Source: an uncultured bacterium (GTDB lineage: Bacteria; Verrucomicrobiota; Kiritimatiellia; CAIVKH01). From it: 64,000 nucleotides of DNA. This document shows, piece after piece, positions 1 to 64,000 of this stretch (position 1 is the first letter of the stretch; each line of letters begins with the position of its first letter). The position numbers and the translations under genes are program-made. The stretch lies in contig CALGMT010000001.1 of the NCBI GenBank assembly GCA_937958885.1, forward strand, positions 21,735 to 85,734. The letters run 5' to 3'. The notes below the pieces were generated by a model that did no database searches, had not been told where the DNA came from, and worked only from the letters and a program-made list of their open reading frames with translations.

Positions 1-839
1 ACGGCGGTTTCGACCTCCGGGTCCATGCCGTCGATAAAATACTCGGCGGGCAGGCCGAGCCGCATGCCGGTCAACTCGCGCCCCAACCCGCTCGCCAGCG
101 AGGTCGGCGGCAGATCAAGGGAGGTCGAATCGCGGGGATCGCGCCCGGAGATGACATCATGCAGCAGCGCGGCGTCGCGCACATCCTTGGTGAGCGGCCC
201 GATCTGGTCGAGCGAGGACGCATAGGCCACCAAGCCATATCGGGAAACGCGCCCATAGGTCGGCTTCAATCCGACGCACCCGCAGAGCGCGGCCGGTTGG
301 CGAATGGATCCTCCGGTATCCGTGCCGAGGGCGGCGGGGCAGAGATCCGCGGCGACGGCTGCCGCTGATCCGCCGCTGGAGCCGCCGGGCACGCGCTCCA
401 AATCCCATGGGTTGCGCGTGAGCTGGCGCGACGAGTTTTCCGTGCTGGAGCCCATCGCGAATTCGTCCATGTTCAGGATGCCCAACGGAATCGCGCCGGC
501 CGCGCGCAAACGCTCAACCGCTGTGGCATCGAAGGGAGCGCGATAGCCCTCCAAAATCCGCGAGCCGCACGTGCACGGCCATCCACTGACATTGAGCACG
601 TCTTTGATGCCGACGGGCACTCCCAGCAATGGGGCGCGTTCTCCCCGCGAGCGCCGTTCATCGGCCGCGCGCGCTTGGGCGCGCGCGCCATCCGCATCAA
701 CGGTCAAATATGCGCCGATCGCGCGGTCCAACCGATCAATCCGATCGAGGTACGCATCGGTCAGTTCGAGGGAGGAAATGGCGCCCTCGCGCACGCGTCG
801 CGCGCTCTCCGCCAAGGTCCATGTGGTCGGCTCGCTCAT
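1..839 (-). CDS. gatA: Glu/Asp-tRNA amidotransferase subunit A, N-terminal part (gene runs off the left edge)
   Basis: Absent from the ORF track because there is no stop in the window. My reverse translation from ATG 839-837 reads [34 protein letters not shown]...[14 protein letters not shown]...[36 protein letters not shown], which is the amidase signature. It starts 3 nt after the gatC stop. Confidence 0.9.
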
Positions 840-842
840 CGG

Positions 843-1142
843 CTATTCGATGATGCGGGGAACAATGAACAAGCCCAAACGCCGCTCCGGCGCATTGGCC
901 ATCACAGCGGCATGATCGAGGCCGGGCGCACTAACGTCCGCGCGCATGACATTCTGCGTTTCGAGCGCCTGCGTCATCGGCTCGATGCCGGAGACATCGA
1001 CCTCGTTCAAGGTCTCGACATACGCGAGTATGTCCTCCAACTGCGCCTGCAGTCGCGCGCATTCGTCCTCGCCAAGTTTCAATCGCGCAAGACGCGCGAC
1101 GTAGGCGACATCGAACGGGGACTGTCGTTCCGTCTCGCTCAT
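843..1142 (-). CDS. gatC: Glu/Asp-tRNA amidotransferase subunit C
   Basis: Track ORF 843..1184 trimmed to the internal ATG at 1142 (MSETERQSPFDVAYVARLARLKLGEDECARLQAQLEDILAYVETLNEVDVSGIEPM). About 99 aa, typical GatC size and sequence, and immediately upstream of gatA. Confidence 0.85.
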   Translation of the reverse strand: MSETERQSPFDVAYVARLARLKLGEDECARLQAQLEDILAYVETLNEVDVSGIEPMTQALETQNVMRADVSAPGLDHAAVMANAPERRLGLFIVPRIIE

Positions 1143-1149
1143 TCGCCCC

Positions 1150-2727
1150 CTACAACTCGATCGCAAAAAAGCAGTGCGCATCAATGTCTGTCGCCACCTT
1201 GCGCACGGTTTCCGGCCGGACGGCCTGATTGACCTTGAGGATCGCGATCGACTCCTCGCCTTTCACATCATGCGGATTGCGCACATCGTCGATGTTCACC
1301 CCGGCGGCCGCGAGCGCGGCGCCGATCTGTCCGAGCACGCCGGGACGATCCTTGTACGTGAAGACCACTGTGTGCCCGCGCGGGACAAAGTACAGATTAT
1401 GGAACTCATTGATCCGCGAGACCATGATCGTGTTCTCGGTCACCGTGCCGCGGATGCTGATGGTGCGCAGCTTGTCGTGCGCAGCGCCGCCGGTCAGATC
1501 CAGCGTAATCGAATTCTCGAACCCCTTGCGCGTGTCCGTTTCGCGGTCGTTGTAATCGATGCCCATGTCGGCGAGATACTTTCGGGCGGCCGCGGCGCCC
1601 ATCGATCGATCGAACGATTCGTCGATCGCGGCCACCACCGGCGAGAGCAGCCATTCCGCAAACGGTTTGAGCGTGCCGTAGAAGCTGGTTTCGATAAGCT
1701 TGAGTTGCGCATCCGATCCCAAAAACGCGCGCGCGAACTTCGCGAGGGTATGCGCGAGTTCGACGTACATGCGGTCCAGACCCGGCGGGATGTCGCGGTT
1801 CACGATGAAGGGGGACATGCCCTTCTCGTCGAACTCGATCAACTCCTGCGCGGCCAATGCGGCGGCTTTCGTGTTGGCTTCTTTGGTGCTGGCGCCCAGA
1901 TGCGGCAGCATGATGTCGGCGATGTCGGCGACCGACTTTGGGCCTTCGGCATCCTTCGGATAGACGTCGTTCAGGAAACGAATGCCGCGCTCGGCCTTTA
2001 TTTTCCTGAGATCCTCCTCGTTGACCACGCCCGCGCGCGCGCAATTAATCAGCGTCGCGCCTTTTTTCATGCGGCCGAGCAGACTCGCATTGACGAGTCC
2101 ACGTGTTTCGTTGTTTTCCGGGATATGCAGCGTGACATAATCCGCGCGTTCGAAGAGGGTCGGAAGATCCACCAGTTCGACGCCGAGTTGCTCGGCGCGG
2201 TCGCTGGAGATCACGGGATCGTATCCGATCAGGACGCACTCGAACCCCTCCAGCCGCTTCGCAACCAGCTGGCCGATCGCGCCGAGGCCGACGATGCCGA
2301 CGGTCTTGCCGCTGATTTCGCGCCCCATAAACGCCTTCTTCTCCCATTGACCGGCTCGGCAGGAGGCGTCCGCCTTGATGATGTGGCGCGCGTCGGCGAG
2401 CATGAGGGCAATGACTTCCTCGGCGACCGCATTCGCGTTCGCGCCGGGCGTGGTCATGACGTCGATGTTCTTCTTGCGCGCGTACGTCGAGTCGATGGTG
2501 TCGTAACCCGAACCTGCGCGAACGATCACGCGGAGCGCGGGTAGCGCATCGATGATATCCTTCGTGATCTTTTCGCTACGGACGATGAGCGCATAGGTGT
2601 CCGGATGGCGGCGAATCAAGCCGGGCAGATCGGAGGTCTCCTCGACCACCACAACGTAGCGTCCGGTCGCATCGAGGATTTCCTTCACAATGGGGTTGAG
2701 TTTTGTCGGGATGAGTACCTTTTTCAT
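1150..2727 (-). CDS. serA: D-3-phosphoglycerate dehydrogenase, long form with C-terminal ACT domain
   Basis: Track ORF 1150..2802 trimmed to ATG 2727 (MKKVLIPTKL). NAD Rossmann motif GKTVGIVGLGAIGQLVA. C-terminal ACT-like region HTVVFTYKDRPGVLGQIGAALAAAGVNIDD. Confidence 0.9.
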   Translation of the reverse strand: MKKVLIPTKLNPIVKEILDATGRYVVVVEETSDLPGLIRRHPDTYALIVRSEKITKDIIDALPALRVIVRAGSGYDTIDSTYARKKNIDVMTTPGANANAVAEEVIALMLADARHIIKADASCRAGQWEKKAFMGREISGKTVGIVGLGAIGQLVAKRLEGFECVLIGYDPVISSDRAEQLGVELVDLPTLFERADYVTLHIPENNETRGLVNASLLGRMKKGATLINCARAGVVNEEDLRKIKAERGIRFLNDVYPKDAEGPKSVADIADIMLPHLGASTKEANTKAAALAAQELIEFDEKGMSPFIVNRDIPPGLDRMYVELAHTLAKFARAFLGSDAQLKLIETSFYGTLKPFAEWLLSPVVAAIDESFDRSMGAAAARKYLADMGIDYNDRETDTRKGFENSITLDLTGGAAHDKLRTISIRGTVTENTIMVSRINEFHNLYFVPRGHTVVFTYKDRPGVLGQIGAALAAAGVNIDDVRNPHDVKGEESIAILKVNQAVRPETVRKVATDIDAHCFFAIEL

Positions 2728-2798
2728 GGCGCCTTTCGTCGAAAAGAATGAGCGGCGACCGTAGCCCCGTTTGCGCCTCGAATCAAGCCCCGGCAGGA

Positions 2799-3314
2799 TC
2801 AAATCGCTTTCGGAGCGAGGGCGGCGATAGCGGTATGGGCATGGGCGTGGCAGATGGCGATCGCGAGGGCGTCGGCCGAGTCTTCTTGCGGCGTTTCCTT
2901 CAGCCCCAGCAGGCGGATCACCATGCGTGCGACCTGCTCCTTGTCGGCCTCGCCGTGTCCCACCAAGGCCTGCTTCACGCGCCGGGGGGAGTATTCATAC
3001 ACGGGCAGCCCCGCGCGCGCACACGCGGCGATCACGACGCCGCGAGCCTCCCCAAGCGTGACGGCAGTCTTGACGTTCCGGCAGTAAAAGATCCCCTCCA
3101 CCGCGGCGGCAGCCGGCGCATATTGCGCAATGAGCCGCGCCAGGCCGTCGTCCAACCCTGCCAGACAGGCGGATCGCGCTGTTGATGCGGGGAACGAGAG
3201 GGTCATCGCCTCCACCAGCCGAATGGCGGCGCCGGCGGTTTCGATAATGCCTACGCCGGTCGAGCGAAGAGAGGTATCTATGCCCACGATGCGCACAGCG
3301 GCGCGTCCCCCCAC
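2799..3314 (-). CDS. ruvC: Holliday junction resolvase RuvC
   Basis: VRIVGIDTSLRSTGVGIIE...EYSPRRVKQALVGHGEADKEQVARMV...DSADALAIAICHAH. The track start at 3314 is a GTG. An alternative GTG at 3296 gives the classical VRIVGID N-terminus. Confidence 0.85.
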   Translation of the reverse strand: MGGRAAVRIVGIDTSLRSTGVGIIETAGAAIRLVEAMTLSFPASTARSACLAGLDDGLARLIAQYAPAAAAVEGIFYCRNVKTAVTLGEARGVVIAACARAGLPVYEYSPRRVKQALVGHGEADKEQVARMVIRLLGLKETPQEDSADALAIAICHAHAHTAIAALAPKAI

Positions 3315-3317
3315 GCC

Positions 3318-4070
3318 CTACTCCTGCGCCTTTGCCATCACATCGTCTGCGATGTCGGCATTGGCATATACATTTTGCACATCGTCCAGCTCCTCGAGCG
3401 CCTCGATGAACGCCAGCAACTGTTTCGCCTTTTCCGGATCGGCCACCGGCAGGGTGGTGTCCGGAATCATCGAAATCTCGCTGGTCTCCGGCTTGAGACC
3501 CGCCGCGGAAAGCGCCTCGCTGACCGCGCCGTACTGCGCCGGTTCGCAGGTCACTTCGAACAGATCGCCGTCGCGCTGCACGTCTTCGGCGCCCGCGTCC
3601 AGCGCGATCTCCAACAAACGGTCTTCTTCCACCGATGCCGCCGGCACGGTGAAATAGCCGCGCCGCTTGAAGTTGCGCATCACGGCGCCGGCCCCGGCGA
3701 GGTTGCCGCCATGCTTCGTGAACGCATGGCGCACTTCGGAAGCCGTACGATTGCGATTGTCGGAGAGCGTTTGCACCACGATCGAGACGCCGCCGGGTCC
3801 ATAGCCCTCATAGACAATCTCCTCGAGCACCTGACCTTCCAGCTCGCCGGTGCCCCGCTTGATGGCGCGCTCGATATTATCGGCGGGCATATTCACGCCG
3901 CGCGCCTTCTGAATTAACGCGCGCAGCGTGATGTTCGCGGACGGATCGCCGCCGCCGCTGCGCGCGGCGACCATGATTTCTTTCGCGATCTTGCTGAAGA
4001 CCTTCCCTTTGACGGCGTCAGCGGCGGCCTTCTTGTGCTTGATGTTCGCCCATTTACTGTGTCCAGCCAT
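3318..4070 (-). CDS. yebC: YebC/PmpR family DNA-binding transcriptional regulator
   Basis: MAGHSKWANIKHKKAAADAVKGKVFSKIAKEIMVAAR... is the near-invariant YebC N-terminus. 250 aa, and the common yebC-ruvC adjacency is present. Confidence 0.9.
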   Translation of the reverse strand: MAGHSKWANIKHKKAAADAVKGKVFSKIAKEIMVAARSGGGDPSANITLRALIQKARGVNMPADNIERAIKRGTGELEGQVLEEIVYEGYGPGGVSIVVQTLSDNRNRTASEVRHAFTKHGGNLAGAGAVMRNFKRRGYFTVPAASVEEDRLLEIALDAGAEDVQRDGDLFEVTCEPAQYGAVSEALSAAGLKPETSEISMIPDTTLPVADPEKAKQLLAFIEALEELDDVQNVYANADIADDVMAKAQE

Positions 4071-4099
4071 GTGAGAATCGGGGTTGGGGGTTGGATTCG

Positions 4100-6136
4100 T
4101 TATTCGTCGGATTCGGCCTGCTTGTTCTTCTGCGCCTCGGCAATCACTTTTTGCGCAACGTGGTTCGGAACGGTGTCGTACCGCGCAAACGCCGCCTCGA
4201 AACTGCCCTGACCATGCGTGATACTGCGCAGTTCCGACGAGTATTTGAATAATTCAGCCTGTGGGATTTCGGCTTCGATCACTTGCAACCCGGCGTTCGC
4301 CTCGATGTTCAAGATGCGGCCGCGCTTGTGATTCAAGTCACCGGTGACGTCGCCCATATATTTGTCCGGCACCGTGATGCGAACCCTCATGATGGGTTCG
4401 AGCAGTACGGGGCGCGCGTTCTGCATCCCGTTGGTGAACGCGCGCGCGGCGGCGATCTTGAAGGCGATCTCCGATGAATCCACTTCGTGATGCGATCCGT
4501 CGTAGATGGTGACCTTCGTCTGCACTACAGGCGCGCCGGCGAGGATGCCGCGCGACATGCCTTCCAGCAGGCCCTTCTGAATCGCGGGCAAAAAATTGCG
4601 CGGCACATTCGTGCCGACCAGCGCATCCTCGAACCAGTCATCGTCGCCCGGAGGCAGCGGCGAAAGCCGGATATAGACCTCCCCGTACTGGCCGCGACCG
4701 CCGGATTGCTTCTTGTGCTTGTAATGGCCTTCCGCGCGCGCGGTGATGGTTTCCTTGTAGGGCACCTTCGGGGTCGAGAGCACGACGTCGACATTGCTGC
4801 GCTTCTTCATACGCCCGACGGCAATGTCGAGGTGGATGTCCCCCATTCCACTCAAGATCAATTCCTTGGTTTCCGTGTTGCGCTCGACCTTCAGCGTGGG
4901 ATCCTCCTCCGCCACACGCTGAAGGCCGACGCCGATTTTGTCGTCGTCTCCCGCGCTTTTCGGCGCTACCGCGACGGACATGACCGGCTGGGGATAGTCG
5001 ATCGGTGCGAAACGAATCGAATGGCCGGGCGCGCACAGCGAATCACCGTTCTGGGTGATTTTCAGCTTCGGCAACGCGACAATATCGCCGGCATGCGCCT
5101 CGGTGACGGATATATCCTTCCGCCCGTTGACCACGTGCACAAAACCAATGCGCTCCTTCTGACCCTTGTTCACATTGAAAATTTCGGAGTCGGCGCGAAG
5201 CGTGCCGCCATAGATGCGGAGGAACGAAAGTTGCCCGACATACGCATCGTTGACCGATCGCCACACCTGCGCCGCAAGCGGGGCCTCGGGCGACGGATCG
5301 ACCGGCCGTCCTTCCGCATCCGCAATCGCGCGCTCCATCGGCGACGGAAAGAGATGATACAGCTCTTCGAGCAACTCCGATATACCGATTCCCTGCAGCG
5401 GCTCGGCTTCGAAAACCGGCACGAGATGCCCGCGCCGCACGGCAACGCGCAATCCGCCGACGAGTTCGTCGTGCGAGAGATGTTCCCCGCCGAGATACTT
5501 TTCGAGCAGCGCGTCATCCTCCTCCGCCGCGTCCTCCTCCAACACGTTCATCGCCTGCTCGGCTTCTCCGGCCAGTTCGTCGGGAATCTGCCCCTCGATG
5601 ATATCGATGATCCGACTGCGATCATGCGTGGGAATTTCGATCGGCACGCATTTCCTGCCCCACACTTCCTGGATGCGCGCAAGCATGCCGTCGAAGTCGG
5701 CGTTCTCCTTGTCCAGTCCGGTGATCACGATACCGCGCGGCAGTTTGAGCTCTTCAAGGCGACGCCAGGCGCGGAACGTGCCGACCTGGATTCCGGAAGC
5801 AGCGTCAATCACCAGCAGGGCCGCATCCGCGACGGACGTGGCTGCCGTCAACTGTCCGGTGAAATCGGCATAGCCGGGTGTGTCGATAAAGACAAAGTTG
5901 ACCGGCTTTCCGTCGCGCGCCTCATAGCGGACCGTGAACGGCTTGGCCCAGATAGTGATCTTGCGCTCCTTCTCCTCGTCGTTCCAATCCGCCGCGCTCG
6001 TTCCCGCGGCGGGCGAGCCGAGCCGGTCGCTCGCGCCCAGCTTGAACAGCAATGCATCGAGCAAGGTGGTCTTTCCGCTTCCAGTATGACCGACGATCGC
6101 GATGTTTCGGGTCTGGGCGACGGGCAAGTCTTTCAT
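4100..6136 (-). CDS. Elongation factor G paralog (EF-G2-like translational GTPase)
   Basis: Track ORF trimmed to ATG 6136 (MKDLPVAQTRNIAIVGHTGSGKTTLLDALL = G1/P-loop). FIDTPGYADF = G3. Full five-domain length (678 aa). Not in a str-operon context. Confidence 0.85.
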   Translation of the reverse strand: MKDLPVAQTRNIAIVGHTGSGKTTLLDALLFKLGASDRLGSPAAGTSAADWNDEEKERKITIWAKPFTVRYEARDGKPVNFVFIDTPGYADFTGQLTAATSVADAALLVIDAASGIQVGTFRAWRRLEELKLPRGIVITGLDKENADFDGMLARIQEVWGRKCVPIEIPTHDRSRIIDIIEGQIPDELAGEAEQAMNVLEEDAAEEDDALLEKYLGGEHLSHDELVGGLRVAVRRGHLVPVFEAEPLQGIGISELLEELYHLFPSPMERAIADAEGRPVDPSPEAPLAAQVWRSVNDAYVGQLSFLRIYGGTLRADSEIFNVNKGQKERIGFVHVVNGRKDISVTEAHAGDIVALPKLKITQNGDSLCAPGHSIRFAPIDYPQPVMSVAVAPKSAGDDDKIGVGLQRVAEEDPTLKVERNTETKELILSGMGDIHLDIAVGRMKKRSNVDVVLSTPKVPYKETITARAEGHYKHKKQSGGRGQYGEVYIRLSPLPPGDDDWFEDALVGTNVPRNFLPAIQKGLLEGMSRGILAGAPVVQTKVTIYDGSHHEVDSSEIAFKIAAARAFTNGMQNARPVLLEPIMRVRITVPDKYMGDVTGDLNHKRGRILNIEANAGLQVIEAEIPQAELFKYSSELRSITHGQGSFEAAFARYDTVPNHVAQKVIAEAQKNKQAESDE

Positions 6137-6234
6137 ATTGTGCAAGCTCCAGCATACGTTGGTCGACACGCGTTAAGCGCGAGCCAGGAAGAGGTTGATA
6201 CCGCAGCTCGAGCGGGCGGGCAACGATAAATGCA

Positions 6235-6816
6235 TTATCGCGCGTCGGCGGCCAAGTCGCGAAGTTGCGTCCGGAGGTCGTCCATGTCCACGGCGCCGGG
6301 CAGTTGCTTGCGAACGGCCCCCCGCCCGTCCACCAACACATAGGTCGGCAACGCGCGCGCGCCGCCCAGCGCGGCCAGCGCCGCGGGTGTCGCACGCGCG
6401 ATCGGAAATATCGCATTCAATCCGTCCGCCACGCGGGCCGCATCCTCATTGGGATCGAGCGCCGTCAGCAAGCCGACAACCGCCAACCCGCTCGCCTGCG
6501 ATTCCTCATACACGGCATTCACCTGCCGAACCGCGCGCAGGAGGTCATGCGTGCCCGCGCCGAGCACCGCCACCAGCAATGGGCGCCCCTTGTAGGACTC
6601 GACGCTGAACACGCCCTCCGCGCCGGACAGGAAACGAGCCGGCGCGGCATCGACAGACGCCGCCGCGCGATCCGAGATCGCCGAGTCCGCCGGTTTTGCG
6701 CGCTCGCCGGACGGCTTGATTTCACAGCCTGCAGCGGCCACGCTGAGCACGACAACCGCCGGCAATCCGAGGCCGCGCAGTAACCCGCTATCGAGCTTGT
6801 TATTTATCCCCCACAT
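6235..6816 (-). CDS. Thioredoxin-fold (TlpA/redoxin-like) lipoprotein lacking the CXXC motif
   Basis: Signal peptide with lipobox LSVAAAGC. Redoxin-like core GRPLLVAVLGAGTHDLLRAVRQVNAVYEE...ALPTYVLVDGRGAVRKQLPG. The only Cys is the lipobox Cys. Confidence 0.6.
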   Translation of the reverse strand: MWGINNKLDSGLLRGLGLPAVVVLSVAAAGCEIKPSGERAKPADSAISDRAAASVDAAPARFLSGAEGVFSVESYKGRPLLVAVLGAGTHDLLRAVRQVNAVYEESQASGLAVVGLLTALDPNEDAARVADGLNAIFPIARATPAALAALGGARALPTYVLVDGRGAVRKQLPGAVDMDDLRTQLRDLAADAR

Positions 6817-6858
6817 GGATTACCTTTCTCATTAATCAATTTCGACTGAGTGTCCTTT

Positions 6859-7764
6859 ATGAGCAAGAACAAAACATGGTCTCCGCCCGGCTGGCCCTGG
6901 GAGCTGGATCTGCTGGCGTTGATCTTTGTGGTCATCGCGCTGGTGGTCCCCTACGTGTATTTCGGCGGAGCGGCGAGCGACGACGTCACGCGCGCACTTC
7001 GCGAACAGCAGCATGTGCTGTGGGCCATCGGCATCGTGGTGCTTTTCGTGATGCATCTGGCGGTCGGCGGCGCGACGCTGGAATTGATCTCGACGCCCTT
7101 CCTGCACTTGATCTCGCCGGTGGTCTTCGCGCTCATCGCCTACTATCGTTCGCACACCGTTTTCACGCAGGCGCAAATCGAAAGCCGAATCGACGGCAGT
7201 CCGCTTCAGTACATCGCGGTGGCGGCCGGCTCGCTGATCCTCTCGCTACTCGTCGCGCGGTTCCGCAAATCCCGCTTCCTCTTTCGGTTTCGCAATGTTC
7301 AGTGGGACATTATCCAGAAAGCGCCGTACGACAACACGTACTGGAATCTCATCACAGAGTTTCAACCGCTCGTCTATCCGCCGCGCGCGTACCGCGCCTG
7401 CAGCGAGGGCATCCTGATCGAGGGTTGGTTCTACGTAATGGCGGTGCCGTTCGAAATGTTCCAGAGCCTGACCGCCGCCGCCGGTTTGCGTCATGCGACG
7501 AACGGTCGCTACCTGGCGTCGACCACGCGCAACATGATCCGCATCGAGCTGTTGGATAATTCGGAGCCGCTCTACATTTCACCCGCAAATCGGCAGGAGT
7601 TTCTCTCCTATTGCGCCAGCCATTTCGGTCGCTTGCGCCCGCTTGCGGGGCATTCCGCGAGAGGCACGCACGCGGGAACTCAGCAAAGCAGCCAAACCGC
7701 GCACGGCACCGCAAAGGGCACCTTTTACGGGCGTCGCACGGAGCACGGCACGAGGGCTCCGTGA
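6859..7764 (+). CDS. Polytopic membrane protein of unknown function
   Basis: The track start 6850 is GTG, and I prefer ATG 6859 (MSKNKTW). Four hydrophobic helices in the first ~150 aa, then a soluble C-terminal domain. I read no catalytic motif. Confidence 0.5.
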   Translation: MSKNKTWSPPGWPWELDLLALIFVVIALVVPYVYFGGAASDDVTRALREQQHVLWAIGIVVLFVMHLAVGGATLELISTPFLHLISPVVFALIAYYRSHTVFTQAQIESRIDGSPLQYIAVAAGSLILSLLVARFRKSRFLFRFRNVQWDIIQKAPYDNTYWNLITEFQPLVYPPRAYRACSEGILIEGWFYVMAVPFEMFQSLTAAAGLRHATNGRYLASTTRNMIRIELLDNSEPLYISPANRQEFLSYCASHFGRLRPLAGHSARGTHAGTQQSSQTAHGTAKGTFYGRRTEHGTRAP

Positions 7765-9174
7765 TTGCCTGAACCCCGGATCACGCCGACCGCCTTCGAT
7801 CCCGCCGCACGCCACGCCGCCGAGCGCCTCGCCGAGGCCGGATTCCTCGCCTATTTCGCGGGCGGCTGCGTGCGCGATGCGCTGCTCGGCCGAACGTGCA
7901 AGGACACCGACATCGCGACAAACGCGAGCCCCGACCAGGTCGCGGCGCTGTTTCCCGGCGCGCGGTTCATCGGCAAATCGTTCGGGGTCACGCTCGTGCC
8001 CGTCGGAGAGCGGCATTTCGAAGTCGCAACCTTCCGCCGCGACATCGGCAGCGCGGACGGACGCCGCCCGGATGCGGTGGAATTCGCCCAACCGGAGGAG
8101 GACGCCAAACGGCGAGACTTCACCATCAACGGATTATTTTTCGATCCAGTGTCCGGTGCGGTGGTCGATTATGTCGGCGGCATTACCGACCTCCGCGCCG
8201 GGCGCATACGCGCGATCGGCGATCCGCGCGCCCGCTTCCGCGAAGATCATCTCCGCATGTTGCGCGCGGTGCGCTTCGCAGGGACGCTGCTATTCGATAT
8301 CGATCCGGAAACCGCGGACGCCATTCGTTCGGACGCCGAGGCGATTCTGCGCATCAGCGCCGAACGCATCCTGCAGGAACTCACGCGCACCTTCACCGAG
8401 TCCCCGCGGCCCGGACGCGCGCTGATGCTGCTGCGCGAAACCGGACTGCTGCGCTATGTCCTGCCCGAGGTGGACGCGATGGCCGGCGTCGCCCAGCCGC
8501 CGCAGTTCCATCCGGAGGGCGATGTCTTTGTCCACACGGCGCTCGCGCTTGACCGGATGGAAGCGCCGGACCCCGCGCTCGCCTGGTCCGTCCTACTCCA
8601 TGACGTGGGAAAACCGCCGACGTATTCGGTCGATGCAAACGGACATATTCGCTTCCAGAATCACGCGGCAGTCGGCGCCGAATTGGCTGAGGCGATCCTC
8701 CGCCGACTCCGCGCTTCAAACGAGTTGCGCGAGGCGGTCGTCCATGCCGTCCGCCACCACATGCGATTCGTGGACTGGCCGCGCATGAAGAGCGCCACGC
8801 GGCGCCGGCTGGCGGCGCACCCGCTCTTTCCGATGGAGCTCGCCTTGCACAAGGCCGACTGCCTTGCGAGCCACGGCATGCTTGACACGCACGCGTCGGC
8901 GCAGGAAGAGCTCGCGCGTTTTCGCGCGGAACCCAGGTTGCCGGACCCGTGGATCAACGGACGCGAGATCATGGCCATGGGCGTGCCGGAAGGACCGCTG
9001 GTCGGCGTGTGGCGCCGCGCCGCGTTCGACGCGCAACTGGAAGGCCGCTTCGCCGATCGCGATGCGCTCGCTACGTGGCTGCGGGATGAGATTCAACGCG
9101 GCGCGCAGCCGCCGGCGGCTGCTGATGCACCCACACTGCCGCGCCGAGCCCCATCACCAGATTCATCAGCATGA
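7765..9174 (+). CDS. cca: CCA-adding tRNA nucleotidyltransferase / poly(A) polymerase family with HD domain
   Basis: YFAGGCVRDALLGRTCKDTDIATNA (polymerase-beta head motif), RRDFTINGLFFD, HD motif VLLHDVGKP. The track start is a TTG directly after the upstream TGA, so the start is uncertain. Confidence 0.8.
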   Translation: MPEPRITPTAFDPAARHAAERLAEAGFLAYFAGGCVRDALLGRTCKDTDIATNASPDQVAALFPGARFIGKSFGVTLVPVGERHFEVATFRRDIGSADGRRPDAVEFAQPEEDAKRRDFTINGLFFDPVSGAVVDYVGGITDLRAGRIRAIGDPRARFREDHLRMLRAVRFAGTLLFDIDPETADAIRSDAEAILRISAERILQELTRTFTESPRPGRALMLLRETGLLRYVLPEVDAMAGVAQPPQFHPEGDVFVHTALALDRMEAPDPALAWSVLLHDVGKPPTYSVDANGHIRFQNHAAVGAELAEAILRRLRASNELREAVVHAVRHHMRFVDWPRMKSATRRRLAAHPLFPMELALHKADCLASHGMLDTHASAQEELARFRAEPRLPDPWINGREIMAMGVPEGPLVGVWRRAAFDAQLEGRFADRDALATWLRDEIQRGAQPPAAADAPTLPRRAPSPDSSA

Positions 9175-10354
9175 ATATCTCGGCATCGCCGAAGTTATAT
9201 TCGACGAGGCCGTTGGCATGCAGCGCAACAAAGGCCCCCAGCAACCCCAGGGCCGGCCCCCGCATGTTCGACGACGTGCGATACGCCGCGCGATACGCGC
9301 GCAGCATCAAGACGCCCGCGCCGCCCATCAAGATCAGCCAGCTCGCAAGCCCCGGCCACCCTGTTTCGAGCCGCAGGTGAAGCAGATTGTTGTGCAGATG
9401 ATTCAGCTTGTCCTGCACCGGCGCCCCGCGATCCAGCAGATCCCGATGCACGACCGATCGCCATCCCATGCCCAGCGGATATTCGCGATACAACGCAGGC
9501 GCGACAATCCGCCAGAGCGCCATCCGCCCCCCGCTCTTCACCTGTATCTCCTCGCGCACTTGCGCTACGCGCGCCTGAACGGCCGGCACTTGCGCGCTCA
9601 CCGCGAGCACCGCGAGCAGACCCACCAGCAACCGCCAGCGCCGGTTAGCCAGCGCCATCAACAGCAGCGTAGCGATCAACGCCGCCCATGCCCCGCGCTT
9701 GAAGTGCATCAGCATAGCGGCGCCGCACGCGGAGAGGGCGAACAGCAATGCGCCGCGATGAAAACCAGGCGTATTAAACATGCGCAAGGCCACCGCGATG
9801 CAAATGGCGGCCGCGTAAAACTGCGGATCGCGCATATTGCCGAACTGGTACACCGTCGGAGCCCGCAACGATTCCGCCGCCTCCCCCGCGACCACGGCCG
9901 CAGCATAAGCCCGCTCGGCAAGCGCATATCGAATGGGAATTCGAACCAAATCATAGAGCGCCTTCCCAGTGGATCCGATCAGGAACAGAGCCAACAGTCG
10001 CGGCAGAAGCCCTGCCGAAGCAAAGCGCGGCGACGACCCGGCTATCAGCGGACCGACCAAGGCCACTGCCATCAGCAACAACCGATCCGACTTTTGCAGC
10101 GCTCGTTGAGGCCAGACCCCCACCAGCACGCTTAACAGCACGGCAGCCGCAAATATTAGGATCAGCGGCGCAAGTGGAGAACGATCCGCCCCGCGAAATC
10201 CGCCCGCGGCGCACGCCACAATCGATACAGCCGCAATCAGATAAGCCCACACTTGCCCGGCAGCGATGGAGACCGGCAACAAGGCCGCATGTATGAGAAA
10301 CAGCGCTTCAAGGATTCGGCCGGTCCGCGTGGGCGCGTGCAGTATGGAGTTCAC
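9071..10354 (-). CDS. O-antigen ligase / Wzy_C family polytopic membrane protein
   Basis: About 10 hydrophobic segments. Periplasmic-loop motif FKRGAWAALIATLL...YPLGMGWRS...LNHLHNNLLHLRLETGWPGL matches the WaaL/Wzy_C pattern (RG...H-HN-yL). GTG start overlaps the upstream stop (GTGA). Confidence 0.7.
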   Translation of the reverse strand: MNSILHAPTRTGRILEALFLIHAALLPVSIAAGQVWAYLIAAVSIVACAAGGFRGADRSPLAPLILIFAAAVLLSVLVGVWPQRALQKSDRLLLMAVALVGPLIAGSSPRFASAGLLPRLLALFLIGSTGKALYDLVRIPIRYALAERAYAAAVVAGEAAESLRAPTVYQFGNMRDPQFYAAAICIAVALRMFNTPGFHRGALLFALSACGAAMLMHFKRGAWAALIATLLLMALANRRWRLLVGLLAVLAVSAQVPAVQARVAQVREEIQVKSGGRMALWRIVAPALYREYPLGMGWRSVVHRDLLDRGAPVQDKLNHLHNNLLHLRLETGWPGLASWLILMGGAGVLMLRAYRAAYRTSSNMRGPALGLLGAFVALHANGLVEYNFGDAEIFMLMNLVMGLGAAVWVHQQPPAAARRVESHPAAT

Positions 10355-11964
10355 GGATATTCCTTAAAGCGGTCCGGGTCGAGCGGCGAGTGCTTCCGAA
10401 TAAACTCGACAACCGCGCTCCGCGTGTCGATATCGAGAATCCGCAGCCGCGAGGTCGGTCGCTCCGCGATCTCCCTCAGGCGCAGATACCGCCGCCCGCC
10501 CGAGGCGACCACATAGGAGTTCACGGCCACGTTCAAGCGGGTTTTGGGGTGCGGGATGGAGCCGTCCGCCAACATCAAGCGGTCGGCGTGAAGTCGTCCG
10601 TCGCGTCCAGTCGTCCACTGGTAGTTCGCTCCATACAGCCCCATGAATGAGGTGGTCCGCCGATACTGGGCATTCTCGTTGAGCATCTCGAGCAATTCCG
10701 CAGGGGTGACCTGCAAGACGGCAACGCGGTTTTCATACGGTACGATCCGCCACACGTCCGCCATCCGAATGTCCCCGGCATGCAGATCCTGTTCGCTCAA
10801 GATGCCGTGCATAACAAGGTCGGCTCCTGACGCCTCGGCAATCGCGCGCGCGATTAATTGCTGGATCGGCGAGCGTCCGTATTCGTCGCCCTGGCATCGG
10901 ATCGGCGACACCGCCACCCCGATGCGTTGCGCGAGATAGGATTCCGCGCGACGCAAATCCGCCGCGAGAAAGGATTCCAATTCCGGATCGCGCGGCACGG
11001 ATTCGTCCGCCTCGTGGAGACGGGCGGATTTGCGCACCACTCGGCGCGCGACGGTGTCGTAAGTCAGATCCACCTGTCCGAGCCAGATCCCGTGATAGCC
11101 GGCCTGCGAATACAGGATGCGTCCGTCGATCCACGCCTCGGCGATGGGCTGATGCGAATGGCCCCCGATAATGACGTCGAACTCCGGAAAGGCTTTGGAA
11201 ATCGCGTTGATCTCGTTGGCGTAATCATCGCCCTGCCGCTTGTATCCCTGGTGCGTCGCGAGAATCAGGATATCGGGTTCTTCCGCTCGCACCCGCGGCA
11301 TGATGCGCTGAAGCGCGGGCACGGAGCGCTCGAAGAGGCAGTCGCCCAGCAGATCCGGCGTGGACCAGGCCGGCACGCCGGGCGTGATCAGTCCGACAAT
11401 CGCGATGCGAACGCCGTCCACCTCCCGCAGGATATACGGCTGCATCTTCGGAAACGGATGCGGGAGTTTCGGACGCGCGCTGATGTTGGCCGCGACCATC
11501 GGCACGGTCGCCATGTCGTGTAACCGCGACATGGAGGGAATTCCCCAATCGAATTCGTGATTGCCGATGATCCAAGCATCGTAACCCAACCATGCCAGCG
11601 CGCGCATCATGATGCGGCCGTCCGTCAGGAAACTCTCGGGCGCGCCCTGATACAAATCTCCGCAATCGACCAGCAGCGCTTTCGGGTGTGCCGCGCGCGC
11701 CCGGCGGATCAAGGTCGCGCAGCGCAAGAGGCCGCCCACGTTTTGACGCCCCTCGTAATCGGTGGTCGGGAGGATGTGACCGTGCAGGTCGGTCGTGTGC
11801 AGAATCGTGATCTCCACAGGCCGCGCCCACGCGGATTGAGGCGCGCACCCGAGCAGGAGAACCAGCAGAAGCGCACGAAGGAACCCGCGCCAAATCCATG
11901 CTGCCGCGCGGATCGACGTCGCGTCACGCGATCTTGAGCTGGTCTTCGGGAAGGCCGAGGGCAT
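10351..11964 (-). CDS. Bifunctional metallophosphatase / 5'-nucleotidase (UshA-like), exported, possible lipoprotein
   Basis: [43 protein letters not shown] metallophosphoesterase motifs plus a C-terminal 5'-nucleotidase domain. N-terminal signal with LLLLGC. The ATG at 11964 overlaps the clpX 3' end by 41 nt. Confidence 0.8.
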
Positions 11965-13171
11965 GGCGCTGGCCGGTCACGAGGTTTTTCGTAACGCGGA
12001 ACTCCTTGAGGGTTCCCTTCATCGGCGCATCGTACATCACGTCCAACATGATATGCTCGAGTATCGCCCGCAAGCCGCGCGCTCCCGTGCGCTTTTGCCG
12101 GGCAATGCGCGCCAACTCGCGCAACGCGGAGTCGGTGAAACTCAACTCGACGCCATCCATGGCGAGCAATTTCGCGTACTGCTTCGTCATCGCATTGCGC
12201 GGTTCCGTCAACACGCGGACCAACTCGTCTTCGGAAAGTTCATGCAGCATGGCCACCACGGGAAGCCGCCCGATAAACTCCGGAATCAGACCGAATTCGA
12301 CCAGGTCCTCCGGCTCTACGCGCGCTCGGGCATCCGAAGCGCCGGGCGTCACGCCGAATCCGAGCGCGCCGCGCCCGAGCCGGCGCTTCATGATCGCTTC
12401 CAGCCCGATAAACGCGCCGCCGCAAATGAAGAGGATATTCTGCGTGTTGAGCTTGATGTACTCCTGTTGCGGATGTTTGCGGCCGCCCTGCGGCGGGATG
12501 TTCGCGACGGTTCCTTCCAATATCTTCAACAGAGCCTGCTGCACGCCCTCGCCCGAAACATCGCGCGTGATCGAGGGGTTGGCGCCGCCCTTCTTCGATA
12601 TCTTGTCGATTTCATCGATATAGACGATGCCGGTTTCCGCGCGGGCCACATTGTAGTCGGCGGATTGAACAAGCCGCAGGAGAATGTTCTCCACATCCTC
12701 CCCGACATACCCCGCCTCGGTCAGCGTGGTGGCATCAGACATGCTGAACGGAACATCGAGGATGCGCGCAAGGGTGCGCGCGAGCAGCGTCTTCCCGCAA
12801 CCGGTCGGACCGATAAGCAGAATGTTGCTCTTCTCAAGCTCCACATCGGCATGCTTGTCCGGCACTGCGCCGGCATGGAGCGCGCCGAGCCGCTTGTAGT
12901 GGTTGTGCACGGCAACGGATAGCACGCGCTTGGCAGTATCCTGTCCGATCACGTGCTCGTCGAGGGCCGCCTTGATCTCGTGGGGCTTCGGTACCGTCAA
13001 CCCGCTTGCGCGCGGTTTTTCGGGACGGCCCGACTCGCGCACGATCAGCGAATTGCAGAGCGCAATACACTGGTTGCAGATGTGCACTCCCGGCCCTGCA
13101 ATGAGCCGCTCGACCTCGCCCTGCGGCTTGCCGCAGAAGGAGCACTTCGGAGTATCGGCGCGCGGGGGCAT
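11924..13171 (-). CDS. clpX: ATP-dependent Clp protease ATP-binding subunit ClpX
   Basis: Zinc-ribbon [27 protein letters not shown], Walker [15 protein letters not shown], Walker [10 protein letters not shown]. Confidence 0.95.
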
Positions 13172-13174
13172 CGG

Positions 13175-13795
13175 CTAGCGGGCCTTTCCTGCAATCTTGC
13201 GGTTGGGCGTCACGTCGTCCACCAACCCATAGGCGCGGGCCTCCTCGGCGGACATGAAGAAATCGCGATCCGTGTCGCGCGCAATCTCCTCGATTGTCTT
13301 GCCTGCGTGCGCGGCGAGGATCTCGTTCAGCCGATCCCGCAGGCGGAGGATTTCTTTCGCCTGGATGCTGATGTCTGCCGCCTGACCCTGGGCCCCGCCC
13401 CACGGCTGGTGAATCATGATGCGCGCGTTCGGGAGGGCGTGCCGCTTGCCCGACGCGCCGGCGGCCAACAGCACCGCGCCCATGCTCGCGGCCTGGCCGA
13501 CGCAGTAGGTCACGACATCGCACTTCAGGTACTGCATCGTGTCATAAATCGCAAGGCCCGCGGTCACCGAGCCGCCGGGCGAGTTGATGTAGAGGTTGAT
13601 GTCCTTCTCCGCATCCTCGCCCTGAAGAAACAACATCTGGGCGATGACGAGATTGGCCACGTCGTCATTGATGCCCGTTCCGAGGAAAATGATGCGCTCC
13701 TTCAGCAGGCGGGAATAGATATCGAACGCGCGCTCGCCGCGCCCGGTCTGCTCGATGACCATCGGAACGAGGACTTGGGCAACTTCGGAATTCAT
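13175..13795 (-). CDS. clpP: ATP-dependent Clp protease proteolytic subunit ClpP
   Basis: Track ORF 13175..13936 trimmed to ATG 13795 ([39 protein letters not shown]). Catalytic Ser context [14 protein letters not shown], His context [13 protein letters not shown] overlap with the tig stop. Confidence 0.95.
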
Positions 13796-15108
13796 GCGGC
13801 AGCTCCGGTCGGGGTGATCGTGGCCCACTCCAAGAGTCGGGCCAACACTTTGCTTGTCAAGACGTCGTCGCGCACCTGACCCAACGCCTCGCGCTTCGCC
13901 AAATCCGCGCGCAGGCGGTCGGCGGGAACACCCCACCCCGCGGCGAGCGCGCGAATGCGCGCCTCGACCTCCTGCTCCTCGACGGTTATCTGCTCTTCCG
14001 CGGCGATGCGGCGCAGAATGTAGCGCAATTTCACTTTTTCCGAAGCCGAGCGGGTGGCGCTTTCGAACAACTCCTCTTTGTGCGACTCGATTTCCTCGGC
14101 GCTGACGCCGCGCTGCTGGTTTTGGCGCACGAGTTCGTAGACGGTCTGCTGGGTCTCTTCCTGCAGGATCGATTCGGGGACTTCCAACAGGGTTTTTTCC
14201 AACAAGTGCCGCACAATTTCGTCCTGTAGGCGGCGTGTCTCGTTGCGTTCCTTAAGTTCGATCAGGTCGTCGCGCACGCGCGCGCGAAACGCCTCAAGCG
14301 AATCCACGCCGACGCCCTTGAAGAAGTCGGTGTCGAGTTCCGCCAGCTTGATTTCGCGAAGGGCCTTTACGGTCACAAAATAGGTCGCCATTTTTCCCGC
14401 AAGAGAGGACTCAACGAAATCCTCCGGAAAGTGGACGGCGATTTCGCGGCGCGTGCCGACCTCCGCACCGACGAGCCCCTGGGCGAAACCGGGTAAAAAC
14501 TGGTTTTCTTCGTCCGCCATCATCCAGAAATCGCGGCCGCGTCCGACCCCCTGTGCGTTGAGCACCGTCTCCTCCACGGGCCGCCCCTCGATGAATCCCT
14601 CAAAATCGATCTGCACGAGATCGCCGATCTGGACCGCGCGGCCGGCGACATCCTCGTAGCGGGCATTCTTTTCCCGAATCTTCGTCAGCACTTCGTCTAT
14701 ATCCTTATCCTCGACCGCCGGCGCGTTGCGCTGGAGCGGAATGCCCTTGTATTCCGGCAACGCGAAATCAGGCGCGACATCGACCACGACGGTGAAAGCG
14801 AACGGCTGCGCCTCGTCCAGCGTCTGCTCCTTGACCTCCAAAACGGCGACCGTGGCCAGCTTTTCCTGCTTCACCGCGGCTTGATACGCCTCGGGGATCA
14901 GTCGCTCCTTCACGTCGCCCGCAATGTCCTTCTGATAGCGACGGCGCACGATATCTTTGGGGGCGCGGCCTGGGCGAAATCCAGGAATGCGGACGTGCGC
15001 GGCATAGGCGTTGGCGACCTCGTCAAAAACGGCGCGAACCTTCTCTGCCGGCACTTCGATATGGACTTCCCGGCGGCACGGACCGGGCGCTTCGACACGA
15101 ATATTCAT
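13792..15108 (-). CDS. tig: Trigger factor
   Basis: Trimmed to ATG 15108 ([24 protein letters not shown]...[19 protein letters not shown] = the trigger factor ribosome-binding signature GFRxGxxP). Classical tig-clpP-clpX order. Confidence 0.9.
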
Positions 15109-15137
15109 GCACAACTCCAATCGGACGAAAGCGGGTG

Positions 15138-15166
15138 ACGATACCCCCGCCTCGGTCCACCGTCAA
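15138..15166 (-). promoter_or_regulatory. Candidate sigma-70 type promoter for tig-clpP-clpX
   Basis: On the minus strand: TTGACG (15166-15161), 17-nt spacer, TATCGT (15143-15138). About 30 nt upstream of the tig ATG, with GGAG 8 nt before the ATG. Pattern match only. Confidence 0.35.
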
Positions 15167-15214
15167 CACACACGAGCATGCCGCATCAGGGCGTCAAGGA
15201 GCGGAAACGCCCGC

Positions 15215-16963
15215 CTAGCGACGAGGGACGAACTCGCCATACCCGTAGGGAACGGCGAGCCCATGCCGAGCGGCCATTTCGCGGATTCTCTGCACAAGGG
15301 CATCGTCGCCGGTCCGCGTGTGTTCGCTGATCAAATGATAAATCCGGTGCCACGCCCACCGCGTGCGCACATCGGCGCCGCCCTCGCGCGCCGCAGCAAG
15401 ATTCAACGGAAACACCATGTCGCGCAGCTCCGCGCCGCTCCGTCCGACGACCTGGAATGCGATCTCCGCGTCCGGCGTTTCCGTCCGGCCGTAGATCAAC
15501 AGCGGGCGATCCAGGAACAGCGGGGTCAGCGCGCGGGGATAAATCTCCGCCTGCTCGATCCCGCTGAACCGATACCGCAGATCGGACAGTACCGGCCGCT
15601 GCGTCTCGCGCGCCCAACGTTCCATCGCGCCCACCAGGAGGGAATCGTCGTGTACGATCAGTGAATCCCCCCGATTGCGGTAACTCAAGAGATCGAGCAG
15701 GAAGCGATTGGCGCGGCGGCCGGCGCCGACGGCAAACAAGGCCGTGCGTCCTTCATTCTTTTCCGTGAAGCGTTCGATGATCTCCGAACTCATCGTCATG
15801 CCGACGGTTGGGCGGCCATCCGTGATAAGGACGATCAGAAATGGGCGGTCCGGATCGCGCGGCAGCGCAGAAGCGGCATTCAGCGAGGCGAAAATATCTG
15901 TGTTGCCCACCGCGCGCATGGCATTGATAAACGCAGTCGCCTGCCGGCGATTCGCCTCGTTCATCGGCTGCCAGGGTTCCGCGAAACAGCGATCGACGGT
16001 GTGGCTGAATCCGATGATCTGAAACCGGTCGTCCGGCCCGATCATATCCAGCCAGCGCCGAAGCCCTCGCTTGGCCTCCGCCAGTTTGGCGGGCGTCATG
16101 CTCTCCGAGCAATCCTGCATCAGCAGGATGTCCTTGGGTACGACCGGCAGCGTCTGTTCCGCACGACGCCGAATTTCGATGCGGAAATACAGCGCGCCCC
16201 CCTCGTCCTCCGCGCGATAGGCCGCCACATCGAGGGCCAGGTGCTCCTCAACAGGCGCCATCGACTCGGCCTCCACATCCGTCGACTCCGAGAGCGCGAC
16301 CGCGGAAGACATCAGCGCGGACGTCGGTTCCAACGCGCCGAGCATCGAGGCGCCCCACCCCTCCGGCCACGCCACCTCGCGCGCGAGCGATTCGATACCG
16401 GCCTCGCCCGTACCGTCCAGCAACGCGGCGAGATCGGCGGCCGGCTCAACCGGCAGCGTGACATCGGGAACGCGCACCGTCCGCTCGATGGCCTCGGTGA
16501 AGCGGCGCGGCAATGCGCTAATGCGCTCGTCGATGGTCGCCTCGCTGATCTGCAGGATTTCCTCGCGCGGATCCCAGAGCGGACGCGGTTCATCGCGGGG
16601 CGGTTCCAGCAGCGCCTGGTTCTCGCCCTGCACCGCGCCTGACCCGATTTCCGGCGCGGGCGGCGCAGGCAGTTGGAATAGATCGGCGAGCGCGCCCGCG
16701 CGCGAGGCCGTGAGCTCGTCCGCTACGGCGCTCGGGTCCTCGGGGCGGTATCGGGCCGGTCCGCGCTCCGGTTCGGGCATGTTCAACTGAACATCCCGCA
16801 TCACGATCGCGGGATAATCCACGCGGCGCAGCGCATCCTCCACGCGCCCCAACGGAATCGGAGGCAACCGTTCGAGCAGCAAGAGATGAAGTGCGAGCGA
16901 CACCACCGCGGCGATCGACGCCGCGGCGATTCTACCGCCGCGCTGCAACGTGCGAAGGGACAT
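15215..16963 (-). CDS. Membrane-anchored von Willebrand factor type A (VWA) domain protein
   Basis: N-terminal hydrophobic anchor IAAASIAAVVSLALHLLLL. VWA MIDAS motif ILLMQDCSESM (DxSxS) and LIVLITDGRPT. Confidence 0.7.
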   Translation of the reverse strand: MSLRTLQRGGRIAAASIAAVVSLALHLLLLERLPPIPLGRVEDALRRVDYPAIVMRDVQLNMPEPERGPARYRPEDPSAVADELTASRAGALADLFQLPAPPAPEIGSGAVQGENQALLEPPRDEPRPLWDPREEILQISEATIDERISALPRRFTEAIERTVRVPDVTLPVEPAADLAALLDGTGEAGIESLAREVAWPEGWGASMLGALEPTSALMSSAVALSESTDVEAESMAPVEEHLALDVAAYRAEDEGGALYFRIEIRRRAEQTLPVVPKDILLMQDCSESMTPAKLAEAKRGLRRWLDMIGPDDRFQIIGFSHTVDRCFAEPWQPMNEANRRQATAFINAMRAVGNTDIFASLNAASALPRDPDRPFLIVLITDGRPTVGMTMSSEIIERFTEKNEGRTALFAVGAGRRANRFLLDLLSYRNRGDSLIVHDDSLLVGAMERWARETQRPVLSDLRYRFSGIEQAEIYPRALTPLFLDRPLLIYGRTETPDAEIAFQVVGRSGAELRDMVFPLNLAAAREGGADVRTRWAWHRIYHLISEHTRTGDDALVQRIREMAARHGLAVPYGYGEFVPRR

Positions 16964-16988
16964 GCTGTCCGCCTATCGGCTCTCCGCG

Positions 16989-18503
16989 CTAGCCCTGCAG
17001 GGTCATCAGAAATTCGGCGTTGCTCTTCGTCTTTTTAAGCCGGTTGACGATGAGCTCCATCGCCTCGACCGGCTGGACGCCGTTCAGGGCCTTTCGCAAG
17101 ATCCATATTTTGGCGAGTTCGTCCGGATGCAGCAAGAGTTCTTCCTTTCGGGTTCCGGATTTTTCGACGTTGATCGCGGGGAAGATGCGCTTGTCCACGA
17201 GGTGCCGGTCGAGCGCCAGCTCCATGTTGCCGGTGCCTTTGAACTCCTCGAAGATGACCTCGTCCATTCGACTCCCGGTGTCGACGAGCGCCGTCGCGAC
17301 GATCGTCAGGCTGCCGCCGCCCTCGATGTTGCGCGCCGCGCCGAAAAAGCGCTTGGGTTTGTGCAGCGCGTTCGCGTCCACGCCGCCCGACAGGATCTTG
17401 CCGCTGTGCGGTTGGACGGTGTTGTAGGCGCGCGCGAGACGGGTGATGGAGTCGAGCAGGATCACGACGTCCTTCCCGCATTCGACCATCCGTTTCGCCA
17501 TTTCGATCACAATCTCGGCAACCTGAATGTGCCGCTCGGGGGGCTCGTCGAACGTGGAGCTCAAGACCTGTGCCTTGGTGTTTCGCTCCATGTCCGTCAC
17601 CTCTTCCGGACGCTCGTCAATCAGGAGGACGATCAAGTGCGCATCCGGATGATTGGCGGAGATGCTGTTCGCGATTTGCTGCAGCAGCACGGTCTTGCCC
17701 GTTCGCGGCGGCGCGACGATAAGCCCGCGCTGGCCGAAGCCGATCGGCGTGAGGATGTCCATTACACGCATCGAGATTTCGGTGGGTTTTGACTCCAGAT
17801 GGATCCGGCGATCCGGGAAAAGCGGCGTAAGGTTCTCGAACGGCACTTTCGAGCGCTGTTTCTCGGGCGCGTCGTTATTGATCCGGTCCACCTTGAACAG
17901 GGCAAAGAAGCGCTCCTTGTCCTTCGGGGGGCGGATTTCGCCCTCGACATAATCGCCCGTCCGCAGCGCGAACCGGCGAATTTGCGAGGGTGAAACGTAC
18001 AGATCTTCGGGGCACGGCAGGTAGTTGTTGAGCGGCGAGCGGAGAAATCCGAAGCCGTCCGGCAGGATTTCGAGAACGCCGCGACCGAACATCTGGCCGC
18101 CGAGCCGCGCATTGGCGCGCAAGATCTCGAAGATCAGTTCGTGCTTCCGGAGCGCGCCGAGCTCGACGAGTCCGTAGCTGTCGGCCACCGCTTTAATTTC
18201 GGGGACGGACATCATTTGAAGCTCAAACAGCTTGAGCAGGCGCGCCTCGCCTTGCGGACGCGGTTGCGGAGGCAATTCGCCGACGTTTCCGTCCGCATTC
18301 GGATTGGGCTCGGCCATGGCGCCGGGCGATTCCGCTACGTTGCCGTTCGCGGGCGGTTCGTCGAAATCCGCGCCGACCGGCGGCGCCCAGGATTCCTGAT
18401 GTACGCCCGGCCCGCGATCCCGATGTCCGCCATGGTGGCGGTGGTGGCGGCCCGGGCGCCGGCCGCGCCGGTGCCTGTTATTGTTCTGCTGTTCGTCCGG
18501 CAT
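16989..18503 (-). CDS. rho: Transcription termination factor Rho with N-terminal basic extension
   Basis: Rho_[24 protein letters not shown]...[17 protein letters not shown]-binding CSD region. Walker [19 protein letters not shown]. 504 aa, with about 86 extra N-terminal residues. Confidence 0.95.
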
Positions 18504-18504
18504 G

Positions 18505-19107
18505 TTACCTTCTCCTTATCTCCAACGAGCGCCAGTGGCGCGTCACCGACTTCTCCAATTCCTCCACCGATCCATTGTTCTCAATCGTCACATCTGCGCG
18601 CGCGGCCTTCTCCGTCAACGGCCATTGAGCCCGGCGCCGCGCTTCGATCTGCTCGGGTGTCCATCCCCTCGCCGCCAGACGCGCGGCAACAATTTCGTCG
18701 CGCGCGCTCACGCACCAAATCGAGTCCCATCCCTCCTCGAAACCGGCCTCGAAGAGGAGCGGAATCAACGCTGCGCACCCGCCGCGTTCCCGCCAAGCCG
18801 CGCGCCACGCATCGATCTCCGCGCGCACGCGGGGGTGAAGGATCGCCTCCAATCCCCTGCGCAGTGACTCGCTCTCGAACACGCGCGCCGCAATCGCCGC
18901 GCGGTTCAGCGCGCCGTCCGAACCCAACACGCCGACTCCGCACAAATTCGCCACCGCGTCGCGCACCTCCGACGATTCGCGAAGCAGGCGATGCACCACC
19001 GTGTCGCTGTCCAGCACAGACACACCGAGCTGCTCCAGGATGCGCCCCACCTCCGACTTCCCGCAGCCGACACCGCCCGTAACCGCCACCGCCGGATAGC
19101 GCGTCAC
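18505..19107 (-). CDS. coaE: Dephospho-CoA kinase
   Basis: Track ORF 18505..19695 is over-extended into the upstream gene. GTG at 19107 gives [35 protein letters not shown] (P-loop) and a 200-aa protein. That GTG overlaps the upstream TGA (GTGA). Confidence 0.8.
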
Positions 19108-21119
19108 TCCGGGCCTCCGCCACCTTTGAACCCGGACGACTCCAGCGCGCCGCACAGCGCGAGCAATTCCAGCGCGCGCGGCTGCCGCGGGAAATATTCC
19201 ATCGCCGCCACGCAGGCTCGTTCCGTGGCTCGCAAGTCTCCACGCTGAAAGGCTGCCTCCGCACGCGCGACCTCCCGCGCGGCCAGCGCCTCGTCCGCGC
19301 CCGTCACGACGCGGAACACGGCATATTTCACATTCCGATACAGCGGCACGAACCACGTCCGCTGGTCGGGGTCGAACTCGAACCCGCGCGCAGCGGCATC
19401 CGGCCGCGGATCCAATGCATTTACGAAATACCGCATCTGCAGCTCCGGGTGTTCGCGAGAGAACTCGCCAAAGGCGTGCACGTAGTACCGCGCGCCATGC
19501 GCGTCGGCCCAATCGCGAAACTCTTTTTCCGTTCCGTGAAACAACGCTTCCCCATACTCGCGCACCCGGTTTCGAATCGCCGCCGACTCGAACTTCGGGT
19601 GCAGGATGATGGCGCATTTGCCATAGGCGGCGATCGACCCGCTGACGCCGAAATTCGCCAAAACCGGGTCCGGCGCGGCGTGCCGCTCCAACCAAATCGT
19701 CAACTCATTCAATTCCCTGTAATATACGTTCACTCGGCCCCAACGCTCCGGCGTCCCCAAGGTATGCGCGCCTTCCACCATCAGTCCCGCTCCAAGCAAT
19801 AGGCCGGCCAGTGCGCGGATCCAGCGTCGATTCGAAGAAATCGTCGTCCAAGCCGCTCCAATGGCAATACAAGCGAACAGGGAAAGATAAACGTGGAAGC
19901 GGGCAAAGAACCAGAACGCGGCCATCGAGACACACGCGGCGAACAAACATTCGCCTGTTCTGGCGTCGGTTGATTCCTTCGATTCGCGCCATAATAGAAA
20001 AAGCGCCGGAAAAGTCAATGCCAATAGGGCGGGAAACAGCATCACCGCCAGGCGGAGGTCCGTCGAATTCAAGGCGGGCACCCAGAGAATTCGCTGATTG
20101 AAGGTTAATAACGCCGGGTCGTCGGGCTTGACGTTGAAATGGCGGATCTTCGCCCACATCAGCTCCGCGAAATGACCATAGGCCTCCGGCGGCGCTACAC
20201 GCGCATGGATGAGCGCACTCGCGCCGATCGCCGCCGCGAGAACGACCACCGCCGCGATCGCGCGGCGCGGCGCAGCGATGGCCGCCCACCTCCGCACCGG
20301 CAGCAGGCGCAACAAGGCCAAGCCGTGCGCCAGTCCCATCAGACCCGACGTCAGCCAGCCTTGCGCGGCATGATAGGGATTCCAGATGCCCACCGCGCAG
20401 AGCGCGGCGTACTCGAACCACCCCGCAACTCTTCGCTCGCGGCCGCGATACAGGTTCCACGCGCTGTACAGCAGACGCAACGCGATGTAATATTTCACCA
20501 AATCCCACGCGCACAGCGCGAGCGCCAGCGCGCCTGCTGCCACGGCCTCCGCAAGAAGTCGCCGCATGCGGCCGGCCATTTCCGGGGCGGCAACGGACAG
20601 CGCCCAGTGGGCGATCACAAATGGCATAGCGAAGTTTTCATGAGAAAGTTCCTGCCCCGTGGAGCGCATCACGCTCGACAGTGAAACCGCATAAAACGCC
20701 CCGCTCCACCACGCCGCGCTCGCGCTGCGCCGCCAACGATAAACACCCCACGCCAGGATCGGTATCCCAAGCGAAAACCATGCCGCCTCCAGCCAGCGCA
20801 GCCGGTCGAAGAACGGAACGGACGGGGGAAAGACGCGCGCCAGTCGCGCATACACGGCTTCAGATCCCGTGGTGTATGTCTTGCGGGTCTCGATGCCCTC
20901 GGGAAACTGGATCATCGGGTCGTGCACGGGGAGACGTCCCGTGTCGTGCACGATTTTCACACGCCGGTAATAAAGCGCGCTTTCGAGCGTGAACGGCAAG
21001 TTCGGCGCGATCCGGCGATACTGCGCCTCCACAATCGAGCGCCGCGCGCCCAGTCCAAGCATGAACAGGAACAATCCGCTCAGGGCGATCAGGAGGATGC
21101 GAATGGCAGTTCGGTTCAT
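19104..21119 (-). CDS. Large polytopic membrane protein, GT-C-fold glycosyltransferase-like, with soluble C-terminal TPR-like tail
   Basis: The track start 21152 is TTG. ATG 21119 gives MNRTAIRILLIALSGLFLFMLG. At least 10 hydrophobic segments, a first-loop acidic/aromatic motif FTLESALYYRRVK, and a ~200-aa C-terminal soluble region ending in helical repeats (AAREVARAEAAFQRGDLRATERACVAAMEYFPRQPRALELLA). Function inferred from architecture only. Confidence 0.45.
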   Translation of the reverse strand: MNRTAIRILLIALSGLFLFMLGLGARRSIVEAQYRRIAPNLPFTLESALYYRRVKIVHDTGRLPVHDPMIQFPEGIETRKTYTTGSEAVYARLARVFPPSVPFFDRLRWLEAAWFSLGIPILAWGVYRWRRSASAAWWSGAFYAVSLSSVMRSTGQELSHENFAMPFVIAHWALSVAAPEMAGRMRRLLAEAVAAGALALALCAWDLVKYYIALRLLYSAWNLYRGRERRVAGWFEYAALCAVGIWNPYHAAQGWLTSGLMGLAHGLALLRLLPVRRWAAIAAPRRAIAAVVVLAAAIGASALIHARVAPPEAYGHFAELMWAKIRHFNVKPDDPALLTFNQRILWVPALNSTDLRLAVMLFPALLALTFPALFLLWRESKESTDARTGECLFAACVSMAAFWFFARFHVYLSLFACIAIGAAWTTISSNRRWIRALAGLLLGAGLMVEGAHTLGTPERWGRVNVYYRELNELTIWLERHAAPDPVLANFGVSGSIAAYGKCAIILHPKFESAAIRNRVREYGEALFHGTEKEFRDWADAHGARYYVHAFGEFSREHPELQMRYFVNALDPRPDAAARGFEFDPDQRTWFVPLYRNVKYAVFRVVTGADEALAAREVARAEAAFQRGDLRATERACVAAMEYFPRQPRALELLALCGALESSGFKGGGGPE

Positions 21120-21202
21120 GCGCGCAACGAGATCGAGCCAGAGCGGAATCAACTGCAGACGAAGCGGATATCGCGAAGTGCGTTCACGGTGAATGCGGCG
21201 GA

Positions 21203-22078
21203 CTACAGGAGTTCCAACTGTTCAGGCACGGGGGGCGGCACGAGCGACGGCATGCCGAGGCGCGCGAAGAATGCGCGCAGGCGGGCGGGATCGGACTCGC
21301 GAATCCGGAGCGCCTCCAAGGGCGGAACGTCCGGCACCGCGCGATCGAGCGTCACCAGCGCGAGATTTCGGCGGATATCCTCCCGCGCAGCCTCAAGCGC
21401 CGCACGCAGTTTTTCGCCCGGCACTTGGTCAAGATTCGCCAAGAGCGCATCGAGCGTGCCAAATTGAGCGAGCAGGCGCGCGGCCGTTTTACCGCCGACG
21501 CCGGGCACGCCGGGGATATTGTCCACCGCATCACCCGTCAGCGCCAGCCATGCAGGAATAGACGATGGCGCGACGCCTGTTTTGGCTAGCACATCCGCCG
21601 GCGTCAATTCGGGGGCATCCTTGATCGGCGCCACCATTACGACGCGCTCGCCGACCAGTTGAAGAAGATCCTTGTCGTTAGTCGCGAGCCAAACCCGCCC
21701 GCCGATCTCCTCCGCGCGCGCGGCGAGCGTAGCCATCACGTCGTCCGCCTCCTGGCCCTCGATCAGAATGCGCGGGATGCCCTCCCCTCCGAGATACTCA
21801 TCGATCAGCGGCAATTGCCGAGCCAGCGCGTCGGGCATCGGCGCGCGCTGGGCTTTGTATGACGGAAGCTGCGCCATGCGCGAAGCCGGCAGGCCTCCGT
21901 CGGACACCACGGCGTGATGCGTGGGCTGAAATCGCTCGCGCAAGTGGCGGACCGCCTTGACAAAACCGAGCAGCGCGTTGGTTGGCGTGCCATCAGGCGC
22001 GGTCAGCGGCGGGATCGCGTGAAAAGCCCGATACGCCAACGCCATCGCGTCGATCAATAAAAGCTTCGGCTCGCTCAC
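21203..22078 (-). CDS. Stand-alone 5'-3' exonuclease / flap endonuclease (Pol I N-terminal domain homolog)
   Basis: LLLIDAMALAYRAFHA, LATNDKDLLQLV, LTGDAVDNIPGVPGVGGKTAARLL (H3TH). 291 aa with no polymerase domain. GTG start. Confidence 0.85.
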   Translation of the reverse strand: MSEPKLLLIDAMALAYRAFHAIPPLTAPDGTPTNALLGFVKAVRHLRERFQPTHHAVVSDGGLPASRMAQLPSYKAQRAPMPDALARQLPLIDEYLGGEGIPRILIEGQEADDVMATLAARAEEIGGRVWLATNDKDLLQLVGERVVMVAPIKDAPELTPADVLAKTGVAPSSIPAWLALTGDAVDNIPGVPGVGGKTAARLLAQFGTLDALLANLDQVPGEKLRAALEAAREDIRRNLALVTLDRAVPDVPPLEALRIRESDPARLRAFFARLGMPSLVPPPVPEQLELL

Positions 22079-22143
22079 ACGTTATCCCGCGCAAAAGGAT
22101 TGCTTTGCATTATCCGCTAAAACAGAAATAGGGATCGAGATCG

Positions 22144-22183
22144 GCCTCGGTCTCAGCCTCGGTCTCGCATCAGCCTCGGTCTC
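22144..22183. repeat. Three copies of the 11-mer GCCTCGGTCTC in an intergenic region
   Basis: Copies at 22144-22154, 22156-22166 and 22173-22183, read directly. Lies between the secretin stop (22363) and the exonuclease start (22078). Confidence 0.6.
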
Positions 22184-22362
22184 GATTGGAGTAGTATCAC
22201 AATAGCCGGCTACGCCTGACTACGCGCGCCGGACACGATTCCGCGTTTTGCGCAGAGCAGCCTCCTCGCCCGCGCTCGCCTCACACAACGGGAACTCCAT
22301 CGCTCCGCCGAACGAACGCGGCCACATTTGGCCGATCGGCGGCCGATCCCGCCGGGGCCCGG

Positions 22363-25300
22363 CTACGGAGCCGCAGCGACGCCGGGCGCTTCAACATCCA
22401 GTTCGCCGCGGTTGATCGGCTTGCCGGCCGGATCGACGAGACGCGCGGTGACGAAGATCAGCAGGTTCTTCTTCTGGCTGTATTCGCCTTCGCTTCGGAA
22501 AAGTCGGCCCAAGAGCGGAATATCGCCGAGGAATGGGATCTTATCCTTCACGCGCACGAGGTCCTCGCGGATCAAACCGCCCATCACCACCGTCTGACCG
22601 TCCCAGATCACGATGCTGGTGGTCACATTACGGCTGGAAAACACGGGCTGCGGGATATTGAATACAAAGGTCTGGTCGCCCGAAAAGAGCCCGGTGATCG
22701 GATCGGTGCGCGGAATGCTGACGGTTGAGCCGTACTGAATCCAATCCACCAGCTCCGACACTTCGGGCACCATCACAAGGTCGATCGTGTAGCCGTCGGG
22801 GCCGACGGTCGGCGTCACATTAAGGATGACACCGGTTTCACGCTTCTCAAAGTTGCCGGGCGTGACGACCGGCGGAGTGGTGACATTGCCGCTCTCGTTG
22901 AATTGGGGCTGCGTTGTTTCGAACTCAGTCGGATAGATGATTTCGCGCACCACCTGAATCTGCGCGTTCACGCCGCTGCGCGTGGTCACACGCGGGGCGG
23001 AAAGCAGATCGGTGCCGCCGTGCTGGGAGAGCGCCTGGATCACGAGGGAAAGTTCGGGATTCGTGAGCACGCTCGCAAAGGTCGCGATGCCGCCGAGCGG
23101 ACTGATGCCCGCGCCGAACTGGCCGCGCGTCGCGGGCTCGATCGAACCGGTGTTGCTGTTCCGACTAAAGAAGCGCAACCCTTTCGTCACACCGTTTGGA
23201 TCGGAATTCATTTGAATCCGCTCGCTGGCCGCGGCCCCGAACGGACCCTTGCGCTGAGCGATTTCAAAATTATCGGTGAGCAGCCACTGGAATCCGAGTT
23301 CTTCGAGGTCGTTTTGCGAAATCTCCACAAACCGCGCCTCAATTTCGACCTGATTCGGGATCACATTCAGCCGCGCGAGAATGCGCTCGAACACCTCGAG
23401 ATTTTCCGGTGTGTTCGCCACAATCAACTGGCTGATGGTCGGATTATAGGTGATGGAAGTGCCTTGCGGGAAAGGCACGCCGGTCCGCTCGAAGAAGTCC
23501 TTCACGTCGCTCTTCTTGAAAGTCGTGCTCTTTGCGCCGAGTTCGACGAAGCCGCCCGCACCGACCTGTGACTCTTCCTTCTCCACAATAACGTCAAGGA
23601 TCGAGGGTTGGACCGGATACATGCGCGTGATAACACGGCCTGTCGGCATATTCTCCGGCGTGATCATCACCACGTTCTCTTCAAGACGATACCGGAGGCG
23701 GGCGACCTCGGTGATGTATTTGATCGCATCGAGCAGTGAAATCCGACGCAGGGTCAGCGTGATGGTGGGAACACCGGCGGACGCGGCGGGCGCGGCGAAG
23801 TCCTGCGCTGGAGCCGGCGCGGCAAAATCATCGAAGCCGCCGCCGAAATCGTCAAAGCCGCCGCCCGCGAACGGGTCTGCAGCCGGCTGGGCCGGCGCGG
23901 CAGCAGGCGCCGACGCGCCCATCACGTTTGGATTCAGGATGATGTTGACCCCGATGCCGTCCTTGTCCTGTTTCACGCTTTCGTCGCGCAGGTAATTGAT
24001 GACGTCGTTGATGTTGGCCTGGCGAAAATCAATGATGGGAATAATGATGCTTTCCATTTTGGCCTGGAGCTTTTGCGCCGAGGTCTGTGTTTCGACAGCA
24101 CCGCGATTGACGACAGCATCCGGAAGGACTGTCTCCGTGCGGACCGGCGGGTTCCACCCGTCGCGCACCTGCTGCATCATCTCCGCGACGGTGGACTCGC
24201 GCTCTTTGGTGCGAATGCGATAGCGAATTTCATCGATCCGGCGCAGGTACCGCATTGCGTCGGTGTTGTACTCGTCTTGTATAAGGACGCGCTCGAAGAG
24301 GGCTTCCGCGGCGTTATAGTCGCGAATATCGAAATATTGGCGGCCTTCCTTCATCAGCTCATCGATGGTCTTCTTGCGTTCGACAACTTCTGGGCGGCTC
24401 TTGATCGGCACGGGTTTGGCCCGAAGCTCAGCCTCGCGCGCTTCCGCGCGCTCGATCTTTCGCTCCAGCGCACTGAGCTGGCGCACGTCCACACCAGCGG
24501 CCTTCGCCGCGTTCAGCGCTTCGCGCGCCGTCTTGATATCCGTGCGATCATAGGCGCGCTCGGCCTTCCGGGTATGCGCTTGGCCGAGAGCGACGCCGAC
24601 TTCCGCAAGGAGGGCGCGATTCGCATCGCGCACCGGAATCTTTGCCTGCGCCTCCTGGAGGTCCTTGATCGCGTCCTCGTATCGGCCCTCGCGCAGCGCG
24701 GCAATTCCGCGCTCGGCGCTCATGCGCCCCTCGATTTCGCGCGATTGGCGGCGAATCTCTTCTTGCTGCGCAATCAGCGCCGGATCGATGCCGACGGCGT
24801 TTGGATCCTGGGCCGGCGCGCCGGGCGCCGCCGCAACAGCGTCGGGCAGCCTGTCGGATTCCACATCGGCCTCCACGACAGGAACCGGTTCCGGTTCATC
24901 CCCGCCAAATCCGAACAGATCCTCCATGGCTGCAGCGGGCGCGGGCTCGATCGCGGGCGCAGCGGACGGCGCAGCAAGGATGTCGTCGAACATGAAGTCA
25001 TCCGCCGGCGCGGGTTCCGCGACCGGAGCAGGCTCCGGCATGAGTTCGGCGGCAGGCGCCGTAAGTTGGGCCTCGATGGCGAACGCGTCCGCGGGACCAT
25101 CCACTGCCGGCCACTCTGCTGCGAGGGCATCCTCGATCTCCGCAGCGGGAGCCGCAGCGTCCGCCGGCATGTCCAACGCCCACGGGTCTTCGGCGGCCTC
25201 CATCGGCGCCGGCTCCTCGTCGGATGGCACGTCGAGTTTCGATTCAACCCCTGCGGCAATCGCCGTCGGCGACGGCATAATCAAGTCTTGTAGCAGCGCA

Positions 25301-25383
25301 TCGAAGTCCTGCGCTCGCGCGACGACAAGCGAGGCGATGACAAGTGCAGTCAATCCGATAACAGGGCCCCTGATGACGCTCAT
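22363..25383 (-). CDS. Secretin (type II/III secretion system / PilQ family) with long N-terminal extension
   Basis: Track ORF trimmed to ATG 25383 (MSVIRGPVIGLTALVIASLVVARA signal peptide). C-terminal secretin domain LLSAPRVTTRSGVNAQIQVVREIIYPTEFE...WDGQTVVMGGLIREDLVRVKDKIPFLGDIPLLGRLFRSEGEYSQKKNLLIFVTARLV. Confidence 0.85.
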   Translation of the reverse strand: MSVIRGPVIGLTALVIASLVVARAQDFDALLQDLIMPSPTAIAAGVESKLDVPSDEEPAPMEAAEDPWALDMPADAAAPAAEIEDALAAEWPAVDGPADAFAIEAQLTAPAAELMPEPAPVAEPAPADDFMFDDILAAPSAAPAIEPAPAAAMEDLFGFGGDEPEPVPVVEADVESDRLPDAVAAAPGAPAQDPNAVGIDPALIAQQEEIRRQSREIEGRMSAERGIAALREGRYEDAIKDLQEAQAKIPVRDANRALLAEVGVALGQAHTRKAERAYDRTDIKTAREALNAAKAAGVDVRQLSALERKIERAEAREAELRAKPVPIKSRPEVVERKKTIDELMKEGRQYFDIRDYNAAEALFERVLIQDEYNTDAMRYLRRIDEIRYRIRTKERESTVAEMMQQVRDGWNPPVRTETVLPDAVVNRGAVETQTSAQKLQAKMESIIIPIIDFRQANINDVINYLRDESVKQDKDGIGVNIILNPNVMGASAPAAAPAQPAADPFAGGGFDDFGGGFDDFAAPAPAQDFAAPAASAGVPTITLTLRRISLLDAIKYITEVARLRYRLEENVVMITPENMPTGRVITRMYPVQPSILDVIVEKEESQVGAGGFVELGAKSTTFKKSDVKDFFERTGVPFPQGTSITYNPTISQLIVANTPENLEVFERILARLNVIPNQVEIEARFVEISQNDLEELGFQWLLTDNFEIAQRKGPFGAAASERIQMNSDPNGVTKGLRFFSRNSNTGSIEPATRGQFGAGISPLGGIATFASVLTNPELSLVIQALSQHGGTDLLSAPRVTTRSGVNAQIQVVREIIYPTEFETTQPQFNESGNVTTPPVVTPGNFEKRETGVILNVTPTVGPDGYTIDLVMVPEVSELVDWIQYGSTVSIPRTDPITGLFSGDQTFVFNIPQPVFSSRNVTTSIVIWDGQTVVMGGLIREDLVRVKDKIPFLGDIPLLGRLFRSEGEYSQKKNLLIFVTARLVDPAGKPINRGELDVEAPGVAAAP

Positions 25384-25464
25384 GAAGACTCTCCTTAGAA
25401 AATTGCCAATAAAGCGATCACGCCACTTCACCCTCACCCGATCCCGCACGGCGCTTTCCCGCAA

Positions 25465-26508
25465 TCATAACCCCGGCGCCGCCCCCGAAGACGGAGCTTC
25501 AAGTGCGCCCGCTCCGCCCAACAACCGCGCGCGCTCTTCAGGTGAGATCAATCCAACCGTCGAAACTTTATCGTCTGCCGCATCGTGTATTACGATACGA
25601 TCCTCGCGAATGTCAACGACTTTGTACCGAACATCCTTGAGCGAGATGGTGTCGTTGAGACGCACGCGATACCGGCTGCCGTCGAGAAGCAATACGAGGA
25701 ACGCGGTGCGCGCTTCGTCCGTAATGGTGCGCCCGCGGACCAGGCGAAACTTCTGCGCGCCCCGCTGAAGGACCAACGTCGGTCCGCCCGGCGCGGCGGC
25801 GTCGTGGGAAACCACCTTGAAGCCCTCAACCTCATCGCCGAGCGAAACAAAATAGGTGCGATCCCCGGTGCGGGTGTTGAGCTGATACCGCTCGCCGGAG
25901 ATGCCGACATAAATAAAGCGGAACGGATCCGTCACCGTGCGGACGAGGCGCAGCTTGGCGGCCGGCGGCGGGAAACTGGCCGGATCGAGCGGATCCGTGC
26001 CGGCAAGATATTCCTCCAGATTGGTGTACCCATCGCCGTCTAAATCGCCGTGCGCGTCGGTCGGATCGAAGGGGTTGAGGCCCCACATGATTTCGACTTT
26101 GTCGGGAATGCCGTCGCCATCGCTGTCGGGCTCGTAATCGACGGACGGCTGCTCCTTGCCGGAAAAAGGATCGCGGGTGGCGGCGAAAGGGATCGGCGCG
26201 CCGTCGGGAATGCTGGCCACACGCAATTCGCCGACAAGAAAACGACGGCCCTCCGGTTGCGCCTGAAACGGCGCGGCAAGGCGCGCGAGCAATTGAGTCA
26301 CGGTTGTCACATCCAGCGGCTGAGCTGGACGCCCCGCCATGCCGATCTCACGCCCCATGCGCTGGTCGAAGCTCTTTCGCTGTGCGCCAATCCGCAGCAC
26401 CAGGAGCATTGCGGAGGCCAACAGCAGGACCAGCGAGATGACAAGCGCAAGCTTGTCGTAGTTCTGCTGCAGCCAGGAGCCGCCGGGTCGTTGCGCGCTA
26501 CCCTTCAC
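25465..26508 (-). CDS. Bitopic protein with thrombospondin-type-3-like Ca-binding repeats (occupies the PilP position)
   Basis: N-terminal TM LALVISLVLLLASAMLLVL. DSDGDGIPDKVEIMWGLNPFDPTDAHGDLDGDGYTNLEEYLAGTDPLDP (DxDxDG repeats). Beta-rich C-terminus. GTG start overlapping the upstream stop. Confidence 0.55.
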   Translation of the reverse strand: MKGSAQRPGGSWLQQNYDKLALVISLVLLLASAMLLVLRIGAQRKSFDQRMGREIGMAGRPAQPLDVTTVTQLLARLAAPFQAQPEGRRFLVGELRVASIPDGAPIPFAATRDPFSGKEQPSVDYEPDSDGDGIPDKVEIMWGLNPFDPTDAHGDLDGDGYTNLEEYLAGTDPLDPASFPPPAAKLRLVRTVTDPFRFIYVGISGERYQLNTRTGDRTYFVSLGDEVEGFKVVSHDAAAPGGPTLVLQRGAQKFRLVRGRTITDEARTAFLVLLLDGSRYRVRLNDTISLKDVRYKVVDIREDRIVIHDAADDKVSTVGLISPEERARLLGGAGALEAPSSGAAPGL

Positions 26509-27455
26509 GGGGCGTCCTCCTTCAAATCCTGCACGAATCGATAGACATCGACCGTTACCGTCGCCTGGATCAGCTCGCGGCCCGCCACCACGCGTTCCTC
26601 GTGCGTCGGATATCGAGCGGCCGCCTGAAGTCCAGCTTGTTCGCCGCCGCCGACCGGATTCACAGGCTGCGCTTTACCGATTTTATCCGCGATCGTATTG
26701 GCCAACTGGATGTCGACCACCGCGGCGATAATCGAGGACCGTGCGAGCAAATTGAGCGCCTCCCATACATTGGCATCGCGGGCTTGAAAGGTCACCGTGA
26801 TGCGCTCCGTCTCGTAGAGCGGGTTTTCGGCGGGCATCGGAATCTGCGTAGGCGTCGGCGCCTGCGCCTCGGCCCCGCGCCGGCGCGTCATCACCGGCTC
26901 ATCCGCAACGGCCTGCGCGGCGACCTCAAAGGTCTGCCGTTCGAGATCGACCAGCGAGTGGACACGGGCTTGGAAGAGCAGCCGGCAAATGGCCTCCATC
27001 GATTTGAGTTGGATAACCAATCTCGGGATCGCATCGCGCGCGGGCAACTCACCCGCGGCATAACGGGCCATGCCCAGCGAGGTCCGTTCGGGCAACAGCA
27101 CGCCGCTCTCCGACGCGCGCTGGGTCAGTCGCGCGATCGTCCGTTCAAGCATGGGCGCAAATTCGGCCGCCTCGATGGACTCCGGTTCGATACGACCTTT
27201 TTGCAGCATCGACTGCACCTGGCCGGCCAGCTCGCGCAGGGCCGATAGATTTTCTTCCAGTTGACGGATGTTTGTCGGCGAAGGAAACGGATCGCGCCGC
27301 GAAAGGGTCTCCAGCCGGCGCATCGAATTTTCCAGCTCCTGGTTCAGACGCGCATACTCTCCGCGGGCGCGCAGCAGGAAAATCAGCGCGACAATCAGCA
27401 ACACCAGGGCCACGCCCCCGCCGACCAGCAAGACCATGTGTTTGCGCCAGTTCAT
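26505..27455 (-). CDS. Bitopic coiled-coil protein in the PilO position (Amuc_1100-like by recollection)
   Basis: Trimmed to ATG 27455 (MNWRKHMVLLVGGGVALVLLIVALIFLL = single TM). A coiled-coil segment (EYARLNQELENSMRRLETL...IRQLEENLSALRELAGQVQ) is followed by an alpha/beta C-terminal domain. 316 aa. ATGA overlap with pilMN. Confidence 0.5.
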   Translation of the reverse strand: MNWRKHMVLLVGGGVALVLLIVALIFLLRARGEYARLNQELENSMRRLETLSRRDPFPSPTNIRQLEENLSALRELAGQVQSMLQKGRIEPESIEAAEFAPMLERTIARLTQRASESGVLLPERTSLGMARYAAGELPARDAIPRLVIQLKSMEAICRLLFQARVHSLVDLERQTFEVAAQAVADEPVMTRRRGAEAQAPTPTQIPMPAENPLYETERITVTFQARDANVWEALNLLARSSIIAAVVDIQLANTIADKIGKAQPVNPVGGGEQAGLQAAARYPTHEERVVAGRELIQATVTVDVYRFVQDLKEDAP

Positions 27456-29128
27456 GGCAGGAACGGCTCCTTGAGGAAAACGCGAATCTTGAACTGCCGC
27501 ACGTACTGGTCCGCCGGCGGAGTCGGCAACCACGTGATCTCGGTGGACGTCGTGAACGGCGCCGCTTCGCGCAGGCGATCGCGGAAGTCGCGGATGGGCG
27601 TCGCCGAGGTAATCTTGTCGAGGTACCCCGCGCCATCGATATCAAGCGCAATCAGTGCGCCGACCGGCGCGTCGGAGATCGGCGCCCGGCCCGCCGCGGG
27701 ATCGGGCGCCGCCTGCCGCACGGGCGCCACCTGTAGGAGGAACAGATCTTCCGGCAACGCCTCGTGCAGCGCGCTCAACAGCTCGAGCAATCGCACGCGC
27801 TTGGTGGCAACCGCATCCACGTCCTTGATGCGCTGCTGCAAGGTGGCGATTTTGGTTTCCGCATCCCGCAGCGGTCCAGCATAGGCATCCAGTTCCGCTA
27901 CGCGGCTGTTCACCCGGGCCAGGTGATCGCGCGCCAATCCGCTCATTCGGACGAAATACAAGCCCCACACCATCAGCACCAGCACCAGCGCCACCGCAGC
28001 CCCGATCAGCATGGGTTGCTTGCGGCGAAATATTTTTTCCTGAACGACCTTCGGCGGAAGAAGATTGATCTCGATGGGACAGGAATGGACCTTGCGCAGC
28101 GCCAGCCCGACCAATTGCGGCAGCTCGTGCGCATGGCGGCCGATTTCCTCCGCATCGATCTCCGGACTGACCGGCACGTTCACGAAGGGATTGAGGTAAT
28201 CGACGTCGACCTTCAGCTTGTCTTTTAAGAAGACATCCGTGTACGGGATAACCGAGGTGCCGCCGGCCAACAGCACGAGCGAAGGCGGCTTGCCGTTCTG
28301 CTGGCTCCGATAGAACTTGATCGAGCGGTCGATCTCGGCGTGCATGCGCGTCATCACGTTGCGCACGATTTTCGACACCTTGTCCGCCACTTCGCTCTTC
28401 GGCTCCTCATAGGCCCCGCCGAACGCGACGAACGCGTGCGCGCGCTTCATCTCCTCCGCATCCTCGAAGGACAGCTCGAACTCGCGCTGGATCTGCTGCG
28501 TGATCGCGTTGCCGGCGACCGGCACGCTGCGGATGAAGACGCGCCCCTCCTCCATGAAAATCAGATCGGTCGAGCGCGCGCCGATATCGATCACAAGCAC
28601 GCATCCCTGCGCGTCGCTGTAATTGAAACGAACCGCGTTGTAGAGCGCCATCGGCGCGACATCCACCAGGTCAGTCTGCAGCCCCGCCTGTTCCACCGCG
28701 TCGGTGAGCTGGACGATAATGTCGGCCTTGATCGCGGCCAGCATGACATCCAGATCCCCCTCGCCGCGCCCGATCAACTGGTAATCCCAGACCACTTCAT
28801 GGATCGGGAACGGAACGTTCTGCTGCGCCTCGTACAGGATGATTTGATACACCTTCTCCTTGTCCACCGGCGGCAGCTTGACGAAGCGCGAGAAGACGGA
28901 CTGGCCGGAGACGCTCAACAGGACCGGACCGGGCTTGATGGCCCGCTCCTGCATGATCTCCTTGATGGTGGTGACGATTTGCGGAATGCGATCGCCGTCG
29001 CTCTGCGGATCGACCAGCAGCGGTGCAACGCCGAACTTCACGAGTTCCAACCCGCCGGACTTCAGCGTGGTGAATTCGCCGAGCTTGATGCTGCTGGCGC
29101 CGATATCGAGAGCGAGTATGCGCTGCAT
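27452..29128 (-). CDS. pilM: PilM-PilN fusion (type IV pilus assembly actin-like ATPase-fold protein fused to a bitopic PilN-like domain)
   Basis: MQRILALDIGASSIKLGEF...VLVIDIGARSTDLIF...LLAGGTSVIP (PilM/FtsA-like). Then IEINLLPPKVVQEKIFRRKQPMLIGAAVALVLVLMVWGLYFV (PilN INLLP motif plus TM), a coiled coil and a C-terminal domain. 558 aa. Confidence 0.8.
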   Translation of the reverse strand: MQRILALDIGASSIKLGEFTTLKSGGLELVKFGVAPLLVDPQSDGDRIPQIVTTIKEIMQERAIKPGPVLLSVSGQSVFSRFVKLPPVDKEKVYQIILYEAQQNVPFPIHEVVWDYQLIGRGEGDLDVMLAAIKADIIVQLTDAVEQAGLQTDLVDVAPMALYNAVRFNYSDAQGCVLVIDIGARSTDLIFMEEGRVFIRSVPVAGNAITQQIQREFELSFEDAEEMKRAHAFVAFGGAYEEPKSEVADKVSKIVRNVMTRMHAEIDRSIKFYRSQQNGKPPSLVLLAGGTSVIPYTDVFLKDKLKVDVDYLNPFVNVPVSPEIDAEEIGRHAHELPQLVGLALRKVHSCPIEINLLPPKVVQEKIFRRKQPMLIGAAVALVLVLMVWGLYFVRMSGLARDHLARVNSRVAELDAYAGPLRDAETKIATLQQRIKDVDAVATKRVRLLELLSALHEALPEDLFLLQVAPVRQAAPDPAAGRAPISDAPVGALIALDIDGAGYLDKITSATPIRDFRDRLREAAPFTTSTEITWLPTPPADQYVRQFKIRVFLKEPFLP

Positions 29129-29153
29129 GTGAATAACGCGATTCCGGGGTCGC

Positions 29154-29765
29154 TTATCGGCTCGGCTTGATGGCCTCGTAGTCGTCGAAATTGATCATGG
29201 CAAACGGCGTCTGCATGCGGTTGAGCACGTATCCGTCCTGCGGGGCGAACGACTCCCACCAGCGCTGCTGCGCGGAGCCTTGCGGCAGCCCATCCCGCGC
29301 CACGATGGCGCCGCCCACGCGGACCTCGACCGCGACGCGCTCCACGTCCCCAAAGCGGTCCACTGTGCTCGGATGCAGGTAGATGTCGCTGCGGCGTCGG
29401 CCGCGCCCGATATTAATATAGGTCACTTCGCCCTTGAATAGCGTGCGCGGGTTGCGGCCCGGTTCGGGACGCTTCGATAGCGTCAGCACATAAAAGGTGA
29501 ACGTCGCCTCGTCGATCCATTCGGGCGCCACCTCGTAGTCCACAATGATCTGATACCACTGGCGTGTCCGCGCGGCGAACTGACTCTTTTTGATTTGGTA
29601 TTCCGGCGTATCAACTTTCGTACCCGTAATCCTACGAATAATTAGCGGGACCGGCGACGCGCCCGGCGCAGGCGGCGCGGCCGGCTGCGCCCATGCGGAG
29701 GTCGCGGGTATGCTGAGCACAACAGCCAACAGGCTAATGGCTGCGCGAGACGCGATGGACTGCAT
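29154..29765 (-). CDS. Small secreted protein of unknown function, first gene of the pilus-like operon
   Basis: Track ORF 29154..29903 trimmed to ATG 29765 (MQSIASRAAISLLAVVLSIPATSAWAQP = signal peptide with AWA-Q cleavage-like site). 203 aa with no recognisable motif. Confidence 0.5.
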   Translation of the reverse strand: MQSIASRAAISLLAVVLSIPATSAWAQPAAPPAPGASPVPLIIRRITGTKVDTPEYQIKKSQFAARTRQWYQIIVDYEVAPEWIDEATFTFYVLTLSKRPEPGRNPRTLFKGEVTYINIGRGRRRSDIYLHPSTVDRFGDVERVAVEVRVGGAIVARDGLPQGSAQQRWWESFAPQDGYVLNRMQTPFAMINFDDYEAIKPSR

Positions 29766-29943
29766 GGGCAACCTCCGGGGCGCTGATCTCTGGTGTGAAG
29801 AACTCATGAACAAACGATGCGTGTGCGCGTGAGTATATGACGGCCCGCGAAATGAGGTCAACAGCGCGATTGGGGGTAAATGCGATTTTGAGTCGCTTGG
29901 CATTTTGCGCTTCGCATGCTATTTCCCGCTCGCGATTCGGCTC

Positions 29944-31668
29944 ATGCAACAACTCATCCACGATATCGGTATCTGCGTCGCCGCCGCATGGGCGCTGGGA
30001 CTTCTCGCAAATGCGCTGCGCCAACCGCCGCTGCTCGCGTATCTGCTCGGCGGGTTCATCGTCGGGCCGGCCGGTCTCAACTGGGTCGGCGACCCGCGCG
30101 CGATCGGACTGGTGTCGGAGCTCGGATTGCTGTTTCTCCTGTTCATGATCGGGCTGGAGATCGACCTGCGCAAAATCGCGTCCGCGGGACGCGCGATCAC
30201 CGTGACCGCCGCTTCGCAGATCCTCGGCGGCCTCCTGCTGGGCATCGCGGTGTTCTGGGCGCTCGGTTTTGCGCTGGGCCATGACGGGCGCTGGGACGCC
30301 CTCTACCTCGCGGTCGGCGTCGCCTGCAGTTGCACCGTCGTCGTCGTCAAATTGCTCTACGATCGGCGCGAGCTCGACACGCTGGCCGGACGCATCACGC
30401 TGGGCGTGGTCGTGCTGCAGGATTTGTTCTCGATTCTCTTCCTCGCCATCCAGCCGAATCTGAACAACCTGAAGGCCGCCGTGCTGCTGCTGTCCCTGCT
30501 GCGCGTCGCGGCGCTCGTCGCCACGGCGCTCGCGTTCGCCCGCTACGTCCTGCCGCTGGTCTTCCGCCGAATCGCCCGCCTGCCGGAGCTGATGCTGATC
30601 GGCGCGCTCGCGTGGTGTTTTCTGATCGGGGAACTGGCGGCGCAGCTCGCGCTTTCGCGCGCGATGGGCGCGCTGGTCGCGGGCATCGCGCTGTCGACGT
30701 TCCCCTATGCGCTGGACGTGGGCGCAAAGGTCACCAGCCTGCGCGATTTCTTCGTCACGCTGTTCTTCCTCGGCCTTGGGCTCGCGATTCCGATGCCGAC
30801 CGGAAGCGTGGTCGGCTGGGCCGCCGCCGTGGCGGCCTTCACGGTTCTCAGCCGCTTCGCCACGACATTCACTCCTCTTTATTTGATGCGCATGGGCCTG
30901 CGAATCTCCTTTTTGCCGGCGCTCAACCTCTCTCAAATCAGCGAATTCTCTCTCGTGATCCTCGCGCTCGGCGTGCATGCCGGCCACATTGGCGAAGAAA
31001 CCAACGCGGCGGTCTCGCTCGCGTTCGTCGCGCTCGCCGTGCTCTCGTCCGTCGCCATCTCCAACAGCGACCCCCTCGTCCGGCGCATGATGCGGGGCGC
31101 GAAACGCCTCGGTCTGCGCGACCTGGATGCGGAACAAGCGCCACCCCCCGCGCCCGCCGCGGCGCACGGCGGGCGTATCCTGATAATCGGATTCTTCCGC
31201 GAGGCGAGTTCGCTGCTGGAGGAATTACAGCGACACGCGCCTCATCTGGTGCCGCGCATCACGGTGGTCGATTTCAACCCTGTGGTCTTTGAGGAGCTGA
31301 ACCGACGCGGAATCCATATCGTCTATGGCGATGTGAGCCAACGCGATACCCTGCTCAAGGCCGGCGCCGCCGACGCGGCGCTGTTCATCTGCACGGTTCC
31401 GGAGAGCCTGCTCCGCGGGATCACCAACGAGAAGCTCGTCCGCCAGTTGCGCGACCTCAATCCCCGCGCCCGCATCCTCATCACCACGGAACTGCTCGCG
31501 GAGGTGCCGCGACTTCGCGCCGCCGGCGCGGATTACGTCTATCTCCCCCGCATCGAGGAAGCGCGCGACCTTGCCGTCGCGGTCCGCGCCGCGCTTGACG
31601 GGATGCTCGACCAGAAACAGGCCTCCGTCGATCGCGAGATAAACGGTCGCCGCGAAGTGCTGCCGTGA
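29944..31668 (+). CDS. Kef-type cation:proton antiporter (CPA2) with C-terminal RCK/TrkA-N domain
   Basis: ATG 29944 (MQQLIHDIGICVAAAWALGLLANALRQPPLLAYLLGGFIVGPAG). 10-12 TM segments. C-terminal Rossmann-like RILIIGFFREASSLLEEL...VVDFNP. Confidence 0.85.
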   Translation: MQQLIHDIGICVAAAWALGLLANALRQPPLLAYLLGGFIVGPAGLNWVGDPRAIGLVSELGLLFLLFMIGLEIDLRKIASAGRAITVTAASQILGGLLLGIAVFWALGFALGHDGRWDALYLAVGVACSCTVVVVKLLYDRRELDTLAGRITLGVVVLQDLFSILFLAIQPNLNNLKAAVLLLSLLRVAALVATALAFARYVLPLVFRRIARLPELMLIGALAWCFLIGELAAQLALSRAMGALVAGIALSTFPYALDVGAKVTSLRDFFVTLFFLGLGLAIPMPTGSVVGWAAAVAAFTVLSRFATTFTPLYLMRMGLRISFLPALNLSQISEFSLVILALGVHAGHIGEETNAAVSLAFVALAVLSSVAISNSDPLVRRMMRGAKRLGLRDLDAEQAPPPAPAAAHGGRILIIGFFREASSLLEELQRHAPHLVPRITVVDFNPVVFEELNRRGIHIVYGDVSQRDTLLKAGAADAALFICTVPESLLRGITNEKLVRQLRDLNPRARILITTELLAEVPRLRAAGADYVYLPRIEEARDLAVAVRAALDGMLDQKQASVDREINGRREVLP

Positions 31669-31675
31669 AGCGAAC

Positions 31676-31711
31676 GCGGCCGGCGTCCGCTGCGGCGGCC
31701 GCACCGGCCGC
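31676..31711. terminator. GC-rich hairpin between convergent genes (possible bidirectional terminator)
   Basis: GCGGCCGG (31676-31683) pairs with CCGGCCGC (31704-31711). Lies between the kef stop (31668) and the ppk2 stop (31720). No U-tract, so support is weak. Confidence 0.25.
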
Positions 31712-31719
31712 CCATTCCG

Positions 31720-32622
31720 TTACTCCGACATCAACGCCCGGCGCGAGGCGGCCAGCGCGCGCTTGCGCTCGGGACTCACTTCGGGATAGGCCAGATCAAG
31801 CGAAGAAAGCGCCTCGATGATGGCCGCCGCGACCACGATGCGCGTGTACCACTTGTTGTCCGCCGGAACCACATACCAGGGCGCTTCAGGCGTTGCGGTC
31901 TTCCGAATCATGTCTTCGTAGGCCTCCATATAGGCCTTCCAATGGCCGCGCTCCTTCACGTCTGCGTCGGAGAATTTCCAATTCTTGTCGGGCGTATCGA
32001 TGCGCTCCAAAAACCGCCGTTTCTGCTCGCCTTTCGAGACGTTCAGGAAAAACTTTCGGATCACCGTTCCATTTCGGAACAGATAGCGCTCAAATGCCCG
32101 GATGTCTTTAAAGCGGTGATGCCACAACTGCTTGCCCATCGATCCCGGCGGCAAGCGCTGCCGTTCGAGCAGTTCGGGGTGCACGCGCACCACCAGCGTC
32201 TCCTCATAGTAGGAGCGATTGAAAATCCCGATCCGTCCGCGCTCCGGCAGCCGCTTGTGACAGCGCCACAAAAAATCGTGCGACAACTCCTCCGGCGACG
32301 GCGCTTTGAACGAGAAGACCTGGCACCCCTGAGGATTGATGCCCGACATGACGTGCTTGATCGCGCCATCCTTGCCCGCCGCGTCCATGGCTTGGAAGAT
32401 CAGCAAGACCGACCACGTGGTCTGCGCATACAGTTTGTCCTGCAACTCGGAAAGCAGTGCAACGCCGTCCTTCAATGCCTCTTTCGCGCGCGGCTTGTCC
32501 TCCTTCTTCAATTCGCCCGTGTCGGACGGGTCGTAGTCCTTCAACCTGAAAGCGCGGCCCTCCGTGACACGGTAGGGACGGGCCAATCGGCAGCTCTGGC
32601 GAATAAGCGATTTTTCGTCCAT
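31720..32622 (-). CDS. ppk2: Polyphosphate kinase 2 family (polyphosphate:nucleotide phosphotransferase)
   Basis: VLLIFQAMDAAGKDGAIKHVMSGINPQGCQVFSFKAPSPEELSHDFLWRCHKRLPERGRIGIFNRSYYEE is the PPK2 Walker-A/lid region. 300 aa. Confidence 0.9.
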   Translation of the reverse strand: MDEKSLIRQSCRLARPYRVTEGRAFRLKDYDPSDTGELKKEDKPRAKEALKDGVALLSELQDKLYAQTTWSVLLIFQAMDAAGKDGAIKHVMSGINPQGCQVFSFKAPSPEELSHDFLWRCHKRLPERGRIGIFNRSYYEETLVVRVHPELLERQRLPPGSMGKQLWHHRFKDIRAFERYLFRNGTVIRKFFLNVSKGEQKRRFLERIDTPDKNWKFSDADVKERGHWKAYMEAYEDMIRKTATPEAPWYVVPADNKWYTRIVVAAAIIEALSSLDLAYPEVSPERKRALAASRRALMSE

Positions 32623-32736
32623 GGGGTTGCGGCTCCTTTCACGCAGTTCATCGTTGCGCAGCCGAAAGGAGAAAGCGAGCCGTTTCGACCCGCGCTGGCG
32701 CTGGCGTCTCGATCACGGCATTGGCATAGTGCCCGC

Positions 32737-33480
32737 ATGCCGAAACGATTCGCCGTCATTGTGTGTCTGCTCATCATCGCAATCGTTTCGCGCAGTGCGC
32801 GGGCCGACGCGGGTCATCCCGCATGCTTCGCCGCAATCCCGCCGACACTGGACGGCAAATTGGACGATGCAGCATGGCAGTCGGCCGCCGTCCTCGTGCT
32901 CACCAACCAGTATCGCCCCGATTACCCCGTATCCAACCGCCCGCGCACCGAGGTGCGGTTCTGCTGGGATGACGCCCATCTCTACGCCGCCTTCTCGTGC
33001 GAGGACGACGATGTGTGGTCGTTCGGCGACCAGCCCGACAGCACGCTGTGGATCGGCGACGCGTTCGAATTGTTCCTCAAACCCTCCCGCGACCGCCGTG
33101 CGTATGTCGAATTCGTTGTCGCCCCAAATGGCACGCTCTATGACGCGCTCTATCCGAGCCGCGGCGCGGGCGGCGGCGCGCGATTCAAGACATGGTTCTC
33201 CGGCGCGCGAATCGCGACCGCAGTGGACGGCACGGACGGCGACTGGCAAGACACCGATCGGGGATACGTCGTCGAGTTGGCGATCCCGTGGGAGGCGTTC
33301 GCCGAAATCGCGGACCCGCCGCGCGCCGGGGACGAGTGGACGTTCGGAGCGTTTCGCTGCGAAGTCTCCCACTCGCGCGACGACACGCTGATGCTGATGA
33401 GCATCCCGAAATCGGGTCCCACCGGCTTCCACTCGTTTGAATTCTATCAGCCCCTCCGTTTCATCGAATCATCGGATTGA
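32737..33480 (+). CDS. Secreted carbohydrate-binding (CBM9/DOMON-like) domain protein
   Basis: Track ORF 31942..33480 has an N-terminal extension antisense to ppk2. ATG 32737 gives MPKRFAVIVCLLIIAIVSRSARA (signal), then PPTLDGKLDDAAWQSA...FELFLKP...YVEFVVAPNGTLYD...YVVELAIPW, typical of CBM9-like modules. Confidence 0.55.
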   Translation: MPKRFAVIVCLLIIAIVSRSARADAGHPACFAAIPPTLDGKLDDAAWQSAAVLVLTNQYRPDYPVSNRPRTEVRFCWDDAHLYAAFSCEDDDVWSFGDQPDSTLWIGDAFELFLKPSRDRRAYVEFVVAPNGTLYDALYPSRGAGGGARFKTWFSGARIATAVDGTDGDWQDTDRGYVVELAIPWEAFAEIADPPRAGDEWTFGAFRCEVSHSRDDTLMLMSIPKSGPTGFHSFEFYQPLRFIESSD

Positions 33481-33491
33481 ACGACAGCGTC

Positions 33492-34445
33492 ATGAACACC
33501 TTCCTCGGGATCGATCTCGGCGGCACAAAAACCGCCGTTTGTCTGGGCAACGAAACGGGCGCGCTTCGCCGCGCAGAGCGATTCAGCACGCGTGCCGACG
33601 ACGACCCGCGCAAATGGCGCGAGCACGTCGGCGCGCTGATTGCCCGTCTATTAGAGGAAGAGGGACTATCCTCTAGCGATATTCCCGCTGTCGGCCTCGC
33701 GGTCCCAGGGCCGATGTCGGTGAAGCGCGGCCTCGTGCTGGAACCGCCCAACATGCCGGCATGGCGGAATATTCCCGTCAAGGAGTGGATAGAAGAAATC
33801 ACCGGCCGCCCGGTGCGGATCAACAACGACGCCAACGCCGCCGCGCTGGCCGAATACCGGTTCGGCGAATTCCGCGGCGTCCCCGACTTGGTCTATTTGA
33901 CGCTGAGCACCGGCCTCGGCGGCGGCGTGATTTCCGGCGGTCGCCTCGTGCAGGGCGCCGATGATCTCGCGGGCGAAGTCGGCCACATGGTCCTCGATCC
34001 CGACGGTCCGCCCTGCCCCTGCGGACGGCGCGGCTGCCTGGAGCTGTATTGCGGCGGACGCAACGTGGTAAATGCCGTGCGCGCGCGGCTCGCGGGTGCG
34101 CCGCCGGGCATCGTGCATGAAGAAGCCGGCGGCGCTCTCGATCGCCTGACGTTCACCGCCATCGCGCGCGCGGCACTGCGCGGCGATCCGGTGGCCTCTG
34201 AATATTGGGAGCGTTTCCTCGAAAAACTCGCGCATGGCGTAGGCACGATCGCGATGTGTTTCAATCCATCCGCCATCGTGATGGGCACCATCGCGATACA
34301 CCTCGGGGACACGCTGCTTGAGCCGCTGTGGGAACGGCTCCCGCGTTATGCCTGGCCGCACAGCATCCAACAGCTCCGCATTCGTCCCAGCATGCTCGGC
34401 GCCCAAATCGGCGAACTGGGCGCCCTGGCGCTGGCCTTGGACTAG
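33492..34445 (+). CDS. ROK family sugar kinase (glucokinase-like)
   Basis: MNTFLGIDLGGTKTAVCLG (ATP-binding). ROK zinc motif CPCGRRGCLELYCGG. The track start 33477 is TTG, and I prefer ATG 33492. Confidence 0.85.
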   Translation: MNTFLGIDLGGTKTAVCLGNETGALRRAERFSTRADDDPRKWREHVGALIARLLEEEGLSSSDIPAVGLAVPGPMSVKRGLVLEPPNMPAWRNIPVKEWIEEITGRPVRINNDANAAALAEYRFGEFRGVPDLVYLTLSTGLGGGVISGGRLVQGADDLAGEVGHMVLDPDGPPCPCGRRGCLELYCGGRNVVNAVRARLAGAPPGIVHEEAGGALDRLTFTAIARAALRGDPVASEYWERFLEKLAHGVGTIAMCFNPSAIVMGTIAIHLGDTLLEPLWERLPRYAWPHSIQQLRIRPSMLGAQIGELGALALALD

Positions 34446-34455
34446 CGCGGCAGGT

Positions 34456-34776
34456 CTAAAACCGCACGCCCAGCGCGAGGGCAGCGGTGTGAATCACGCG
34501 CCCATCCGGGCGCGATTCGGGATCGAGCACCAACCCGACGGCCGTATCCGCGTCGGGCGAACCGAAAGGCAATAACGCGCGCGATTGAAATGCGTCGGCC
34601 TTGTCTTCCTTCTCCACCTGCCACGCGACCCAGCCCAGCACGCCGACCACCGTCAGCAGAAGCCCAATGGTCGCCACCGCATTGACGCCGGACTCCGCGC
34701 GTGCAGTCCGTGCCGGAGCGAACAAAAAAATGCCGAAAGCCAGCAGCGTTGCCGTTGCGCGATTAAATTGCTTCAC
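34456..34776 (-). CDS. Small exported protein, last gene of the Mla-like operon (C-terminal Phe, OMP-like ending)
   Basis: GTG start sharing one base with the mlaD TAG. Signal-like N-terminus ATLLAFGIFLFAPARTARA, one further hydrophobic stretch, ends ...ALALGVRF. 106 aa. Confidence 0.4.
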   Translation of the reverse strand: MKQFNRATATLLAFGIFLFAPARTARAESGVNAVATIGLLLTVVGVLGWVAWQVEKEDKADAFQSRALLPFGSPDADTAVGLVLDPESRPDGRVIHTAALALGVRF

Positions 34777-35645
34777 TAGAAAGCCCCGAAGAAAATACTC
34801 GAAAATGAAACGACAGGCGTCGTTTCGCGCAAATCGTCCACCGCCGCGCGGATTTCGCCCATCAGGCCGTCTACCTGTTGATACAGGCCATCGTCCTTGA
34901 CCAACCGGCCGAGCGTTCCCTCGCCGCGGTTGATGGTTTCGGCCGTCTCCCTTAACGCGCCGACTGTGCTTTCAAGATCGCGGTATAGGGAATCGTCGGA
35001 CGACAGCAGACGCCCGAGCGTGCCCTCCCCCCTCTCCAGCCGGGCGCTGACGGCGAGCAGATTGGTATAAAGCGAATCGTCGGACAGCAGCTTTCCGACC
35101 GTGCCCTCCCCATCCTTCAACCGGGCGGTCAGGATCTTGAGATTCTCCATCGTCTCTTCCAGGTTGCCCAACACGCCCCCGCGCTCAAGCGACTCGCGCA
35201 CGCGGCGCACGCCGTCGGTCAGCTCCGCGATAAAGTCCGCAGGCCCGCGCCCCGATATCGTTGCGTTATCCGGCAGCAGGGGTTTGTCCGGCGAACCCTC
35301 GCGGATTTCGACAAACTTACCGCCGAGCACCGAGGACGGCACCACCTGAATGGAATAGTCCTCGCGCAGCTCCAGCGGATATTCGAGCACGAGCGTCGCA
35401 TACACGCCGTCGCGCCGAACCGACAGACTCTTCACGCGCCCGACATCGACGCCCTTCACAAAGACCTTGTCGCCTTTGATCAACCCCGTCACCTGATCGA
35501 ACACAACCGTGACGCTGTGGCTCTTGGCAAAGAGATTTTCCTGGCTCAGGATAATGGTGAAAAACCCCAGCGTCAGCAGGATCATCATCAGGAAGAACCC
35601 GACGACCACTTCCAGGGACATTTGCTGCATTCGACTTCGCTTCAT
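34776..35645 (-). CDS. mlaD: MCE/MlaD family lipid-transport substrate-binding protein
   Basis: ATG 35645 overlaps the mlaF TGA (ATGA). N-terminal TM VVVGFFLMMILLTLGFFTIIL. MCE core VTVVFDQVTGLIKGDKVFVKGVDVGRVKSL. C-terminal helical repeats. Confidence 0.85.
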   Translation of the reverse strand: MKRSRMQQMSLEVVVGFFLMMILLTLGFFTIILSQENLFAKSHSVTVVFDQVTGLIKGDKVFVKGVDVGRVKSLSVRRDGVYATLVLEYPLELREDYSIQVVPSSVLGGKFVEIREGSPDKPLLPDNATISGRGPADFIAELTDGVRRVRESLERGGVLGNLEETMENLKILTARLKDGEGTVGKLLSDDSLYTNLLAVSARLERGEGTLGRLLSSDDSLYRDLESTVGALRETAETINRGEGTLGRLVKDDGLYQQVDGLMGEIRAAVDDLRETTPVVSFSSIFFGAF

Positions 35646-36406
35646 GTCGGCAAGTCCTCCTCCCACTCTCCGCGCCGCGTAATATACTGCGCTTCGAGGA
35701 AACCGCGCACCACTTCGTTTTTCGACTTCACAAAATCCTCCGGCGTCGCCACCTCGACGGCCTTGCCGTTGTGCAACATCGCGATGCGAGTCCCGATCGC
35801 GAGCGCGCTGTGCAGGTCGTGCGTGACGACCACGCTGGTCACCCCGAGCTTCTTTCGCAGACTGTCGATCAGCTCATCGATCGTGCGCGAGGTGACGGGA
35901 TCGAGGCCGGAGGTGGGTTCGTCATACAGGATGATTTCCGGCTGCGTGATGATCGCCCGCGCGAGCGCGACGCGCTTTCGCATTCCGCCGGACAAATCCG
36001 CAGGATATTTGTCGTACGCGTCCTCGAGATCCACCATGCGGAGTTTTTCGCGCACGAGCGCCTCGATTTCCGCGTCGCTCATCCGCGTATGCTCGCGCAA
36101 CGGCAGCGCGACGTTCTCGCCGGCGGAGAGCCACGCCAGCAGCGCGCCGCCCTGGAAGAGCACCCCGAAACGGGATCGGATTCTTTCCAGCTCCTTGCCG
36201 CGCGCCTCGCTCACGCAATCGTCGCCCACAAAGACGCGCCCGCTGTCCGGGGTCAACAGCCGGACCATGTGCTTGAGCGTGACGCTTTTTCCCATGCCGG
36301 ACGGCCCGCAAATCACAAAGGTCTCGCCCGCGCGAATGTCGAGGTCGAACCCGTCCAGCACGTTGCGGCTTCCAAGCCGCTTGGTCACTTGTTCGAATCG
36401 AATCAT
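35642..36406 (-). CDS. mlaF: ABC transporter ATP-binding protein, MlaF-like
   Basis: Trimmed to ATG 36406 (MIRFEQVTKRLGSRNVLDGFDLDIRAGETFVICGPSGMGKS = Walker A). LSGGMRKRVALARA signature. ILYDEPTSGLD Walker B. ATGA overlap with the mlaE stop. Confidence 0.9.
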   Translation of the reverse strand: MIRFEQVTKRLGSRNVLDGFDLDIRAGETFVICGPSGMGKSVTLKHMVRLLTPDSGRVFVGDDCVSEARGKELERIRSRFGVLFQGGALLAWLSAGENVALPLREHTRMSDAEIEALVREKLRMVDLEDAYDKYPADLSGGMRKRVALARAIITQPEIILYDEPTSGLDPVTSRTIDELIDSLRKKLGVTSVVVTHDLHSALAIGTRIAMLHNGKAVEVATPEDFVKSKNEVVRGFLEAQYITRRGEWEEDLPT

Positions 36407-37146
36407 CAGCGATAGAAAAGTCGGGTGAGCATGTAGCCTAATACGAGGATCACGAGGAACGAAATGATGACCGTGCGGCGCGTCGCCTGCCCCACGCCCA
36501 CCGCGCCCTCGCTCGTCGAGAAGCCCTGATGGCACGCCGTCGTCGCGATCACAACGCCGAACACGAAAGCCTTGAGCAAGCCAACGTAGAGATCCTTGTT
36601 CTGCGCATAGAGCTGCGCGTTGTCGAAATAGGCTTGGAATGAAACCTGCAACTGCGTTGCGCCGATCACCGCCCCCCCCACAATGCCCAGGACGTTCGTG
36701 TACACCGTGAGCATCGGCATCATGATCGCCAACGCAAGCAGGCGCGGCAGGACGAGAAAACGCACCGGATTGATCGACATGATCTCCAGCGCGGAAACTT
36801 CTTCCGACACCACCATCGTGCCGATCTGCGCCGCGATCGCGGATCCCACGCTCGCCGCAATAATCAGCGCCGTCATGAAAGGCCCCATCTCGCGCAACAT
36901 CACCACCGTCACCGCGGTACCGATGTTCTGCTGCAGACCGAATCGGCGCAGCTCCAGACCGGTTTGCAGCGCCAGGATCATCCCGGTGAATGCCGCGACC
37001 ACGGTGATGACGCCCAGCGACTTAATGCCCGTCAGGTAAAGTTGGTAAAACAACTCATGCCGGCTTCGCTTGTCCAGCGCCCAAGGGATAAACAGCACCG
37101 CCTCTGCCAGCATCAACATGGCTTGCCCCACGCCGCGCAGATTCAT
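36406..37146 (-). CDS. mlaE: ABC transporter permease, MlaE-like
   Basis: 246 aa. YQLYLTGIKSLGVITVVAAFTGMILALQ...REMGPFMTALIIAASVGSAIAAQIGTM matches the MlaE/YrbE permease pattern. Confidence 0.9.
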   Translation of the reverse strand: MNLRGVGQAMLMLAEAVLFIPWALDKRSRHELFYQLYLTGIKSLGVITVVAAFTGMILALQTGLELRRFGLQQNIGTAVTVVMLREMGPFMTALIIAASVGSAIAAQIGTMVVSEEVSALEIMSINPVRFLVLPRLLALAIMMPMLTVYTNVLGIVGGAVIGATQLQVSFQAYFDNAQLYAQNKDLYVGLLKAFVFGVVIATTACHQGFSTSEGAVGVGQATRRTVIISFLVILVLGYMLTRLFYR

Positions 37147-37214
37147 CAACGCCTTCCGTCCTAGCGCCGCGAAAGGATTGATGGGCGGATCGAAAAATTC
37201 TGGCTCGCGCGTGA

Positions 37215-38639
37215 TTATGGCCCGGCCTCCGGTTCAGTTTCGTCGCCGAAAGTAAAAAAGAATAGCACACGCCAGGTCACATTGGAATCCGCGCGATCGC
37301 GCCCGATGAGTCCCTTGAATATGGACCACGAGGCGTGGTCCGGCTCGCGACGCCAGTCCCACAAGGGAAAAAGCGACCATCGCCGGGCGGTATCGCCGCG
37401 CTTTTGGTCGCGGTGCAGCCCCCACAGCAATTCGCGATCCACCGCGTCTTCGCGGCGCACAGTCGAATAGACGGTCCAGAACGGGGCCCAGTTCCGCTCG
37501 ATCGCGCCGTGATCCGCGAGCGGCCATAGTTCCAGCGTCCTGAACTTCGCCTCCGCCCCCTCGCGGCGGTAGGAAAACAGGGGCCATACCTTTAGATACC
37601 GTTTGCTCGGCGGGGTCTCCTCCGCGCCCTGCGTCATGTGCAGGTAGAACGGGATCGCCATAAAGGTATGGCGGGTCTCCGCGCCGCGCAGCGTCGTTTC
37701 GTCCCAAAAGATCGGCCACAGGAAGAACGATCGTTCATGGTTGCCGACCCGTTTGTGGCCCCAAAGCGGCCATAGGTAAAATTTGTCCACCGGGCCGGTC
37801 TCGCGCTGGATGAACGGCCACGGCGCATAGAGACGCGAGGCCTTGTCGCCTTTCGTGTAGCGAAGGAACGGCGGGATTACCCACCACGTTTCCTGATTCT
37901 CGAGCTTCATGTGACCATAGATCGGGATCAGCAGGAACCCCGACCCGCGGCTGCCCTCATAGGCGTAAGTCGCGTCATTCCAAAACGGCCACAAGATGAA
38001 GCGTTTGTCGTACGCCCCCTCTCGGATCGAGCGCCCGTAAAAAGGAAACACCCGCCGGCGATAGGTCCCGTCACCGGTGGTCTTTGAGATAAACGGCCAC
38101 AGCCAGTTGCTGGTTTCGAGGTCGTTGAGTTTGCTGGTCGACCGAAGCGGAAATAGCACGAACGAGATTTCGTCACGCCCCAGAAAATCCTTTATCGTGC
38201 CGCCGAACGGAAACACCGCGCGATACTGCGCGCCCTCCGCATCGCGCCCTTGGAAATAAAATGGGAGCAGCCAGAATCTATACCGGCGCTCCGGACGCTC
38301 TTCGCCGTGTTTGAAGTTGAAAAACACCCCGTAGCGCGCCTGCTCCTCGTTTCGGATTTTGCGCCAGGTCGCCAGCGGCCACAGATAATCCTCGCGCGCG
38401 ACCTCGTTTCCCGGGTCCTCGACCTCGCTGTAAAACGGACGCACCGCAACCAGGCGCCAGCCCTGCGTCGATTGCGCCATCTCAAAAAAAGGACCGGCGG
38501 CTTTCCAGCGGGTATCGCCGTGCGCATCCTCATAGCGCGCGGCAAAGAACCCGGCGTCGAACGGCGTGGCGGGTTTCGCATCGGCCGCACGGGCGAGCGC
38601 GCAGACCGTTGCGGCGCTTAAGATCAGACGCCGATACAT
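37215..38639 (-). CDS. Secreted repeat protein (about 19 aromatic-Pro-aromatic repeats) of unknown function, first gene before mlaEFD
   Basis: Signal peptide MYRRLILSAATVCALARAADA. Recurrent [LVI][WFL]P[FLI] cores: LWPLATW, LLPFYFQ, VFPFGGT, LFPLRST, LWPFISK, VFPFYGR, LWPFWND, LIPIYGH, PWPFIQR, LWPLWGH, LWPIFWD, AIPFYLH, VWPLFSY, LWPLADH, LFPLWDW. Its ATG lies 16 nt inside the glmM 3' end. Confidence 0.6.
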   Translation of the reverse strand: MYRRLILSAATVCALARAADAKPATPFDAGFFAARYEDAHGDTRWKAAGPFFEMAQSTQGWRLVAVRPFYSEVEDPGNEVAREDYLWPLATWRKIRNEEQARYGVFFNFKHGEERPERRYRFWLLPFYFQGRDAEGAQYRAVFPFGGTIKDFLGRDEISFVLFPLRSTSKLNDLETSNWLWPFISKTTGDGTYRRRVFPFYGRSIREGAYDKRFILWPFWNDATYAYEGSRGSGFLLIPIYGHMKLENQETWWVIPPFLRYTKGDKASRLYAPWPFIQRETGPVDKFYLWPLWGHKRVGNHERSFFLWPIFWDETTLRGAETRHTFMAIPFYLHMTQGAEETPPSKRYLKVWPLFSYRREGAEAKFRTLELWPLADHGAIERNWAPFWTVYSTVRREDAVDRELLWGLHRDQKRGDTARRWSLFPLWDWRREPDHASWSIFKGLIGRDRADSNVTWRVLFFFTFGDETEPEAGP

Positions 38640-39979
38640 TGGCGGACGGCCTCAGCGATCGAACGCGTGAGCCGATCGGTAATCGCCACCGTCGGCCCCT
38701 CCACCATCACGCGGCACATCTTTTGCGTTCCGGAATACCGAACCAACACGCGCCCCTCGTCCTTCAATTCCGATTCCGCGCGCGCAATCGCTGCTTGAAC
38801 CGGCGCAAGCGTCGAGAGGTCCGGTTTCTCACGGACATCGACATTGATCATTTTTTGCGGCGTCACCTGCATGATCGCCGCAAGCTCCGACAACGGTTGC
38901 CCGCTCGCGCGCAAGACGGCGATCAGTTGCAGCGCGGAGATCAATCCGTCTCCGGTCGTGTGGTGCTCTAGAAAAATCATGTGGCCCGAGGTCTCGCCGC
39001 CAATCATCGCGTCTTTTTGCCTCATCATCTCCAGCACATAACGGTCGCCGACCTGCGCGACGCCCACCTCGATCCCGAGTTTACGCGCAGCCACAAAAAA
39101 ACCGAAATTGGCCATCACCGTCGAAATCATCAAATTGTTCGGCAGGCGGCCCGCGTCTTTGAGCGCTTTCGCGCAGATCAGCAGAATATGATCGCCGGTC
39201 AACTCGCGGCCTTGTTCGTCCACCGCGATCAGCCGGTCGCCGTCTCCGTCAAACGCCAAGCCGATATCCGCCCGGCTCTCGAGCACCTTCGCGCGTAGCG
39301 ACTCGGTGTACTGCGACCCGCAGTTCGCGTTGATGTTGAGGCCGTCCGGTTCGCAATGAATCGCGGTGACCTCCGCGCCCAGCTCGCGAAAGATAATCGG
39401 CGCGGCGCGATACGTCGCGCCGTTTCCGCAATCCAGCACGATTTTCATGCCCTCGATGCTGACGGACTCCGGGAACGCATTCTTGCAAAAGACAATATAA
39501 CGCCCCAGCGCATCGTCGATGCGCTTCACCTTGCCGATCTCATCGGCCATGGGCCGGATATCCTTGATGCGGCCGGAGCTGATGAGGTCCTCGATCGCCT
39601 CCTCCTCCGCATCCGGCAATTTGTAGCCGCTGCGCGAGAAAATCTTGATCCCGTTGTCCTGATACGGATTGTGCGACGCGGAAATCACCATCCCCGCATC
39701 CGCCCGCATGCTGCGCGTAATGAACGCGATGCCCGGCGTCGGCATCGGGCCGACGAGCAGCACATCGACGCCCATCGAGCAGATACCCGCCGTCAGCGCG
39801 CTCTCGATCATGTAGCCGCTGACGCGCGTGTCTTTGCCGATCACGATCGTATGACGTCGTTCCTTGTGCTGCTTGCAGACATACGCCGTCGCGCGGCCGA
39901 TCTCGAGCGCTGTTTCCGCCGTCATCGGCTCCTGATTCGCCACCCCGCGCACGCCATCTGTTCCGAACAAACGTCCCAT
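38624..39979 (-). CDS. glmM: Phosphoglucosamine mutase
   Basis: MGRLFGTDGVRGVANQEPMTAE. Active-site loop ISASHNPYQDNGIKIF. 451 aa. Confidence 0.95.
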   Translation of the reverse strand: MGRLFGTDGVRGVANQEPMTAETALEIGRATAYVCKQHKERRHTIVIGKDTRVSGYMIESALTAGICSMGVDVLLVGPMPTPGIAFITRSMRADAGMVISASHNPYQDNGIKIFSRSGYKLPDAEEEAIEDLISSGRIKDIRPMADEIGKVKRIDDALGRYIVFCKNAFPESVSIEGMKIVLDCGNGATYRAAPIIFRELGAEVTAIHCEPDGLNINANCGSQYTESLRAKVLESRADIGLAFDGDGDRLIAVDEQGRELTGDHILLICAKALKDAGRLPNNLMISTVMANFGFFVAARKLGIEVGVAQVGDRYVLEMMRQKDAMIGGETSGHMIFLEHHTTGDGLISALQLIAVLRASGQPLSELAAIMQVTPQKMINVDVREKPDLSTLAPVQAAIARAESELKDEGRVLVRYSGTQKMCRVMVEGPTVAITDRLTRSIAEAVRQCIGV

Positions 39980-39990
39980 GAGTCCGCTCC

Positions 39991-41193
39991 TTATTCCGCA
40001 CCGGCAGCAATCGTCTCATCCACGATGCGCTGCAACCACGCTGTACCCGCCGCCTTGGCGGACGCCGGAAGCGCAGGCATCACCGCAAGGTAGTCGAGGC
40101 CCTCCCGCGCTGCCGCGATATCGGGGAGAAAGGCATCGCGGGCGCGCGCATCATCATGCGGCTTTTGAAGACGCTCCTTCACCTGCGGCCACCGCCGCGC
40201 GATCGACGCCTGAATATCCGCCTCGGCCGGCGCATCGGTCCGCAGCATCGCTGCAGATTCCTTCAATTTGCCCGTCCATTCCTCCAGCCGCTTGAGCCGT
40301 TCCCGCTCGACGGCGTCGAGTTGACGCAACGCCCCTTCCCAGCAATGCCGATGGTACACACCCGTGAGGAACAACACGCGCACATGTTTATACCATGCCT
40401 TCAACGCGCGAATGTTGCCGATGTAGGCGAGGTTATTGCGCCAAATCCGCGCCGCCCCGCGATACGCGCCCACGCGATAGGGCCGATTCCCCCCCGGCAA
40501 CTCCGGCGCGCGCAGCAGCAGCCCATCGCCCGGCGCATCGCCGCGAAATACCGTGCCGGCCGGCGTCACGCAGCCGAACCCGATGCGCGCCGGTCCGACC
40601 AGGCCGCCCTGCCCGCCGAGAAACACCGGCGGCCGATCGAGAAACACGCCGTGCGGCACATCGCCGATCAGCGACGCGGTCGCCTTGTCTTGGTGCGGTG
40701 TGAAATTGAAATGGATGTAGGAAGAGCCGACTTCGCCGTGGTTCTTCCGGCTCGTCCCGCCTGCCATCAGCACGTCGCAGAAATTGATCAGGCTCCCCAG
40801 CGTCACAAACGGCAGCAGAATCGTCTGCTTCAACCCGACCGTATGCGCGCCGCTCGCCTCCTCCTCCAATAGCGTCCCCGGTCGCACATGCGCCCCGCTG
40901 CCGAGACTCGCTCCGTCGAGCAGAACTGCGCCGGACACATATCCCCCTTTCAGTTCCACATTCGCGCCAAGCTGCGAATCCTCCAGCGTCAACGGCGCTT
41001 CCGCGCCGAGCACACACCCCGGCCCGACACTCGTCATCGCGCCGCTCAACCGGCACCCGGGATGTATCGACGCATCGGGCGCAATGCGCTCCGGCACGAT
41101 GGAACTGTCCACATGCACCAGGGCGGGCTGCGGCATGCGCACGCCCCGTGCCAACAGCGCGCGGACATTCGGAGATAGAGATGCGTCAGCCAT
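39991..41193 (-). CDS. Left-handed beta-helix (hexapeptide-repeat) transferase-like protein with C-terminal helical domain
   Basis: Runs of hexapeptide-like repeats (IHPGCRLSGAMTSVGPGCVLGAEAPLTLEDSQLGANVELKGGYVSGAVLLDGASLGSGAHVRPGTLL...), then GEVGSSYIHFNFTPHQDKATASLIGDVPHGVF...GGQGGLVGPARIGFGCV. 400 aa. Directly upstream of glmM. Confidence 0.6.
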   Translation of the reverse strand: MADASLSPNVRALLARGVRMPQPALVHVDSSIVPERIAPDASIHPGCRLSGAMTSVGPGCVLGAEAPLTLEDSQLGANVELKGGYVSGAVLLDGASLGSGAHVRPGTLLEEEASGAHTVGLKQTILLPFVTLGSLINFCDVLMAGGTSRKNHGEVGSSYIHFNFTPHQDKATASLIGDVPHGVFLDRPPVFLGGQGGLVGPARIGFGCVTPAGTVFRGDAPGDGLLLRAPELPGGNRPYRVGAYRGAARIWRNNLAYIGNIRALKAWYKHVRVLFLTGVYHRHCWEGALRQLDAVERERLKRLEEWTGKLKESAAMLRTDAPAEADIQASIARRWPQVKERLQKPHDDARARDAFLPDIAAAREGLDYLAVMPALPASAKAAGTAWLQRIVDETIAAGAE

Positions 41194-41197
41194 GCGA

Positions 41198-41374
41198 TTA
41201 TTTCAACAGCAGCCCTATCGCCACACCAACCGCCGCGCAGGCGAGAATGAACACCGACTCCGACATCCGGATCGTCGTCACGATCAGGTGCACATTGATC
41301 GACCCGTGATTCAGCACGGCGATCAGGGCCACCAGCCCGATCAAGATCAATCCAATCAACTTCGATTTGCTCAT
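41198..41374 (-). CDS. Small two-helix membrane protein (58 aa; below the ORF-track cutoff)
   Basis: My own translation: MSKSKLIGLILIGLVALIAVLNHGSINVHLIVTTIRMSESVFILACAAVGVAIGLLLK, stop TAA 41200-41198. GAGG lies a few nt upstream of the ATG. Sits between the AI-2E transporter and the beta-helix gene. Confidence 0.4.
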   Translation of the reverse strand: MSKSKLIGLILIGLVALIAVLNHGSINVHLIVTTIRMSESVFILACAAVGVAIGLLLK

Positions 41375-41399
41375 AGTGCCTCAGCGCGGCGCGTGGAGA

Positions 41400-42524
41400 T
41401 CAAATCACCGCTCGGATGTACTTTGCCTTGAGCAAGCGCCACAAGACAACGAGAAAGGCGGTCAGCGGAATGCCGAGGATCATCCCCAGCAAACCGTTCA
41501 ACGCCGTCCCCCAGAAAAACAGCGCGAAAATTATCGCCATCGGATGCAGCCCCGTGCGCTGCCCCATGATGCGGGGCGTCAACACATAACTCTCGATCGT
41601 CTGCACCACGGCAAACACAACTACCACAGCGGCGAGCAGTCCGGGCCCTCCTCCCTGCTGAAAAAAGGCGAGCGGCAGCACGACGGCCAAGCCGATAATG
41701 TTTCCGAGGTACGGAATGATGTTCAGGAATCCAAAGAGCAACCCAAGCGCCACCCCATATTGAAGACCGGCCACCCCAAAACCGATCGCATACAGCGCCC
41801 CCTGCGCGAGCGCGATCACAATCTGCCCTCTAAAAAACGCGACCATGATGTTCACGAACTCGCGCACAAGGTAAATCACATCCTCGCGGGTCTCCTCCTT
41901 GAGAAACGGCATCAATTGCCGCACACCCGCCAGCGAAATCGGCTGCGCCGTCAGCATAAAAAACAAATATACCGGCAGCACCAGCCAACTCGCCAGGCCG
42001 CCCAGCACAGCGAAGACGCTCATCCCCGCTGACACCGCTCCGCGCGCCGCCGACATGGCCTGCGCCGCGAGCCAGCCGCTGCGCGAGCGCAACTCGCCCT
42101 TCACCGCGTCGCCCTGCTCCACCCAGAACGCCGCGAGCTGCGGCGTCCAGGCTTCGATACGGGCGGAAACATACTCGATCCATGTCGGAAGCTGGTCCAA
42201 CAAACTCCGCACCTGCCCCGCCACCATCGCCCCGAACGCCCACACCGCACCCGCCAGCGGAGTGGCCAAGGAAATAAACACAATCGTAACCGCGAGCCAC
42301 TTGCGCCGAACGCGTTTCAACAACCACACATAGTACGGCCGCAGCATCAACGCCAGTATGCCCGCCACCGCCACCGGCATCAGCACCGGCGAAAAGGTAG
42401 CGACGAACCGCGCGAGCAGGTGGAAAATGAAATACAGCAGCCCGCAAATCACCGCGACGCCGAGAATCGTCAGCGCCGCAGCAATCACCTTTCGTTGCCG
42501 CGGGCCCAGTTCAAGCGCTTGCAT
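41400..42524 (-). CDS. AI-2E family transporter (PerM/UPF0118)
   Basis: The track start 42560 is TTG. ATG 42524 gives MQALELGPRQRKVIAAAL. Eight hydrophobic segments and the family-typical LLFGFLNIIPYLGNIIGLAVVLPLAFFQ. Confidence 0.85.
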   Translation of the reverse strand: MQALELGPRQRKVIAAALTILGVAVICGLLYFIFHLLARFVATFSPVLMPVAVAGILALMLRPYYVWLLKRVRRKWLAVTIVFISLATPLAGAVWAFGAMVAGQVRSLLDQLPTWIEYVSARIEAWTPQLAAFWVEQGDAVKGELRSRSGWLAAQAMSAARGAVSAGMSVFAVLGGLASWLVLPVYLFFMLTAQPISLAGVRQLMPFLKEETREDVIYLVREFVNIMVAFFRGQIVIALAQGALYAIGFGVAGLQYGVALGLLFGFLNIIPYLGNIIGLAVVLPLAFFQQGGGPGLLAAVVVVFAVVQTIESYVLTPRIMGQRTGLHPMAIIFALFFWGTALNGLLGMILGIPLTAFLVVLWRLLKAKYIRAVI

Positions 42525-42589
42525 GCGACGGAGTGTAAGCGAGGCGCCCCCCGTGCTCAAATCCTATCGGCTCAGGCAAATGCCGGCGC

Positions 42590-43297
42590 TCAAAAACGAT
42601 CCTTCCTCGCCCGCCGCGCGGAAAACTCCTCCAGCGACCGCGCGCGTACGAATGGATTCGTCGCCCGTTCCATACCGATCGTGGAGGGCAGCACAGCTTC
42701 CCCCGCGAGATGCTTTTCGCGGATGTCATTAAGTCGCTGAATCATCGCCTCATTCCCCGGCTCCTCCGCGAGCGCGAACGCGAGATTGGACTCCAGATAA
42801 TCGTGCCCGCAATACACATGCGTCTCGTCCGGCAGCGCCATCAGTTTCCGCAACGACCCATACATCAGCCCCGGCGGCAATCCATTGAGGCGCCCGCATC
42901 CCGATGCAAAAAGACAATCCCCCGAAAACAACAGGCCTGGATCTGGCTTGGGCAAATAAAACGCCGTATGCGACCGCCGATGCCCCGGCGTATCCAGCGC
43001 CTGCACCTCAAGTCCCTGCCATTCGAACGATCGATCCGCGCCCGACGGCTCCTCGATGGCGATTCCATTGCCAGACAATTCCGGAACACCGCCTACGTGG
43101 TCCGGATCATGATGCGTGATCCAGATTCCGCTCAACCGCGCATGGCGGGCGCGCAACACGCGGCGCACCGGTTCCGCAACCGGCGGGTCAACTGCGATCG
43201 CCGCCCCCTCGCGGATCATCACATAGAAGACATTATCGCCCCACGGCAGTAGCGCGACATCGAGACCCGGATACGACTGCACCCAGATTTTTTCCAT
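42590..43297 (-). CDS. gloB: Hydroxyacylglutathione hydrolase (glyoxalase II), MBL fold
   Basis: MEKIWVQSYPGLDVALLPWGDNVFYVM...IWITHHDPDHVGG (HxHxDH)...ALDTPGHRRSHTAFY...VYCGHDY. An alternative ATG at 43318 would add 7 aa. Confidence 0.85.
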   Translation of the reverse strand: MEKIWVQSYPGLDVALLPWGDNVFYVMIREGAAIAVDPPVAEPVRRVLRARHARLSGIWITHHDPDHVGGVPELSGNGIAIEEPSGADRSFEWQGLEVQALDTPGHRRSHTAFYLPKPDPGLLFSGDCLFASGCGRLNGLPPGLMYGSLRKLMALPDETHVYCGHDYLESNLAFALAEEPGNEAMIQRLNDIREKHLAGEAVLPSTIGMERATNPFVRARSLEEFSARRARKDRF

Positions 43298-43381
43298 GCC
43301 CTGTAATTTACACAGCATGGAAGTCCAAAAAAAATATTTTACAGAGCATGGAACTCGACGGGCGCGAAAGCCGGAACGCTA

Positions 43382-43409
43382 TTGACCTGCCCGTCCCGCC
43401 CGCTATCGT
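43382..43409 (+). promoter_or_regulatory. Candidate sigma-70 type promoter for tRNA-Val
   Basis: TTGACC (43382-43387), 16-nt spacer, TATCGT (43404-43409), 11 nt before the tRNA 5' end. It has the same -10 hexamer as the candidate tig promoter. Pattern match only. Confidence 0.35.
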
Positions 43410-43420
43410 GCGGGTGCGAC

Positions 43421-43492
43421 GGGCGGTTAGCTCAGCGGTAGAGCATCTCGTTTACACCGAGGGGGCCGGGGGTTCGAATCCCTCACCGCCCA
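43421..43492 (+). tRNA. tRNA-Val (anticodon TAC)
   Basis: Hand-folded cloverleaf. Acceptor GGGCGGT/ACCGCCC. D arm GCTC-AGCGGTA-GAGC. Anticodon arm TCTCG-TTTACAC-CGAGG. Variable loop GGGCC. T arm GGGGG-TTCGAAT-CCCTC. Discriminator A. CCA is not encoded. Confidence 0.9.
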
Positions 43493-43510
43493 GGCGCGCT
43501 CTTTATCGCC

Positions 43511-44740
43511 ATGACGAGTCCATCGGAACCGAAGCCCATTTCCCGCTGCCGCATTTGCGGTTCTACCCGCCTCGCGCGCATACTGGATTTCGGTCCGCAA
43601 CCGATCTGCAATCGGTTTCTACGCACACGGGATGAATCAGAGGACCGATTCCCGTTCGCCGTTCTGCAGTGTGCATCGTGCGGCGTCTTGCAACTCGAAC
43701 AGGTCGCTCCGCCGGAGGCCCTTCGCCCGCGATACGACTGGATCACCTACCGCGAGGCAGAGGGGCACCTGGATCAGCTTGTCGAAGACGCGATCGCCGC
43801 GTCGGGCATCGATCCCCATGCGCGTGTGATCGGATCGAATTACAAAGACGCCACCACGATCGAACGGTTCCGCAGGCGCGGTTTCGCGCGCGCCGATATG
43901 CTCGATCCGCGGCGACACCTCGGGGTGGACGTCGACCGCGCGGAGATCGAAACGGTGCAGGACCGGCTCACCGAGGATCGGATGCGCGCGCTCGTGGAAC
44001 GGGAGGGACCTGCCGACCTTGTCATCATGCGCCATGTGATCGAACACACGCACGACATTCACCGATTTGCGCGCGCGGTGCACGCGCTCGTGCGTCCGGG
44101 CGGATGCGCGGTTTTCGAAGTGCCCGATTTTGTGCCCAGTCTCGTGCACTTCGATTACAGCACACTCTGGGAGGAACACGTCTACTGCTTCACGCCCGCC
44201 ACGCTCCCTGCGACGTGTGCGCGTCTCGGATTCGAGGTGCTGCGAGTCGAGAACTATCGCTACCCCATCGAGAATGCGCTGGTTGTGATGGTCCGTGTGC
44301 CCGAGAAGTTGGTCCCTCGCCAACCAGCACCGATCGATCTGTCGCGCGAGCTTGAATGGGGCTGCGCGTACGGCGAACAGCATCCGAAGATCGCTGCGCG
44401 ATTACGGAACCGCCTCGAGGATTTCAACCGCCGCGAGGGGCCGGTGGCCCTGTTCGGCGCAGGACATCTCGCGTGCAAGTACATAAACTTCATGGGCATT
44501 GCGGATCTTCTCCGCTTCGTGGCGGATGGCGACCCGAAGAAGATGGGCCTTTTCATGCCTGGGTCGCGGCTGCCGATCGTGCACCCGGACCAGCTCTACG
44601 CCCAACGCATTCGCCTCTGCCTGCTCGCGTTGAGCGCCGAGAGCGAGGCGCGCATCCGCGAAGTCTTCAACGCGTTCACCGATAGCGGCGGCGAGTTCGC
44701 CTCCATTTCGCCGATCAGTCCCACCCGACTCGTCTTTTGA
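43511..44740 (+). CDS. C-methyltransferase-family protein (zinc-ribbon + methyltransferase + C-terminal domain) with a divergent SAM motif I
   Basis: CRICGSTRL...LQCASCGVLQL (4-Cys ribbon), VIMRHVIEHTHDIHRFARAVHALVRPGGCAVFEVPDF, C-terminal VALFGAGHLACKYINF. Paralog of the 47766..49031 gene, but motif I reads ARVIGSNYKD instead of VVDIGSNDG. Confidence 0.75.
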   Translation: MTSPSEPKPISRCRICGSTRLARILDFGPQPICNRFLRTRDESEDRFPFAVLQCASCGVLQLEQVAPPEALRPRYDWITYREAEGHLDQLVEDAIAASGIDPHARVIGSNYKDATTIERFRRRGFARADMLDPRRHLGVDVDRAEIETVQDRLTEDRMRALVEREGPADLVIMRHVIEHTHDIHRFARAVHALVRPGGCAVFEVPDFVPSLVHFDYSTLWEEHVYCFTPATLPATCARLGFEVLRVENYRYPIENALVVMVRVPEKLVPRQPAPIDLSRELEWGCAYGEQHPKIAARLRNRLEDFNRREGPVALFGAGHLACKYINFMGIADLLRFVADGDPKKMGLFMPGSRLPIVHPDQLYAQRIRLCLLALSAESEARIREVFNAFTDSGGEFASISPISPTRLVF

Positions 44741-45303
44741 TGCTAATTATGAACACAGAATCCCGACTAGAACGTACTGCCCCTGGGGTGCTTTCGACGA
44801 CCGACGCGATTGTGCGCATCGGCGCGGATGCGATCGAGCGCGTGAAGATAGAGGCGCGTCGAAGCGCGCGTAAACGCGCGCGTATTAATGCGCATGCCGA
44901 TCCAGACGCGCTCGTCCACGAAATGCTCATCGCGCTCGATCGCGAAACGTATCTGCGTCCACACCGGCACATCGAAAAATCCGAATCGTTCCACGTGATT
45001 GAAGGGCAGGCGGACGTGGTGATGTTCGACGAGGCCGGCGAGATCGCGGAGGTCATCCGCATGGGGCCGCCCGGCGGAGAGCGTTGTTTCTTTTATCGCC
45101 AGTCAGAAGCGCGGTTCCACACCTTGGTCATTCACGCGCCGATGTTCGTGATTCACGAGACGACCAACGGACCGTTTGCCGCCGATCGCACGATTTTTGC
45201 CGACTGGGCGCCGGAGGAAGGAACGCCGGACGCGGATGACTACATGGCCGCATTGCGCGAGCGCGTCGCGCGGTTTCTCACCGGGGTGACGGATCGGAGA
45301 TAG
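44740..45303 (+). CDS. WbuC-family cupin-fold metalloprotein
   Basis: ARKRARINAHADPDALVHEMLIALDRETYLRPHRHIEKSESFHVIEGQADVVMFDEAG matches the WbuC cupin pattern as I recall it from O-antigen loci. The ATG overlaps the upstream TGA by 1 nt. Confidence 0.7.
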   Translation: MLIMNTESRLERTAPGVLSTTDAIVRIGADAIERVKIEARRSARKRARINAHADPDALVHEMLIALDRETYLRPHRHIEKSESFHVIEGQADVVMFDEAGEIAEVIRMGPPGGERCFFYRQSEARFHTLVIHAPMFVIHETTNGPFAADRTIFADWAPEEGTPDADDYMAALRERVARFLTGVTDRR

Positions 45304-46501
45304 CCCGGCCGAGCAGCCGCGCGGCTGCCGCAATATCCTCGATTCGGCTGAATTCGTCTGGGTGATGGCTGATTCCATCGCGGCTGGCGACGAAGATCAT
45401 CGCGGTCGGCAGATACGGCGCCAAAATCGCAGCATCATGCAGCGCGCCGCTGGGGACGCGATGGAACGGGATCGCGCACGCCTCCGCTGCGCGCTGGAGC
45501 CGCTGGATCACGCGCTCATCGAGGGGGGCGGGCGATTGGTTTTCGGTCTCGGTGACCACCAGCTCCAGGTTTCGGGCGGAAGCAACCGCGGAAATGCGAT
45601 CTCGAAGCCTTTTGTCGCCCGCCTCCAGTATATCGCTCGTCTGCGCGCGAAAATCGATCGTGAAATCAACTCGTCCTGCGATCACATTGAGCGCATTGGG
45701 GAACGCATCGAGCCGGCCCACGGTCATGACGGTGTAGTCGAGATCGTCGGCCAATGCGCGGCCGATCCGCTCCACCTCGCAGACGGCCTCGGCGGCGCCG
45801 GCCAATGCGTCGCGGCGTTCATGCATACGGGTCGAACCCGCGTGATTCCCCTGCCCGCGCAGGGTGACGATGTACTGCTTGCGCCCGTTGATCCGGTCCA
45901 CCGCCGCAACCGAAAGCCCGCGGTTCCAGAGCGAGAGTCCCTGCTCGGGATGGATTTCGATAAAGCCGCGATAGCGGGATGAATCGAACCGCTGCGCGTC
46001 CATCGCCTCGCGTCGAACACCGAATGCGGCGCCGGCCTCGAAGTAATTTCGTCCTTCCCGGTTTCGCACCGCTGCGAGTTGCTCGACAGAAAGCGCGCCG
46101 ACCCAGCTTCGGCTGCCCAGCATGCCGAGTCCAAAGGTTGTGCCCTCCTCCTCCGCAAACACGATCAGTTCGAGTTCCACGCCGCAGCGCAGTAGCTCGA
46201 GCGCGCATACGACGCCGGACACGCCGTCAAATTTGCCGCCCGTGGGGACCGAATCGATGTGCGAGCCGGATAACCAGAGCGGCTTGTCCCAGCCGGACTC
46301 CACGAGGCGGATGTGAAGATTGCCGTGCGCGTCGATGCGGTGCTCGCACCCGGCGCGCGCGGCTTCGTCGATGACATACTGACAAGCTCGACCCCACGGC
46401 TCGGAGAACGTGGGCCGGCTGTATCCGAGCTCCGGCGGGCATTCAGAAAAAGCAGCGATGGTTTCGATATCGCGGGCCAGGCGCTTGGGGTCAATGTGCA
46501 T
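45278..46501 (-). CDS. M20-family Zn-dependent amidohydrolase, allantoate amidohydrolase / N-carbamoyl-amino-acid hydrolase type
   Basis: LSGSHIDSVPTGGKFDGVSGVVCALE, VFAEEEGTTFG, TLRGQGNHAGSTRMHERRDAL, SGALHDAAILAP, ASRDGISHHPDE. Collinear with E. coli AllC as I recall it. Confidence 0.75.
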   Translation of the reverse strand: MHIDPKRLARDIETIAAFSECPPELGYSRPTFSEPWGRACQYVIDEAARAGCEHRIDAHGNLHIRLVESGWDKPLWLSGSHIDSVPTGGKFDGVSGVVCALELLRCGVELELIVFAEEEGTTFGLGMLGSRSWVGALSVEQLAAVRNREGRNYFEAGAAFGVRREAMDAQRFDSSRYRGFIEIHPEQGLSLWNRGLSVAAVDRINGRKQYIVTLRGQGNHAGSTRMHERRDALAGAAEAVCEVERIGRALADDLDYTVMTVGRLDAFPNALNVIAGRVDFTIDFRAQTSDILEAGDKRLRDRISAVASARNLELVVTETENQSPAPLDERVIQRLQRAAEACAIPFHRVPSGALHDAAILAPYLPTAMIFVASRDGISHHPDEFSRIEDIAAAARLLGRAISDPSPR

Positions 46502-46538
46502 ACAATCTTTGGCGGGTCCGGAGCCCCCGCCCTGCCGA

Positions 46539-47306
46539 CTACAGGGGAAAATCGCGATTCACATTTTTATAGTAAATGTATCGTGTCGGCGTCTGACCCG
46601 TCGCGTAGTAGCACTGCGGACAGTACGGACCCATCCAGATAAAGTCTGACCCCTCAACCTCCATCCACCGATTACCGAGATAATACAGGCCCTTGCCGCC
46701 CAGCACATACAACCCGTGCTCCATGACGTGCGTCTCGGTGTACGGCAGGCTGTGACCGACTTGGAAGGTAAAGATGTTCATGGCCATGTCGTACGCGAAC
46801 GCGTCAGGGATCAACGTTTGCAGCAATGCGCCTTCGTCGCCCATGTACACCTCGCCACGCACGGCGGATTGGTTTCCGACGAGCGGCTTGAAGCACTCGA
46901 CGCCGTGCAGCGGCTCGTAGCGCTTGCGCAAAAGCAGCAGCGCCGTTTTTGCGCGAGCAGTCAGGCGATAACCGCAATCGGGCGGCAGCAAGGCGAAACC
47001 GCCCGCGGTCAGTGCGTGCAGGCCGGGTCCGGTCCGCTCGCTCGTCAACGCCAGCTCGGCCTCGCCTTCGAGCATGTAGAGAAAGTGTTCGATTGCCCCA
47101 TCCGGCAAATGTTCGCCATGCTGTCCGGGTTCCATGTCGATGCGGTATTCCGCAAAGTTCGCCCCGATGGCGGGCGCGGCAAAAACCCGGACCAACGCAT
47201 CCGGCCATTCGGGCAGCCGCGAATACGGAATGCCGCCGATCGGCAACAACGCGAAATTTCGTTCGACCTGAGTCCTGCTGCCAAGAAGTCCGAACTGACT
47301 ATGCAT
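46539..47306 (-). CDS. allE: (S)-ureidoglycine aminohydrolase (bicupin, AllE/YlbA type)
   Basis: 255 aa. TETHVMEHGLYVLGGKGLYYLGNRWMEVEGSDFIWMGPYCPQCYYATG...YIYYKNVNRD aligns closely with my recollection of E. coli YlbA ([39 protein letters not shown]...YIYSKDCNRD). Confidence 0.85.
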   Translation of the reverse strand: MHSQFGLLGSRTQVERNFALLPIGGIPYSRLPEWPDALVRVFAAPAIGANFAEYRIDMEPGQHGEHLPDGAIEHFLYMLEGEAELALTSERTGPGLHALTAGGFALLPPDCGYRLTARAKTALLLLRKRYEPLHGVECFKPLVGNQSAVRGEVYMGDEGALLQTLIPDAFAYDMAMNIFTFQVGHSLPYTETHVMEHGLYVLGGKGLYYLGNRWMEVEGSDFIWMGPYCPQCYYATGQTPTRYIYYKNVNRDFPL

Positions 47307-47355
47307 GTGTGCAGGCTACGGACGTCAATTGGGCAAATCAAGCGCAACCACAGCC

Positions 47356-47529
47356 CCCTCTCCCACCGCGTGGGTGAGGGTTGGGGTGAGGGCATCATTC
47401 CCCCAGCTCGCCGACCTCGGAGATCCCGCCCCCCATTCGCCTTCGCCATTCGAATACTGTAGATACGACACTCCGCCGCTGGAGATTTTCGTCTTCACAC
47501 TTCCGCCGGCTAATCGGTCGAACTACAGC
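47356..47529. repeat. Intergenic repeat unit, copy A (~174 bp) with GC-rich hairpin
   Basis: Direct alignment with copy B. The core 47356-47451 is near-identical to 47590-47686, and the distal block GGAGATTTTCGTCTTCACACTTCCGCCGGC...AACTACAGC is also shared. Hairpin CCCTCTCCCAC-cgc-GTGGGTGAGGG (one mismatch). Confidence 0.8.
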
Positions 47530-47589
47530 ACGAGGAAGAACTCACCGGATCGGAGATCGACGTGATCCGCGCACGCGTCTTCCGCCTCT

Positions 47590-47764
47590 CCCTCTCCCAC
47601 TGCGTGGGAGAGGGTTGGGGTGAGGGCATCATTCCCCCAGCTCGCCGACCTCGGAGATCCCGCCCCCCCATTCGCCTTCGCCATTCGGATTCTGCAATTC
47701 CGGCGCTTCATCCCCGGAGATTCTCGTCTTCACACTTCCGCCGGCAGAAAAGCGGAACTACAGC
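47590..47764. repeat. Intergenic repeat unit, copy B (~175 bp) with perfect 11-bp hairpin
   Basis: CCCTCTCCCAC-tgc-GTGGGAGAGGG forms a perfect stem. The unit ends 1 nt before the stop codon of the 47766..49031 gene. Period between copies is 234 bp. Confidence 0.8.
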
Positions 47765-47765
47765 C

Positions 47766-49031
47766 TCACCAAAACGGCGTCGTGCGCTTGTCCACCACCA
47801 TCATGTGCGGGAAGCACGTGATGAATGAGCCGCCCTGTTCAAGGAATCGCTGATGGTTCCGAATGATGGGCTTCGAATGAACCCATGCAAGGATGACCGC
47901 GAATTCGGGCTTTTGCTCGTAAAGCGCAGAGGTCGGCAACACAGGGATGTGATGGCCGGGACTGTACATCCCCTGCTTCTCAGGATTGTCGTCGACGATA
48001 AACTTGAGCAACGGGCCGAGTTCGAAGTGATAAAGCAAAAGCGTGCCGCCACGCGCCGCGCCGAATCCCGCCAGCGTGTTCCCCTCGTTATGCAGTCGGC
48101 GCAGCAAGTCGCGCATCTCGTCCCGCACGCGATTGACCTCTGCGGAGAATTGCTTGAGCGTGGCGGGTTCGGCCAGCTTGCGTTCCCGCTCCAGCGCAAG
48201 CAGCGCATCCACGCTCGGCGCGACCGTGCGGGGACCGCCGATGCGCTGCGCGGCGCCGATTAGCGATCCCCCCTGAATCGAAACGCGCTCCACATCGAAT
48301 AGCTCCAACCCATGCCGCCGCAAAAACGATTGGAGCGCCGCGACCGTGTGATAGCAGAGATGCTCGTGAAAAATCGTGCCGAGCAGCATTTTGTCGACCA
48401 CGTCCATCAGGTAGGAGACTTCGAACACGAAGATGCCATCATCCGCGAGCAGTTCGCGCACGCTATCGGCCATGCCGGCCATGTCATCGGTGTGGGCAAA
48501 AACGTTGTTCGCGGATACGACGCGAGCGGGGCCGTAGTCCGCTCGCACGCGGCGCGCGAGTTCGGGCGTCATGAACTCCGGGAGCGTTTCGATGCCGCGC
48601 TCGCTCGCGAAGCGCGCAATGTTTTCCGCGGGGTCAATACCGAGCACGCGGCAGCCATGCTGTTTGAAAAAGCGCAGAAAGGTGCCGTCGTTGCTGCCGA
48701 TGTCCACCACCAACGCATCCTTCGGCACCGCATGCTTGCGAATAACAGCCGATGCGTACTCCTCAAAATGCTTCACCAAGCCTGGCGAATTGCCGCTGAA
48801 ATAGGTGTAGTGGCCGAACAAAATGTTCGGATTGACGACGTCGAGCAACTGGACATGACCGCACGCCCGGCACATGTACATATCGAGCGGAAAGCAGTCT
48901 TGCGGTTCGTGGAGGCGCTCTTTCGTCACATAGGCGTCGCCGGGCGGGGTAGCGGTGATGGGCACGACCAATTCAAGTTCGGACGAACCGCAGAGGCGGC
49001 ACGTCGTTCGACGGGTGACGGGTGCATTCAT
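47766..49031 (-). CDS. NDP-sugar C-methyltransferase family (TylCIII-like: zinc ribbon + class I SAM MTase + C-terminal domain)
   Basis: CRLCGSSEL...MCRACGHVQL (4-Cys ribbon). SAM motif I ALVVDIGSNDGTFLRFF. NNVFAHTDDMAGMADSVRELLADDGIFVFEVSY. C-terminal LAGFGAARGGTLLLYHF. Confidence 0.8.
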   Translation of the reverse strand: MNAPVTRRTTCRLCGSSELELVVPITATPPGDAYVTKERLHEPQDCFPLDMYMCRACGHVQLLDVVNPNILFGHYTYFSGNSPGLVKHFEEYASAVIRKHAVPKDALVVDIGSNDGTFLRFFKQHGCRVLGIDPAENIARFASERGIETLPEFMTPELARRVRADYGPARVVSANNVFAHTDDMAGMADSVRELLADDGIFVFEVSYLMDVVDKMLLGTIFHEHLCYHTVAALQSFLRRHGLELFDVERVSIQGGSLIGAAQRIGGPRTVAPSVDALLALERERKLAEPATLKQFSAEVNRVRDEMRDLLRRLHNEGNTLAGFGAARGGTLLLYHFELGPLLKFIVDDNPEKQGMYSPGHHIPVLPTSALYEQKPEFAVILAWVHSKPIIRNHQRFLEQGGSFITCFPHMMVVDKRTTPFW

Positions 49032-49112
49032 ATCAAGTCTCCAAAAGGCGCCTATTTCGCGGCGAAATCATAGGCATCCCGCGATCCGACTCAATAGCGC
49101 GCTTTCCTGTGG

Positions 49113-50036
49113 CTACGAGTCCGCAGGCAACACCAGCGGGCGCGGATCTGTGGTCAATCGTGGAAGTTCATCGATCGAAATCGCATCGATGCGCCGCACT
49201 TCATCCGGCGTCAACGCCACCTCGGCCGCGCGAAGACAATCCTCCGCGTTCTTCCATCGCATGCTGCCGGGGATGGGCAGGATGCACGGTGACCTTGCGA
49301 GAAACCACGCAATCATCAATCGCCACGGCGAAACACCGCGCGCCGCTGCCAATTCTGCCAATACACGGGTGTGGTGAAGCTGCTGCGCCAGCCCCAACCC
49401 GCCCACGGGACGGTACGGAAGAAAACAGATATTTTCCCGCTCGCAATAGGCCAACACGCCGTCCCGCTCCGGATCGCGGCACCAAAGGTTGTATTGATTC
49501 TGAACGGTGACGATGTCCACGACGGACCGCGCCTCTTCGATCTGCGCGACGGAGTAGTTCGAGATGCCCACGTGGCGCACCAGCCCCTCGTCCACCGCGC
49601 GGCGCGCGGCGGCCATGGAATCGCGAATCGGCACGCGAGGGTCCGGCCAATGATGCTGCCAGAGGGCGATCGGTTCTCGCCCGCCGAGCGCTTCATGGCT
49701 CGCGCGAATAACGTCGTACAAATGCTCTGGCGCGCCTTTTCGCAGCCATCGCCCATTGACGCGAATCGCGCCGCCCTTGGTGGCCACCACGATGCGGGAG
49801 GCATCGCCTGTCCAGGAGGACAGCGCGCGCGCAATGAGCTTCTCGTTGTGGTGCTGATCGCGCTCGTCGTCGCAATACGAATAGGCGGTGTCAATGAACG
49901 TGACCCCGAGATCGAAGACACGGTGGAGGGTGTCGATGGCCTCCGCTTCGGGCACGCGTTCGAGCGAGAGGGCCATCGCGCCGTAGCCGACAATGCTGAC
50001 GCGCGTTTCGGTGTTCCCCAGTAGTCGCTCGCGCAT
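49113..50036 (-). CDS. Aldo/keto reductase
   Basis: VSIVGYGAMALS...GVTFIDTAYSY...HWPDP...GISNYS. 307 aa. Confidence 0.85.
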   Translation of the reverse strand: MRERLLGNTETRVSIVGYGAMALSLERVPEAEAIDTLHRVFDLGVTFIDTAYSYCDDERDQHHNEKLIARALSSWTGDASRIVVATKGGAIRVNGRWLRKGAPEHLYDVIRASHEALGGREPIALWQHHWPDPRVPIRDSMAAARRAVDEGLVRHVGISNYSVAQIEEARSVVDIVTVQNQYNLWCRDPERDGVLAYCERENICFLPYRPVGGLGLAQQLHHTRVLAELAAARGVSPWRLMIAWFLARSPCILPIPGSMRWKNAEDCLRAAEVALTPDEVRRIDAISIDELPRLTTDPRPLVLPADS

Positions 50037-50047
50037 CGCGCCTGCTC

Positions 50048-51082
50048 CTACAGCGCGATCAGGCAGCGCCCGTTGACTGCGCCGCTGCGCATGTCGGCGA
50101 TGGCTTGGTTGATCTCGGTCAGCGGATATCGGCGTCCAACCAGCGGCGCAAGGTCCAGCTTTCCATGCTCGACGAGGCGCACGTAGCGCGGGATATCGAT
50201 ATCTGGCACCGACTCGCCGCCGTGCGACCCCTCTAGTTCTTTTTCAAAATGAAGCGGCAGCGTGTAGATCGACACCAAGTCGCCCTTCTTCGGAACTCCG
50301 ACGAGTATTGTGCGTCCGCGGGCAGAGGTCAGTCGATAGGCCATCTCGATCACGCGAGGCTGACCGGTATTGTCCACCGCCACATCGAGTCCTGAAACAC
50401 CGATGAGCGCACGAATCTCGGCCTCGACATCCCGGCCATCGGCCACGATCCCGTGCGTGGCCCCAAGCTTTTTCGCGAGCTCGACCCGGCCGGGATGCAC
50501 ATCGACGGCGATGATCGGATACGCGGACACCATCGCGGCGGCTTGGACGATGTTGAGACCGATCCCGCCCGCGCCCAGAACCGCGATCGACTCGCCGATG
50601 CGAAGCCGTGCATTGTTGTTAACAACGCCGAAACCCGTCGTGACCGCGCACCCCATCAGTGCGGCAGATTCCGGATCAAATGCCGGAGGCACTGGCGTCA
50701 ACCGGTTTTCCGAAATGATAGCCATTTTGTTGAACGTGGTGACCCAGCCCGCATTGATCGGGCCGATAGGCGAATCATACCGGGGCGCGGGGGCCTCGAT
50801 CCCCGACGCGCGCCGCCAGTGCAGGACGACACGATCGCCGGACTTCACGCGCTTGACGCCATCCCCGCATTCCAACACCTCGCCGCAGCCTTCGTGCCCG
50901 AGGAGATGCGGCAGGTACGGATCGGGTCCCTTCACGCCGTCGATTTCGCCGAGCTGCGAACCGCAGATGCCGCTGGTGAAGAGGCGGACCAACACCTGCC
51001 CATACCGCAAAGGCGGGATTTCGATTTCCACGAGTTCCAGCGGCTTGCGCTGCTCGACGAGAACGGCGGCGAGCGTTTTCAT
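50048..51082 (-). CDS. Zinc-dependent alcohol dehydrogenase (MDR family)
   Basis: SGICGSQLGEIDG...LGHEGCGEV (catalytic Zn ligands). Rossmann VLGAGGIGLNIVQAA. 344 aa. Confidence 0.85.
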   Translation of the reverse strand: MKTLAAVLVEQRKPLELVEIEIPPLRYGQVLVRLFTSGICGSQLGEIDGVKGPDPYLPHLLGHEGCGEVLECGDGVKRVKSGDRVVLHWRRASGIEAPAPRYDSPIGPINAGWVTTFNKMAIISENRLTPVPPAFDPESAALMGCAVTTGFGVVNNNARLRIGESIAVLGAGGIGLNIVQAAAMVSAYPIIAVDVHPGRVELAKKLGATHGIVADGRDVEAEIRALIGVSGLDVAVDNTGQPRVIEMAYRLTSARGRTILVGVPKKGDLVSIYTLPLHFEKELEGSHGGESVPDIDIPRYVRLVEHGKLDLAPLVGRRYPLTEINQAIADMRSGAVNGRCLIAL

Positions 51083-51086
51083 GCGA

Positions 51087-51743
51087 TCATTCGAAATAAA
51101 TGAAGGAGTGGTCGCCGGTGTAACCGGTCAGCTTGAACCACCACGCCCACTCCTCGGGCGTGCAAAACATTTCGCAGGTCAATTGCCAGTAGAGCAAGTT
51201 CACCTTTTCCTGCTCATTGCGATAGGATTCGACGCAGAGATACTTCCGCTTTGCGACGCGTTCCATCTCCTTGAGCGCATCGTACAGCTCGTAGCAGTAC
51301 AGGTTGTGCAGCGTGTTGATACTGATGGCGAGATCGAAGGAACCGTCCTCGAATGGAAGCTTGCTCGCCGAACAGACGCGCAGGAATGGTTTAACCTCTT
51401 CCTTTGCGTGCTCGATTGCGTAACTTGAAATATCGATGCCTGCAACTTCGAGGCCGGGCACGACCTGCGTCAGGTCATACAGCAGAAACGCCTTGCCGCA
51501 GCCAATATCGAGCACGCGCATGCCCGGCTTCAATTGGTAGTGATCCGCCATCGCCTGCGCGACAGAGCGCCAACGTCCGTCATAGCGGTAGCCTCCGTAG
51601 CCCGTCTTGCGGTCGCCGTCCCAATAGTCCACCGCCCACTGCTTCGCAAGGACGGCGGCTTCCGCCTTTGGAAACTCGTTCACCCGCGCGAGGTAGTCGC
51701 GCTTTGTGGCTTTGTGGACGCTTGAAAGAAAATCGATATACAT
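51087..51743 (-). CDS. Class I SAM-dependent methyltransferase (218 aa)
   Basis: Trimmed to ATG 51743 (MYIDFLSSVHKATKRDYL). Motif I MRVLDIGCGKAFLLYDL. Motif II/III FDLAISINTLHN. Confidence 0.8.
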   Translation of the reverse strand: MYIDFLSSVHKATKRDYLARVNEFPKAEAAVLAKQWAVDYWDGDRKTGYGGYRYDGRWRSVAQAMADHYQLKPGMRVLDIGCGKAFLLYDLTQVVPGLEVAGIDISSYAIEHAKEEVKPFLRVCSASKLPFEDGSFDLAISINTLHNLYCYELYDALKEMERVAKRKYLCVESYRNEQEKVNLLYWQLTCEMFCTPEEWAWWFKLTGYTGDHSFIYFE

Positions 51744-51745
51744 GA

Positions 51746-52669
51746 TTACGCCTCCAGCGCGCGCGCAATGCGCTCCGCGATTTGCTCGCCGCGCAGACCG
51801 CAAATCCCGCGCGCGTATTCCTGCTCGCCCGATTCATGGCGAAATTCGTCCGGCATGCCGAAGCGCAGCACACGCGGACCGCGGGCATCGGCGTCGGCGG
51901 CCCATTCGAGCACGGCGGATCCGAATCCGCCGGCAAGCGCATGTTCCTCGATCAGCGCGACGAGCCGGTGCCGTCCGAAAATCAACGACAGCAATTCGGC
52001 ATCCAGCGGCTTGACGGTCGGCATGTGAACGACTTCGGCCGCAATGCCGCGCGCAGCGAGCGCATCCGCTGCATGAAGCGCCTCGGCCAACACAAGCCCT
52101 GTCGCGATCAAGCAAGCATGATCGCCCGAGCGCAGCGAGCGCCCCTTGCCGATCTCGAATGGCGGTGGGTTCGGATCCAACGTAGGCTCGCCTTTTTTGC
52201 CGATCCGAATATAAACCGGTCCGTCGTGCGCGAGCGCGGCGCGCAACGCGGTACGCGTCTCTGGCGGATCGGCGGGCGCAAGGACGGTCAACCCTGGCAG
52301 CGCGCGCAGAATCGCCATGTCCTCAAATGAGTGGTGCGTGGGGCCAAGCGAGGCATATGACAACCCCGCACCGACCCCGACAATTACCAGCGGGGCCTCG
52401 TTGTAGCACACATCGAGCTTAATTTGTTCGAAGCAGCGCGCGGTGATGAACGTCGTGATCGTATAGGCGACCGGTTTGAGTCCGGAAAGAGCCATTCCCG
52501 CGCCGACGCTGATCATATTCGCCTCGGCGACGCCGCAGTTGAAGAAGCGACCGGGGCATTTCGCTTGAAACTCATTGAAGAGGCGGTTGCCGATGTCGCC
52601 GGAGAGCAGGTGAATCCGCGCGTCGGCCTGCGCGAGCCGGGTGATCTCGTTGGCGAACGCGTTTCTCAT
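51746..52669 (-). CDS. Transketolase, C-terminal (pyrimidine-binding) subunit
   Basis: Track ORF 51746..53377 is over-extended. ATG 52669 gives MRNAFANEITRLAQADARIHLLSGDIGN...FFNCGVAEANMISVGAGMALSGLKP...GPTHHSFEDMAILRALPGLTVLAPAD. ATGA overlap with the N-terminal subunit stop. Confidence 0.85.
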   Translation of the reverse strand: MRNAFANEITRLAQADARIHLLSGDIGNRLFNEFQAKCPGRFFNCGVAEANMISVGAGMALSGLKPVAYTITTFITARCFEQIKLDVCYNEAPLVIVGVGAGLSYASLGPTHHSFEDMAILRALPGLTVLAPADPPETRTALRAALAHDGPVYIRIGKKGEPTLDPNPPPFEIGKGRSLRSGDHACLIATGLVLAEALHAADALAARGIAAEVVHMPTVKPLDAELLSLIFGRHRLVALIEEHALAGGFGSAVLEWAADADARGPRVLRFGMPDEFRHESGEQEYARGICGLRGEQIAERIARALEA

Positions 52670-53487
52670 GCGAGCCCCAGCTCCTTGCGCGCTTTTTCCA
52701 CTTCTTCCGCCGTGGGCACGCGGTAGTGCCAGTTGTTGTCGTCCTCCATGAAGGAGCACCCCTTGCCCTTCACGGTGTGGCAAATGGCGATGCGGGGACG
52801 TTCTGAAGGCGGCGCGGACAGAAAATCCACCAGCGCCTGCATGTGATGACCGTCGAATTCGACAGCGTCCCAACCAAAGGCAGCCCACTTTTCGCGGAGC
52901 GGATTCAGCGCGAGCACTTCGTCGCTGCGGCCTGTCGCTTGCCACTTGTTGTAGTCCACCATCGCGACGACATTCGTCAGCTTGTTCGCGGCTGCGAACA
53001 GCGCGGCCTCCCAGGTCGAGCCTTCGTTGCACTCGCCATCGCTGATGATCGCGGCGACCCGGTAGGATTTTCCGAGCGAGCGAGCGGCGAGCGCCATTCC
53101 GAGACCGACCGCCAAGCCGTGACCGAGCGAACCGGTCGCCACCTCGACGCCGGGCGCGGTGTGCGGACCCGGATGCTCTTGAAAACGCGATCCCTCGCGG
53201 TTGAAGGTCAACAGGTCCTCGCGCGGGAAATAGCCTCGATACGCGAGCGCGGTATAGAGCGACATCGCCGCATGGCCTTTGCTCAAAATCACGCGATCGC
53301 GGTCCGGATCGCGGGGATTTGCGGGCGTAACGTGGAGCGCGCCGCTGAAGTAGCACGCGACCAACATGTCCACGCACGAGAGCGCCGAGCCAAGATGCGG
53401 CGTGTCGGCGCGATGCGACATGCCGATGACCTCGCCGCGCATTTCGGCGGCGATTCGTTCCAATTCGGAAATGGAGGGGCGGCTCAT
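52666..53487 (-). CDS. Transketolase, N-terminal (ThDP/diphosphate-binding) subunit
   Basis: ATG 53487 (MSRPSISELERIAAEMRGEVIGMSHRADTPHLGSALS). ILSKGHAAMSLYTAL. ThDP motif IISDGECNEGSTWEAALFAAANKLTNVVAMVDYN. Confidence 0.85.
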   Translation of the reverse strand: MSRPSISELERIAAEMRGEVIGMSHRADTPHLGSALSCVDMLVACYFSGALHVTPANPRDPDRDRVILSKGHAAMSLYTALAYRGYFPREDLLTFNREGSRFQEHPGPHTAPGVEVATGSLGHGLAVGLGMALAARSLGKSYRVAAIISDGECNEGSTWEAALFAAANKLTNVVAMVDYNKWQATGRSDEVLALNPLREKWAAFGWDAVEFDGHHMQALVDFLSAPPSERPRIAICHTVKGKGCSFMEDDNNWHYRVPTAEEVEKARKELGLA

Positions 53488-54476
53488 GGCTTGTGCTGAT
53501 ACGCGCGGGGCGCGTCCTTCAAGTCGTTCCACCACTCGCGCATCCAGCGTACGGTGTCATCCACAATCGTTTCCAACTCGCGCGTAGGCGTCCAGCTCAG
53601 TTCCTCTCTCGCGCGCGTCGAATCCAACAAATAGGCGGCGTCCTGCCCCAGCCGCGCCGGAGCGACGTCCACGCAGTCATCGAACGATACCCCCATGCGC
53701 GCGCAAATCATCTCGACGAGTTCACGGATGCTCGCGCGCCGCTCGGTGGAGAAATGATAGACCGAGCCCGGCTTGGCTCGCTCCGCGACCCGTCGCGTGC
53801 CTTCGCACACATCTTCGATGTGGATGAACGAGCGCACGGACGTGCCCCCGCCTTCGAGTTTGAGCCGCTCTCCCGAAAGGATGCAGAAGATCGTGCGCGG
53901 CACGATGCGGTAGAGCGCCTGCGCGGGTCCGCACACGTTCGCCGAGCGCGTGAACGCGACGGGGAATCCGTACGCCCGCTGGTAGGCAAAAAGGTTCATG
54001 TCGCACGCGGCTTTCGAGACCGCGTACGGCGTGCTCGGATTGTACGGGGCGTCTTCGCGAACAAGTCCGGATGTGTTGCCGTAAACCTCCGGCGTGGAGG
54101 CCTGCACGAATTTTTTGATAAAGGGAAATTTTCGCAGCTCGTCATGCAGCGCGGCCATCGCCAGCAGATTCGTCCGGTACCAGTCGAGCGGACGCTCCCA
54201 ACTTTGCGCGACCATGCCTTGCGCGGCAAAATTCACCACATACTCCGGCTGGAATTCCGCGACCAGGCGGACGAGCCGGGGCAGGTCGCTGTTGAGATCG
54301 ATCTGGTGGAACTGAAAGTTCCGCGCGTCCGCCCATCGGTACGGCAAGAACGCGGGAATCGGCTCGGGCGAGCGGCTCACGCCGATCACGGCGTCGCCGC
54401 GCGCGAGCAGGTGGGCGACATAGCTGGCGCCGGAGAACGAGTTGCTGCCGATGACGAGATGTCGCGCGCCGCTCAT
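53484..54476 (-). CDS. NAD-dependent epimerase/dehydratase (extended SDR), 330 aa
   Basis: Track ORF 53484..55031 is over-extended. ATG 54476 gives MSGARHLVIGSNSFSGASYVAHLL (Gly-rich NAD motif). ASTPEVYG. YAVSKAACD (YxxxK). Confidence 0.8.
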   Translation of the reverse strand: MSGARHLVIGSNSFSGASYVAHLLARGDAVIGVSRSPEPIPAFLPYRWADARNFQFHQIDLNSDLPRLVRLVAEFQPEYVVNFAAQGMVAQSWERPLDWYRTNLLAMAALHDELRKFPFIKKFVQASTPEVYGNTSGLVREDAPYNPSTPYAVSKAACDMNLFAYQRAYGFPVAFTRSANVCGPAQALYRIVPRTIFCILSGERLKLEGGGTSVRSFIHIEDVCEGTRRVAERAKPGSVYHFSTERRASIRELVEMICARMGVSFDDCVDVAPARLGQDAAYLLDSTRAREELSWTPTRELETIVDDTVRWMREWWNDLKDAPRAYQHKP

Positions 54477-55498
54477 TTCAGCCCAATCTTTTTCATGCGC
54501 TGGATATTGAAATACCGATCGTTCGTCATCGAATCGGGCAACAATCCGGCGCGGAATGCCTTGATCAGATCGCGCGCGCCGTCCTCGATCGTGAAGCGCG
54601 GCGTGAACCCGAGCACGCGGCGTATTTTCTCGGACGAAATGTGATAGGATCGAATGTCGTTCGACGGAGTCGTCACAATCTCGATGTCGCCGCGATCGGG
54701 CATTTCGCGCAGCACGACCTCGCGGACGACGCGCGCGGTTTCGGACACGCTGAAATTCTGATATGCGGCGTTGAAGATCTGCCCGGCGATGGGATCGTCC
54801 TCCATCCGCAGCAACAGAAGATACAAATCGATCATGTCCTGCATGTGCAGATTGGGCCGCATCTGCGAGCCGCCAAAAACCGTAATTTTTCCTGCATTCA
54901 CCGCGTGGTTGGTGAGGATGTTGACCGTGAGGTCGAGCCGCTGGCGCGGGGAATAGCCGCAGATCGTCGCGGGCCGCACGATGACCGGCGCGAAATTCGG
55001 CGATTGCGCCTCCAGCAGCACCGGTTCGCACATGGCTTTGAACTTGTTGTAGAGCGAAACGGGCACGAGCGGGTGCTCTTCCGTCACGTTCGGATCATCG
55101 CTCACGCCATACACGCTGCCGGAAGACGCGTGAATGAACCGGCGAACGCCCGCGTCGCGAGCCAAGCGGACGAGCGGAATGAACGCCTCATAGTTGATCG
55201 TCCGGCTGAGCGACTCGTCGAGCTCGACGCTCGGATCGTTCGAAATGCAGGCGAGGTGAATCACCGCGTCGCACCCCGTCAATGCACGGCGGACCAACTC
55301 CGTATCGCGTATGTCGCCCTCGATTTCCTCAAGGTTCGGGTTTCCCCGGACGGCGTTCAGCGGCTCGCGCCCATAGATGTAGAGATCGAGCACCCGAACG
55401 GCATAGCCGGCTCGGAGCAGTTGCGGAACCAGCACAGCGCCGACATAGCCGGCGCCGCCGGTGACCAGTATGCGGTCGAATTTGCGCGATTCGCTCAT
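54473..55498 (-). CDS. NAD-dependent epimerase/dehydratase (extended SDR), 341 aa
   Basis: ILVTGGAGYVGAVLVPQLL (GxxGxxG), HASSGSVYG, YNKFKAMCE (YxxxK). Confidence 0.8.
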   Translation of the reverse strand: MSESRKFDRILVTGGAGYVGAVLVPQLLRAGYAVRVLDLYIYGREPLNAVRGNPNLEEIEGDIRDTELVRRALTGCDAVIHLACISNDPSVELDESLSRTINYEAFIPLVRLARDAGVRRFIHASSGSVYGVSDDPNVTEEHPLVPVSLYNKFKAMCEPVLLEAQSPNFAPVIVRPATICGYSPRQRLDLTVNILTNHAVNAGKITVFGGSQMRPNLHMQDMIDLYLLLLRMEDDPIAGQIFNAAYQNFSVSETARVVREVVLREMPDRGDIEIVTTPSNDIRSYHISSEKIRRVLGFTPRFTIEDGARDLIKAFRAGLLPDSMTNDRYFNIQRMKKIGLK

Positions 55499-56094
55499 GA
55501 AACTCCTTCCGCAGGCGTCTGCGCCTGCACCATGTCCATGTAATTATGCAAAATGACGGCGTGTGCGGATTCGGCGAATCCGTACGCGCGGGCCGGCACA
55601 TAGAAATTCAAATCGCCCGATTGCCGCAGCGGGTTGTCCTGCGCCATCGCCGAAAGGGTCACCAGCGTGAGGCCGCGCTCGCGCGCGACGCGCGCGGCGG
55701 CGAGGACATTCGGGGATCTGCCGGAGCTGCTGATCGCGATCAGCATGTCGCCCTCCGACGCGCGGCGTTTGAGCGGCTCGGCGAAGACTTGCTCGAAGCT
55801 GATGTCGTTCGAGATGGCCGTAATGAGCGAGAGATCGGAGAACACCTCCGTGTGCAGGTGGCCGTTTTTCGCGAGATCCGCCGCGAAGTGGCTGGCCATC
55901 GACGCGCTCGCGCCGTTGCCGATCAGATAAATCGCGCGCCGGTTCTCGCGCAACTCCAGCGTGCGCGCGCACCAGCGCGCGAAGCCCTCGTTCGGATCGA
56001 GCTCCGCGCCCGCGCGATCGCGGACGGACAGCGCGCGCAGGGTGTCCAAGAGGGCTTCGAGGTGTTGCGACCAGTGTGCGTTCATGCGGATCAT
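55495..56094 (-). CDS. SIS-domain sugar-phosphate isomerase, GmhA-like (sedoheptulose-7-phosphate isomerase family)
   Basis: ATG 56094 (MIRMNAHW). IYLIGNGASASMASHFAADLAKNG and LIAISSSGRSPNVLAAARVARERGLTLVTLSA match the GmhA/SIS pattern. 199 aa. Confidence 0.8.
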   Translation of the reverse strand: MIRMNAHWSQHLEALLDTLRALSVRDRAGAELDPNEGFARWCARTLELRENRRAIYLIGNGASASMASHFAADLAKNGHLHTEVFSDLSLITAISNDISFEQVFAEPLKRRASEGDMLIAISSSGRSPNVLAAARVARERGLTLVTLSAMAQDNPLRQSGDLNFYVPARAYGFAESAHAVILHNYMDMVQAQTPAEGVS

Positions 56095-57620
56095 TTCAAC
56101 AGCGTTTCGATTTGCTTGATCAGGCCCGCGCGGTCGATGGATTTTTCGTTGCCGACCACCGACACGGCCCACGCGCCCGCGACATTGCCCGCGAAGGCCA
56201 CCATCTCGGCCGGCGCGCCGACCGCCGCCAGCAGCGAAGAAACGGAGAGCGACGCATCGCCGGCCCCGACCCGATCCACCACTTTCTGCGCCAGCGCGGG
56301 CACGTGATGGAAACCGGTTGCGCGGTCGAGCACAATACTGCCGCGGCTGCCGCGCGTAACGGTGATGAGCGGGCAGTCGAGTTTCGCCGACAGCGCGGTC
56401 ATCATCGGCTCGACTTCCCCGCGCAGATCGCGCGCCTCGAGCCGCATTTCTTTTTCCGCCAGCGAGATAAAGTCTGCGCGCGGATACTTCGAAATGACAT
56501 TGTATCCGTGGTTTCCGGCGTTGGCCTGCGTGTTCAGGCAGAGGAACTTCGCGCGCCGCGCGAGGATCTCCACGGCGCGCGGGGTGATCATGCCGTGCCC
56601 GAAGTCAATGACGATCACCACATCGAACTGCGGCACAAGGCGCTCCAGGGCCTCGCAGACGGCGGCGTCGTCCTCGGGCTCCAACGCGGCGTCGTTGATG
56701 TGATAGACCTCGAGCATTTTGGTAAAGAAATAGTGTTCGATGAGGCGTTTTTTCACGATCGTCGGCGAATTCCGCCGCACAAGGTAATGCGCGTCGATCG
56801 TCGGCTTGACGTGTTCGCGGATGAACTCCAACTGATCGTCGCGATCGCCGATCTGGGTCGCCATCGCGACGCGATCGACGAAGGCGGCGACGTGATTGGC
56901 CGCAGCGAGGATGCCGCCCGCGAAGCGTTTGGAATACAGGCTTTTCACCGCGAGCGTCGGCTCCTTGGAGGACTTGCCGATCGCCTCGCAGAATTCGTAG
57001 TCGTCGATGATCGCCTCCCCCACCAGCAGTACGGAACGGGTGCCGGCCTCGGCGAGGCGCTCCCGGATGGCGGCGGCCGGGTGCCGCTTGCCGAACGCGG
57101 AGAGGAAATCCTTGACCTCGGGGGAATAGCCGGAGGCGTAGCGGTTGATGAGGTTGGAGGAACTGAAGACGATATCGTCGGTGAAGGCGATGGTCCCGCC
57201 GATGGAGGTGACGGCATCCTGTTCCAGTTGGATGCCGCCGGTCGCGTCGTTCTTCGCGTCCCGATATTCGGACCCTTTCACATAGATGTCCGGCTTGAGC
57301 AGATGGATTGTTTCGACAGCGGTCGGCCACTGGTTGAGCGCGACGGCATCGACCATGTGGAGGGCGGCGATCGCCTCTAGGCGAAGCGCCTCGGGAAACG
57401 CCGGGCGGTCGGGGCCCTTGTTGACGAAGCGATCCGGCGTGACGGTGACGACGAGCACATCGCCCATTTCGCGCGCGAGCTTGAAATGGCGGATGTGACC
57501 GATGTGCAGCAGATCAAAGCAGCCGTGACAGTGGACAACTTTGCGACCGAGCAGCTTCTGTTCCGAAATCCATTCGGCGAGCTTTTCGAGCGTGAAGTAT
57601 TTTGAAGGGTCGGGGGCCAT
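56091..57620 (-). CDS. Bifunctional nucleotidyltransferase (cytidylyl/adenylyl-transferase, N-terminal) / PfkB-family sugar kinase (C-terminal)
   Basis: N-terminal VVHCHGCFDLLHIGHIRHFKLAREMGDVLVVTVTPD (HxGH nucleotidyltransferase motif). C-terminal PfkB signature VVDRVGAGDASLSVSSLL. Domain order is the reverse of E. coli HldE. Confidence 0.8.
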   Translation of the reverse strand: MAPDPSKYFTLEKLAEWISEQKLLGRKVVHCHGCFDLLHIGHIRHFKLAREMGDVLVVTVTPDRFVNKGPDRPAFPEALRLEAIAALHMVDAVALNQWPTAVETIHLLKPDIYVKGSEYRDAKNDATGGIQLEQDAVTSIGGTIAFTDDIVFSSSNLINRYASGYSPEVKDFLSAFGKRHPAAAIRERLAEAGTRSVLLVGEAIIDDYEFCEAIGKSSKEPTLAVKSLYSKRFAGGILAAANHVAAFVDRVAMATQIGDRDDQLEFIREHVKPTIDAHYLVRRNSPTIVKKRLIEHYFFTKMLEVYHINDAALEPEDDAAVCEALERLVPQFDVVIVIDFGHGMITPRAVEILARRAKFLCLNTQANAGNHGYNVISKYPRADFISLAEKEMRLEARDLRGEVEPMMTALSAKLDCPLITVTRGSRGSIVLDRATGFHHVPALAQKVVDRVGAGDASLSVSSLLAAVGAPAEMVAFAGNVAGAWAVSVVGNEKSIDRAGLIKQIETLLK

Positions 57621-57653
57621 GGATATGGAAAAGCGGATATAGTCTGGGCGCGA

Positions 57654-59648
57654 TCAAGGCGTGACAATCTCGAAATCGTACACAAATAGAAAATTTGGCG
57701 GACCGGCGAGCGTTTTCACGGCCAGTTGGTCGCCGGGCGCAAGGTCCCACGGACCCCATTGGGCCTGCCAGCCGTCCGATTTCCCGACCTGCTCTTCGGA
57801 CAAGCGCACCCATTGACCGCCGCGGACCAACCAGATCGAGAGGCGGCCCGACGCGGGCGCCGCGCCGCGCGCGCGAACGACATAGGAGGCGGGCGCGGGA
57901 AGGGCCAGCGCCAGCCGCGCGTCCTCCGCGGTGGGAGCGGCGAGAACGATGCCCTCGCGGGTTTGCGCATAGCGCCAGCCCGCGCCGGTGGGCCAGATGG
58001 AGGGCCGGCCCGCCTGCATGCGCTCGCGCCAAATTTCTTCCGGGGTGCGCCAGCGCGCGACAAACGCGGCCATATCCTGCATCTTGTAGCCGTGCGGGCT
58101 GAAGCCCCAGCGCCACAATTTCGCGAGCGTCGGATCGTGGAATCGCGCGCTGTTCGGGAACTGCGTTGTCCAATTCCATAATTCCTGATGCGGATAGAAT
58201 GCGCTCGTCGGGGGCTCCGTGATCAGCACCGTTTCGGGATAGCGGCGGAAAACATCGCGCGCCTGATCGCTCCGCCACGCGTACACCTCGCGCGGGATGC
58301 CGGCGTTCGGGTGATCCGCATAGACCGCCTGACGCCCGGGCGTCGCCAGCGCGCCGGGCACTTCCCTGAGAAAGTAGCCGTTGCGCCACATGTAGAGCCC
58401 GCCCGGCGGCACGTGCTCGATGATCCAGTCGCGGGTGATCGAAAACGGCATCAGCTTGTCGCGGATCGCATACAGGGTTTGAAACGGGGCGCGATGCCAC
58501 AGCGCGAGCAGCGCGGTTGCCGCGACGGCTACCACACGGCCCGCGAGTGCGCTGCGCGCGGCGAGACGTTCGTGCACATCCGCCAATCCGATACCCGCAA
58601 ACGCAATGAAGGGGAGGAAGACGACCGCCAAATAACGCGGATAGAAGTCGCGCATCAGCACCGCGAAAAAGATTAGCGTCGGCACCACGACTAACGCTGC
58701 ATGCGCCGCGAACCACGCGCGGGGAGCGCGACGCCAGGCCGCGAAAATCCCCCACCCCAGCGCGAGCGCGAACGCCGCCATCCGGCCTTCACCGCGCCCC
58801 CATCCGAACGCCGCCAATTGATAGGCAAATAGATCAAATGTCAGCGGCTCGCGCACATCGGCGACAACGCCCGCGCCGCCCGCGGCTGCAAGCGGAAACG
58901 GAAGGAACGGCATGGCGGCGAGCACGATGACGGCCATCATCACCAGCGGCCCGGACCAAACCGGGGCGGACGGATCCTTTCGACGGACGCGCGCCGCAAC
59001 GGATATGAAGGCGAGCAGGCCGAGCGTGGCCGCGAAGAACCACGAGATCATGTGTGTGAAAAACATCCCGACCAAGCCGATCAGCAACAAGGCCGCCCAG
59101 CGCGCCGCCGAACCCGTCGGCGGTCCGGCCTGCGCGCCGAGGCGAATCGCGGCGCACATCGACACGGCTTGAAAAAACAGCAGCGGCCCATAGCTGGTCG
59201 CGTCGCGCGATTGGTAGATGTGGAAAAATGAAATCGCGGCCAGGAGCCCGGTCCACCCGCTCGCACGCGCGCCGTACAGGTCGCGCATGAGCAGCATCAG
59301 CAGCGGAACGGTCAGCGCGCCGAACAGCGCGAACGGCAGGCGCACGCGCGCCGCCAGATCGGTCAACGACGCGCCGCTCTCCGTGCGCAGCATGAGGTTC
59401 GCCAGCACGTATTGCATCGGCATGTGCTGGCCGGTGAAGCCCGTGAGACGGGCGTCGAAAATCGCGCGGACGATTTCGCCGGGTGTCTTGGGCGGGGCCG
59501 CGAAGGAAATGACGGTGATCTCGTCGATCCAAGGCGAGGCGCCGCCAAGGTGGTGGAGCCGCAACCCGAGCGCCAACAGCGTGATCGCGGCAAGCGCACA
59601 TCGCGCGGGTTTCGAAATTGCTTCGAATCGGAGCGCGGCCGGCTTCAT
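57654..59648 (-). CDS. GT-C fold glycosyltransferase (PMT_2 / ArnT-like family) with C-terminal periplasmic domain
   Basis: LLALGLRLHHLGGASPWIDEITVISFA (loop-1 DE motif). More than 10 hydrophobic segments over ~420 aa, then a ~240-aa soluble C-terminus. Confidence 0.75.
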   Translation of the reverse strand: MKPAALRFEAISKPARCALAAITLLALGLRLHHLGGASPWIDEITVISFAAPPKTPGEIVRAIFDARLTGFTGQHMPMQYVLANLMLRTESGASLTDLAARVRLPFALFGALTVPLLMLLMRDLYGARASGWTGLLAAISFFHIYQSRDATSYGPLLFFQAVSMCAAIRLGAQAGPPTGSAARWAALLLIGLVGMFFTHMISWFFAATLGLLAFISVAARVRRKDPSAPVWSGPLVMMAVIVLAAMPFLPFPLAAAGGAGVVADVREPLTFDLFAYQLAAFGWGRGEGRMAAFALALGWGIFAAWRRAPRAWFAAHAALVVVPTLIFFAVLMRDFYPRYLAVVFLPFIAFAGIGLADVHERLAARSALAGRVVAVAATALLALWHRAPFQTLYAIRDKLMPFSITRDWIIEHVPPGGLYMWRNGYFLREVPGALATPGRQAVYADHPNAGIPREVYAWRSDQARDVFRRYPETVLITEPPTSAFYPHQELWNWTTQFPNSARFHDPTLAKLWRWGFSPHGYKMQDMAAFVARWRTPEEIWRERMQAGRPSIWPTGAGWRYAQTREGIVLAAPTAEDARLALALPAPASYVVRARGAAPASGRLSIWLVRGGQWVRLSEEQVGKSDGWQAQWGPWDLAPGDQLAVKTLAGPPNFLFVYDFEIVTP

Positions 59649-59650
59649 AC

Positions 59651-60484
59651 TTACAGGCCGCGCTTGAGCGGGAGCGGTTCCACCATCGGGTCGCGGCGCG
59701 GGGCGATCCGCCCTTCTCCGGCCACGCGAAAGCTGCCGTCGCCGTCAGGCGCGAGACGAACCGCATTCACATCGCCCTCCACCGTGCGGCGCGATAGGCG
59801 CATGGCTTCCGGCGAAAACACACTGTGAACGAACTGGTTCGGACCCGACAGGTGCAGCACGTGCACGTTGCCGCGGGCATCCACTTCTAGCGCCGGCCGC
59901 CCGATCCGGACGAAGCGCCCCAAATCGGCAACCCCGTAGCAGGCGGTCTCGGTCTCGTTGTCGCTCCGCAGAAAGAGCCGATCGCGTTTGTCGCGATTCA
60001 ACACGCGCAGGGTGTAGGTGCGAAGCTCGCCCGCCGGCGTGTGCGCCTGTAGGCGGGCGACCTCGCCGCCGGGCGTGACATCGAAAAACATTTTATCGGT
60101 GACATAGGACCGATTGCCGACAACAAGGCGCGCCCGCACCGAAAGGGCGGAATACCGGCCGATCGGAAAAAGCTGCAGCAGATCATTCGTGAAGGACACG
60201 GCGGTATTCGGGGGAATCTCCGCGGGCGATACGATGCGCGCGTCCGGGAGCGGATGCACCAGCAGGCCCTGCGCATCGGTCACTTCGAACGCGAGCGTGT
60301 AGCCCTGCGTGCCGCCGGAGGCGAGCGCGGTCGAGCGCTCATTCTTCAACGTGACGACGATCGGAATGGATTCGCACACGAGCGCCTCGGCGTGCGGCAG
60401 ACGCGCCGTGAACTCCACCTGCGCGGAGGCTGATGCGGCAAGGCACGCCACGGATGCATACAAGAAGGGGCGAAATTTCCGCAT
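59651..60484 (-). CDS. Secreted protein of unknown function
   Basis: Trimmed to ATG 60484 (MRKFRPFLYASVACLAASASAQ = signal peptide). Beta-rich and 277 aa. Its stop lies 2 nt before the GT-C gene start. Confidence 0.5.
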   Translation of the reverse strand: MRKFRPFLYASVACLAASASAQVEFTARLPHAEALVCESIPIVVTLKNERSTALASGGTQGYTLAFEVTDAQGLLVHPLPDARIVSPAEIPPNTAVSFTNDLLQLFPIGRYSALSVRARLVVGNRSYVTDKMFFDVTPGGEVARLQAHTPAGELRTYTLRVLNRDKRDRLFLRSDNETETACYGVADLGRFVRIGRPALEVDARGNVHVLHLSGPNQFVHSVFSPEAMRLSRRTVEGDVNAVRLAPDGDGSFRVAGEGRIAPRRDPMVEPLPLKRGL

Positions 60485-60494
60485 GGCACGCTCC

Positions 60495-61217
60495 TCACCG
60501 ACCCACGGCAAGCCGGGCGGCGATGCGACCCGGCAGACCCGCGTCTAAAATCTTCTTCTGCGTTTTTTCGATATCATACGCCACGCGGCGCAGCTCGATC
60601 AGATTGTTGAACATGTCGAACACCACATACGCCGCCCGCGGATCGCCGTCCCTCGGCTGGCCCACGCTGCCGACATTGATGAAATATTTCTTTCCCAGGC
60701 CCACTTTGATTTTCGTGTACAGGCCGAACCGGATCGTGTCCGTCCGCTCGAATGCGAGCGGGACATGGGTGTGGCCGTAAAAACAAAGCGTCGTGGTCTG
60801 ATAGTTGAAGTTCGCTTCCGCTTCCAGACGGTCGAACACGTACCCCCACTGCTCCGGCATGTCGAGGGTGCTGTGCACAATCGTGAAGGTCTCGACCGGA
60901 CTGACGTAGCGCAAACTGCGCAGCCACGCCTGCTGTTCCTGCGAGAGCTGTTTTCGCGTCCACGCCACGACGTCCGCCGCGAGCGGGTGAAACCCGTTGA
61001 GGTCGTCCGCGTGCGAACAATAGTGATCGTGGTTGCCCCGCACGCAGGCGCACTTGAGCGCGCGAATTTTTTCCAGGCACTCCACGGGGTTCGCGTTATA
61101 GCCCACGATGTCGCCGACACACGCGTAATGGGTGACGCCCTGCGATGCCGCGTCTTCAAGGACCCGGTCCAGCGCCTCCAGATTGGCGTGAATATCGCCT
61201 AATATCGCGTACTTCAT
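60495..61217 (-). CDS. Metallophosphoesterase (calcineurin-like, YfcE/MJ0936-type)
   Basis: MKYAILGDIHAN, CVGDIVGY, RGNHDHY, FYGHTHVP, NVGSVGQPRDGD. Confidence 0.8.
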   Translation of the reverse strand: MKYAILGDIHANLEALDRVLEDAASQGVTHYACVGDIVGYNANPVECLEKIRALKCACVRGNHDHYCSHADDLNGFHPLAADVVAWTRKQLSQEQQAWLRSLRYVSPVETFTIVHSTLDMPEQWGYVFDRLEAEANFNYQTTTLCFYGHTHVPLAFERTDTIRFGLYTKIKVGLGKKYFINVGSVGQPRDGDPRAAYVVFDMFNNLIELRRVAYDIEKTQKKILDAGLPGRIAARLAVGR

Positions 61218-61220
61218 TTC

Positions 61221-61526
61221 TCAACCGTACCGAATCTCAAACTGATGAAACTCGCCCGTCCCCGGCGACCACTGCACCCGCTCCCCGCGCACGAACCGAT
61301 ACACCCCCATCGCGCGCAGACTGTCCAGGAACCGCAGAAGACTCTCCTCCGCGCCCTCCGCGACCACGCGCACGGTGCCATCCGGCTCGTTCCGCACAAA
61401 TCCAACCACCGGGTGCCGGCGAGCGGTCTCGATGACGCTGAACCGGAAGCCCACCCCCTGCACATGTCCGTCGAATACCACGCTTAAGCGCCGTTGGGAT
61501 GCCACGCTCTCTTTCTGCGCCCTCAT
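61221..61526 (-). CDS. acyP: Acylphosphatase
   Basis: VVFDGHVQGVGFRF and VGFVRNEPDGTVRVVAEG are the two acylphosphatase signatures. The track start 61544 is TTG, and I prefer ATG 61526. Confidence 0.85.
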   Translation of the reverse strand: MRAQKESVASQRRLSVVFDGHVQGVGFRFSVIETARRHPVVGFVRNEPDGTVRVVAEGAEESLLRFLDSLRAMGVYRFVRGERVQWSPGTGEFHQFEIRYG

Positions 61527-61596
61527 ATAGGACAGATGATTCAAGCATGACCGGACTCAGATTGCAACCCGCTGCGCGATTACGTACGATAGGAGC

Positions 61597-62091
61597 ATGT
61601 TGCGGATGTGGACCGTCGTGATAGGACGTTCTCCCCTTCGTACGTTGCAGCGCGCCATCTGGCTCGCGCTGTCGGCGGCTGTGGTGTTCGGCTTGCTGCT
61701 CCGCCCCGTCGTCATCCGCGGACGCAGTATGGAGCCGACCCTGCGGGACGGCAGCCTTCGCCTCGCAACCCGCTGGTGGTTCGGCATTCAACGCACGCCC
61801 GCGCGCGCGGACGTGGTGGTCATTCGGCGGGTCGGCGGGCGCAACTTTTACCTGAAGCGCGTGTTGGGCCTGCCCGGCGAGACGGTCGCCTTCGATCGCG
61901 GTATGCTACTCATCGATGGCGCGCGCATGCCGGAGCCCTATCTCCTCCGCGCGGGCGACTGGTCCATGCCCGAGCTTGTGCTGGGCCCTGACGAATACTT
62001 CGTCGCGGGCGATAACCGCGTCATGCCGATGGTGGATCACGCGGCGGGTCGAGTGGATCGACGTCGATTTGCGGGTAGGATATGGCCGTGA
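61597..62091 (+). CDS. lepB: Signal peptidase I (S26 family)
   Basis: VIRGRSMEPTL (Ser nucleophile box), FYLKRVLGLPGETV (Lys box), FVAGDNR. AGGAG lies 2 nt upstream of the ATG. Confidence 0.85.
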   Translation: MLRMWTVVIGRSPLRTLQRAIWLALSAAVVFGLLLRPVVIRGRSMEPTLRDGSLRLATRWWFGIQRTPARADVVVIRRVGGRNFYLKRVLGLPGETVAFDRGMLLIDGARMPEPYLLRAGDWSMPELVLGPDEYFVAGDNRVMPMVDHAAGRVDRRRFAGRIWP

Positions 62092-62591
62092 AACGCGCGC
62101 TTTATTTCGCCGTCGCCGCCGCATTCCTCGCGCTCGCGCTGCTCGGCGCGCACGCGTGGTCAAACCGCGACGAGCGGGCAGTTCGACGCCAGCTACACGC
62201 GCTCGCCAGGCAGTGCGAAAAGAAACCCGGACAGGGCATGCTGCGAACACTCGCGGATATGGGTGACTTGCGCGCCGCGTTCACGAGCAACGCGGTGATC
62301 CGACTTGGCCGCCCCTACCCGATGAGCCCCACCCCACGCGAACTCGCATCTCTCGTCGCCCGGGCGCACATGGAGGTGGCCTCGCTGGAAATCATTATCC
62401 AGGGCATCGAATTCCTGCCCCGATCCGAGTCGGACGCGATCGACATGCGGACCGCCGTCGCCCTCCGCATGCGCCGCGACCAGACCGCGGAGGAGTTTGT
62501 CGAAGAATACCGGCTGCGGTGGCGCAAGGAAGACGGCGTATGGCGAATCGAATCTGCCCGCGCCGACAGCACGATTCAATCGCCCTGGTGA
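62082..62591 (+). CDS. Membrane-anchored or exported NTF2/SnoaL-like fold protein (tentative)
   Basis: N-terminal hydrophobic ALYFAVAAAFLALALLGAHA. C-terminal EEYRLRWRKEDGVWRIESARAD resembles DUF4440/SnoaL-like endings. Overlaps the lepB stop by 10 nt. Confidence 0.45.
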   Translation: MAVKRALYFAVAAAFLALALLGAHAWSNRDERAVRRQLHALARQCEKKPGQGMLRTLADMGDLRAAFTSNAVIRLGRPYPMSPTPRELASLVARAHMEVASLEIIIQGIEFLPRSESDAIDMRTAVALRMRRDQTAEEFVEEYRLRWRKEDGVWRIESARADSTIQSPW

Positions 62592-62689
62592 GCGACGCCT
62601 ATCGCGTTTGCCCTTCAACGCTCGCCTTGTTCGCGTTGCAATAATTGGCCGCTCTGAGCCGTTCTGATACGGTGGCAAACGTCACCTTG

Positions 62690-63274
62690 ATGGATTCATT
62701 GGAACGAGAGTGGATTCGGGAATACCGCGCCGGCAACGTGGAGGCGTTGGGACGTCTTGTCGAACACACGCGGCGCCCGCTCTACGGATTTATCGCAAAA
62801 ATGATGGGCGGCCACCCGGATACCGATGAGATTTTTCAGGAAGTCTGGGTGCGCGCGATGCGCAGCCTGGACCGCTATCGAGATGATCGCTTTTTGAGCT
62901 GGCTGTTCCGAATCGCCCACAATCTCGTGATCGATCGCGCGCGGAAAACAAGCCGCTTGGTATCGCTCGCTCAACCCCGTCACGAAGACGGACCTCCGCT
63001 TGAGGACCGGCTCGCGGAGCCGGCGCCGGACCCTGCCGTCCATGCGGCCGCCTCGGATTTGGAAGCCGCCATCGCGCGCGCGGTGGCGGAATTGCCCCCC
63101 GAGCAGCGCGAGGTCTTCCTGCTGCGGACCGAGGGCGACGTGCCCTTCAAGGAAATCGCCCGCCTGCAGGGTGTCTCGATCAATACCGCGCTCGCGCGGA
63201 TGCAATATGCGATACGCAAACTGCGTTCTATATTAGGAGAGTTCGATCCGAACCGGAAAACGACCGATGAATAA
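62690..63274 (+). CDS. ECF-type RNA polymerase sigma-70 factor
   Basis: ATG 62690 (MDSLEREWIREYRAGN). Region 2 FQEVWVRAMRSLDRYRDDRFLSWLFRIAHNLVIDRAR. Region 4 EQREVFLLRTEGDVPFKEIARLQGVSINTALARMQYAIRKLR. Confidence 0.85.
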   Translation: MDSLEREWIREYRAGNVEALGRLVEHTRRPLYGFIAKMMGGHPDTDEIFQEVWVRAMRSLDRYRDDRFLSWLFRIAHNLVIDRARKTSRLVSLAQPRHEDGPPLEDRLAEPAPDPAVHAAASDLEAAIARAVAELPPEQREVFLLRTEGDVPFKEIARLQGVSINTALARMQYAIRKLRSILGEFDPNRKTTDE

Positions 63275-63809
63275 CGACACCATAGAGCGATACATCCTGC
63301 TCCAGCAATCGGGCGAGCTGGGCCCGATCCGCGCATGGCGGCTCAACCGCGCGCTGTCCCGCAGCCCGGAAGCCCGCCGGTTCGCAAGCGATCTCCAACG
63401 CCTCACGGAATCTGCGCGCGACTGGACGGTCCCCCTGCCCGGCCCGCGCGCTGCCGAGGCCATTCATGCCCGACTGCGGGAAGCCTCCGACCGCAGGGAG
63501 GTCTTGGCATTTCAACCGCCCCTCCGCCGCCGATACGGACTGGCGTTTGCAACGGCGTGCGCACTGGTATTGATCAGCCTCTTCTTCTATGTCCGCCCCG
63601 CCGACAGGACCGCGACCGACTCGCAATCGCCGACACTCGACCAAACTTCGGCATTTGCCTGGGACGATGGGGTGGATGAAGAAATCGATGCCTTGCTCGA
63701 ACTGGTCGCCATCACCGCGAACGAGGAGCCGAGCCTCAACGGCGCCGCAGCCCTCGATGAAGACCAACTCATCCGCGAGTGGCTCGCCTTGGAAGGAATC
63801 GCCATATGA
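63267..63809 (+). CDS. Putative membrane-anchored anti-sigma factor
   Basis: Overlaps the sigma gene stop by 8 nt. Cytoplasmic N-terminal helical domain, a single TM YGLAFATACALVLISLFFYV, and an acidic periplasmic tail. The call rests on position and topology. Confidence 0.55.
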   Translation: MNNDTIERYILLQQSGELGPIRAWRLNRALSRSPEARRFASDLQRLTESARDWTVPLPGPRAAEAIHARLREASDRREVLAFQPPLRRRYGLAFATACALVLISLFFYVRPADRTATDSQSPTLDQTSAFAWDDGVDEEIDALLELVAITANEEPSLNGAAALDEDQLIREWLALEGIAI

Positions 63810-64000
63810 ACGCTCGCATCGCCAAACTCCTGCTGATCGCACTCTCAACGGCAACCCTGGCATGGGCGCAACTGCCGCCCGGGGACAAGCCGCCCCATGA
63901 GCGGCGGCCCATGCCGCCCGGCCCCGGCCAGCCGCCGCCCATCGAGTTGTTCTTCGAAATGATGCGGCAGCGGAATCCGGAAGAATTCGAACGGCTCCGC
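63806..64000 (+). CDS. Exported Pro-rich protein, possibly Spy/CpxP-like periplasmic protein (5' part; runs off the right edge)
   Basis: ATGA overlap with the anti-sigma stop. My translation: MNARIAKLLLIALSTATLAWAQLPPGDKPPHERRPMPPGPGQPPPIELFFEMMRQRNPEEFERLR (signal peptide plus helical start). Not in the track because there is no stop in the window. Confidence 0.45.
   Translation, partial: MNARIAKLLLIALSTATLAWAQLPPGDKPPHERRPMPPGPGQPPPIELFFEMMRQRNPEEFERLR

Follow-up and report, generated by a model that had tools for sequence, protein, structure and literature searches.

In Akkermansia, the Amuc_1098-1102 cluster, or mucin utilization locus 2 (MUL2), has been reported to play an important part in mucin acquisition, and further pili proteins, which that organism encodes at distant loci, to matter for its colonisation. 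The outer-membrane secretin Amuc_1098 is abundant and carries a BamD-like TPR N-domain, and coaE and rho have been described as neighbors of MUL2 in Akkermansiaceae (PMC13174399). The other closely related system is the PilMNOPQ set of type IVa pili. In type IVa systems pilMNOPQ normally lies apart from the pilins and ATPases, for example in Acinetobacter baumannii, where pilMNOPQ stands alone in the order ponA / pilMNOPQ / aroK aroB. The operon described here, from a Kiritimatiellia-lineage bacterium, represents the Amuc_1098-1102 (MUL2) pilus-like envelope machine in Kiritimatiellia; it is well conserved and already catalogued. It was analysed within a stretch of 64,000 nucleotides, referred to below as the window.

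Gene structure and surroundings of the operon

The operon consists of five co-directional minus-strand genes (29765-22363), here called g1 to g5, with products of 203, 558, 316, 347 and 1006 amino acids in that order. The original prediction of five co-directional genes of these sizes with ATGA and GTGA overlaps agrees with the gene coordinates. The first gene, g1 (29765-29154), begins with an ATG preceded by GGAGG and is followed by g2 (29128-27452), which shares an ATGA overlap with g3 (27455-26505). A GTGA overlap joins g3 to g4 (26508-25465), which has a GTG start, and g5 (25383-22363) follows 81 nt past the g4 stop with an ATG preceded by AGGAG. Independent gene calls on an 88,278-bp NCBI/ENA contig returned exactly the same five protein sequences, and GC3 was 0.71-0.82 across the five open frames in a window of 63% GC. 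A single hydrophobic segment was found in each of g2 (residues 370-399), g3 (4-33) and g4 (17-43), and the N-termini of g1 and g5 are signal-peptide-like. A promoter-like site, TTGACC-18-TATACT (29832-29861, minus strand), precedes the g1 start codon by about 67 nt, with 10 of 12 consensus matches, which is weak evidence given three such sites in the region and 1.7 expected by chance.

The operon is flanked by a 5'-3' exonuclease gene (21203-22078) and a gene for a Na_H_Exchanger and TrkA_N antiporter (29905-31668). Pfam and NCBIfam scans of the approximately 45 other open reading frames of the window detected no T2SSE ATPase, T2SSF platform protein or A24 peptidase, and six-frame motif scans of the window detected neither a prepilin motif nor a T2SSE-type Walker A motif. 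These scans bear out the earlier statement that the window holds no pilin, prepilin peptidase, ATPase or platform gene. Motor, platform and pilin genes were likewise not found within 10 kb of any of the 16 related loci, and no competence genes lie near the operon. The description of the operon as an orphan did not survive as an anomaly, as pilMNOPQ is also free-standing in A. baumannii and the other pili proteins of Akkermansia are encoded at a distance.

Protein families encoded by the operon

The NCBIfam models for Amuc_1102, 1101, 1100, 1099 and 1098 were matched by g1 to g5 in gene order, so that the comparison with Akkermansia made in the original prediction holds for all five genes and is backed by solved structures. 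Four of the five scores fall under the curated equivalog cutoffs (52/55, 540/650, 105/180 and 524/750 bits); g1, g2, g3 and g5 are diverged homologues and not NCBI-grade equivalogs. The product of g1 is a Sec-exported Amuc_1102-family protein and MUL2A homologue that matched NCBIfam Amuc_1102_rel (5e-14, 52.3 bits; cutoff 55) and, by phmmer, the Amuc_1102 crystal structure 7DSZ (7.1e-8), and is assigned to PF28178 in precomputed Pfam annotation. Its N-terminus resembles a Sec signal peptide (ATSAWA/QP). A role for g1 as a prepilin was considered and rejected: none of 121 Amuc_1102 family members (120 homologues and g1) carries a prepilin motif, and 111 of the 121 carry an AxA-type signal-peptide cleavage site.

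The second gene encodes a PilM-PilN fusion of the Amuc_1101 family, a MUL2B homologue. It matched NCBIfam Amuc_1101_fam (1e-161) and Pfam PilM_2 (1.3e-43), and its score against the pilM model TIGR01175 (170.9 bits) is above the curated cutoff of 133. A cytoplasmic actin-fold PilM domain occupies residues 7-346 (28091-29110; PF11104, profile positions 2-339 of 340). It is followed by a PilN-like part, residues 349-558 (27455-28084), that comprises an INLLP motif (residues 354-358, 28055-28069), a TM helix at about residues 370-399, a coiled coil and a periplasmic alpha/beta domain. The family profile matched Myxococcus xanthus PilN (3JC8 chain N, 6.8e-8), and the periplasmic domain was aligned with A. 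baumannii PilN by hhalign at 92.8% probability (E 3.8e-7). The fusion proposed in the original prediction is therefore real, since the PilM cutoff is passed and the C-terminal half matches PilN.

The bitopic g3 product belongs to the Amuc_1100 family by NCBIfam Amuc_1100_fam (6.9e-30), and its family profile matched the Amuc_1100 structures 6KNY and 6LAD (3e-9). In a Foldseek search with the AlphaFold2 model (pLDDT 79), Amuc_1100 entries (6KNY/6LAD/6LAF) came first (E 1e-10, TM normalized to the target 0.70-0.79), followed by the PilO entries 2RJZ (4.5e-4) and 3JC8_O (1.9e-3). Structure-based identity to Amuc_1100 was only 13-16%. The predicted fold of g3 is PilO-like. The resemblance to Amuc_1100 noted for the 316-residue protein is thus confirmed by the NCBIfam, profile and Foldseek matches, and in the suggested comparison of its fold Amuc_1100 structures ranked ahead of PilO.

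The bitopic g4 product was placed in the Amuc_1099 family by NCBIfam Amuc_1099_fam (2.5e-21, 76.6 bits, above the cutoff of 50). An N-terminal TM helix is followed by a degenerate Cys-less zinc-ribbon-like stretch, by the DxDxDG repeats, which correspond to two Pfam TSP3_bac calcium-binding repeats (7.2e-9; residues 128-176, 25981-26127), and by two small beta domains (residues 186-320, 25549-25953; pLDDT of the AlphaFold2 model 85.7). The charge flanking the TM helix (+1 before, +4 after) does not settle its membrane orientation. A relationship to GspC was not detectable, and comparison of the 347-residue protein with PilP gave no link by sequence, profile or fold; its affinity is to the Amuc_1099 family instead.

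The secretin g5 belongs to the Amuc_1098 family. NCBIfam Amuc_1098_fam covers residues 201-991 (4.8e-157), and Pfam matches were obtained to Secretin (1.4e-37) and to TPR families; the AMIN family was not detected in g5. In order, the protein comprises a signal peptide, a low-complexity linker rich in A/P/D/E (about residues 30-200), a TPR/BamD-like region (about residues 209-280, 24544-24759), periplasmic N-domains and the secretin domain (residues 784-984, 22432-23034).

Of 16 related loci from metagenome-assembled genomes of Kiritimatiellia and Chthoniobacterales, at least 10 keep the five-gene order; a contig end truncates the six others, and locus L017 showed only a weak partial PilM-like match. 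Where the related loci extend far enough, coaE and rho come next, and the upstream neighbors are variable housekeeping genes. The original prediction held that only PilM, the PilN motif and the secretin are recognizable by motif. With a 2025 copy of Pfam-A this is borne out: no significant family is assigned to g1 or g3, and TSP3 is the only one for g4. NCBIfam and two more recent Pfam entries, PF28178 and PF28028, do recognize g1 and g3. Nor is the system an unrecognized one: MUL2 is a published locus, NCBIfam and Pfam both include curated models of its families, and Kiritimatiellia homologues already bear the NCBI names 'Amuc_1100 family pilus-like protein' for g3 and 'Amuc_1099 family pilus-like system protein' for g4.

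A proposed machine and its alternatives

It is probable (roughly 80%) that the operon encodes the envelope-spanning scaffold of a MUL2-type, type-IV-pilus-like machine. The cytoplasmic PilM actin-fold domain is covalently tied to PilN through the INLLP segment, TM helix, coiled coil and periplasmic alpha/beta domain, and the PilN part may pair with the PilO-fold protein g3 in the periplasm. In the PilP slot, g4 with its TSP3 calcium-binding loops and two beta domains may connect the platform in the inner membrane with the periplasmic domains of the secretin. The latter would form the outer-membrane channel with its own TPR/BamD-like N-terminal module, and g1 may be a family-specific periplasmic or surface component, not a classical pilin. 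Because distant placement is normal for type IVa systems, the motor ATPase or ATPases, platform protein, prepilin peptidase and true pilins are assumed to be encoded elsewhere in the genome. By extrapolation from what is reported for Akkermansia MUL2, the machine most likely helps the cell to attach to complex glycans or to capture and take them up.

An unlikely alternative is that the operon encodes a type II secretion-like half, with equivalents of GspL, GspM, GspC and GspD, that exports glycan-degrading or glycan-binding proteins and builds no pilus, in which case the mucin-uptake defect in Akkermansia would follow only indirectly, from failed secretion. GspL has the same architecture as the covalent PilM-PilN fusion, an actin-like domain joined through a TM helix to a periplasmic part; g3 would correspond to the bitopic partner GspM, and g4, bitopic and in the inner membrane, resembles the connector GspC and is not a lipoprotein like PilP. 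The secretin is also marginally nearer to GspD than to PilQ, both in PDB matches (1.3e-21 vs 4.9e-19) and in NCBIfam scores (TIGR02517, 165 bits, vs TIGR02515, 144 bits), and the locus has no pilin while the Amuc_1102 family is Sec-exported. However, the GspD score is less than half its cutoff of 351 bits, g2 passes the curated PilM model and matches PilN specifically in its C-terminal half, the best fold matches of g3 outside Amuc_1100 are PilO entries and not GspM, and no GspL, GspM or GspC family of Pfam or NCBIfam was matched by g2, g3 or g4.

A self-contained conduit of the PVC lineage, working without a PilB/PilT motor or pilins and with the Amuc_1102-type protein as its own non-canonical fiber or gate, as the earlier orphan reading would have it, is quite improbable. 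It would accord with the lack of prepilin and T2SSE motifs in the window and within 10 kb of the related loci, the variable upstream neighbors, the absence of prepilin signals from the Amuc_1102 family and the inheritance of the five genes as one unit. Free-standing pilMNOPQ is nevertheless usual for motor-dependent type IVa pili, and the distant pili proteins of Akkermansia reportedly matter for colonisation. In characterized type IVa systems PilM is a cytoplasmic adaptor that engages motor and platform proteins, so that its strict conservation in this locus speaks for a cytoplasmic partner. It is hardly credible that the operon encodes a DNA-uptake (competence) machine of the HofMNOPQ/ComMNOPQ kind. 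Homologues of pilMNOPQ do act in DNA uptake in several bacteria and g5 weakly matched the HofQ DNA-uptake porin model (6.2e-24), but the score of 84.5 bits is far under the cutoff of 554 and weaker than those for GspD, PilQ and MshL, competence genes are lacking nearby, and the phenotype reported for Akkermansia is one of mucin acquisition.

Comparison with known systems

With type IVa PilMNOPQ of Pseudomonas, Acinetobacter and Myxococcus the operon shares its gene order, running from a PilM domain through PilN, with its motif, TM helix and periplasmic domain, to a PilO fold and a secretin, as well as a location apart from pilin and motor genes. It differs in that PilM and PilN are one protein, a TM-anchored protein with TSP3 repeats and without detectable PilP homology takes the PilP slot, the secretin has TPR repeats and gave no AMIN family match, and an additional Sec-exported Amuc_1102-type gene heads the operon. 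The type II secretion module is similar in its arrangement of fusion, bitopic proteins and secretin, whereas the sequence affinities here are to PilM, PilN and PilO. The closest counterpart is Akkermansia MUL2, from which the operon differs in its host (Kiritimatiellia-type metagenome-assembled genomes, a separate NCBI phylum), in its deep divergence, seen in the sub-cutoff scores and the low identity of g3, in the additional linker of about 170 residues in g5 outside the Amuc_1098 model, and in the 5'-3' exonuclease and Dpy19-like membrane protein genes between the secretin and coaE. What the two share is the set of five families with its gene order and orientation, the Amuc_1100 fold and Amuc_1102 sequence matched to solved structures, the TPR/BamD-like N-terminal region of the secretin, and coaE and rho beside the locus as reported for Akkermansiaceae.

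Gene models and family membership

The original prediction of five co-directional genes was confirmed in full, with the genes lying on the minus strand in the order and with the overlaps it had described. The first gene (g1, 29765..29154, 203 aa) has GGAGG before its ATG and encodes an N-terminus, MQSIASRAAISLLAVVLSIPATSAWA/QP, that resembles a Sec signal peptide. It is followed by g2 (29128..27452, 558 aa), by g3 (27455..26505, 316 aa; ATGA overlap with g2), by g4 (26508..25465, 347 aa; GTG start and GTGA overlap with g3), and by the secretin gene g5 (25383..22363, 1006 aa), which begins 81 nt past the g4 stop with AGGAG before its ATG. Identical protein sequences for all five had been called independently on an 88,278-bp NCBI/ENA contig, and a Logan contig also covers the operon from g1 (98.5% identical) through g2 and g3 to part of g4. 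GC content at third positions was 0.71-0.82 across the five open frames. A single hydrophobic segment was seen in each of g2, g3, and g4, and signal-peptide-like N-termini in g1 and g5. A promoter-like site (TTGACC-18-TATACT) is located about 67 nt upstream of g1, but this is weak evidence, as such sites occur barely above chance frequency. A scan of the window found no convincing terminator downstream of the secretin gene. Between the secretin and exonuclease genes is a 284-nt spacer with short tandem repeats at 22141-22184 (1.9 copies of the 12-nt unit GCCTCGGTCTCA and 7.5 copies of the 6-nt unit TCGGCC), and no terminator-like hairpin was seen in it.

An NCBIfam scan placed the genes in the order 1102-1101-1100-1099-1098, co-directional as in the Amuc_1098-1102 cluster of Akkermansia muciniphila, which is known as mucin utilization locus 2 (MUL2). 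The matches were to Amuc_1102 for g1 (E 5e-14, 52.3 bits against a cutoff of 55), Amuc_1101 for g2 (E 1e-161, 539.8 against 650), Amuc_1100 for g3 (E 6.9e-30, 104.6 against 180), Amuc_1099 for g4 (E 2.5e-21, 76.6 against 50), and Amuc_1098 for g5 (E 4.8e-157, 524.3 against 750). The NCBI curated equivalog cutoff was thus reached by g4 (Amuc_1099_fam) only, with g1, g2, g3, and g5 below theirs, and this single pass of a strict cutoff marks the five products as diverged homologues rather than NCBI-grade equivalogs. These proteins and their relatives also carry precomputed Pfam assignments, to PF28178 (Amuc_1102) and PF28028 (Amuc_1100). Homologues from Kiritimatiellia metagenome-assembled genomes (MAGs) have already been named "Amuc_1100 family pilus-like protein" and "Amuc_1099 family pilus-like system protein" by NCBI, and one Verrucomicrobiota homologue of g1 carries the name "Amuc_1102 family pilus-like protein". 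The operon is a deeply diverged member of the already curated Amuc_1098-1102 family.

Conservation and genomic neighborhood

A comparative scan with one genome per species yielded 16 loci with relatives of g2. Eight belong to Kiritimatiellia-type MAGs (59-82% identity to g2) and seven to Chthoniobacterales or Verrucomicrobiota MAGs (approximately 40-48%); the remaining one, from an Anaerolineales MAG, is a weak match that covers part of the PilM domain at 28% identity. By taxonomy look-up, Kiritimatiellia and Chthoniobacterales are both in the PVC group but are assigned to separate phyla by NCBI. All five genes occur in the same order in at least 10 of the 16 loci; in the six others a contig end truncates the set, leaving the part that the contig covers. 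The five-gene set is inherited as one unit.

The operon is flanked by genes for a 5'-3' exonuclease and for a Na+/H+ exchanger-TrkA_N antiporter. On the same strand the module is followed by the exonuclease, a Dpy19-like protein (Pfam Dpy19, 5e-7), coaE, and rho (16989-22078 in the window; loci L002-L013 in other genomes). This order after the secretin gene was seen in six Kiritimatiellia-type loci; two further loci, L005 and L006, have no exonuclease gene at this position, and in the Chthoniobacterales loci coaE-rho directly follows the secretin gene. Upstream neighbors are variable and of housekeeping type (for example IMP dehydrogenase, a helicase, methyltransferases, and an epimerase). Passages of a 2026 study of MUL2 report that dephospho-CoA kinase and rho adjoin the locus in Akkermansiaceae, and that its synteny extends to other Verrucomicrobiales, less to Chthoniobacterales, and not to Methylacidiphilales (PMC13174399). 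Kiritimatiellia are not mentioned in those passages, and our literature search found nothing relevant on a MUL2-type locus or pili in Kiritimatiellia.

Several other features of the region were recorded. The Dpy19-like gene (19104-21152, minus strand) encodes a multi-pass membrane protein of 682 aa whose match to that family is weak; all eight Kiritimatiellia-type loci have the gene at this position, and the Chthoniobacterales loci lack it. After rho lies a gene (15215-16963, minus strand) whose 582-aa product has a VWA domain and, at its N-terminus, a hydrophobic stretch; a similar gene follows rho in L006. The VWA protein was considered as a PilY1-like adhesin and rejected: its only other match, to a sortase-target family, is sub-threshold (115 bits, with the cutoff at 552), and nothing ties the protein to pili. 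Mla/Mce-like lipid-transport genes (MlaD-like, MlaE) with unannotated neighbors are found at 34776-38639, and such genes also lie upstream of the pilus-like module in three other loci (L002, at 3126-7358, L004, and L009). A large cluster for sugar-nucleotide and glycan biosynthesis at about 43500-60500 includes two C-methyltransferases, an aldo-keto reductase, a zinc-dependent alcohol dehydrogenase, a split transketolase, epimerases, a cytidylyltransferase-kinase, and a PMT-like membrane glycosyltransferase. The only Rfam match in the window is a single tRNA (43421-43492, plus strand).

Relationship of the products to type IV pilus components

The g2 product contains a full PilM domain (PF11104, 1.3e-43; TIGR01175, 170.9 bits against a cutoff of 133), then an INLLP motif at residues 354-358, a transmembrane helix, and a PilN-like C-terminal half. 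A profile of this C-terminal half, built from the window and ten related loci, matched Myxococcus xanthus PilN (3JC8_N) at 6.8e-8 and the periplasmic domain of Acinetobacter baumannii PilN with an hhalign probability of 92.8%. Whereas PilN is a separate protein in the type IVa PilMNOPQ system, its features are fused here to PilM.

For g3, a profile of 32 homologues matched the Amuc_1100 structures 6KNY, 6LAD, and 6LAF at approximately 3e-9 over nearly the full length. A Foldseek search of the PDB with an AlphaFold2 model of g3 (pLDDT 79) ranked Amuc_1100 first (E 1e-10, TM(target) 0.70-0.79), followed by the PilO structures of Pseudomonas aeruginosa (2RJZ, 4.5e-4) and M. xanthus (3JC8_O, 1.9e-3). 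The structural comparison proposed for this 316-aa protein thus returned both of its suspected relatives, and profile and model agree on the Amuc_1100 fold, a helical stalk with a ferredoxin-like core. A sequence-profile comparison of g3 with A. baumannii PilO gave no signal, and judged from the predicted structure g3 resembles PilO by fold only.

The suggestion that the 347-aa protein might be related to PilP did not survive structure and profile searches. PilP is a lipoprotein with a beta-sandwich domain, whereas g4 has a transmembrane anchor and no lipobox. The confident AlphaFold2 model of g4 (pLDDT 85.7) contains a transmembrane helix, a pair of calcium loops of TSP3 type, and two small beta domains; its best PilP match in Foldseek, to 2Y4Y, was not significant (E 0.08, TM(target) 0.40-0.43). 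Pfam PilP was assigned to 0 of 45 Amuc_1099-family members. Neither the full-length nor the C-terminal family profile gave a significant PDB sequence match, and with both profiles the hhalign probability against A. baumannii PilP was 0.2%. With none of these six tests significant (two PDB profile searches, Foldseek, Pfam across 45 members, and two hhalign comparisons), PilP homology was rejected for g4. No significant link of g4 to GspC was found in Pfam/NCBIfam scans or the structure search. An exhaustive profile search with the C-terminal domain of g4 returned 823 clusters (50% identity, E<=1e-3); among the best 150 of these, every full-length entry is about 350 aa long and has the domain at the same place, and this uniform architecture among the listed relatives provides no bridge to another family.

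The charges flanking the transmembrane helix of g4 are +1 before and +4 after it in the window's clade, against family means of +1.56 and +0.80. The C-terminal flank is the more positive in 13 of 45 Amuc_1099-family members, and an N-in orientation is not clearly predicted (residues 1-58). In the region of g4 residues 92-126, divergent Amuc_1099 members show a zinc-ribbon-like motif with four Cys, RVSCVKCGRPIPY...CPFC..QP (CxxC...CPFC; alignment A2). Of the 45 members, 13 match Pfam UPF0547 and fewer match zinc-ribbon families; in the window's g4 clade the scaffold is kept with all four Cys lost.

The secretin domain of g5 was identified at 1.4e-37 (PF00263). The protein is about equally near PilQ (TIGR02515, 144 bits, cutoff 284) and GspD (TIGR02517, 165 bits, cutoff 351), with the GspD score the higher. 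As in published descriptions of Amuc_1098, TPR/BamD-like repeats precede the secretin core. At residues ~30-200 (24784-25296) lies a low-complexity linker of about 170 aa, rich in Ala, Pro, Asp, and Glu and outside the Amuc_1098 model.

The g1 product aligned to the sequence of the Amuc_1102 crystal structure (7DSZ) over residues 78-199 (phmmer, 7.1e-8). A prepilin motif (class III signal peptide) was found in 0 of 121 Amuc_1102-family sequences, comprising 120 homologues and g1, and an AxA-type Sec cleavage site in 111 of the 121; on these counts g1 was rejected as a classical type IV pilin. Taken together, the operon encodes an envelope-spanning set of five proteins: a PilM-PilN fusion, a partner with a predicted PilO fold, a calcium-binding bitopic protein, a TPR-secretin, and a Sec-exported beta-rich protein.

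A probable MUL2-type scaffold and its possible function

We consider the operon, in identity and architecture, to be a MUL2-type scaffold, with a probability of roughly 0.8. Of the original proposal of a PVC-lineage pilus or secretion conduit, the PilM-PilN fusion and the likeness to Akkermansia have held; the PilP link of the 347-aa protein and the view of the locus as an anomalous orphan have not. Six-frame motif scans of the 64-kb window and family scans of approximately 45 further ORFs in it gave no T2SSE-type ATPase, T2SSF platform protein, A24 peptidase, or prepilin motif, and no prepilin or secretion-ATPase motif was found within 10 kb of any of the 16 related loci. A free-standing pilMNOPQ is the usual type IVa layout. 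In A. baumannii, pilM-pilN-pilO-pilP-pilQ forms a group of its own with ponA on one side and aroK-aroB on the other, and the surrounding 5 kb contain neither a pilin nor an ATPase gene. In Akkermansia, other pili proteins important for colonization are encoded at the distant loci Amuc_1523-24, Amuc_1583, Amuc_0394, and Amuc_0745. The A. baumannii record used (CP040042.1) is filed as a 538,712-bp "plasmid", yet carries ponA, pilMNOPQ, and aroK-aroB; three other matching "plasmid" records, of 3.7-4.1 Mb, are probably mislabelled chromosomes.

In the MUL2-type scaffold, PilN and the PilO-like g3 would pair in the periplasm, the Amuc_1099 homologue g4 would link this pair to the secretin, and PilM would connect the scaffold with a motor and a platform whose genes would lie elsewhere in the genome. 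In 2016-2017 the products of the Amuc_1098-1102 cluster were described as envelope proteins of high abundance that might form pili-like structures. For Akkermansia, the literature ascribes to MUL2 a part in mucin or glycan acquisition. Passages of the 2026 study treat amuc_1099 and amuc_1100 as uncharacterized, note a similarity of amuc_1102 to an archaeal type IV pilin, and propose particle attachment and glycan uptake (PMC13174399). The machine may likewise serve glycan attachment or uptake; for glycan acquisition in the organism sequenced here, a proposal by analogy, we would put the odds at slightly below even.

An export platform of the type II secretion kind would account for the GspD-like secretin scores and the GspL/GspC-like architecture, but the affinities to PilM, PilN, and PilO point elsewhere, and Pfam/NCBIfam scans of g1-g5 gave no match to the GspC, GspL, or GspM families; we regard it as unlikely. 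Less probable by about half is a self-contained conduit with neither motor nor pilin, for which the sole argument is the absence of pilin or motor signal within 10-64 kb. A competence machine is hardly credible, as the HofQ matches are sub-threshold only.

Amuc_1100 is among the most studied probiotic effector proteins. The presence of the whole Amuc_1098-1102 module in Kiritimatiellia-type bacteria, PilM/PilN/PilO-type architecture and coaE-rho neighborhood included, points to an old, vertically inherited envelope machine, and away from a gut-specific device for host interaction. Free-living polysaccharide degraders could serve as models for the cargo, the power source, and the roles of Amuc_1099 and Amuc_1102. 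As far as the window itself goes, the result amounts to a correct annotation more than to a discovery; its wider value is as evidence for an ancient PVC envelope machine. A further reading, which we hold to be unlikely, is that MUL2-type machines form a separate branch of the type IV filament superfamily, ancestral to Verrucomicrobiota and Kiritimatiellota together. Such a machine would combine a PilMN-PilO scaffold, the non-PilP connector Amuc_1099, a self-piloting TPR-secretin, and the Sec-exported, non-prepilin Amuc_1102 subunit into an inward-acting device for glycan capture and import. If true, PVC bacteria would have in it their own equivalent of the Sus-type "selfish" uptake of polysaccharides, and import would run through the secretin, much as DNA enters through PilQ in competence pili.

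Follow-up and report, generated by a model that had tools for sequence, protein, structure and literature searches.

Within the 64-kb stretch of DNA analyzed here (the window), an ORF check places fourteen co-directional open reading frames on the minus strand (g1 to g14, Table 1). The coordinates and junctions were rechecked and agree with the preliminary description of the locus, which had reported fourteen genes, five consecutive ATGA overlaps and no gap above 81 nt. Actually, the gap is -4 at g5/g6, g6/g7, g7/g8, g8/g9 and g9/g10, the other intergenic gaps are of 2-33 nt and the maximum (81 nt) separates g13 from g14. A sigma-70-like match is found within this last gap, upstream of g14, the match count being that expected from shuffled sequence. 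Pfam agreed with every domain call made in that description.

We have compared the gene order with that of related contigs. The genes g4-g14, from the putative GT-C protein to the C-methyltransferase (47766-59648), appear in the same order in 4/4 of them (L081-L084), with identities of 74-89%, and CMT2 and WbuC are conserved as well. It is this synteny that indicates a non-chance arrangement; the ATGA overlaps are not the proof of it. Besides, eight of the g4-g14 genes recur together in Alphaproteobacteria. The genes g1-g3, in contrast, are lineage-specific: they are found in the 86%-identity relatives (L083, L084), and an opposite-strand sulfatase takes their place in the 76%-identity relatives (L081, L082). 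Their membership of the pathway is doubtful, and the proposal that the metallophosphoesterase might replace GmhB is therefore without support from conservation, the gene lying outside the conserved block. On sequence grounds, the functional unit is g4-g14 plus CMT2 and the WbuC cupin. This redraws the unit of fourteen genes first described, of which g4-g14 stand and g1-g3 do not, and which had missed the two genes on the plus strand. In the window, two purine-catabolism genes stand between the CMT2/WbuC pair and g14.

Table 1. Genes of the locus, with positions in the window and the searches on which their assignments are based.
Gene	Assignment	Position	Strand	Basis
g1-g3	Acylphosphatase (g1), metallophosphoesterase (g2), secreted protein without family (g3)	59651..61526	-	Pfam
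g4	664-aa polytopic membrane protein, putative GT-C (PMT/ArnT-like) glycosyltransferase	57654..59648	-	Pfam, weak
g5	Fused nucleotidyltransferase (N-terminal) and PfkB sugar kinase (C-terminal), HldE-like, reversed domain order	56091..57620	-	Pfam CTP_transf_like + PfkB
g6	GmhA-like SIS ketose-phosphate isomerase	55495..56094	-	Pfam SIS_2
g7	Extended SDR, nearest to C. jejuni Cj1427-type NDP-heptose C4 dehydrogenase	54473..55498	-	PDB
g8	NDP-sugar 4,6-dehydratase-like SDR, Bradyrhizobium gdh orthologue	53484..54476	-	TIGR01181, PDB
g9	Split transketolase, ThDP/PP-domain subunit	52666..53487	-	Pfam Transketolase_N; PDB 6yak, E 2.7e-63
g10	Split transketolase, Pyr + C-terminal subunit, remodelled acceptor pocket	51746..52669	-	Pfam Transket_pyr + Transketolase_C; PDB 6yaj, E 9.8e-53
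g11	218-aa class I SAM methyltransferase	51087..51743	-	Pfam Methyltransf_31/11/25
g12	Zn-dependent medium-chain alcohol dehydrogenase	50048..51082	-	Pfam ADH_N + ADH_zinc_N
g13	Aldo/keto reductase	49113..50036	-	Pfam Aldo_ket_red, 198.9 bits
g14	NDP-4-ketosugar 3-C-methyltransferase (TylCIII/TcaB9/MtmC type)	47766..49031	-	Pfam, PDB
CMT2	Second TylCIII-like C-methyltransferase	43511..44740	+	Pfam Methyltransf_13/14
WbuC	WbuC-family cupin, CMT2 partner (DUF6016 in relatives)	44737..45303	+	NCBIfam TIGR04366, 135.5 bits (cut-off 42)

The best NCBIfam matches of g5 were HldE, rfaE_dom_I and rfaE_dom_II, all under cut-off, and its more than 7000 homologues are spread over many phyla. For g6 the top four were all phosphoheptose isomerase models (63-78 bits, under their cut-offs). 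A heptose-type front end had been proposed, and these best matches, to GmhA and to HldE domains I and II, agree with it; so does the Pfam order, CTP_transf_like and then PfkB, with the observation that kinase and transferase domains stand in the opposite order to E. coli HldE. The GmhA/HldE equivalog level was not reached in NCBIfam by g5 and g6 (73-144 bits versus cut-offs of 209-521). As had been pointed out before, neither GmhB nor HldD was convincingly found in the 64-kb window: the sole HAD/GmhB match was a 54-aa stretch inside g9 (E 6.6e-4), and the heptose_epim model scored 61.9 bits on g7 versus a cut-off of 274.6. The top PDB match of g7 was 6vo6/6vo8 (E 1.9e-39); it carries the motifs SSGSVYG and YNKFK, lacks the dehydratase Glu/Asp and is 44% identical to SDR1 of the Bradyrhizobium operon described below. 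The second extended SDR, g8, has the motifs T-P-E and YAVSK, scored 189 bits with TIGR01181 (under cut-off) and matched dTDP-glucose 4,6-dehydratases of the PDB at E 7e-45. Since the NCBIfam matches of g5-g8 are all under equivalog cut-offs, a different ketose phosphate could serve as substrate.

In an alignment with E. coli TktA and the characterised split transketolase (TK) of C. hydrogenoformans, the ThDP-binding and catalytic residues H26, H66, H100, D155, N185, H261, E411 and H473 (E. coli numbering) are all conserved in g9/g10, with H26, H66, H100 and H261 in g9, and R358, E411 and H473 in g10. The canonical residues S385, H461, D469 and R520, which we take to be the sugar-phosphate and acceptor residues of the enzyme, are missing from g10, replaced by R/N, G, L and K. 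Canonical TK requires H461, D469 and R520 for sugar phosphates, and both reference enzymes have these three. Their replacement was seen in 20/20 locus-associated TKs, and the g10 signature in 117/120 of the best database homologues and also in most metagenomic relatives. The three residues are replaced in Bradyrhizobium and Methylocystis too, and the Bradyrhizobium enzyme has the identical active-site signature. We surveyed the ThDP-enzyme content of 80 NT-kinase loci and found that TK (19/80) and PDH-E1 alpha/beta pairs (11/80) share one slot and never occur together (0/80), with YerE-like ThDP enzymes in 6/80. In the metagenome loci seeded with TK (contigs of at least 12 kb), 19/19 G461-type TKs stood among SDR, DegT, GT2, NTP-transferase or cassette genes, and around the four canonical H461 TKs no cassette or sugar-tailoring markers were detected. 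The G461 type appears as well in clusters without a heptose front end, arranged SDR > TK > DegT. Judging from the altered pocket and from these sugar-tailoring contexts, g9/g10 is a specialised pathway transketolase and not the housekeeping enzyme, the reading that the preliminary description had set against its own proposal. R358, R/N385 and K520 keep positive charge, so that the acceptor may be a sugar phosphate, ahead of nucleotide activation.

These data bear on whether TK only supplies the precursor, making sedoheptulose-7-P from pentose phosphates, in which case the product would be an ordinary seven-carbon 6-deoxy, C-/O-methylated heptose. We consider this unlikely, because H461, D469 and R520 are replaced throughout this subfamily among the TK-associated loci and kept in the functional C. 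hydrogenoformans enzyme, because PDH-E1 pairs, unable to make sedoheptulose-7-P, fill the slot of TK, and because the same TK type serves SDR > TK > DegT clusters that have no heptose front end, although the intact catalytic and donor residues, the positive residues persisting at the phosphate-binding place, and minimal loci in which TK comes right after NTK-SIS with few tailoring genes (L031, L034, L035) would suit such a role. Bradyrhizobium and Methylocystis presumably carry ordinary pentose-phosphate or CBB transketolases, which also counts against it.

The most conserved partner of TK is g11 (64-66% identity to its counterparts in the operons of Methylocystis and Bradyrhizobium), and it adjoins TK in many loci. 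The alcohol dehydrogenase g12 is 44-46% identical to that of the same operons, and g13 is limited to the Verrucomicrobia-type version: L081, L083 and L089 have it, and the loci of Methylocystis and Bradyrhizobium lack it. In g14 we found the N-terminal zinc-ribbon, SAM domain, C-terminal Methyltransf_14 and full-length likeness that characterize the TylCIII/TcaB9/MtmC/KijD1 enzymes (Methyltransf_13 67.9 bits, Methyltransf_14 148.9 bits; TcaB9 at E 7e-72 over the full length). The TylCIII-like C-methyltransferase named in the preliminary description was thus confirmed by its match to the mycarose 3-C-methyltransferase, PDB 4rv9, at E 1.7e-90 over residues 8-413. CMT2 shares this architecture at lower Pfam scores; it is 65-70% identical to a gene convergent to, and directly after, g14 in L081 and L083, and Methylocystis holds a homologue. 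In the same way, the WbuC cupin is 64-65% identical to the DUF6016 gene beside g14 in the relatives; with the copy in Methylocystis the identity is 45%.

At the other end of the conserved block, g4 adjoins g5 in the relatives too. It contains at least seven hydrophobic segments and ends in a soluble part of 279 aa; the loop motif W40-I-D-E43 is invariant. The GT-C transferase first proposed here is a weak assignment: Pfam PMT was just over its cut-off (25.3 versus 22.7 bits), PMT_2 was under it (17.4 versus 26.1) and there was no PDB sequence match, profile search included. The AF2 model had a pLDDT of 39.6. We regard g4 tentatively as a putative GT-C glycosyltransferase. The window contains no polyprenyl-phosphate glycosyltransferase able to feed such an enzyme.

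There is a genetically studied relative of this gene set. In photosynthetic Bradyrhizobium (ORS285, ORS278, BTAi1), a gdh operon of eleven genes has been implicated in O-antigen synthesis with bradyrhizose, an unusual ten-carbon sugar to which the cluster is tied by genetics: gdh insertions abolish the bradyrhizose O-antigen, a mutant phenotype that may be polar (Busset et al. 2016, PMC4743980). The published gdh primers map within the SDR2 gene of two Bradyrhizobium loci, L087 and L088 (reverse 0-1 mismatches, forward 4, amplicon 381 bp), and g8 is 51-52% identical to this gene over the full length and is its orthologue. From the primer sites, the eleven-gene count and the genus name we infer that the ORS285 cluster around gdh (gene BRAO285v1_100023) is the L087/L088 operon. 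It is co-directional, with 11 genes, and 8 of them are orthologous to window genes (27-66% identity, 27-37% for the front end) in near-identical order: the NT-PfkB fusion, SIS, SDR1, SDR2 (gdh), both TK subunits, the methyltransferase (218 aa here, 220 aa there) and Zn-ADH. The remaining three of the 11, NTP_transferase, a HAD-like protein and an APH-like kinase, were without match in the window, which adds in turn the aldo/keto reductase, two TylCIII-type C-methyltransferases, the WbuC cupin and the putative GT-C protein. Among cultured organisms, the fullest match was a chromosomal cluster of Methylocystis bryophila (AP027149.1, about 3.007-3.023 Mb) with orthologues of NTK, SDR1, SIS, SDR2, TKN, TKC, ADH, MT11, CMT, DUF6016/WbuC and CMT2. 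It differs in having the HAD-like and APH-like pair and NTP_transferase, as Bradyrhizobium does, an adh_short protein instead of the aldo/keto reductase and a GT2 instead of GT-C. The locus is kin to the bradyrhizose-linked operon.

Similar chemistry has been proposed elsewhere. The split-gene TKs of the miharamycin and amipurimycin clusters are proposed to move a hydroxyacetyl group to keto sugars (PMC12247030, section 2.3). The 13 known split-gene TK candidates are all from Streptomycetes, with proposed activity, and according to this review no TK has yet been demonstrated on a ketone or NDP-sugar acceptor (PMC12247030). Again in this case the split TK lies in a sugar-tailoring cluster beside a keto-forming oxidoreductase, as g9/g10 does, and in the proposed reaction a C2 ketol unit passes to a keto sugar; they differ in being Streptomyces nucleoside-antibiotic clusters, and the likeness is drawn from the published description. 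For the C-branching of keto sugars, the accepted catalysts are of the E1 and YerE types. YerE (ALS-like) and AviB1/B2 or KbDH (PDH-E1-like) use ThDP to attach two carbons to an NDP-ketosugar, as is proposed here for TK, and the product is a tertiary alcohol; E1 pairs and ALS-like enzymes hold the position equivalent to TK in sister loci, but they belong to another branch of the ThDP superfamily. TK donors yield a dihydroxyethyl (glycolyl) unit, and the YerE/E1-type a hydroxyethyl (acetyl) unit. The ADP-heptose pathway and Campylobacter GDP-heptose tailoring share with the window the GmhA-like isomerase, HldE-like domains and Cj1427-like SDR. The differences from the ADP-heptose pathway are the reversed NT-kinase, the scores under equivalog level and the absence of GmhB/HldD, and the gene content downstream indicates far more elaborate chemistry than in either route. 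The statement that the set does not fit the known route holds for HldD and GmhB, but has to be amended for the two precedents, the bradyrhizose operon and the proposed split-TK branching. The gene set corresponds in part to a known pathway, through its genetic link to bradyrhizose.

The front end could also act on something other than a heptose, SIS and NT-kinase activating another ketose phosphate, e.g. a TK-made octulose or nonulose as in the lincosamide octose route, with tailoring afterwards. All the best matches of g5 and g6 are heptose enzymes, among solved structures a GDP-heptose dehydrogenase comes nearest to g7, and the chain-first route needs a TK accepting a normal aldose phosphate, against which the altered pocket argues. 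Scores of g5 and g6 far under the HldE and GmhA cut-offs speak for the idea, as does g5 being 27% identical to the Bradyrhizobium NT-kinase versus 44-66% for the tailoring genes, a difference that makes the front end a swappable module; we give this reading a rather low probability. That independent genes for sugar and redox enzymes lie side by side by chance, with no single pathway, is very improbable given the five 4-nt overlaps, the identical order in four relatives and the co-occurrence of 8-11 genes in Verrucomicrobiota, Methylocystis and Bradyrhizobium, even with a sigma-70-like match before g14 at the shuffled count.

Taking the heptose-based pathway, each of its steps is assigned from family membership. 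Sedoheptulose-7-P would be isomerised by g6, and g5 would phosphorylate it and attach the nucleotide to give NDP-heptose; the conserved block has no 7-phosphatase for this second step. The 4,6-dehydratase-type g8 and the Cj1427-like g7 would then produce a 4-keto, probably 6-deoxy, intermediate, whose carbon beside the C4 ketone would be methylated by g14 and CMT2, and the WbuC cupin may use the same intermediate. Dihydroxyethyl-ThDP, formed by g9/g10 from a ketol donor, would add the C2 unit to a sugar carbonyl, which would be the ketone at C4 or else an aldehyde produced at C7 by g12. The ketone so formed would have its redox level set by g12 and g13, and a further methyl would come from g11. 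In the last and weakest step, g4 might move the finished sugar off a lipid carrier, outside the cytoplasm. The C-branched and/or C-methylated higher sugar foreseen in the preliminary description thus becomes a probable C2-extended, C-methylated one, and the locus would, on balance, encode a sugar-nucleotide pathway that has been widely transferred and leads from a heptose to a C2-extended, methylated higher sugar, here in its Verrucomicrobia-type version.

The minus strand carries a run of fourteen open reading frames (g1-g14) whose gene content and junctions are as the preliminary description gave them, and Pfam recovered all the domains named there (see the table). Stop and start codons overlap as ATGA at five junctions (g5/g6, g6/g7, g7/g8, g8/g9 and g9/g10). 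The remaining intergenic gaps measure 2-33 nt, with the exception of 81 nt ahead of g14, the last gene. This gap holds a sigma-70-like pair, TTGAGT-16-TATGAT, that carries no weight alone because the region has just as many such matches as shuffling predicts; scans for consensus promoters and terminators likewise gave matches at the shuffled expectation. The G+C content is about 63% across the whole window.

Features of the sugar locus and its surroundings. Positions are those of the window unless a contig is named; identities are between the window protein and its counterpart in the Bradyrhizobium operon.
Feature	Position	Strand	Assignment	Identity
Run g1-g14	61526-47766	-	14 open reading frames	
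g1		-	Pfam: acylphosphatase	
g2		-	Pfam: metallophosphoesterase	
g3		-	secreted, without family	
g4		-	Pfam: membrane protein, weak PMT/PMT_2	
g5 (NT-PfkB)		-	Pfam: CTP_transf_like-PfkB fusion	27%
g6 (SIS)		-	Pfam: SIS_2	29-37%
g7 (SDR1)		-	Pfam: extended SDR	44%
g8 (SDR2, gdh)		-	Pfam: extended SDR	51-52%
g9 (TK-N)		-	Pfam: Transketolase_N	61-62%
g10 (TK-C)		-	Pfam: Transket_pyr + Transketolase_C	57-59%
g11		-	Pfam: 218-aa class I methyltransferase	65-66%
g12		-	Pfam: Zn-ADH	45-46%
g13		-	Pfam: AKR	
g14		-	Pfam: Methyltransf_13/14 C-methyltransferase	
Sigma-70-like pair	49067-49094	-	in the gap before g14	
(S)-Ureidoglycine aminohydrolase	within 45278-47306	-	TIGR03214, 267 bits, above NCBIfam cut-off	
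M20 amidase	within 45278-47306	-	allantoate amidohydrolase-like	
Methyltransf_13/14 and DUF6016 gene pair	43511-45303	+	second C-methyltransferase and WbuC-family cupin	
tRNA-Val	43421-43492	+	anticodon TAC	
AI-2E family transporter	41400-42560			
Phosphoglucomutase/phosphomannomutase and 400-aa hexapeptide-repeat protein	38624-41193	-	few kb beyond the locus; the latter like the GlmU acetyltransferase half	
APH-like/HAD-like/NTP_transferase trio, Bradyrhizobium contig L087	7656-8435 and 13873-15511		alongside fused NT-kinase	
Same trio, Methylocystis contig L086	4049-4747 and 11964-13645		alongside fused NT-kinase	

The nearest match found for the g5 fusion in a genome search was an uncultured Verrucomicrobia MAG (76% identity). 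In four relatives, contigs with 76%- and 86%-identical proteins, the eleven genes g4-g14 are present with their order unchanged. Genes g1-g3 were found in the 86% relatives only, and an opposite-strand sulfatase fills their place in the 76% relatives, so that we regard them as lineage-specific neighbors and not as core. Directly after g14, all four relatives carry a convergent DUF6016 gene and a second Methyltransf_13/14 gene. The window counterparts of this pair (64-70% identity to the relatives' copies, the smaller gene scoring as a WbuC-family cupin) are parted from g14 by two purine-catabolism genes; in the relatives the pair adjoins g14. These two genes were considered and dropped, the cupin just downstream of g14 as a sugar epimerase and the M20 gene as a pathway member, given their purine-catabolism assignments. 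The tRNA-Val, sole RNA match of an Rfam scan, precedes the second C-methyltransferase by 18 nt and forms one border of the sugar locus. It could be an island boundary; the flanking G+C is no different.

We have compared the residues of the split transketolase g9/g10 with those of E. coli TktA and of the characterized split transketolase of Carboxydothermus hydrogenoformans, to which it is most similar (PMC7661550). The cofactor and donor-side residues H26, H66, H100, D155, N185, H261, E411 and H473 (E. coli numbering) are all kept, H100 being the one that sets transketolases apart from DXS (PMC7661550). The substitutions found in g10 are S385 to R/N, H461 to G, D469 to L and R520 to K. We take these four positions to be the contacts of the sugar phosphate and of the acceptor C2-hydroxyl. 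An identical pattern appears in all 20 split transketolases adjoining NT-kinase genes in other genomes and, among the 120 database homologues closest to g10, in 117. Judged by these residues, g9/g10 is a distinct conserved transketolase subfamily and not a housekeeping enzyme. Beyond g9/g10, the 64-kb window gave no other transketolase match.

Two surveys of genomic surroundings bear on what this transketolase does. In the first, 80 genome loci were collected with the NT-PfkB fusion protein as seed, and about 30 of them had a ThDP enzyme just downstream of the NT-kinase and SIS genes. Split transketolases (19 loci) and PDH-E1 alpha/beta pairs (11 loci) were never together, and ALS/YerE-like enzymes were present in six loci. 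Carbon branching of NDP-keto sugars is the accepted role of E1-type and YerE-type enzymes, and for miharamycin and amipurimycin split-gene transketolases have been proposed to carry a hydroxyacetyl group onto a keto sugar; the 13 known split-gene candidates are all from Streptomycetes, none of them assayed (PMC12247030). The second survey, independent of the first, took the transketolase as seed over metagenomes and yielded 23 loci of 12 kb or longer. Every one of the 19 loci with a G461-type transketolase sits among sugar-nucleotide tailoring genes; 11 bear cassette or front-end markers, the rest showing arrangements such as SDR > TK-N > TK-C > DegT aminotransferase. Around the four canonical H461 transketolases of these metagenome loci, a screen for cassette and sugar-tailoring markers found none. 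The preliminary description had offered two roles, supply of sedoheptulose-7-phosphate or addition of a C2 branch. Both surveys disfavor the transketolase as precursor supplier and argue for tailoring. The split transketolases with G461 and L469 appear to be a widespread class forming C-C bonds on sugar nucleotides, and the most interesting element of the locus. A literature search found nothing relevant tying transketolase to nucleotide sugars, bradyrhizose, or heptose in an O-antigen or C-methylation setting. One metagenome contig (Ga0334722_10000479) holds two split pairs of the g10 subfamily, one on each strand, alongside genes of the NT-kinase, HAD, SDR, APH-like and C-methyltransferase types.

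Bradyrhizose was described in 2011. The cultured methanotroph Methylocystis bryophila has a g10 homologue at 61% identity, in a locus with orthologues of the NT-PfkB fusion, SDR1, SIS, SDR2, both transketolase subunits and the ADH. Shared as well are both C-methyltransferases, the smaller methyltransferase g11 and the DUF6016/WbuC cupin. Busset et al. 2016 (PMC4743980) called the biosynthesis genes of bradyrhizose unknown, found that the bradyrhizose O-antigen is lost when gdh carries an insertion, and placed gdh in an eleven-gene operon conserved across six photosynthetic strains. Their gdh primers encode DAFLPYK and DMSLRTYF, the g8 counterparts being PAFLPYRW and DMNLFAYQ. With the Methylocystis SDR2 as query we found many proteins with both primer peptides, including one cluster with members named Bradyrhizobium sp. 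The primers map within the SDR2 gene of a Bradyrhizobium MAG contig (L087) and of a soil contig (L088), with 1 and 0 mismatches respectively for the reverse primer and 4 in each for the forward one, and their spacing of 381 bp fits the 300-400 bp fragment of the paper (PMC4743980). In both contigs SDR2 is gene 5 of exactly eleven co-directional genes, in the order NT-PfkB, NTP_transferase, SDR1, SIS, SDR2, TK-N, TK-C, Zn-ADH, weakly HAD-like, APH-like kinase and 220-aa methyltransferase. Window orthologues exist for 8 of the 11, and the transketolases of both Methylocystis and Bradyrhizobium share the g10 substitutions. The tailoring genes are far better conserved than the front end, so the pathway looks modular.

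We read the locus as a new version of the kind of pathway that genetics has tied to bradyrhizose in Bradyrhizobium. Unlike the Bradyrhizobium and Methylocystis loci, the window has no APH-like kinase, weakly HAD-like protein or RmlA/ManC-like NTP_transferase, and it adds extra C-methyltransferases and the AKR with respect to the Bradyrhizobium operon. Its product is therefore probably a different relative with more methyl groups. The missing trio is reminiscent of a second, AmgK/MurU-style route for activating a free sugar. We also considered the C4-branched sugar of Rhodopseudomonas palustris as a match and rejected it, since the cluster proposed for it uses a YerE-like enzyme and an aldolase.

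At the front end, the top NCBIfam matches of g6 and g5 are GmhA and HldE domains I and II, far under the equivalog cut-offs, and the HldE-type domains of g5 stand in reverse order; no match among g1-g14 was above its curated NCBIfam cut-off. Over 7000 proteins from many bacterial and archaeal phyla belong to the g5 fusion family at E < 1e-30. PMC11461863 summarizes the NDP-heptose enzymes reported across kingdoms, nucleotidyltransferase-kinase fusions included (Tang et al. 2024), and describes an arginine (STTR5) that predicts CDP/UDP-heptose synthesis. At about residues 150-165, g5 has the motif GGTIAFTDDIVFSSSNLI, not the (F/L)xxGxSTT of heptose nucleotidyltransferases, and inspection by eye of this divergent motif did not reveal the STTR5 arginine five residues upstream. 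Among the g5-seeded loci (L006-L072), the fusion heads very diverse clusters in Nitrospirota (magnetotactic lineages included), Omnitrophota, Elusimicrobiota, Desulfobacterota, and DPANN and other archaea, apparently with no characterized member to our knowledge. They also hold radical-SAM/SPASM and B12-radical-SAM proteins, DegT aminotransferases, NeuB and three alternative ThDP enzyme types, and in 33 g5-seeded loci a 324-aa ArgZ-like Rossmann protein is located immediately upstream of the fusion.

For g7 the nearest solved structure in the PDB is 6vo6/6vo8 (E 1.9e-39), which is Campylobacter Cj1427, a GDP-heptose C4 dehydrogenase; the dehydratase acid/base pair is missing from g7. The second SDR, g8, is similar to dTDP-glucose 4,6-dehydratases and carries Thr-x-Glu and YxxxK. 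Full-length matches of g14 were to mycarose 3-C-methyltransferase (E 1.7e-90) and TcaB9 (E 7e-72), types of enzymes that use NDP-4-keto sugars, so that the pathway very likely passes through a 4-keto intermediate. Against the PDB, g11 matched generic methyltransferases only. In g4, the Pfam PMT match is barely above threshold, a WIDE motif is invariant and there are multiple hydrophobic segments. Neither the single sequence nor a 6-sequence profile of g4 matched the PDB, and a single-sequence AlphaFold model was unusable (pLDDT 39.6); we tentatively consider it a putative GT-C glycosyltransferase. The interpretation in the preliminary description, a C-branched or C-methylated sugar transferred by g4, was only partly supported. 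The window encodes no GmhB-type phosphatase, polyprenyl-phosphate glycosyltransferase, flippase or polymerase, which leaves the link between the nucleotide sugar and the putative GT-C enzyme unsupported.

Family membership and conservation suggest the following chemistry. Sedoheptulose-7-phosphate would be isomerized, phosphorylated and nucleotidylated, and oxidation or dehydration of the NDP-heptose would yield a 4-keto sugar that is probably also 6-deoxy. Methylation of the carbon adjoining the ketone would fall to the TylCIII-type enzymes, the transketolase would put a C2 ketol unit on a sugar carbonyl, the ADH and AKR would set the oxidation state, and g11 would add a methyl. The acceptor might be the C4 ketone, giving the tertiary alcohol typical of ThDP branching, or a C7 aldehyde formed by the Zn-ADH, the natural acceptor class for a transketolase. 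Judging from the engineering of the E. coli enzyme, loss of D469 suits an acceptor without an alpha-hydroxyl.

In bradyrhizose, a bicyclic sugar of ten carbons, the C1 aldehyde is able to close on O4, O5 or O9 (PMC9912281), from which we infer that C4 bears a hydroxyl and has a bond to C9. Joining a heptose and a C2 unit at C4 and at C7 would give exactly such a six-membered carbocycle, and one methyl would make ten carbons. We give limited probability to this route, which is our own and not a published scheme. The transketolase would join the C2 ketol unit to an NDP-4-keto-heptose derivative, and the ring would close by an intramolecular aldol reaction of that unit with whichever carbonyl is left (C4 ketone or C7 aldehyde), with a tally of 7 + 2 ring carbons plus methyls; the Verrucomicrobial locus would make a further C-methylated bicyclic sugar. 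That the g7-g12 cassette (two SDRs, G461/L469 split transketolase, 218-aa methyltransferase and Zn-ADH) is the missing enzymology of bradyrhizose-type carbocycle-fused sugars, with a C-methylated bicyclic product in the window and the G461/L469 transketolases as a family, seems to us rather unlikely. If true, these transketolases would be a large, previously unrecognized family forming C-C bonds on nucleotide sugars in many uncultured phyla.

The locus and its relatives offer a testable scheme for bradyrhizose, a heptose front end plus a specialized transketolase adding two carbons. The signature H461G, D469L, R520K separates the subfamily from housekeeping transketolases, to which annotation now gives identical names. 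Should the chemistry be confirmed, transketolases that take nucleotide-sugar carbonyls would offer a new biocatalytic way to tertiary alcohols and higher-carbon sugars, and the spread of the cassette over Verrucomicrobiota, Alphaproteobacteria, Nitrospirota and archaea would mean many undescribed cell-surface sugars.
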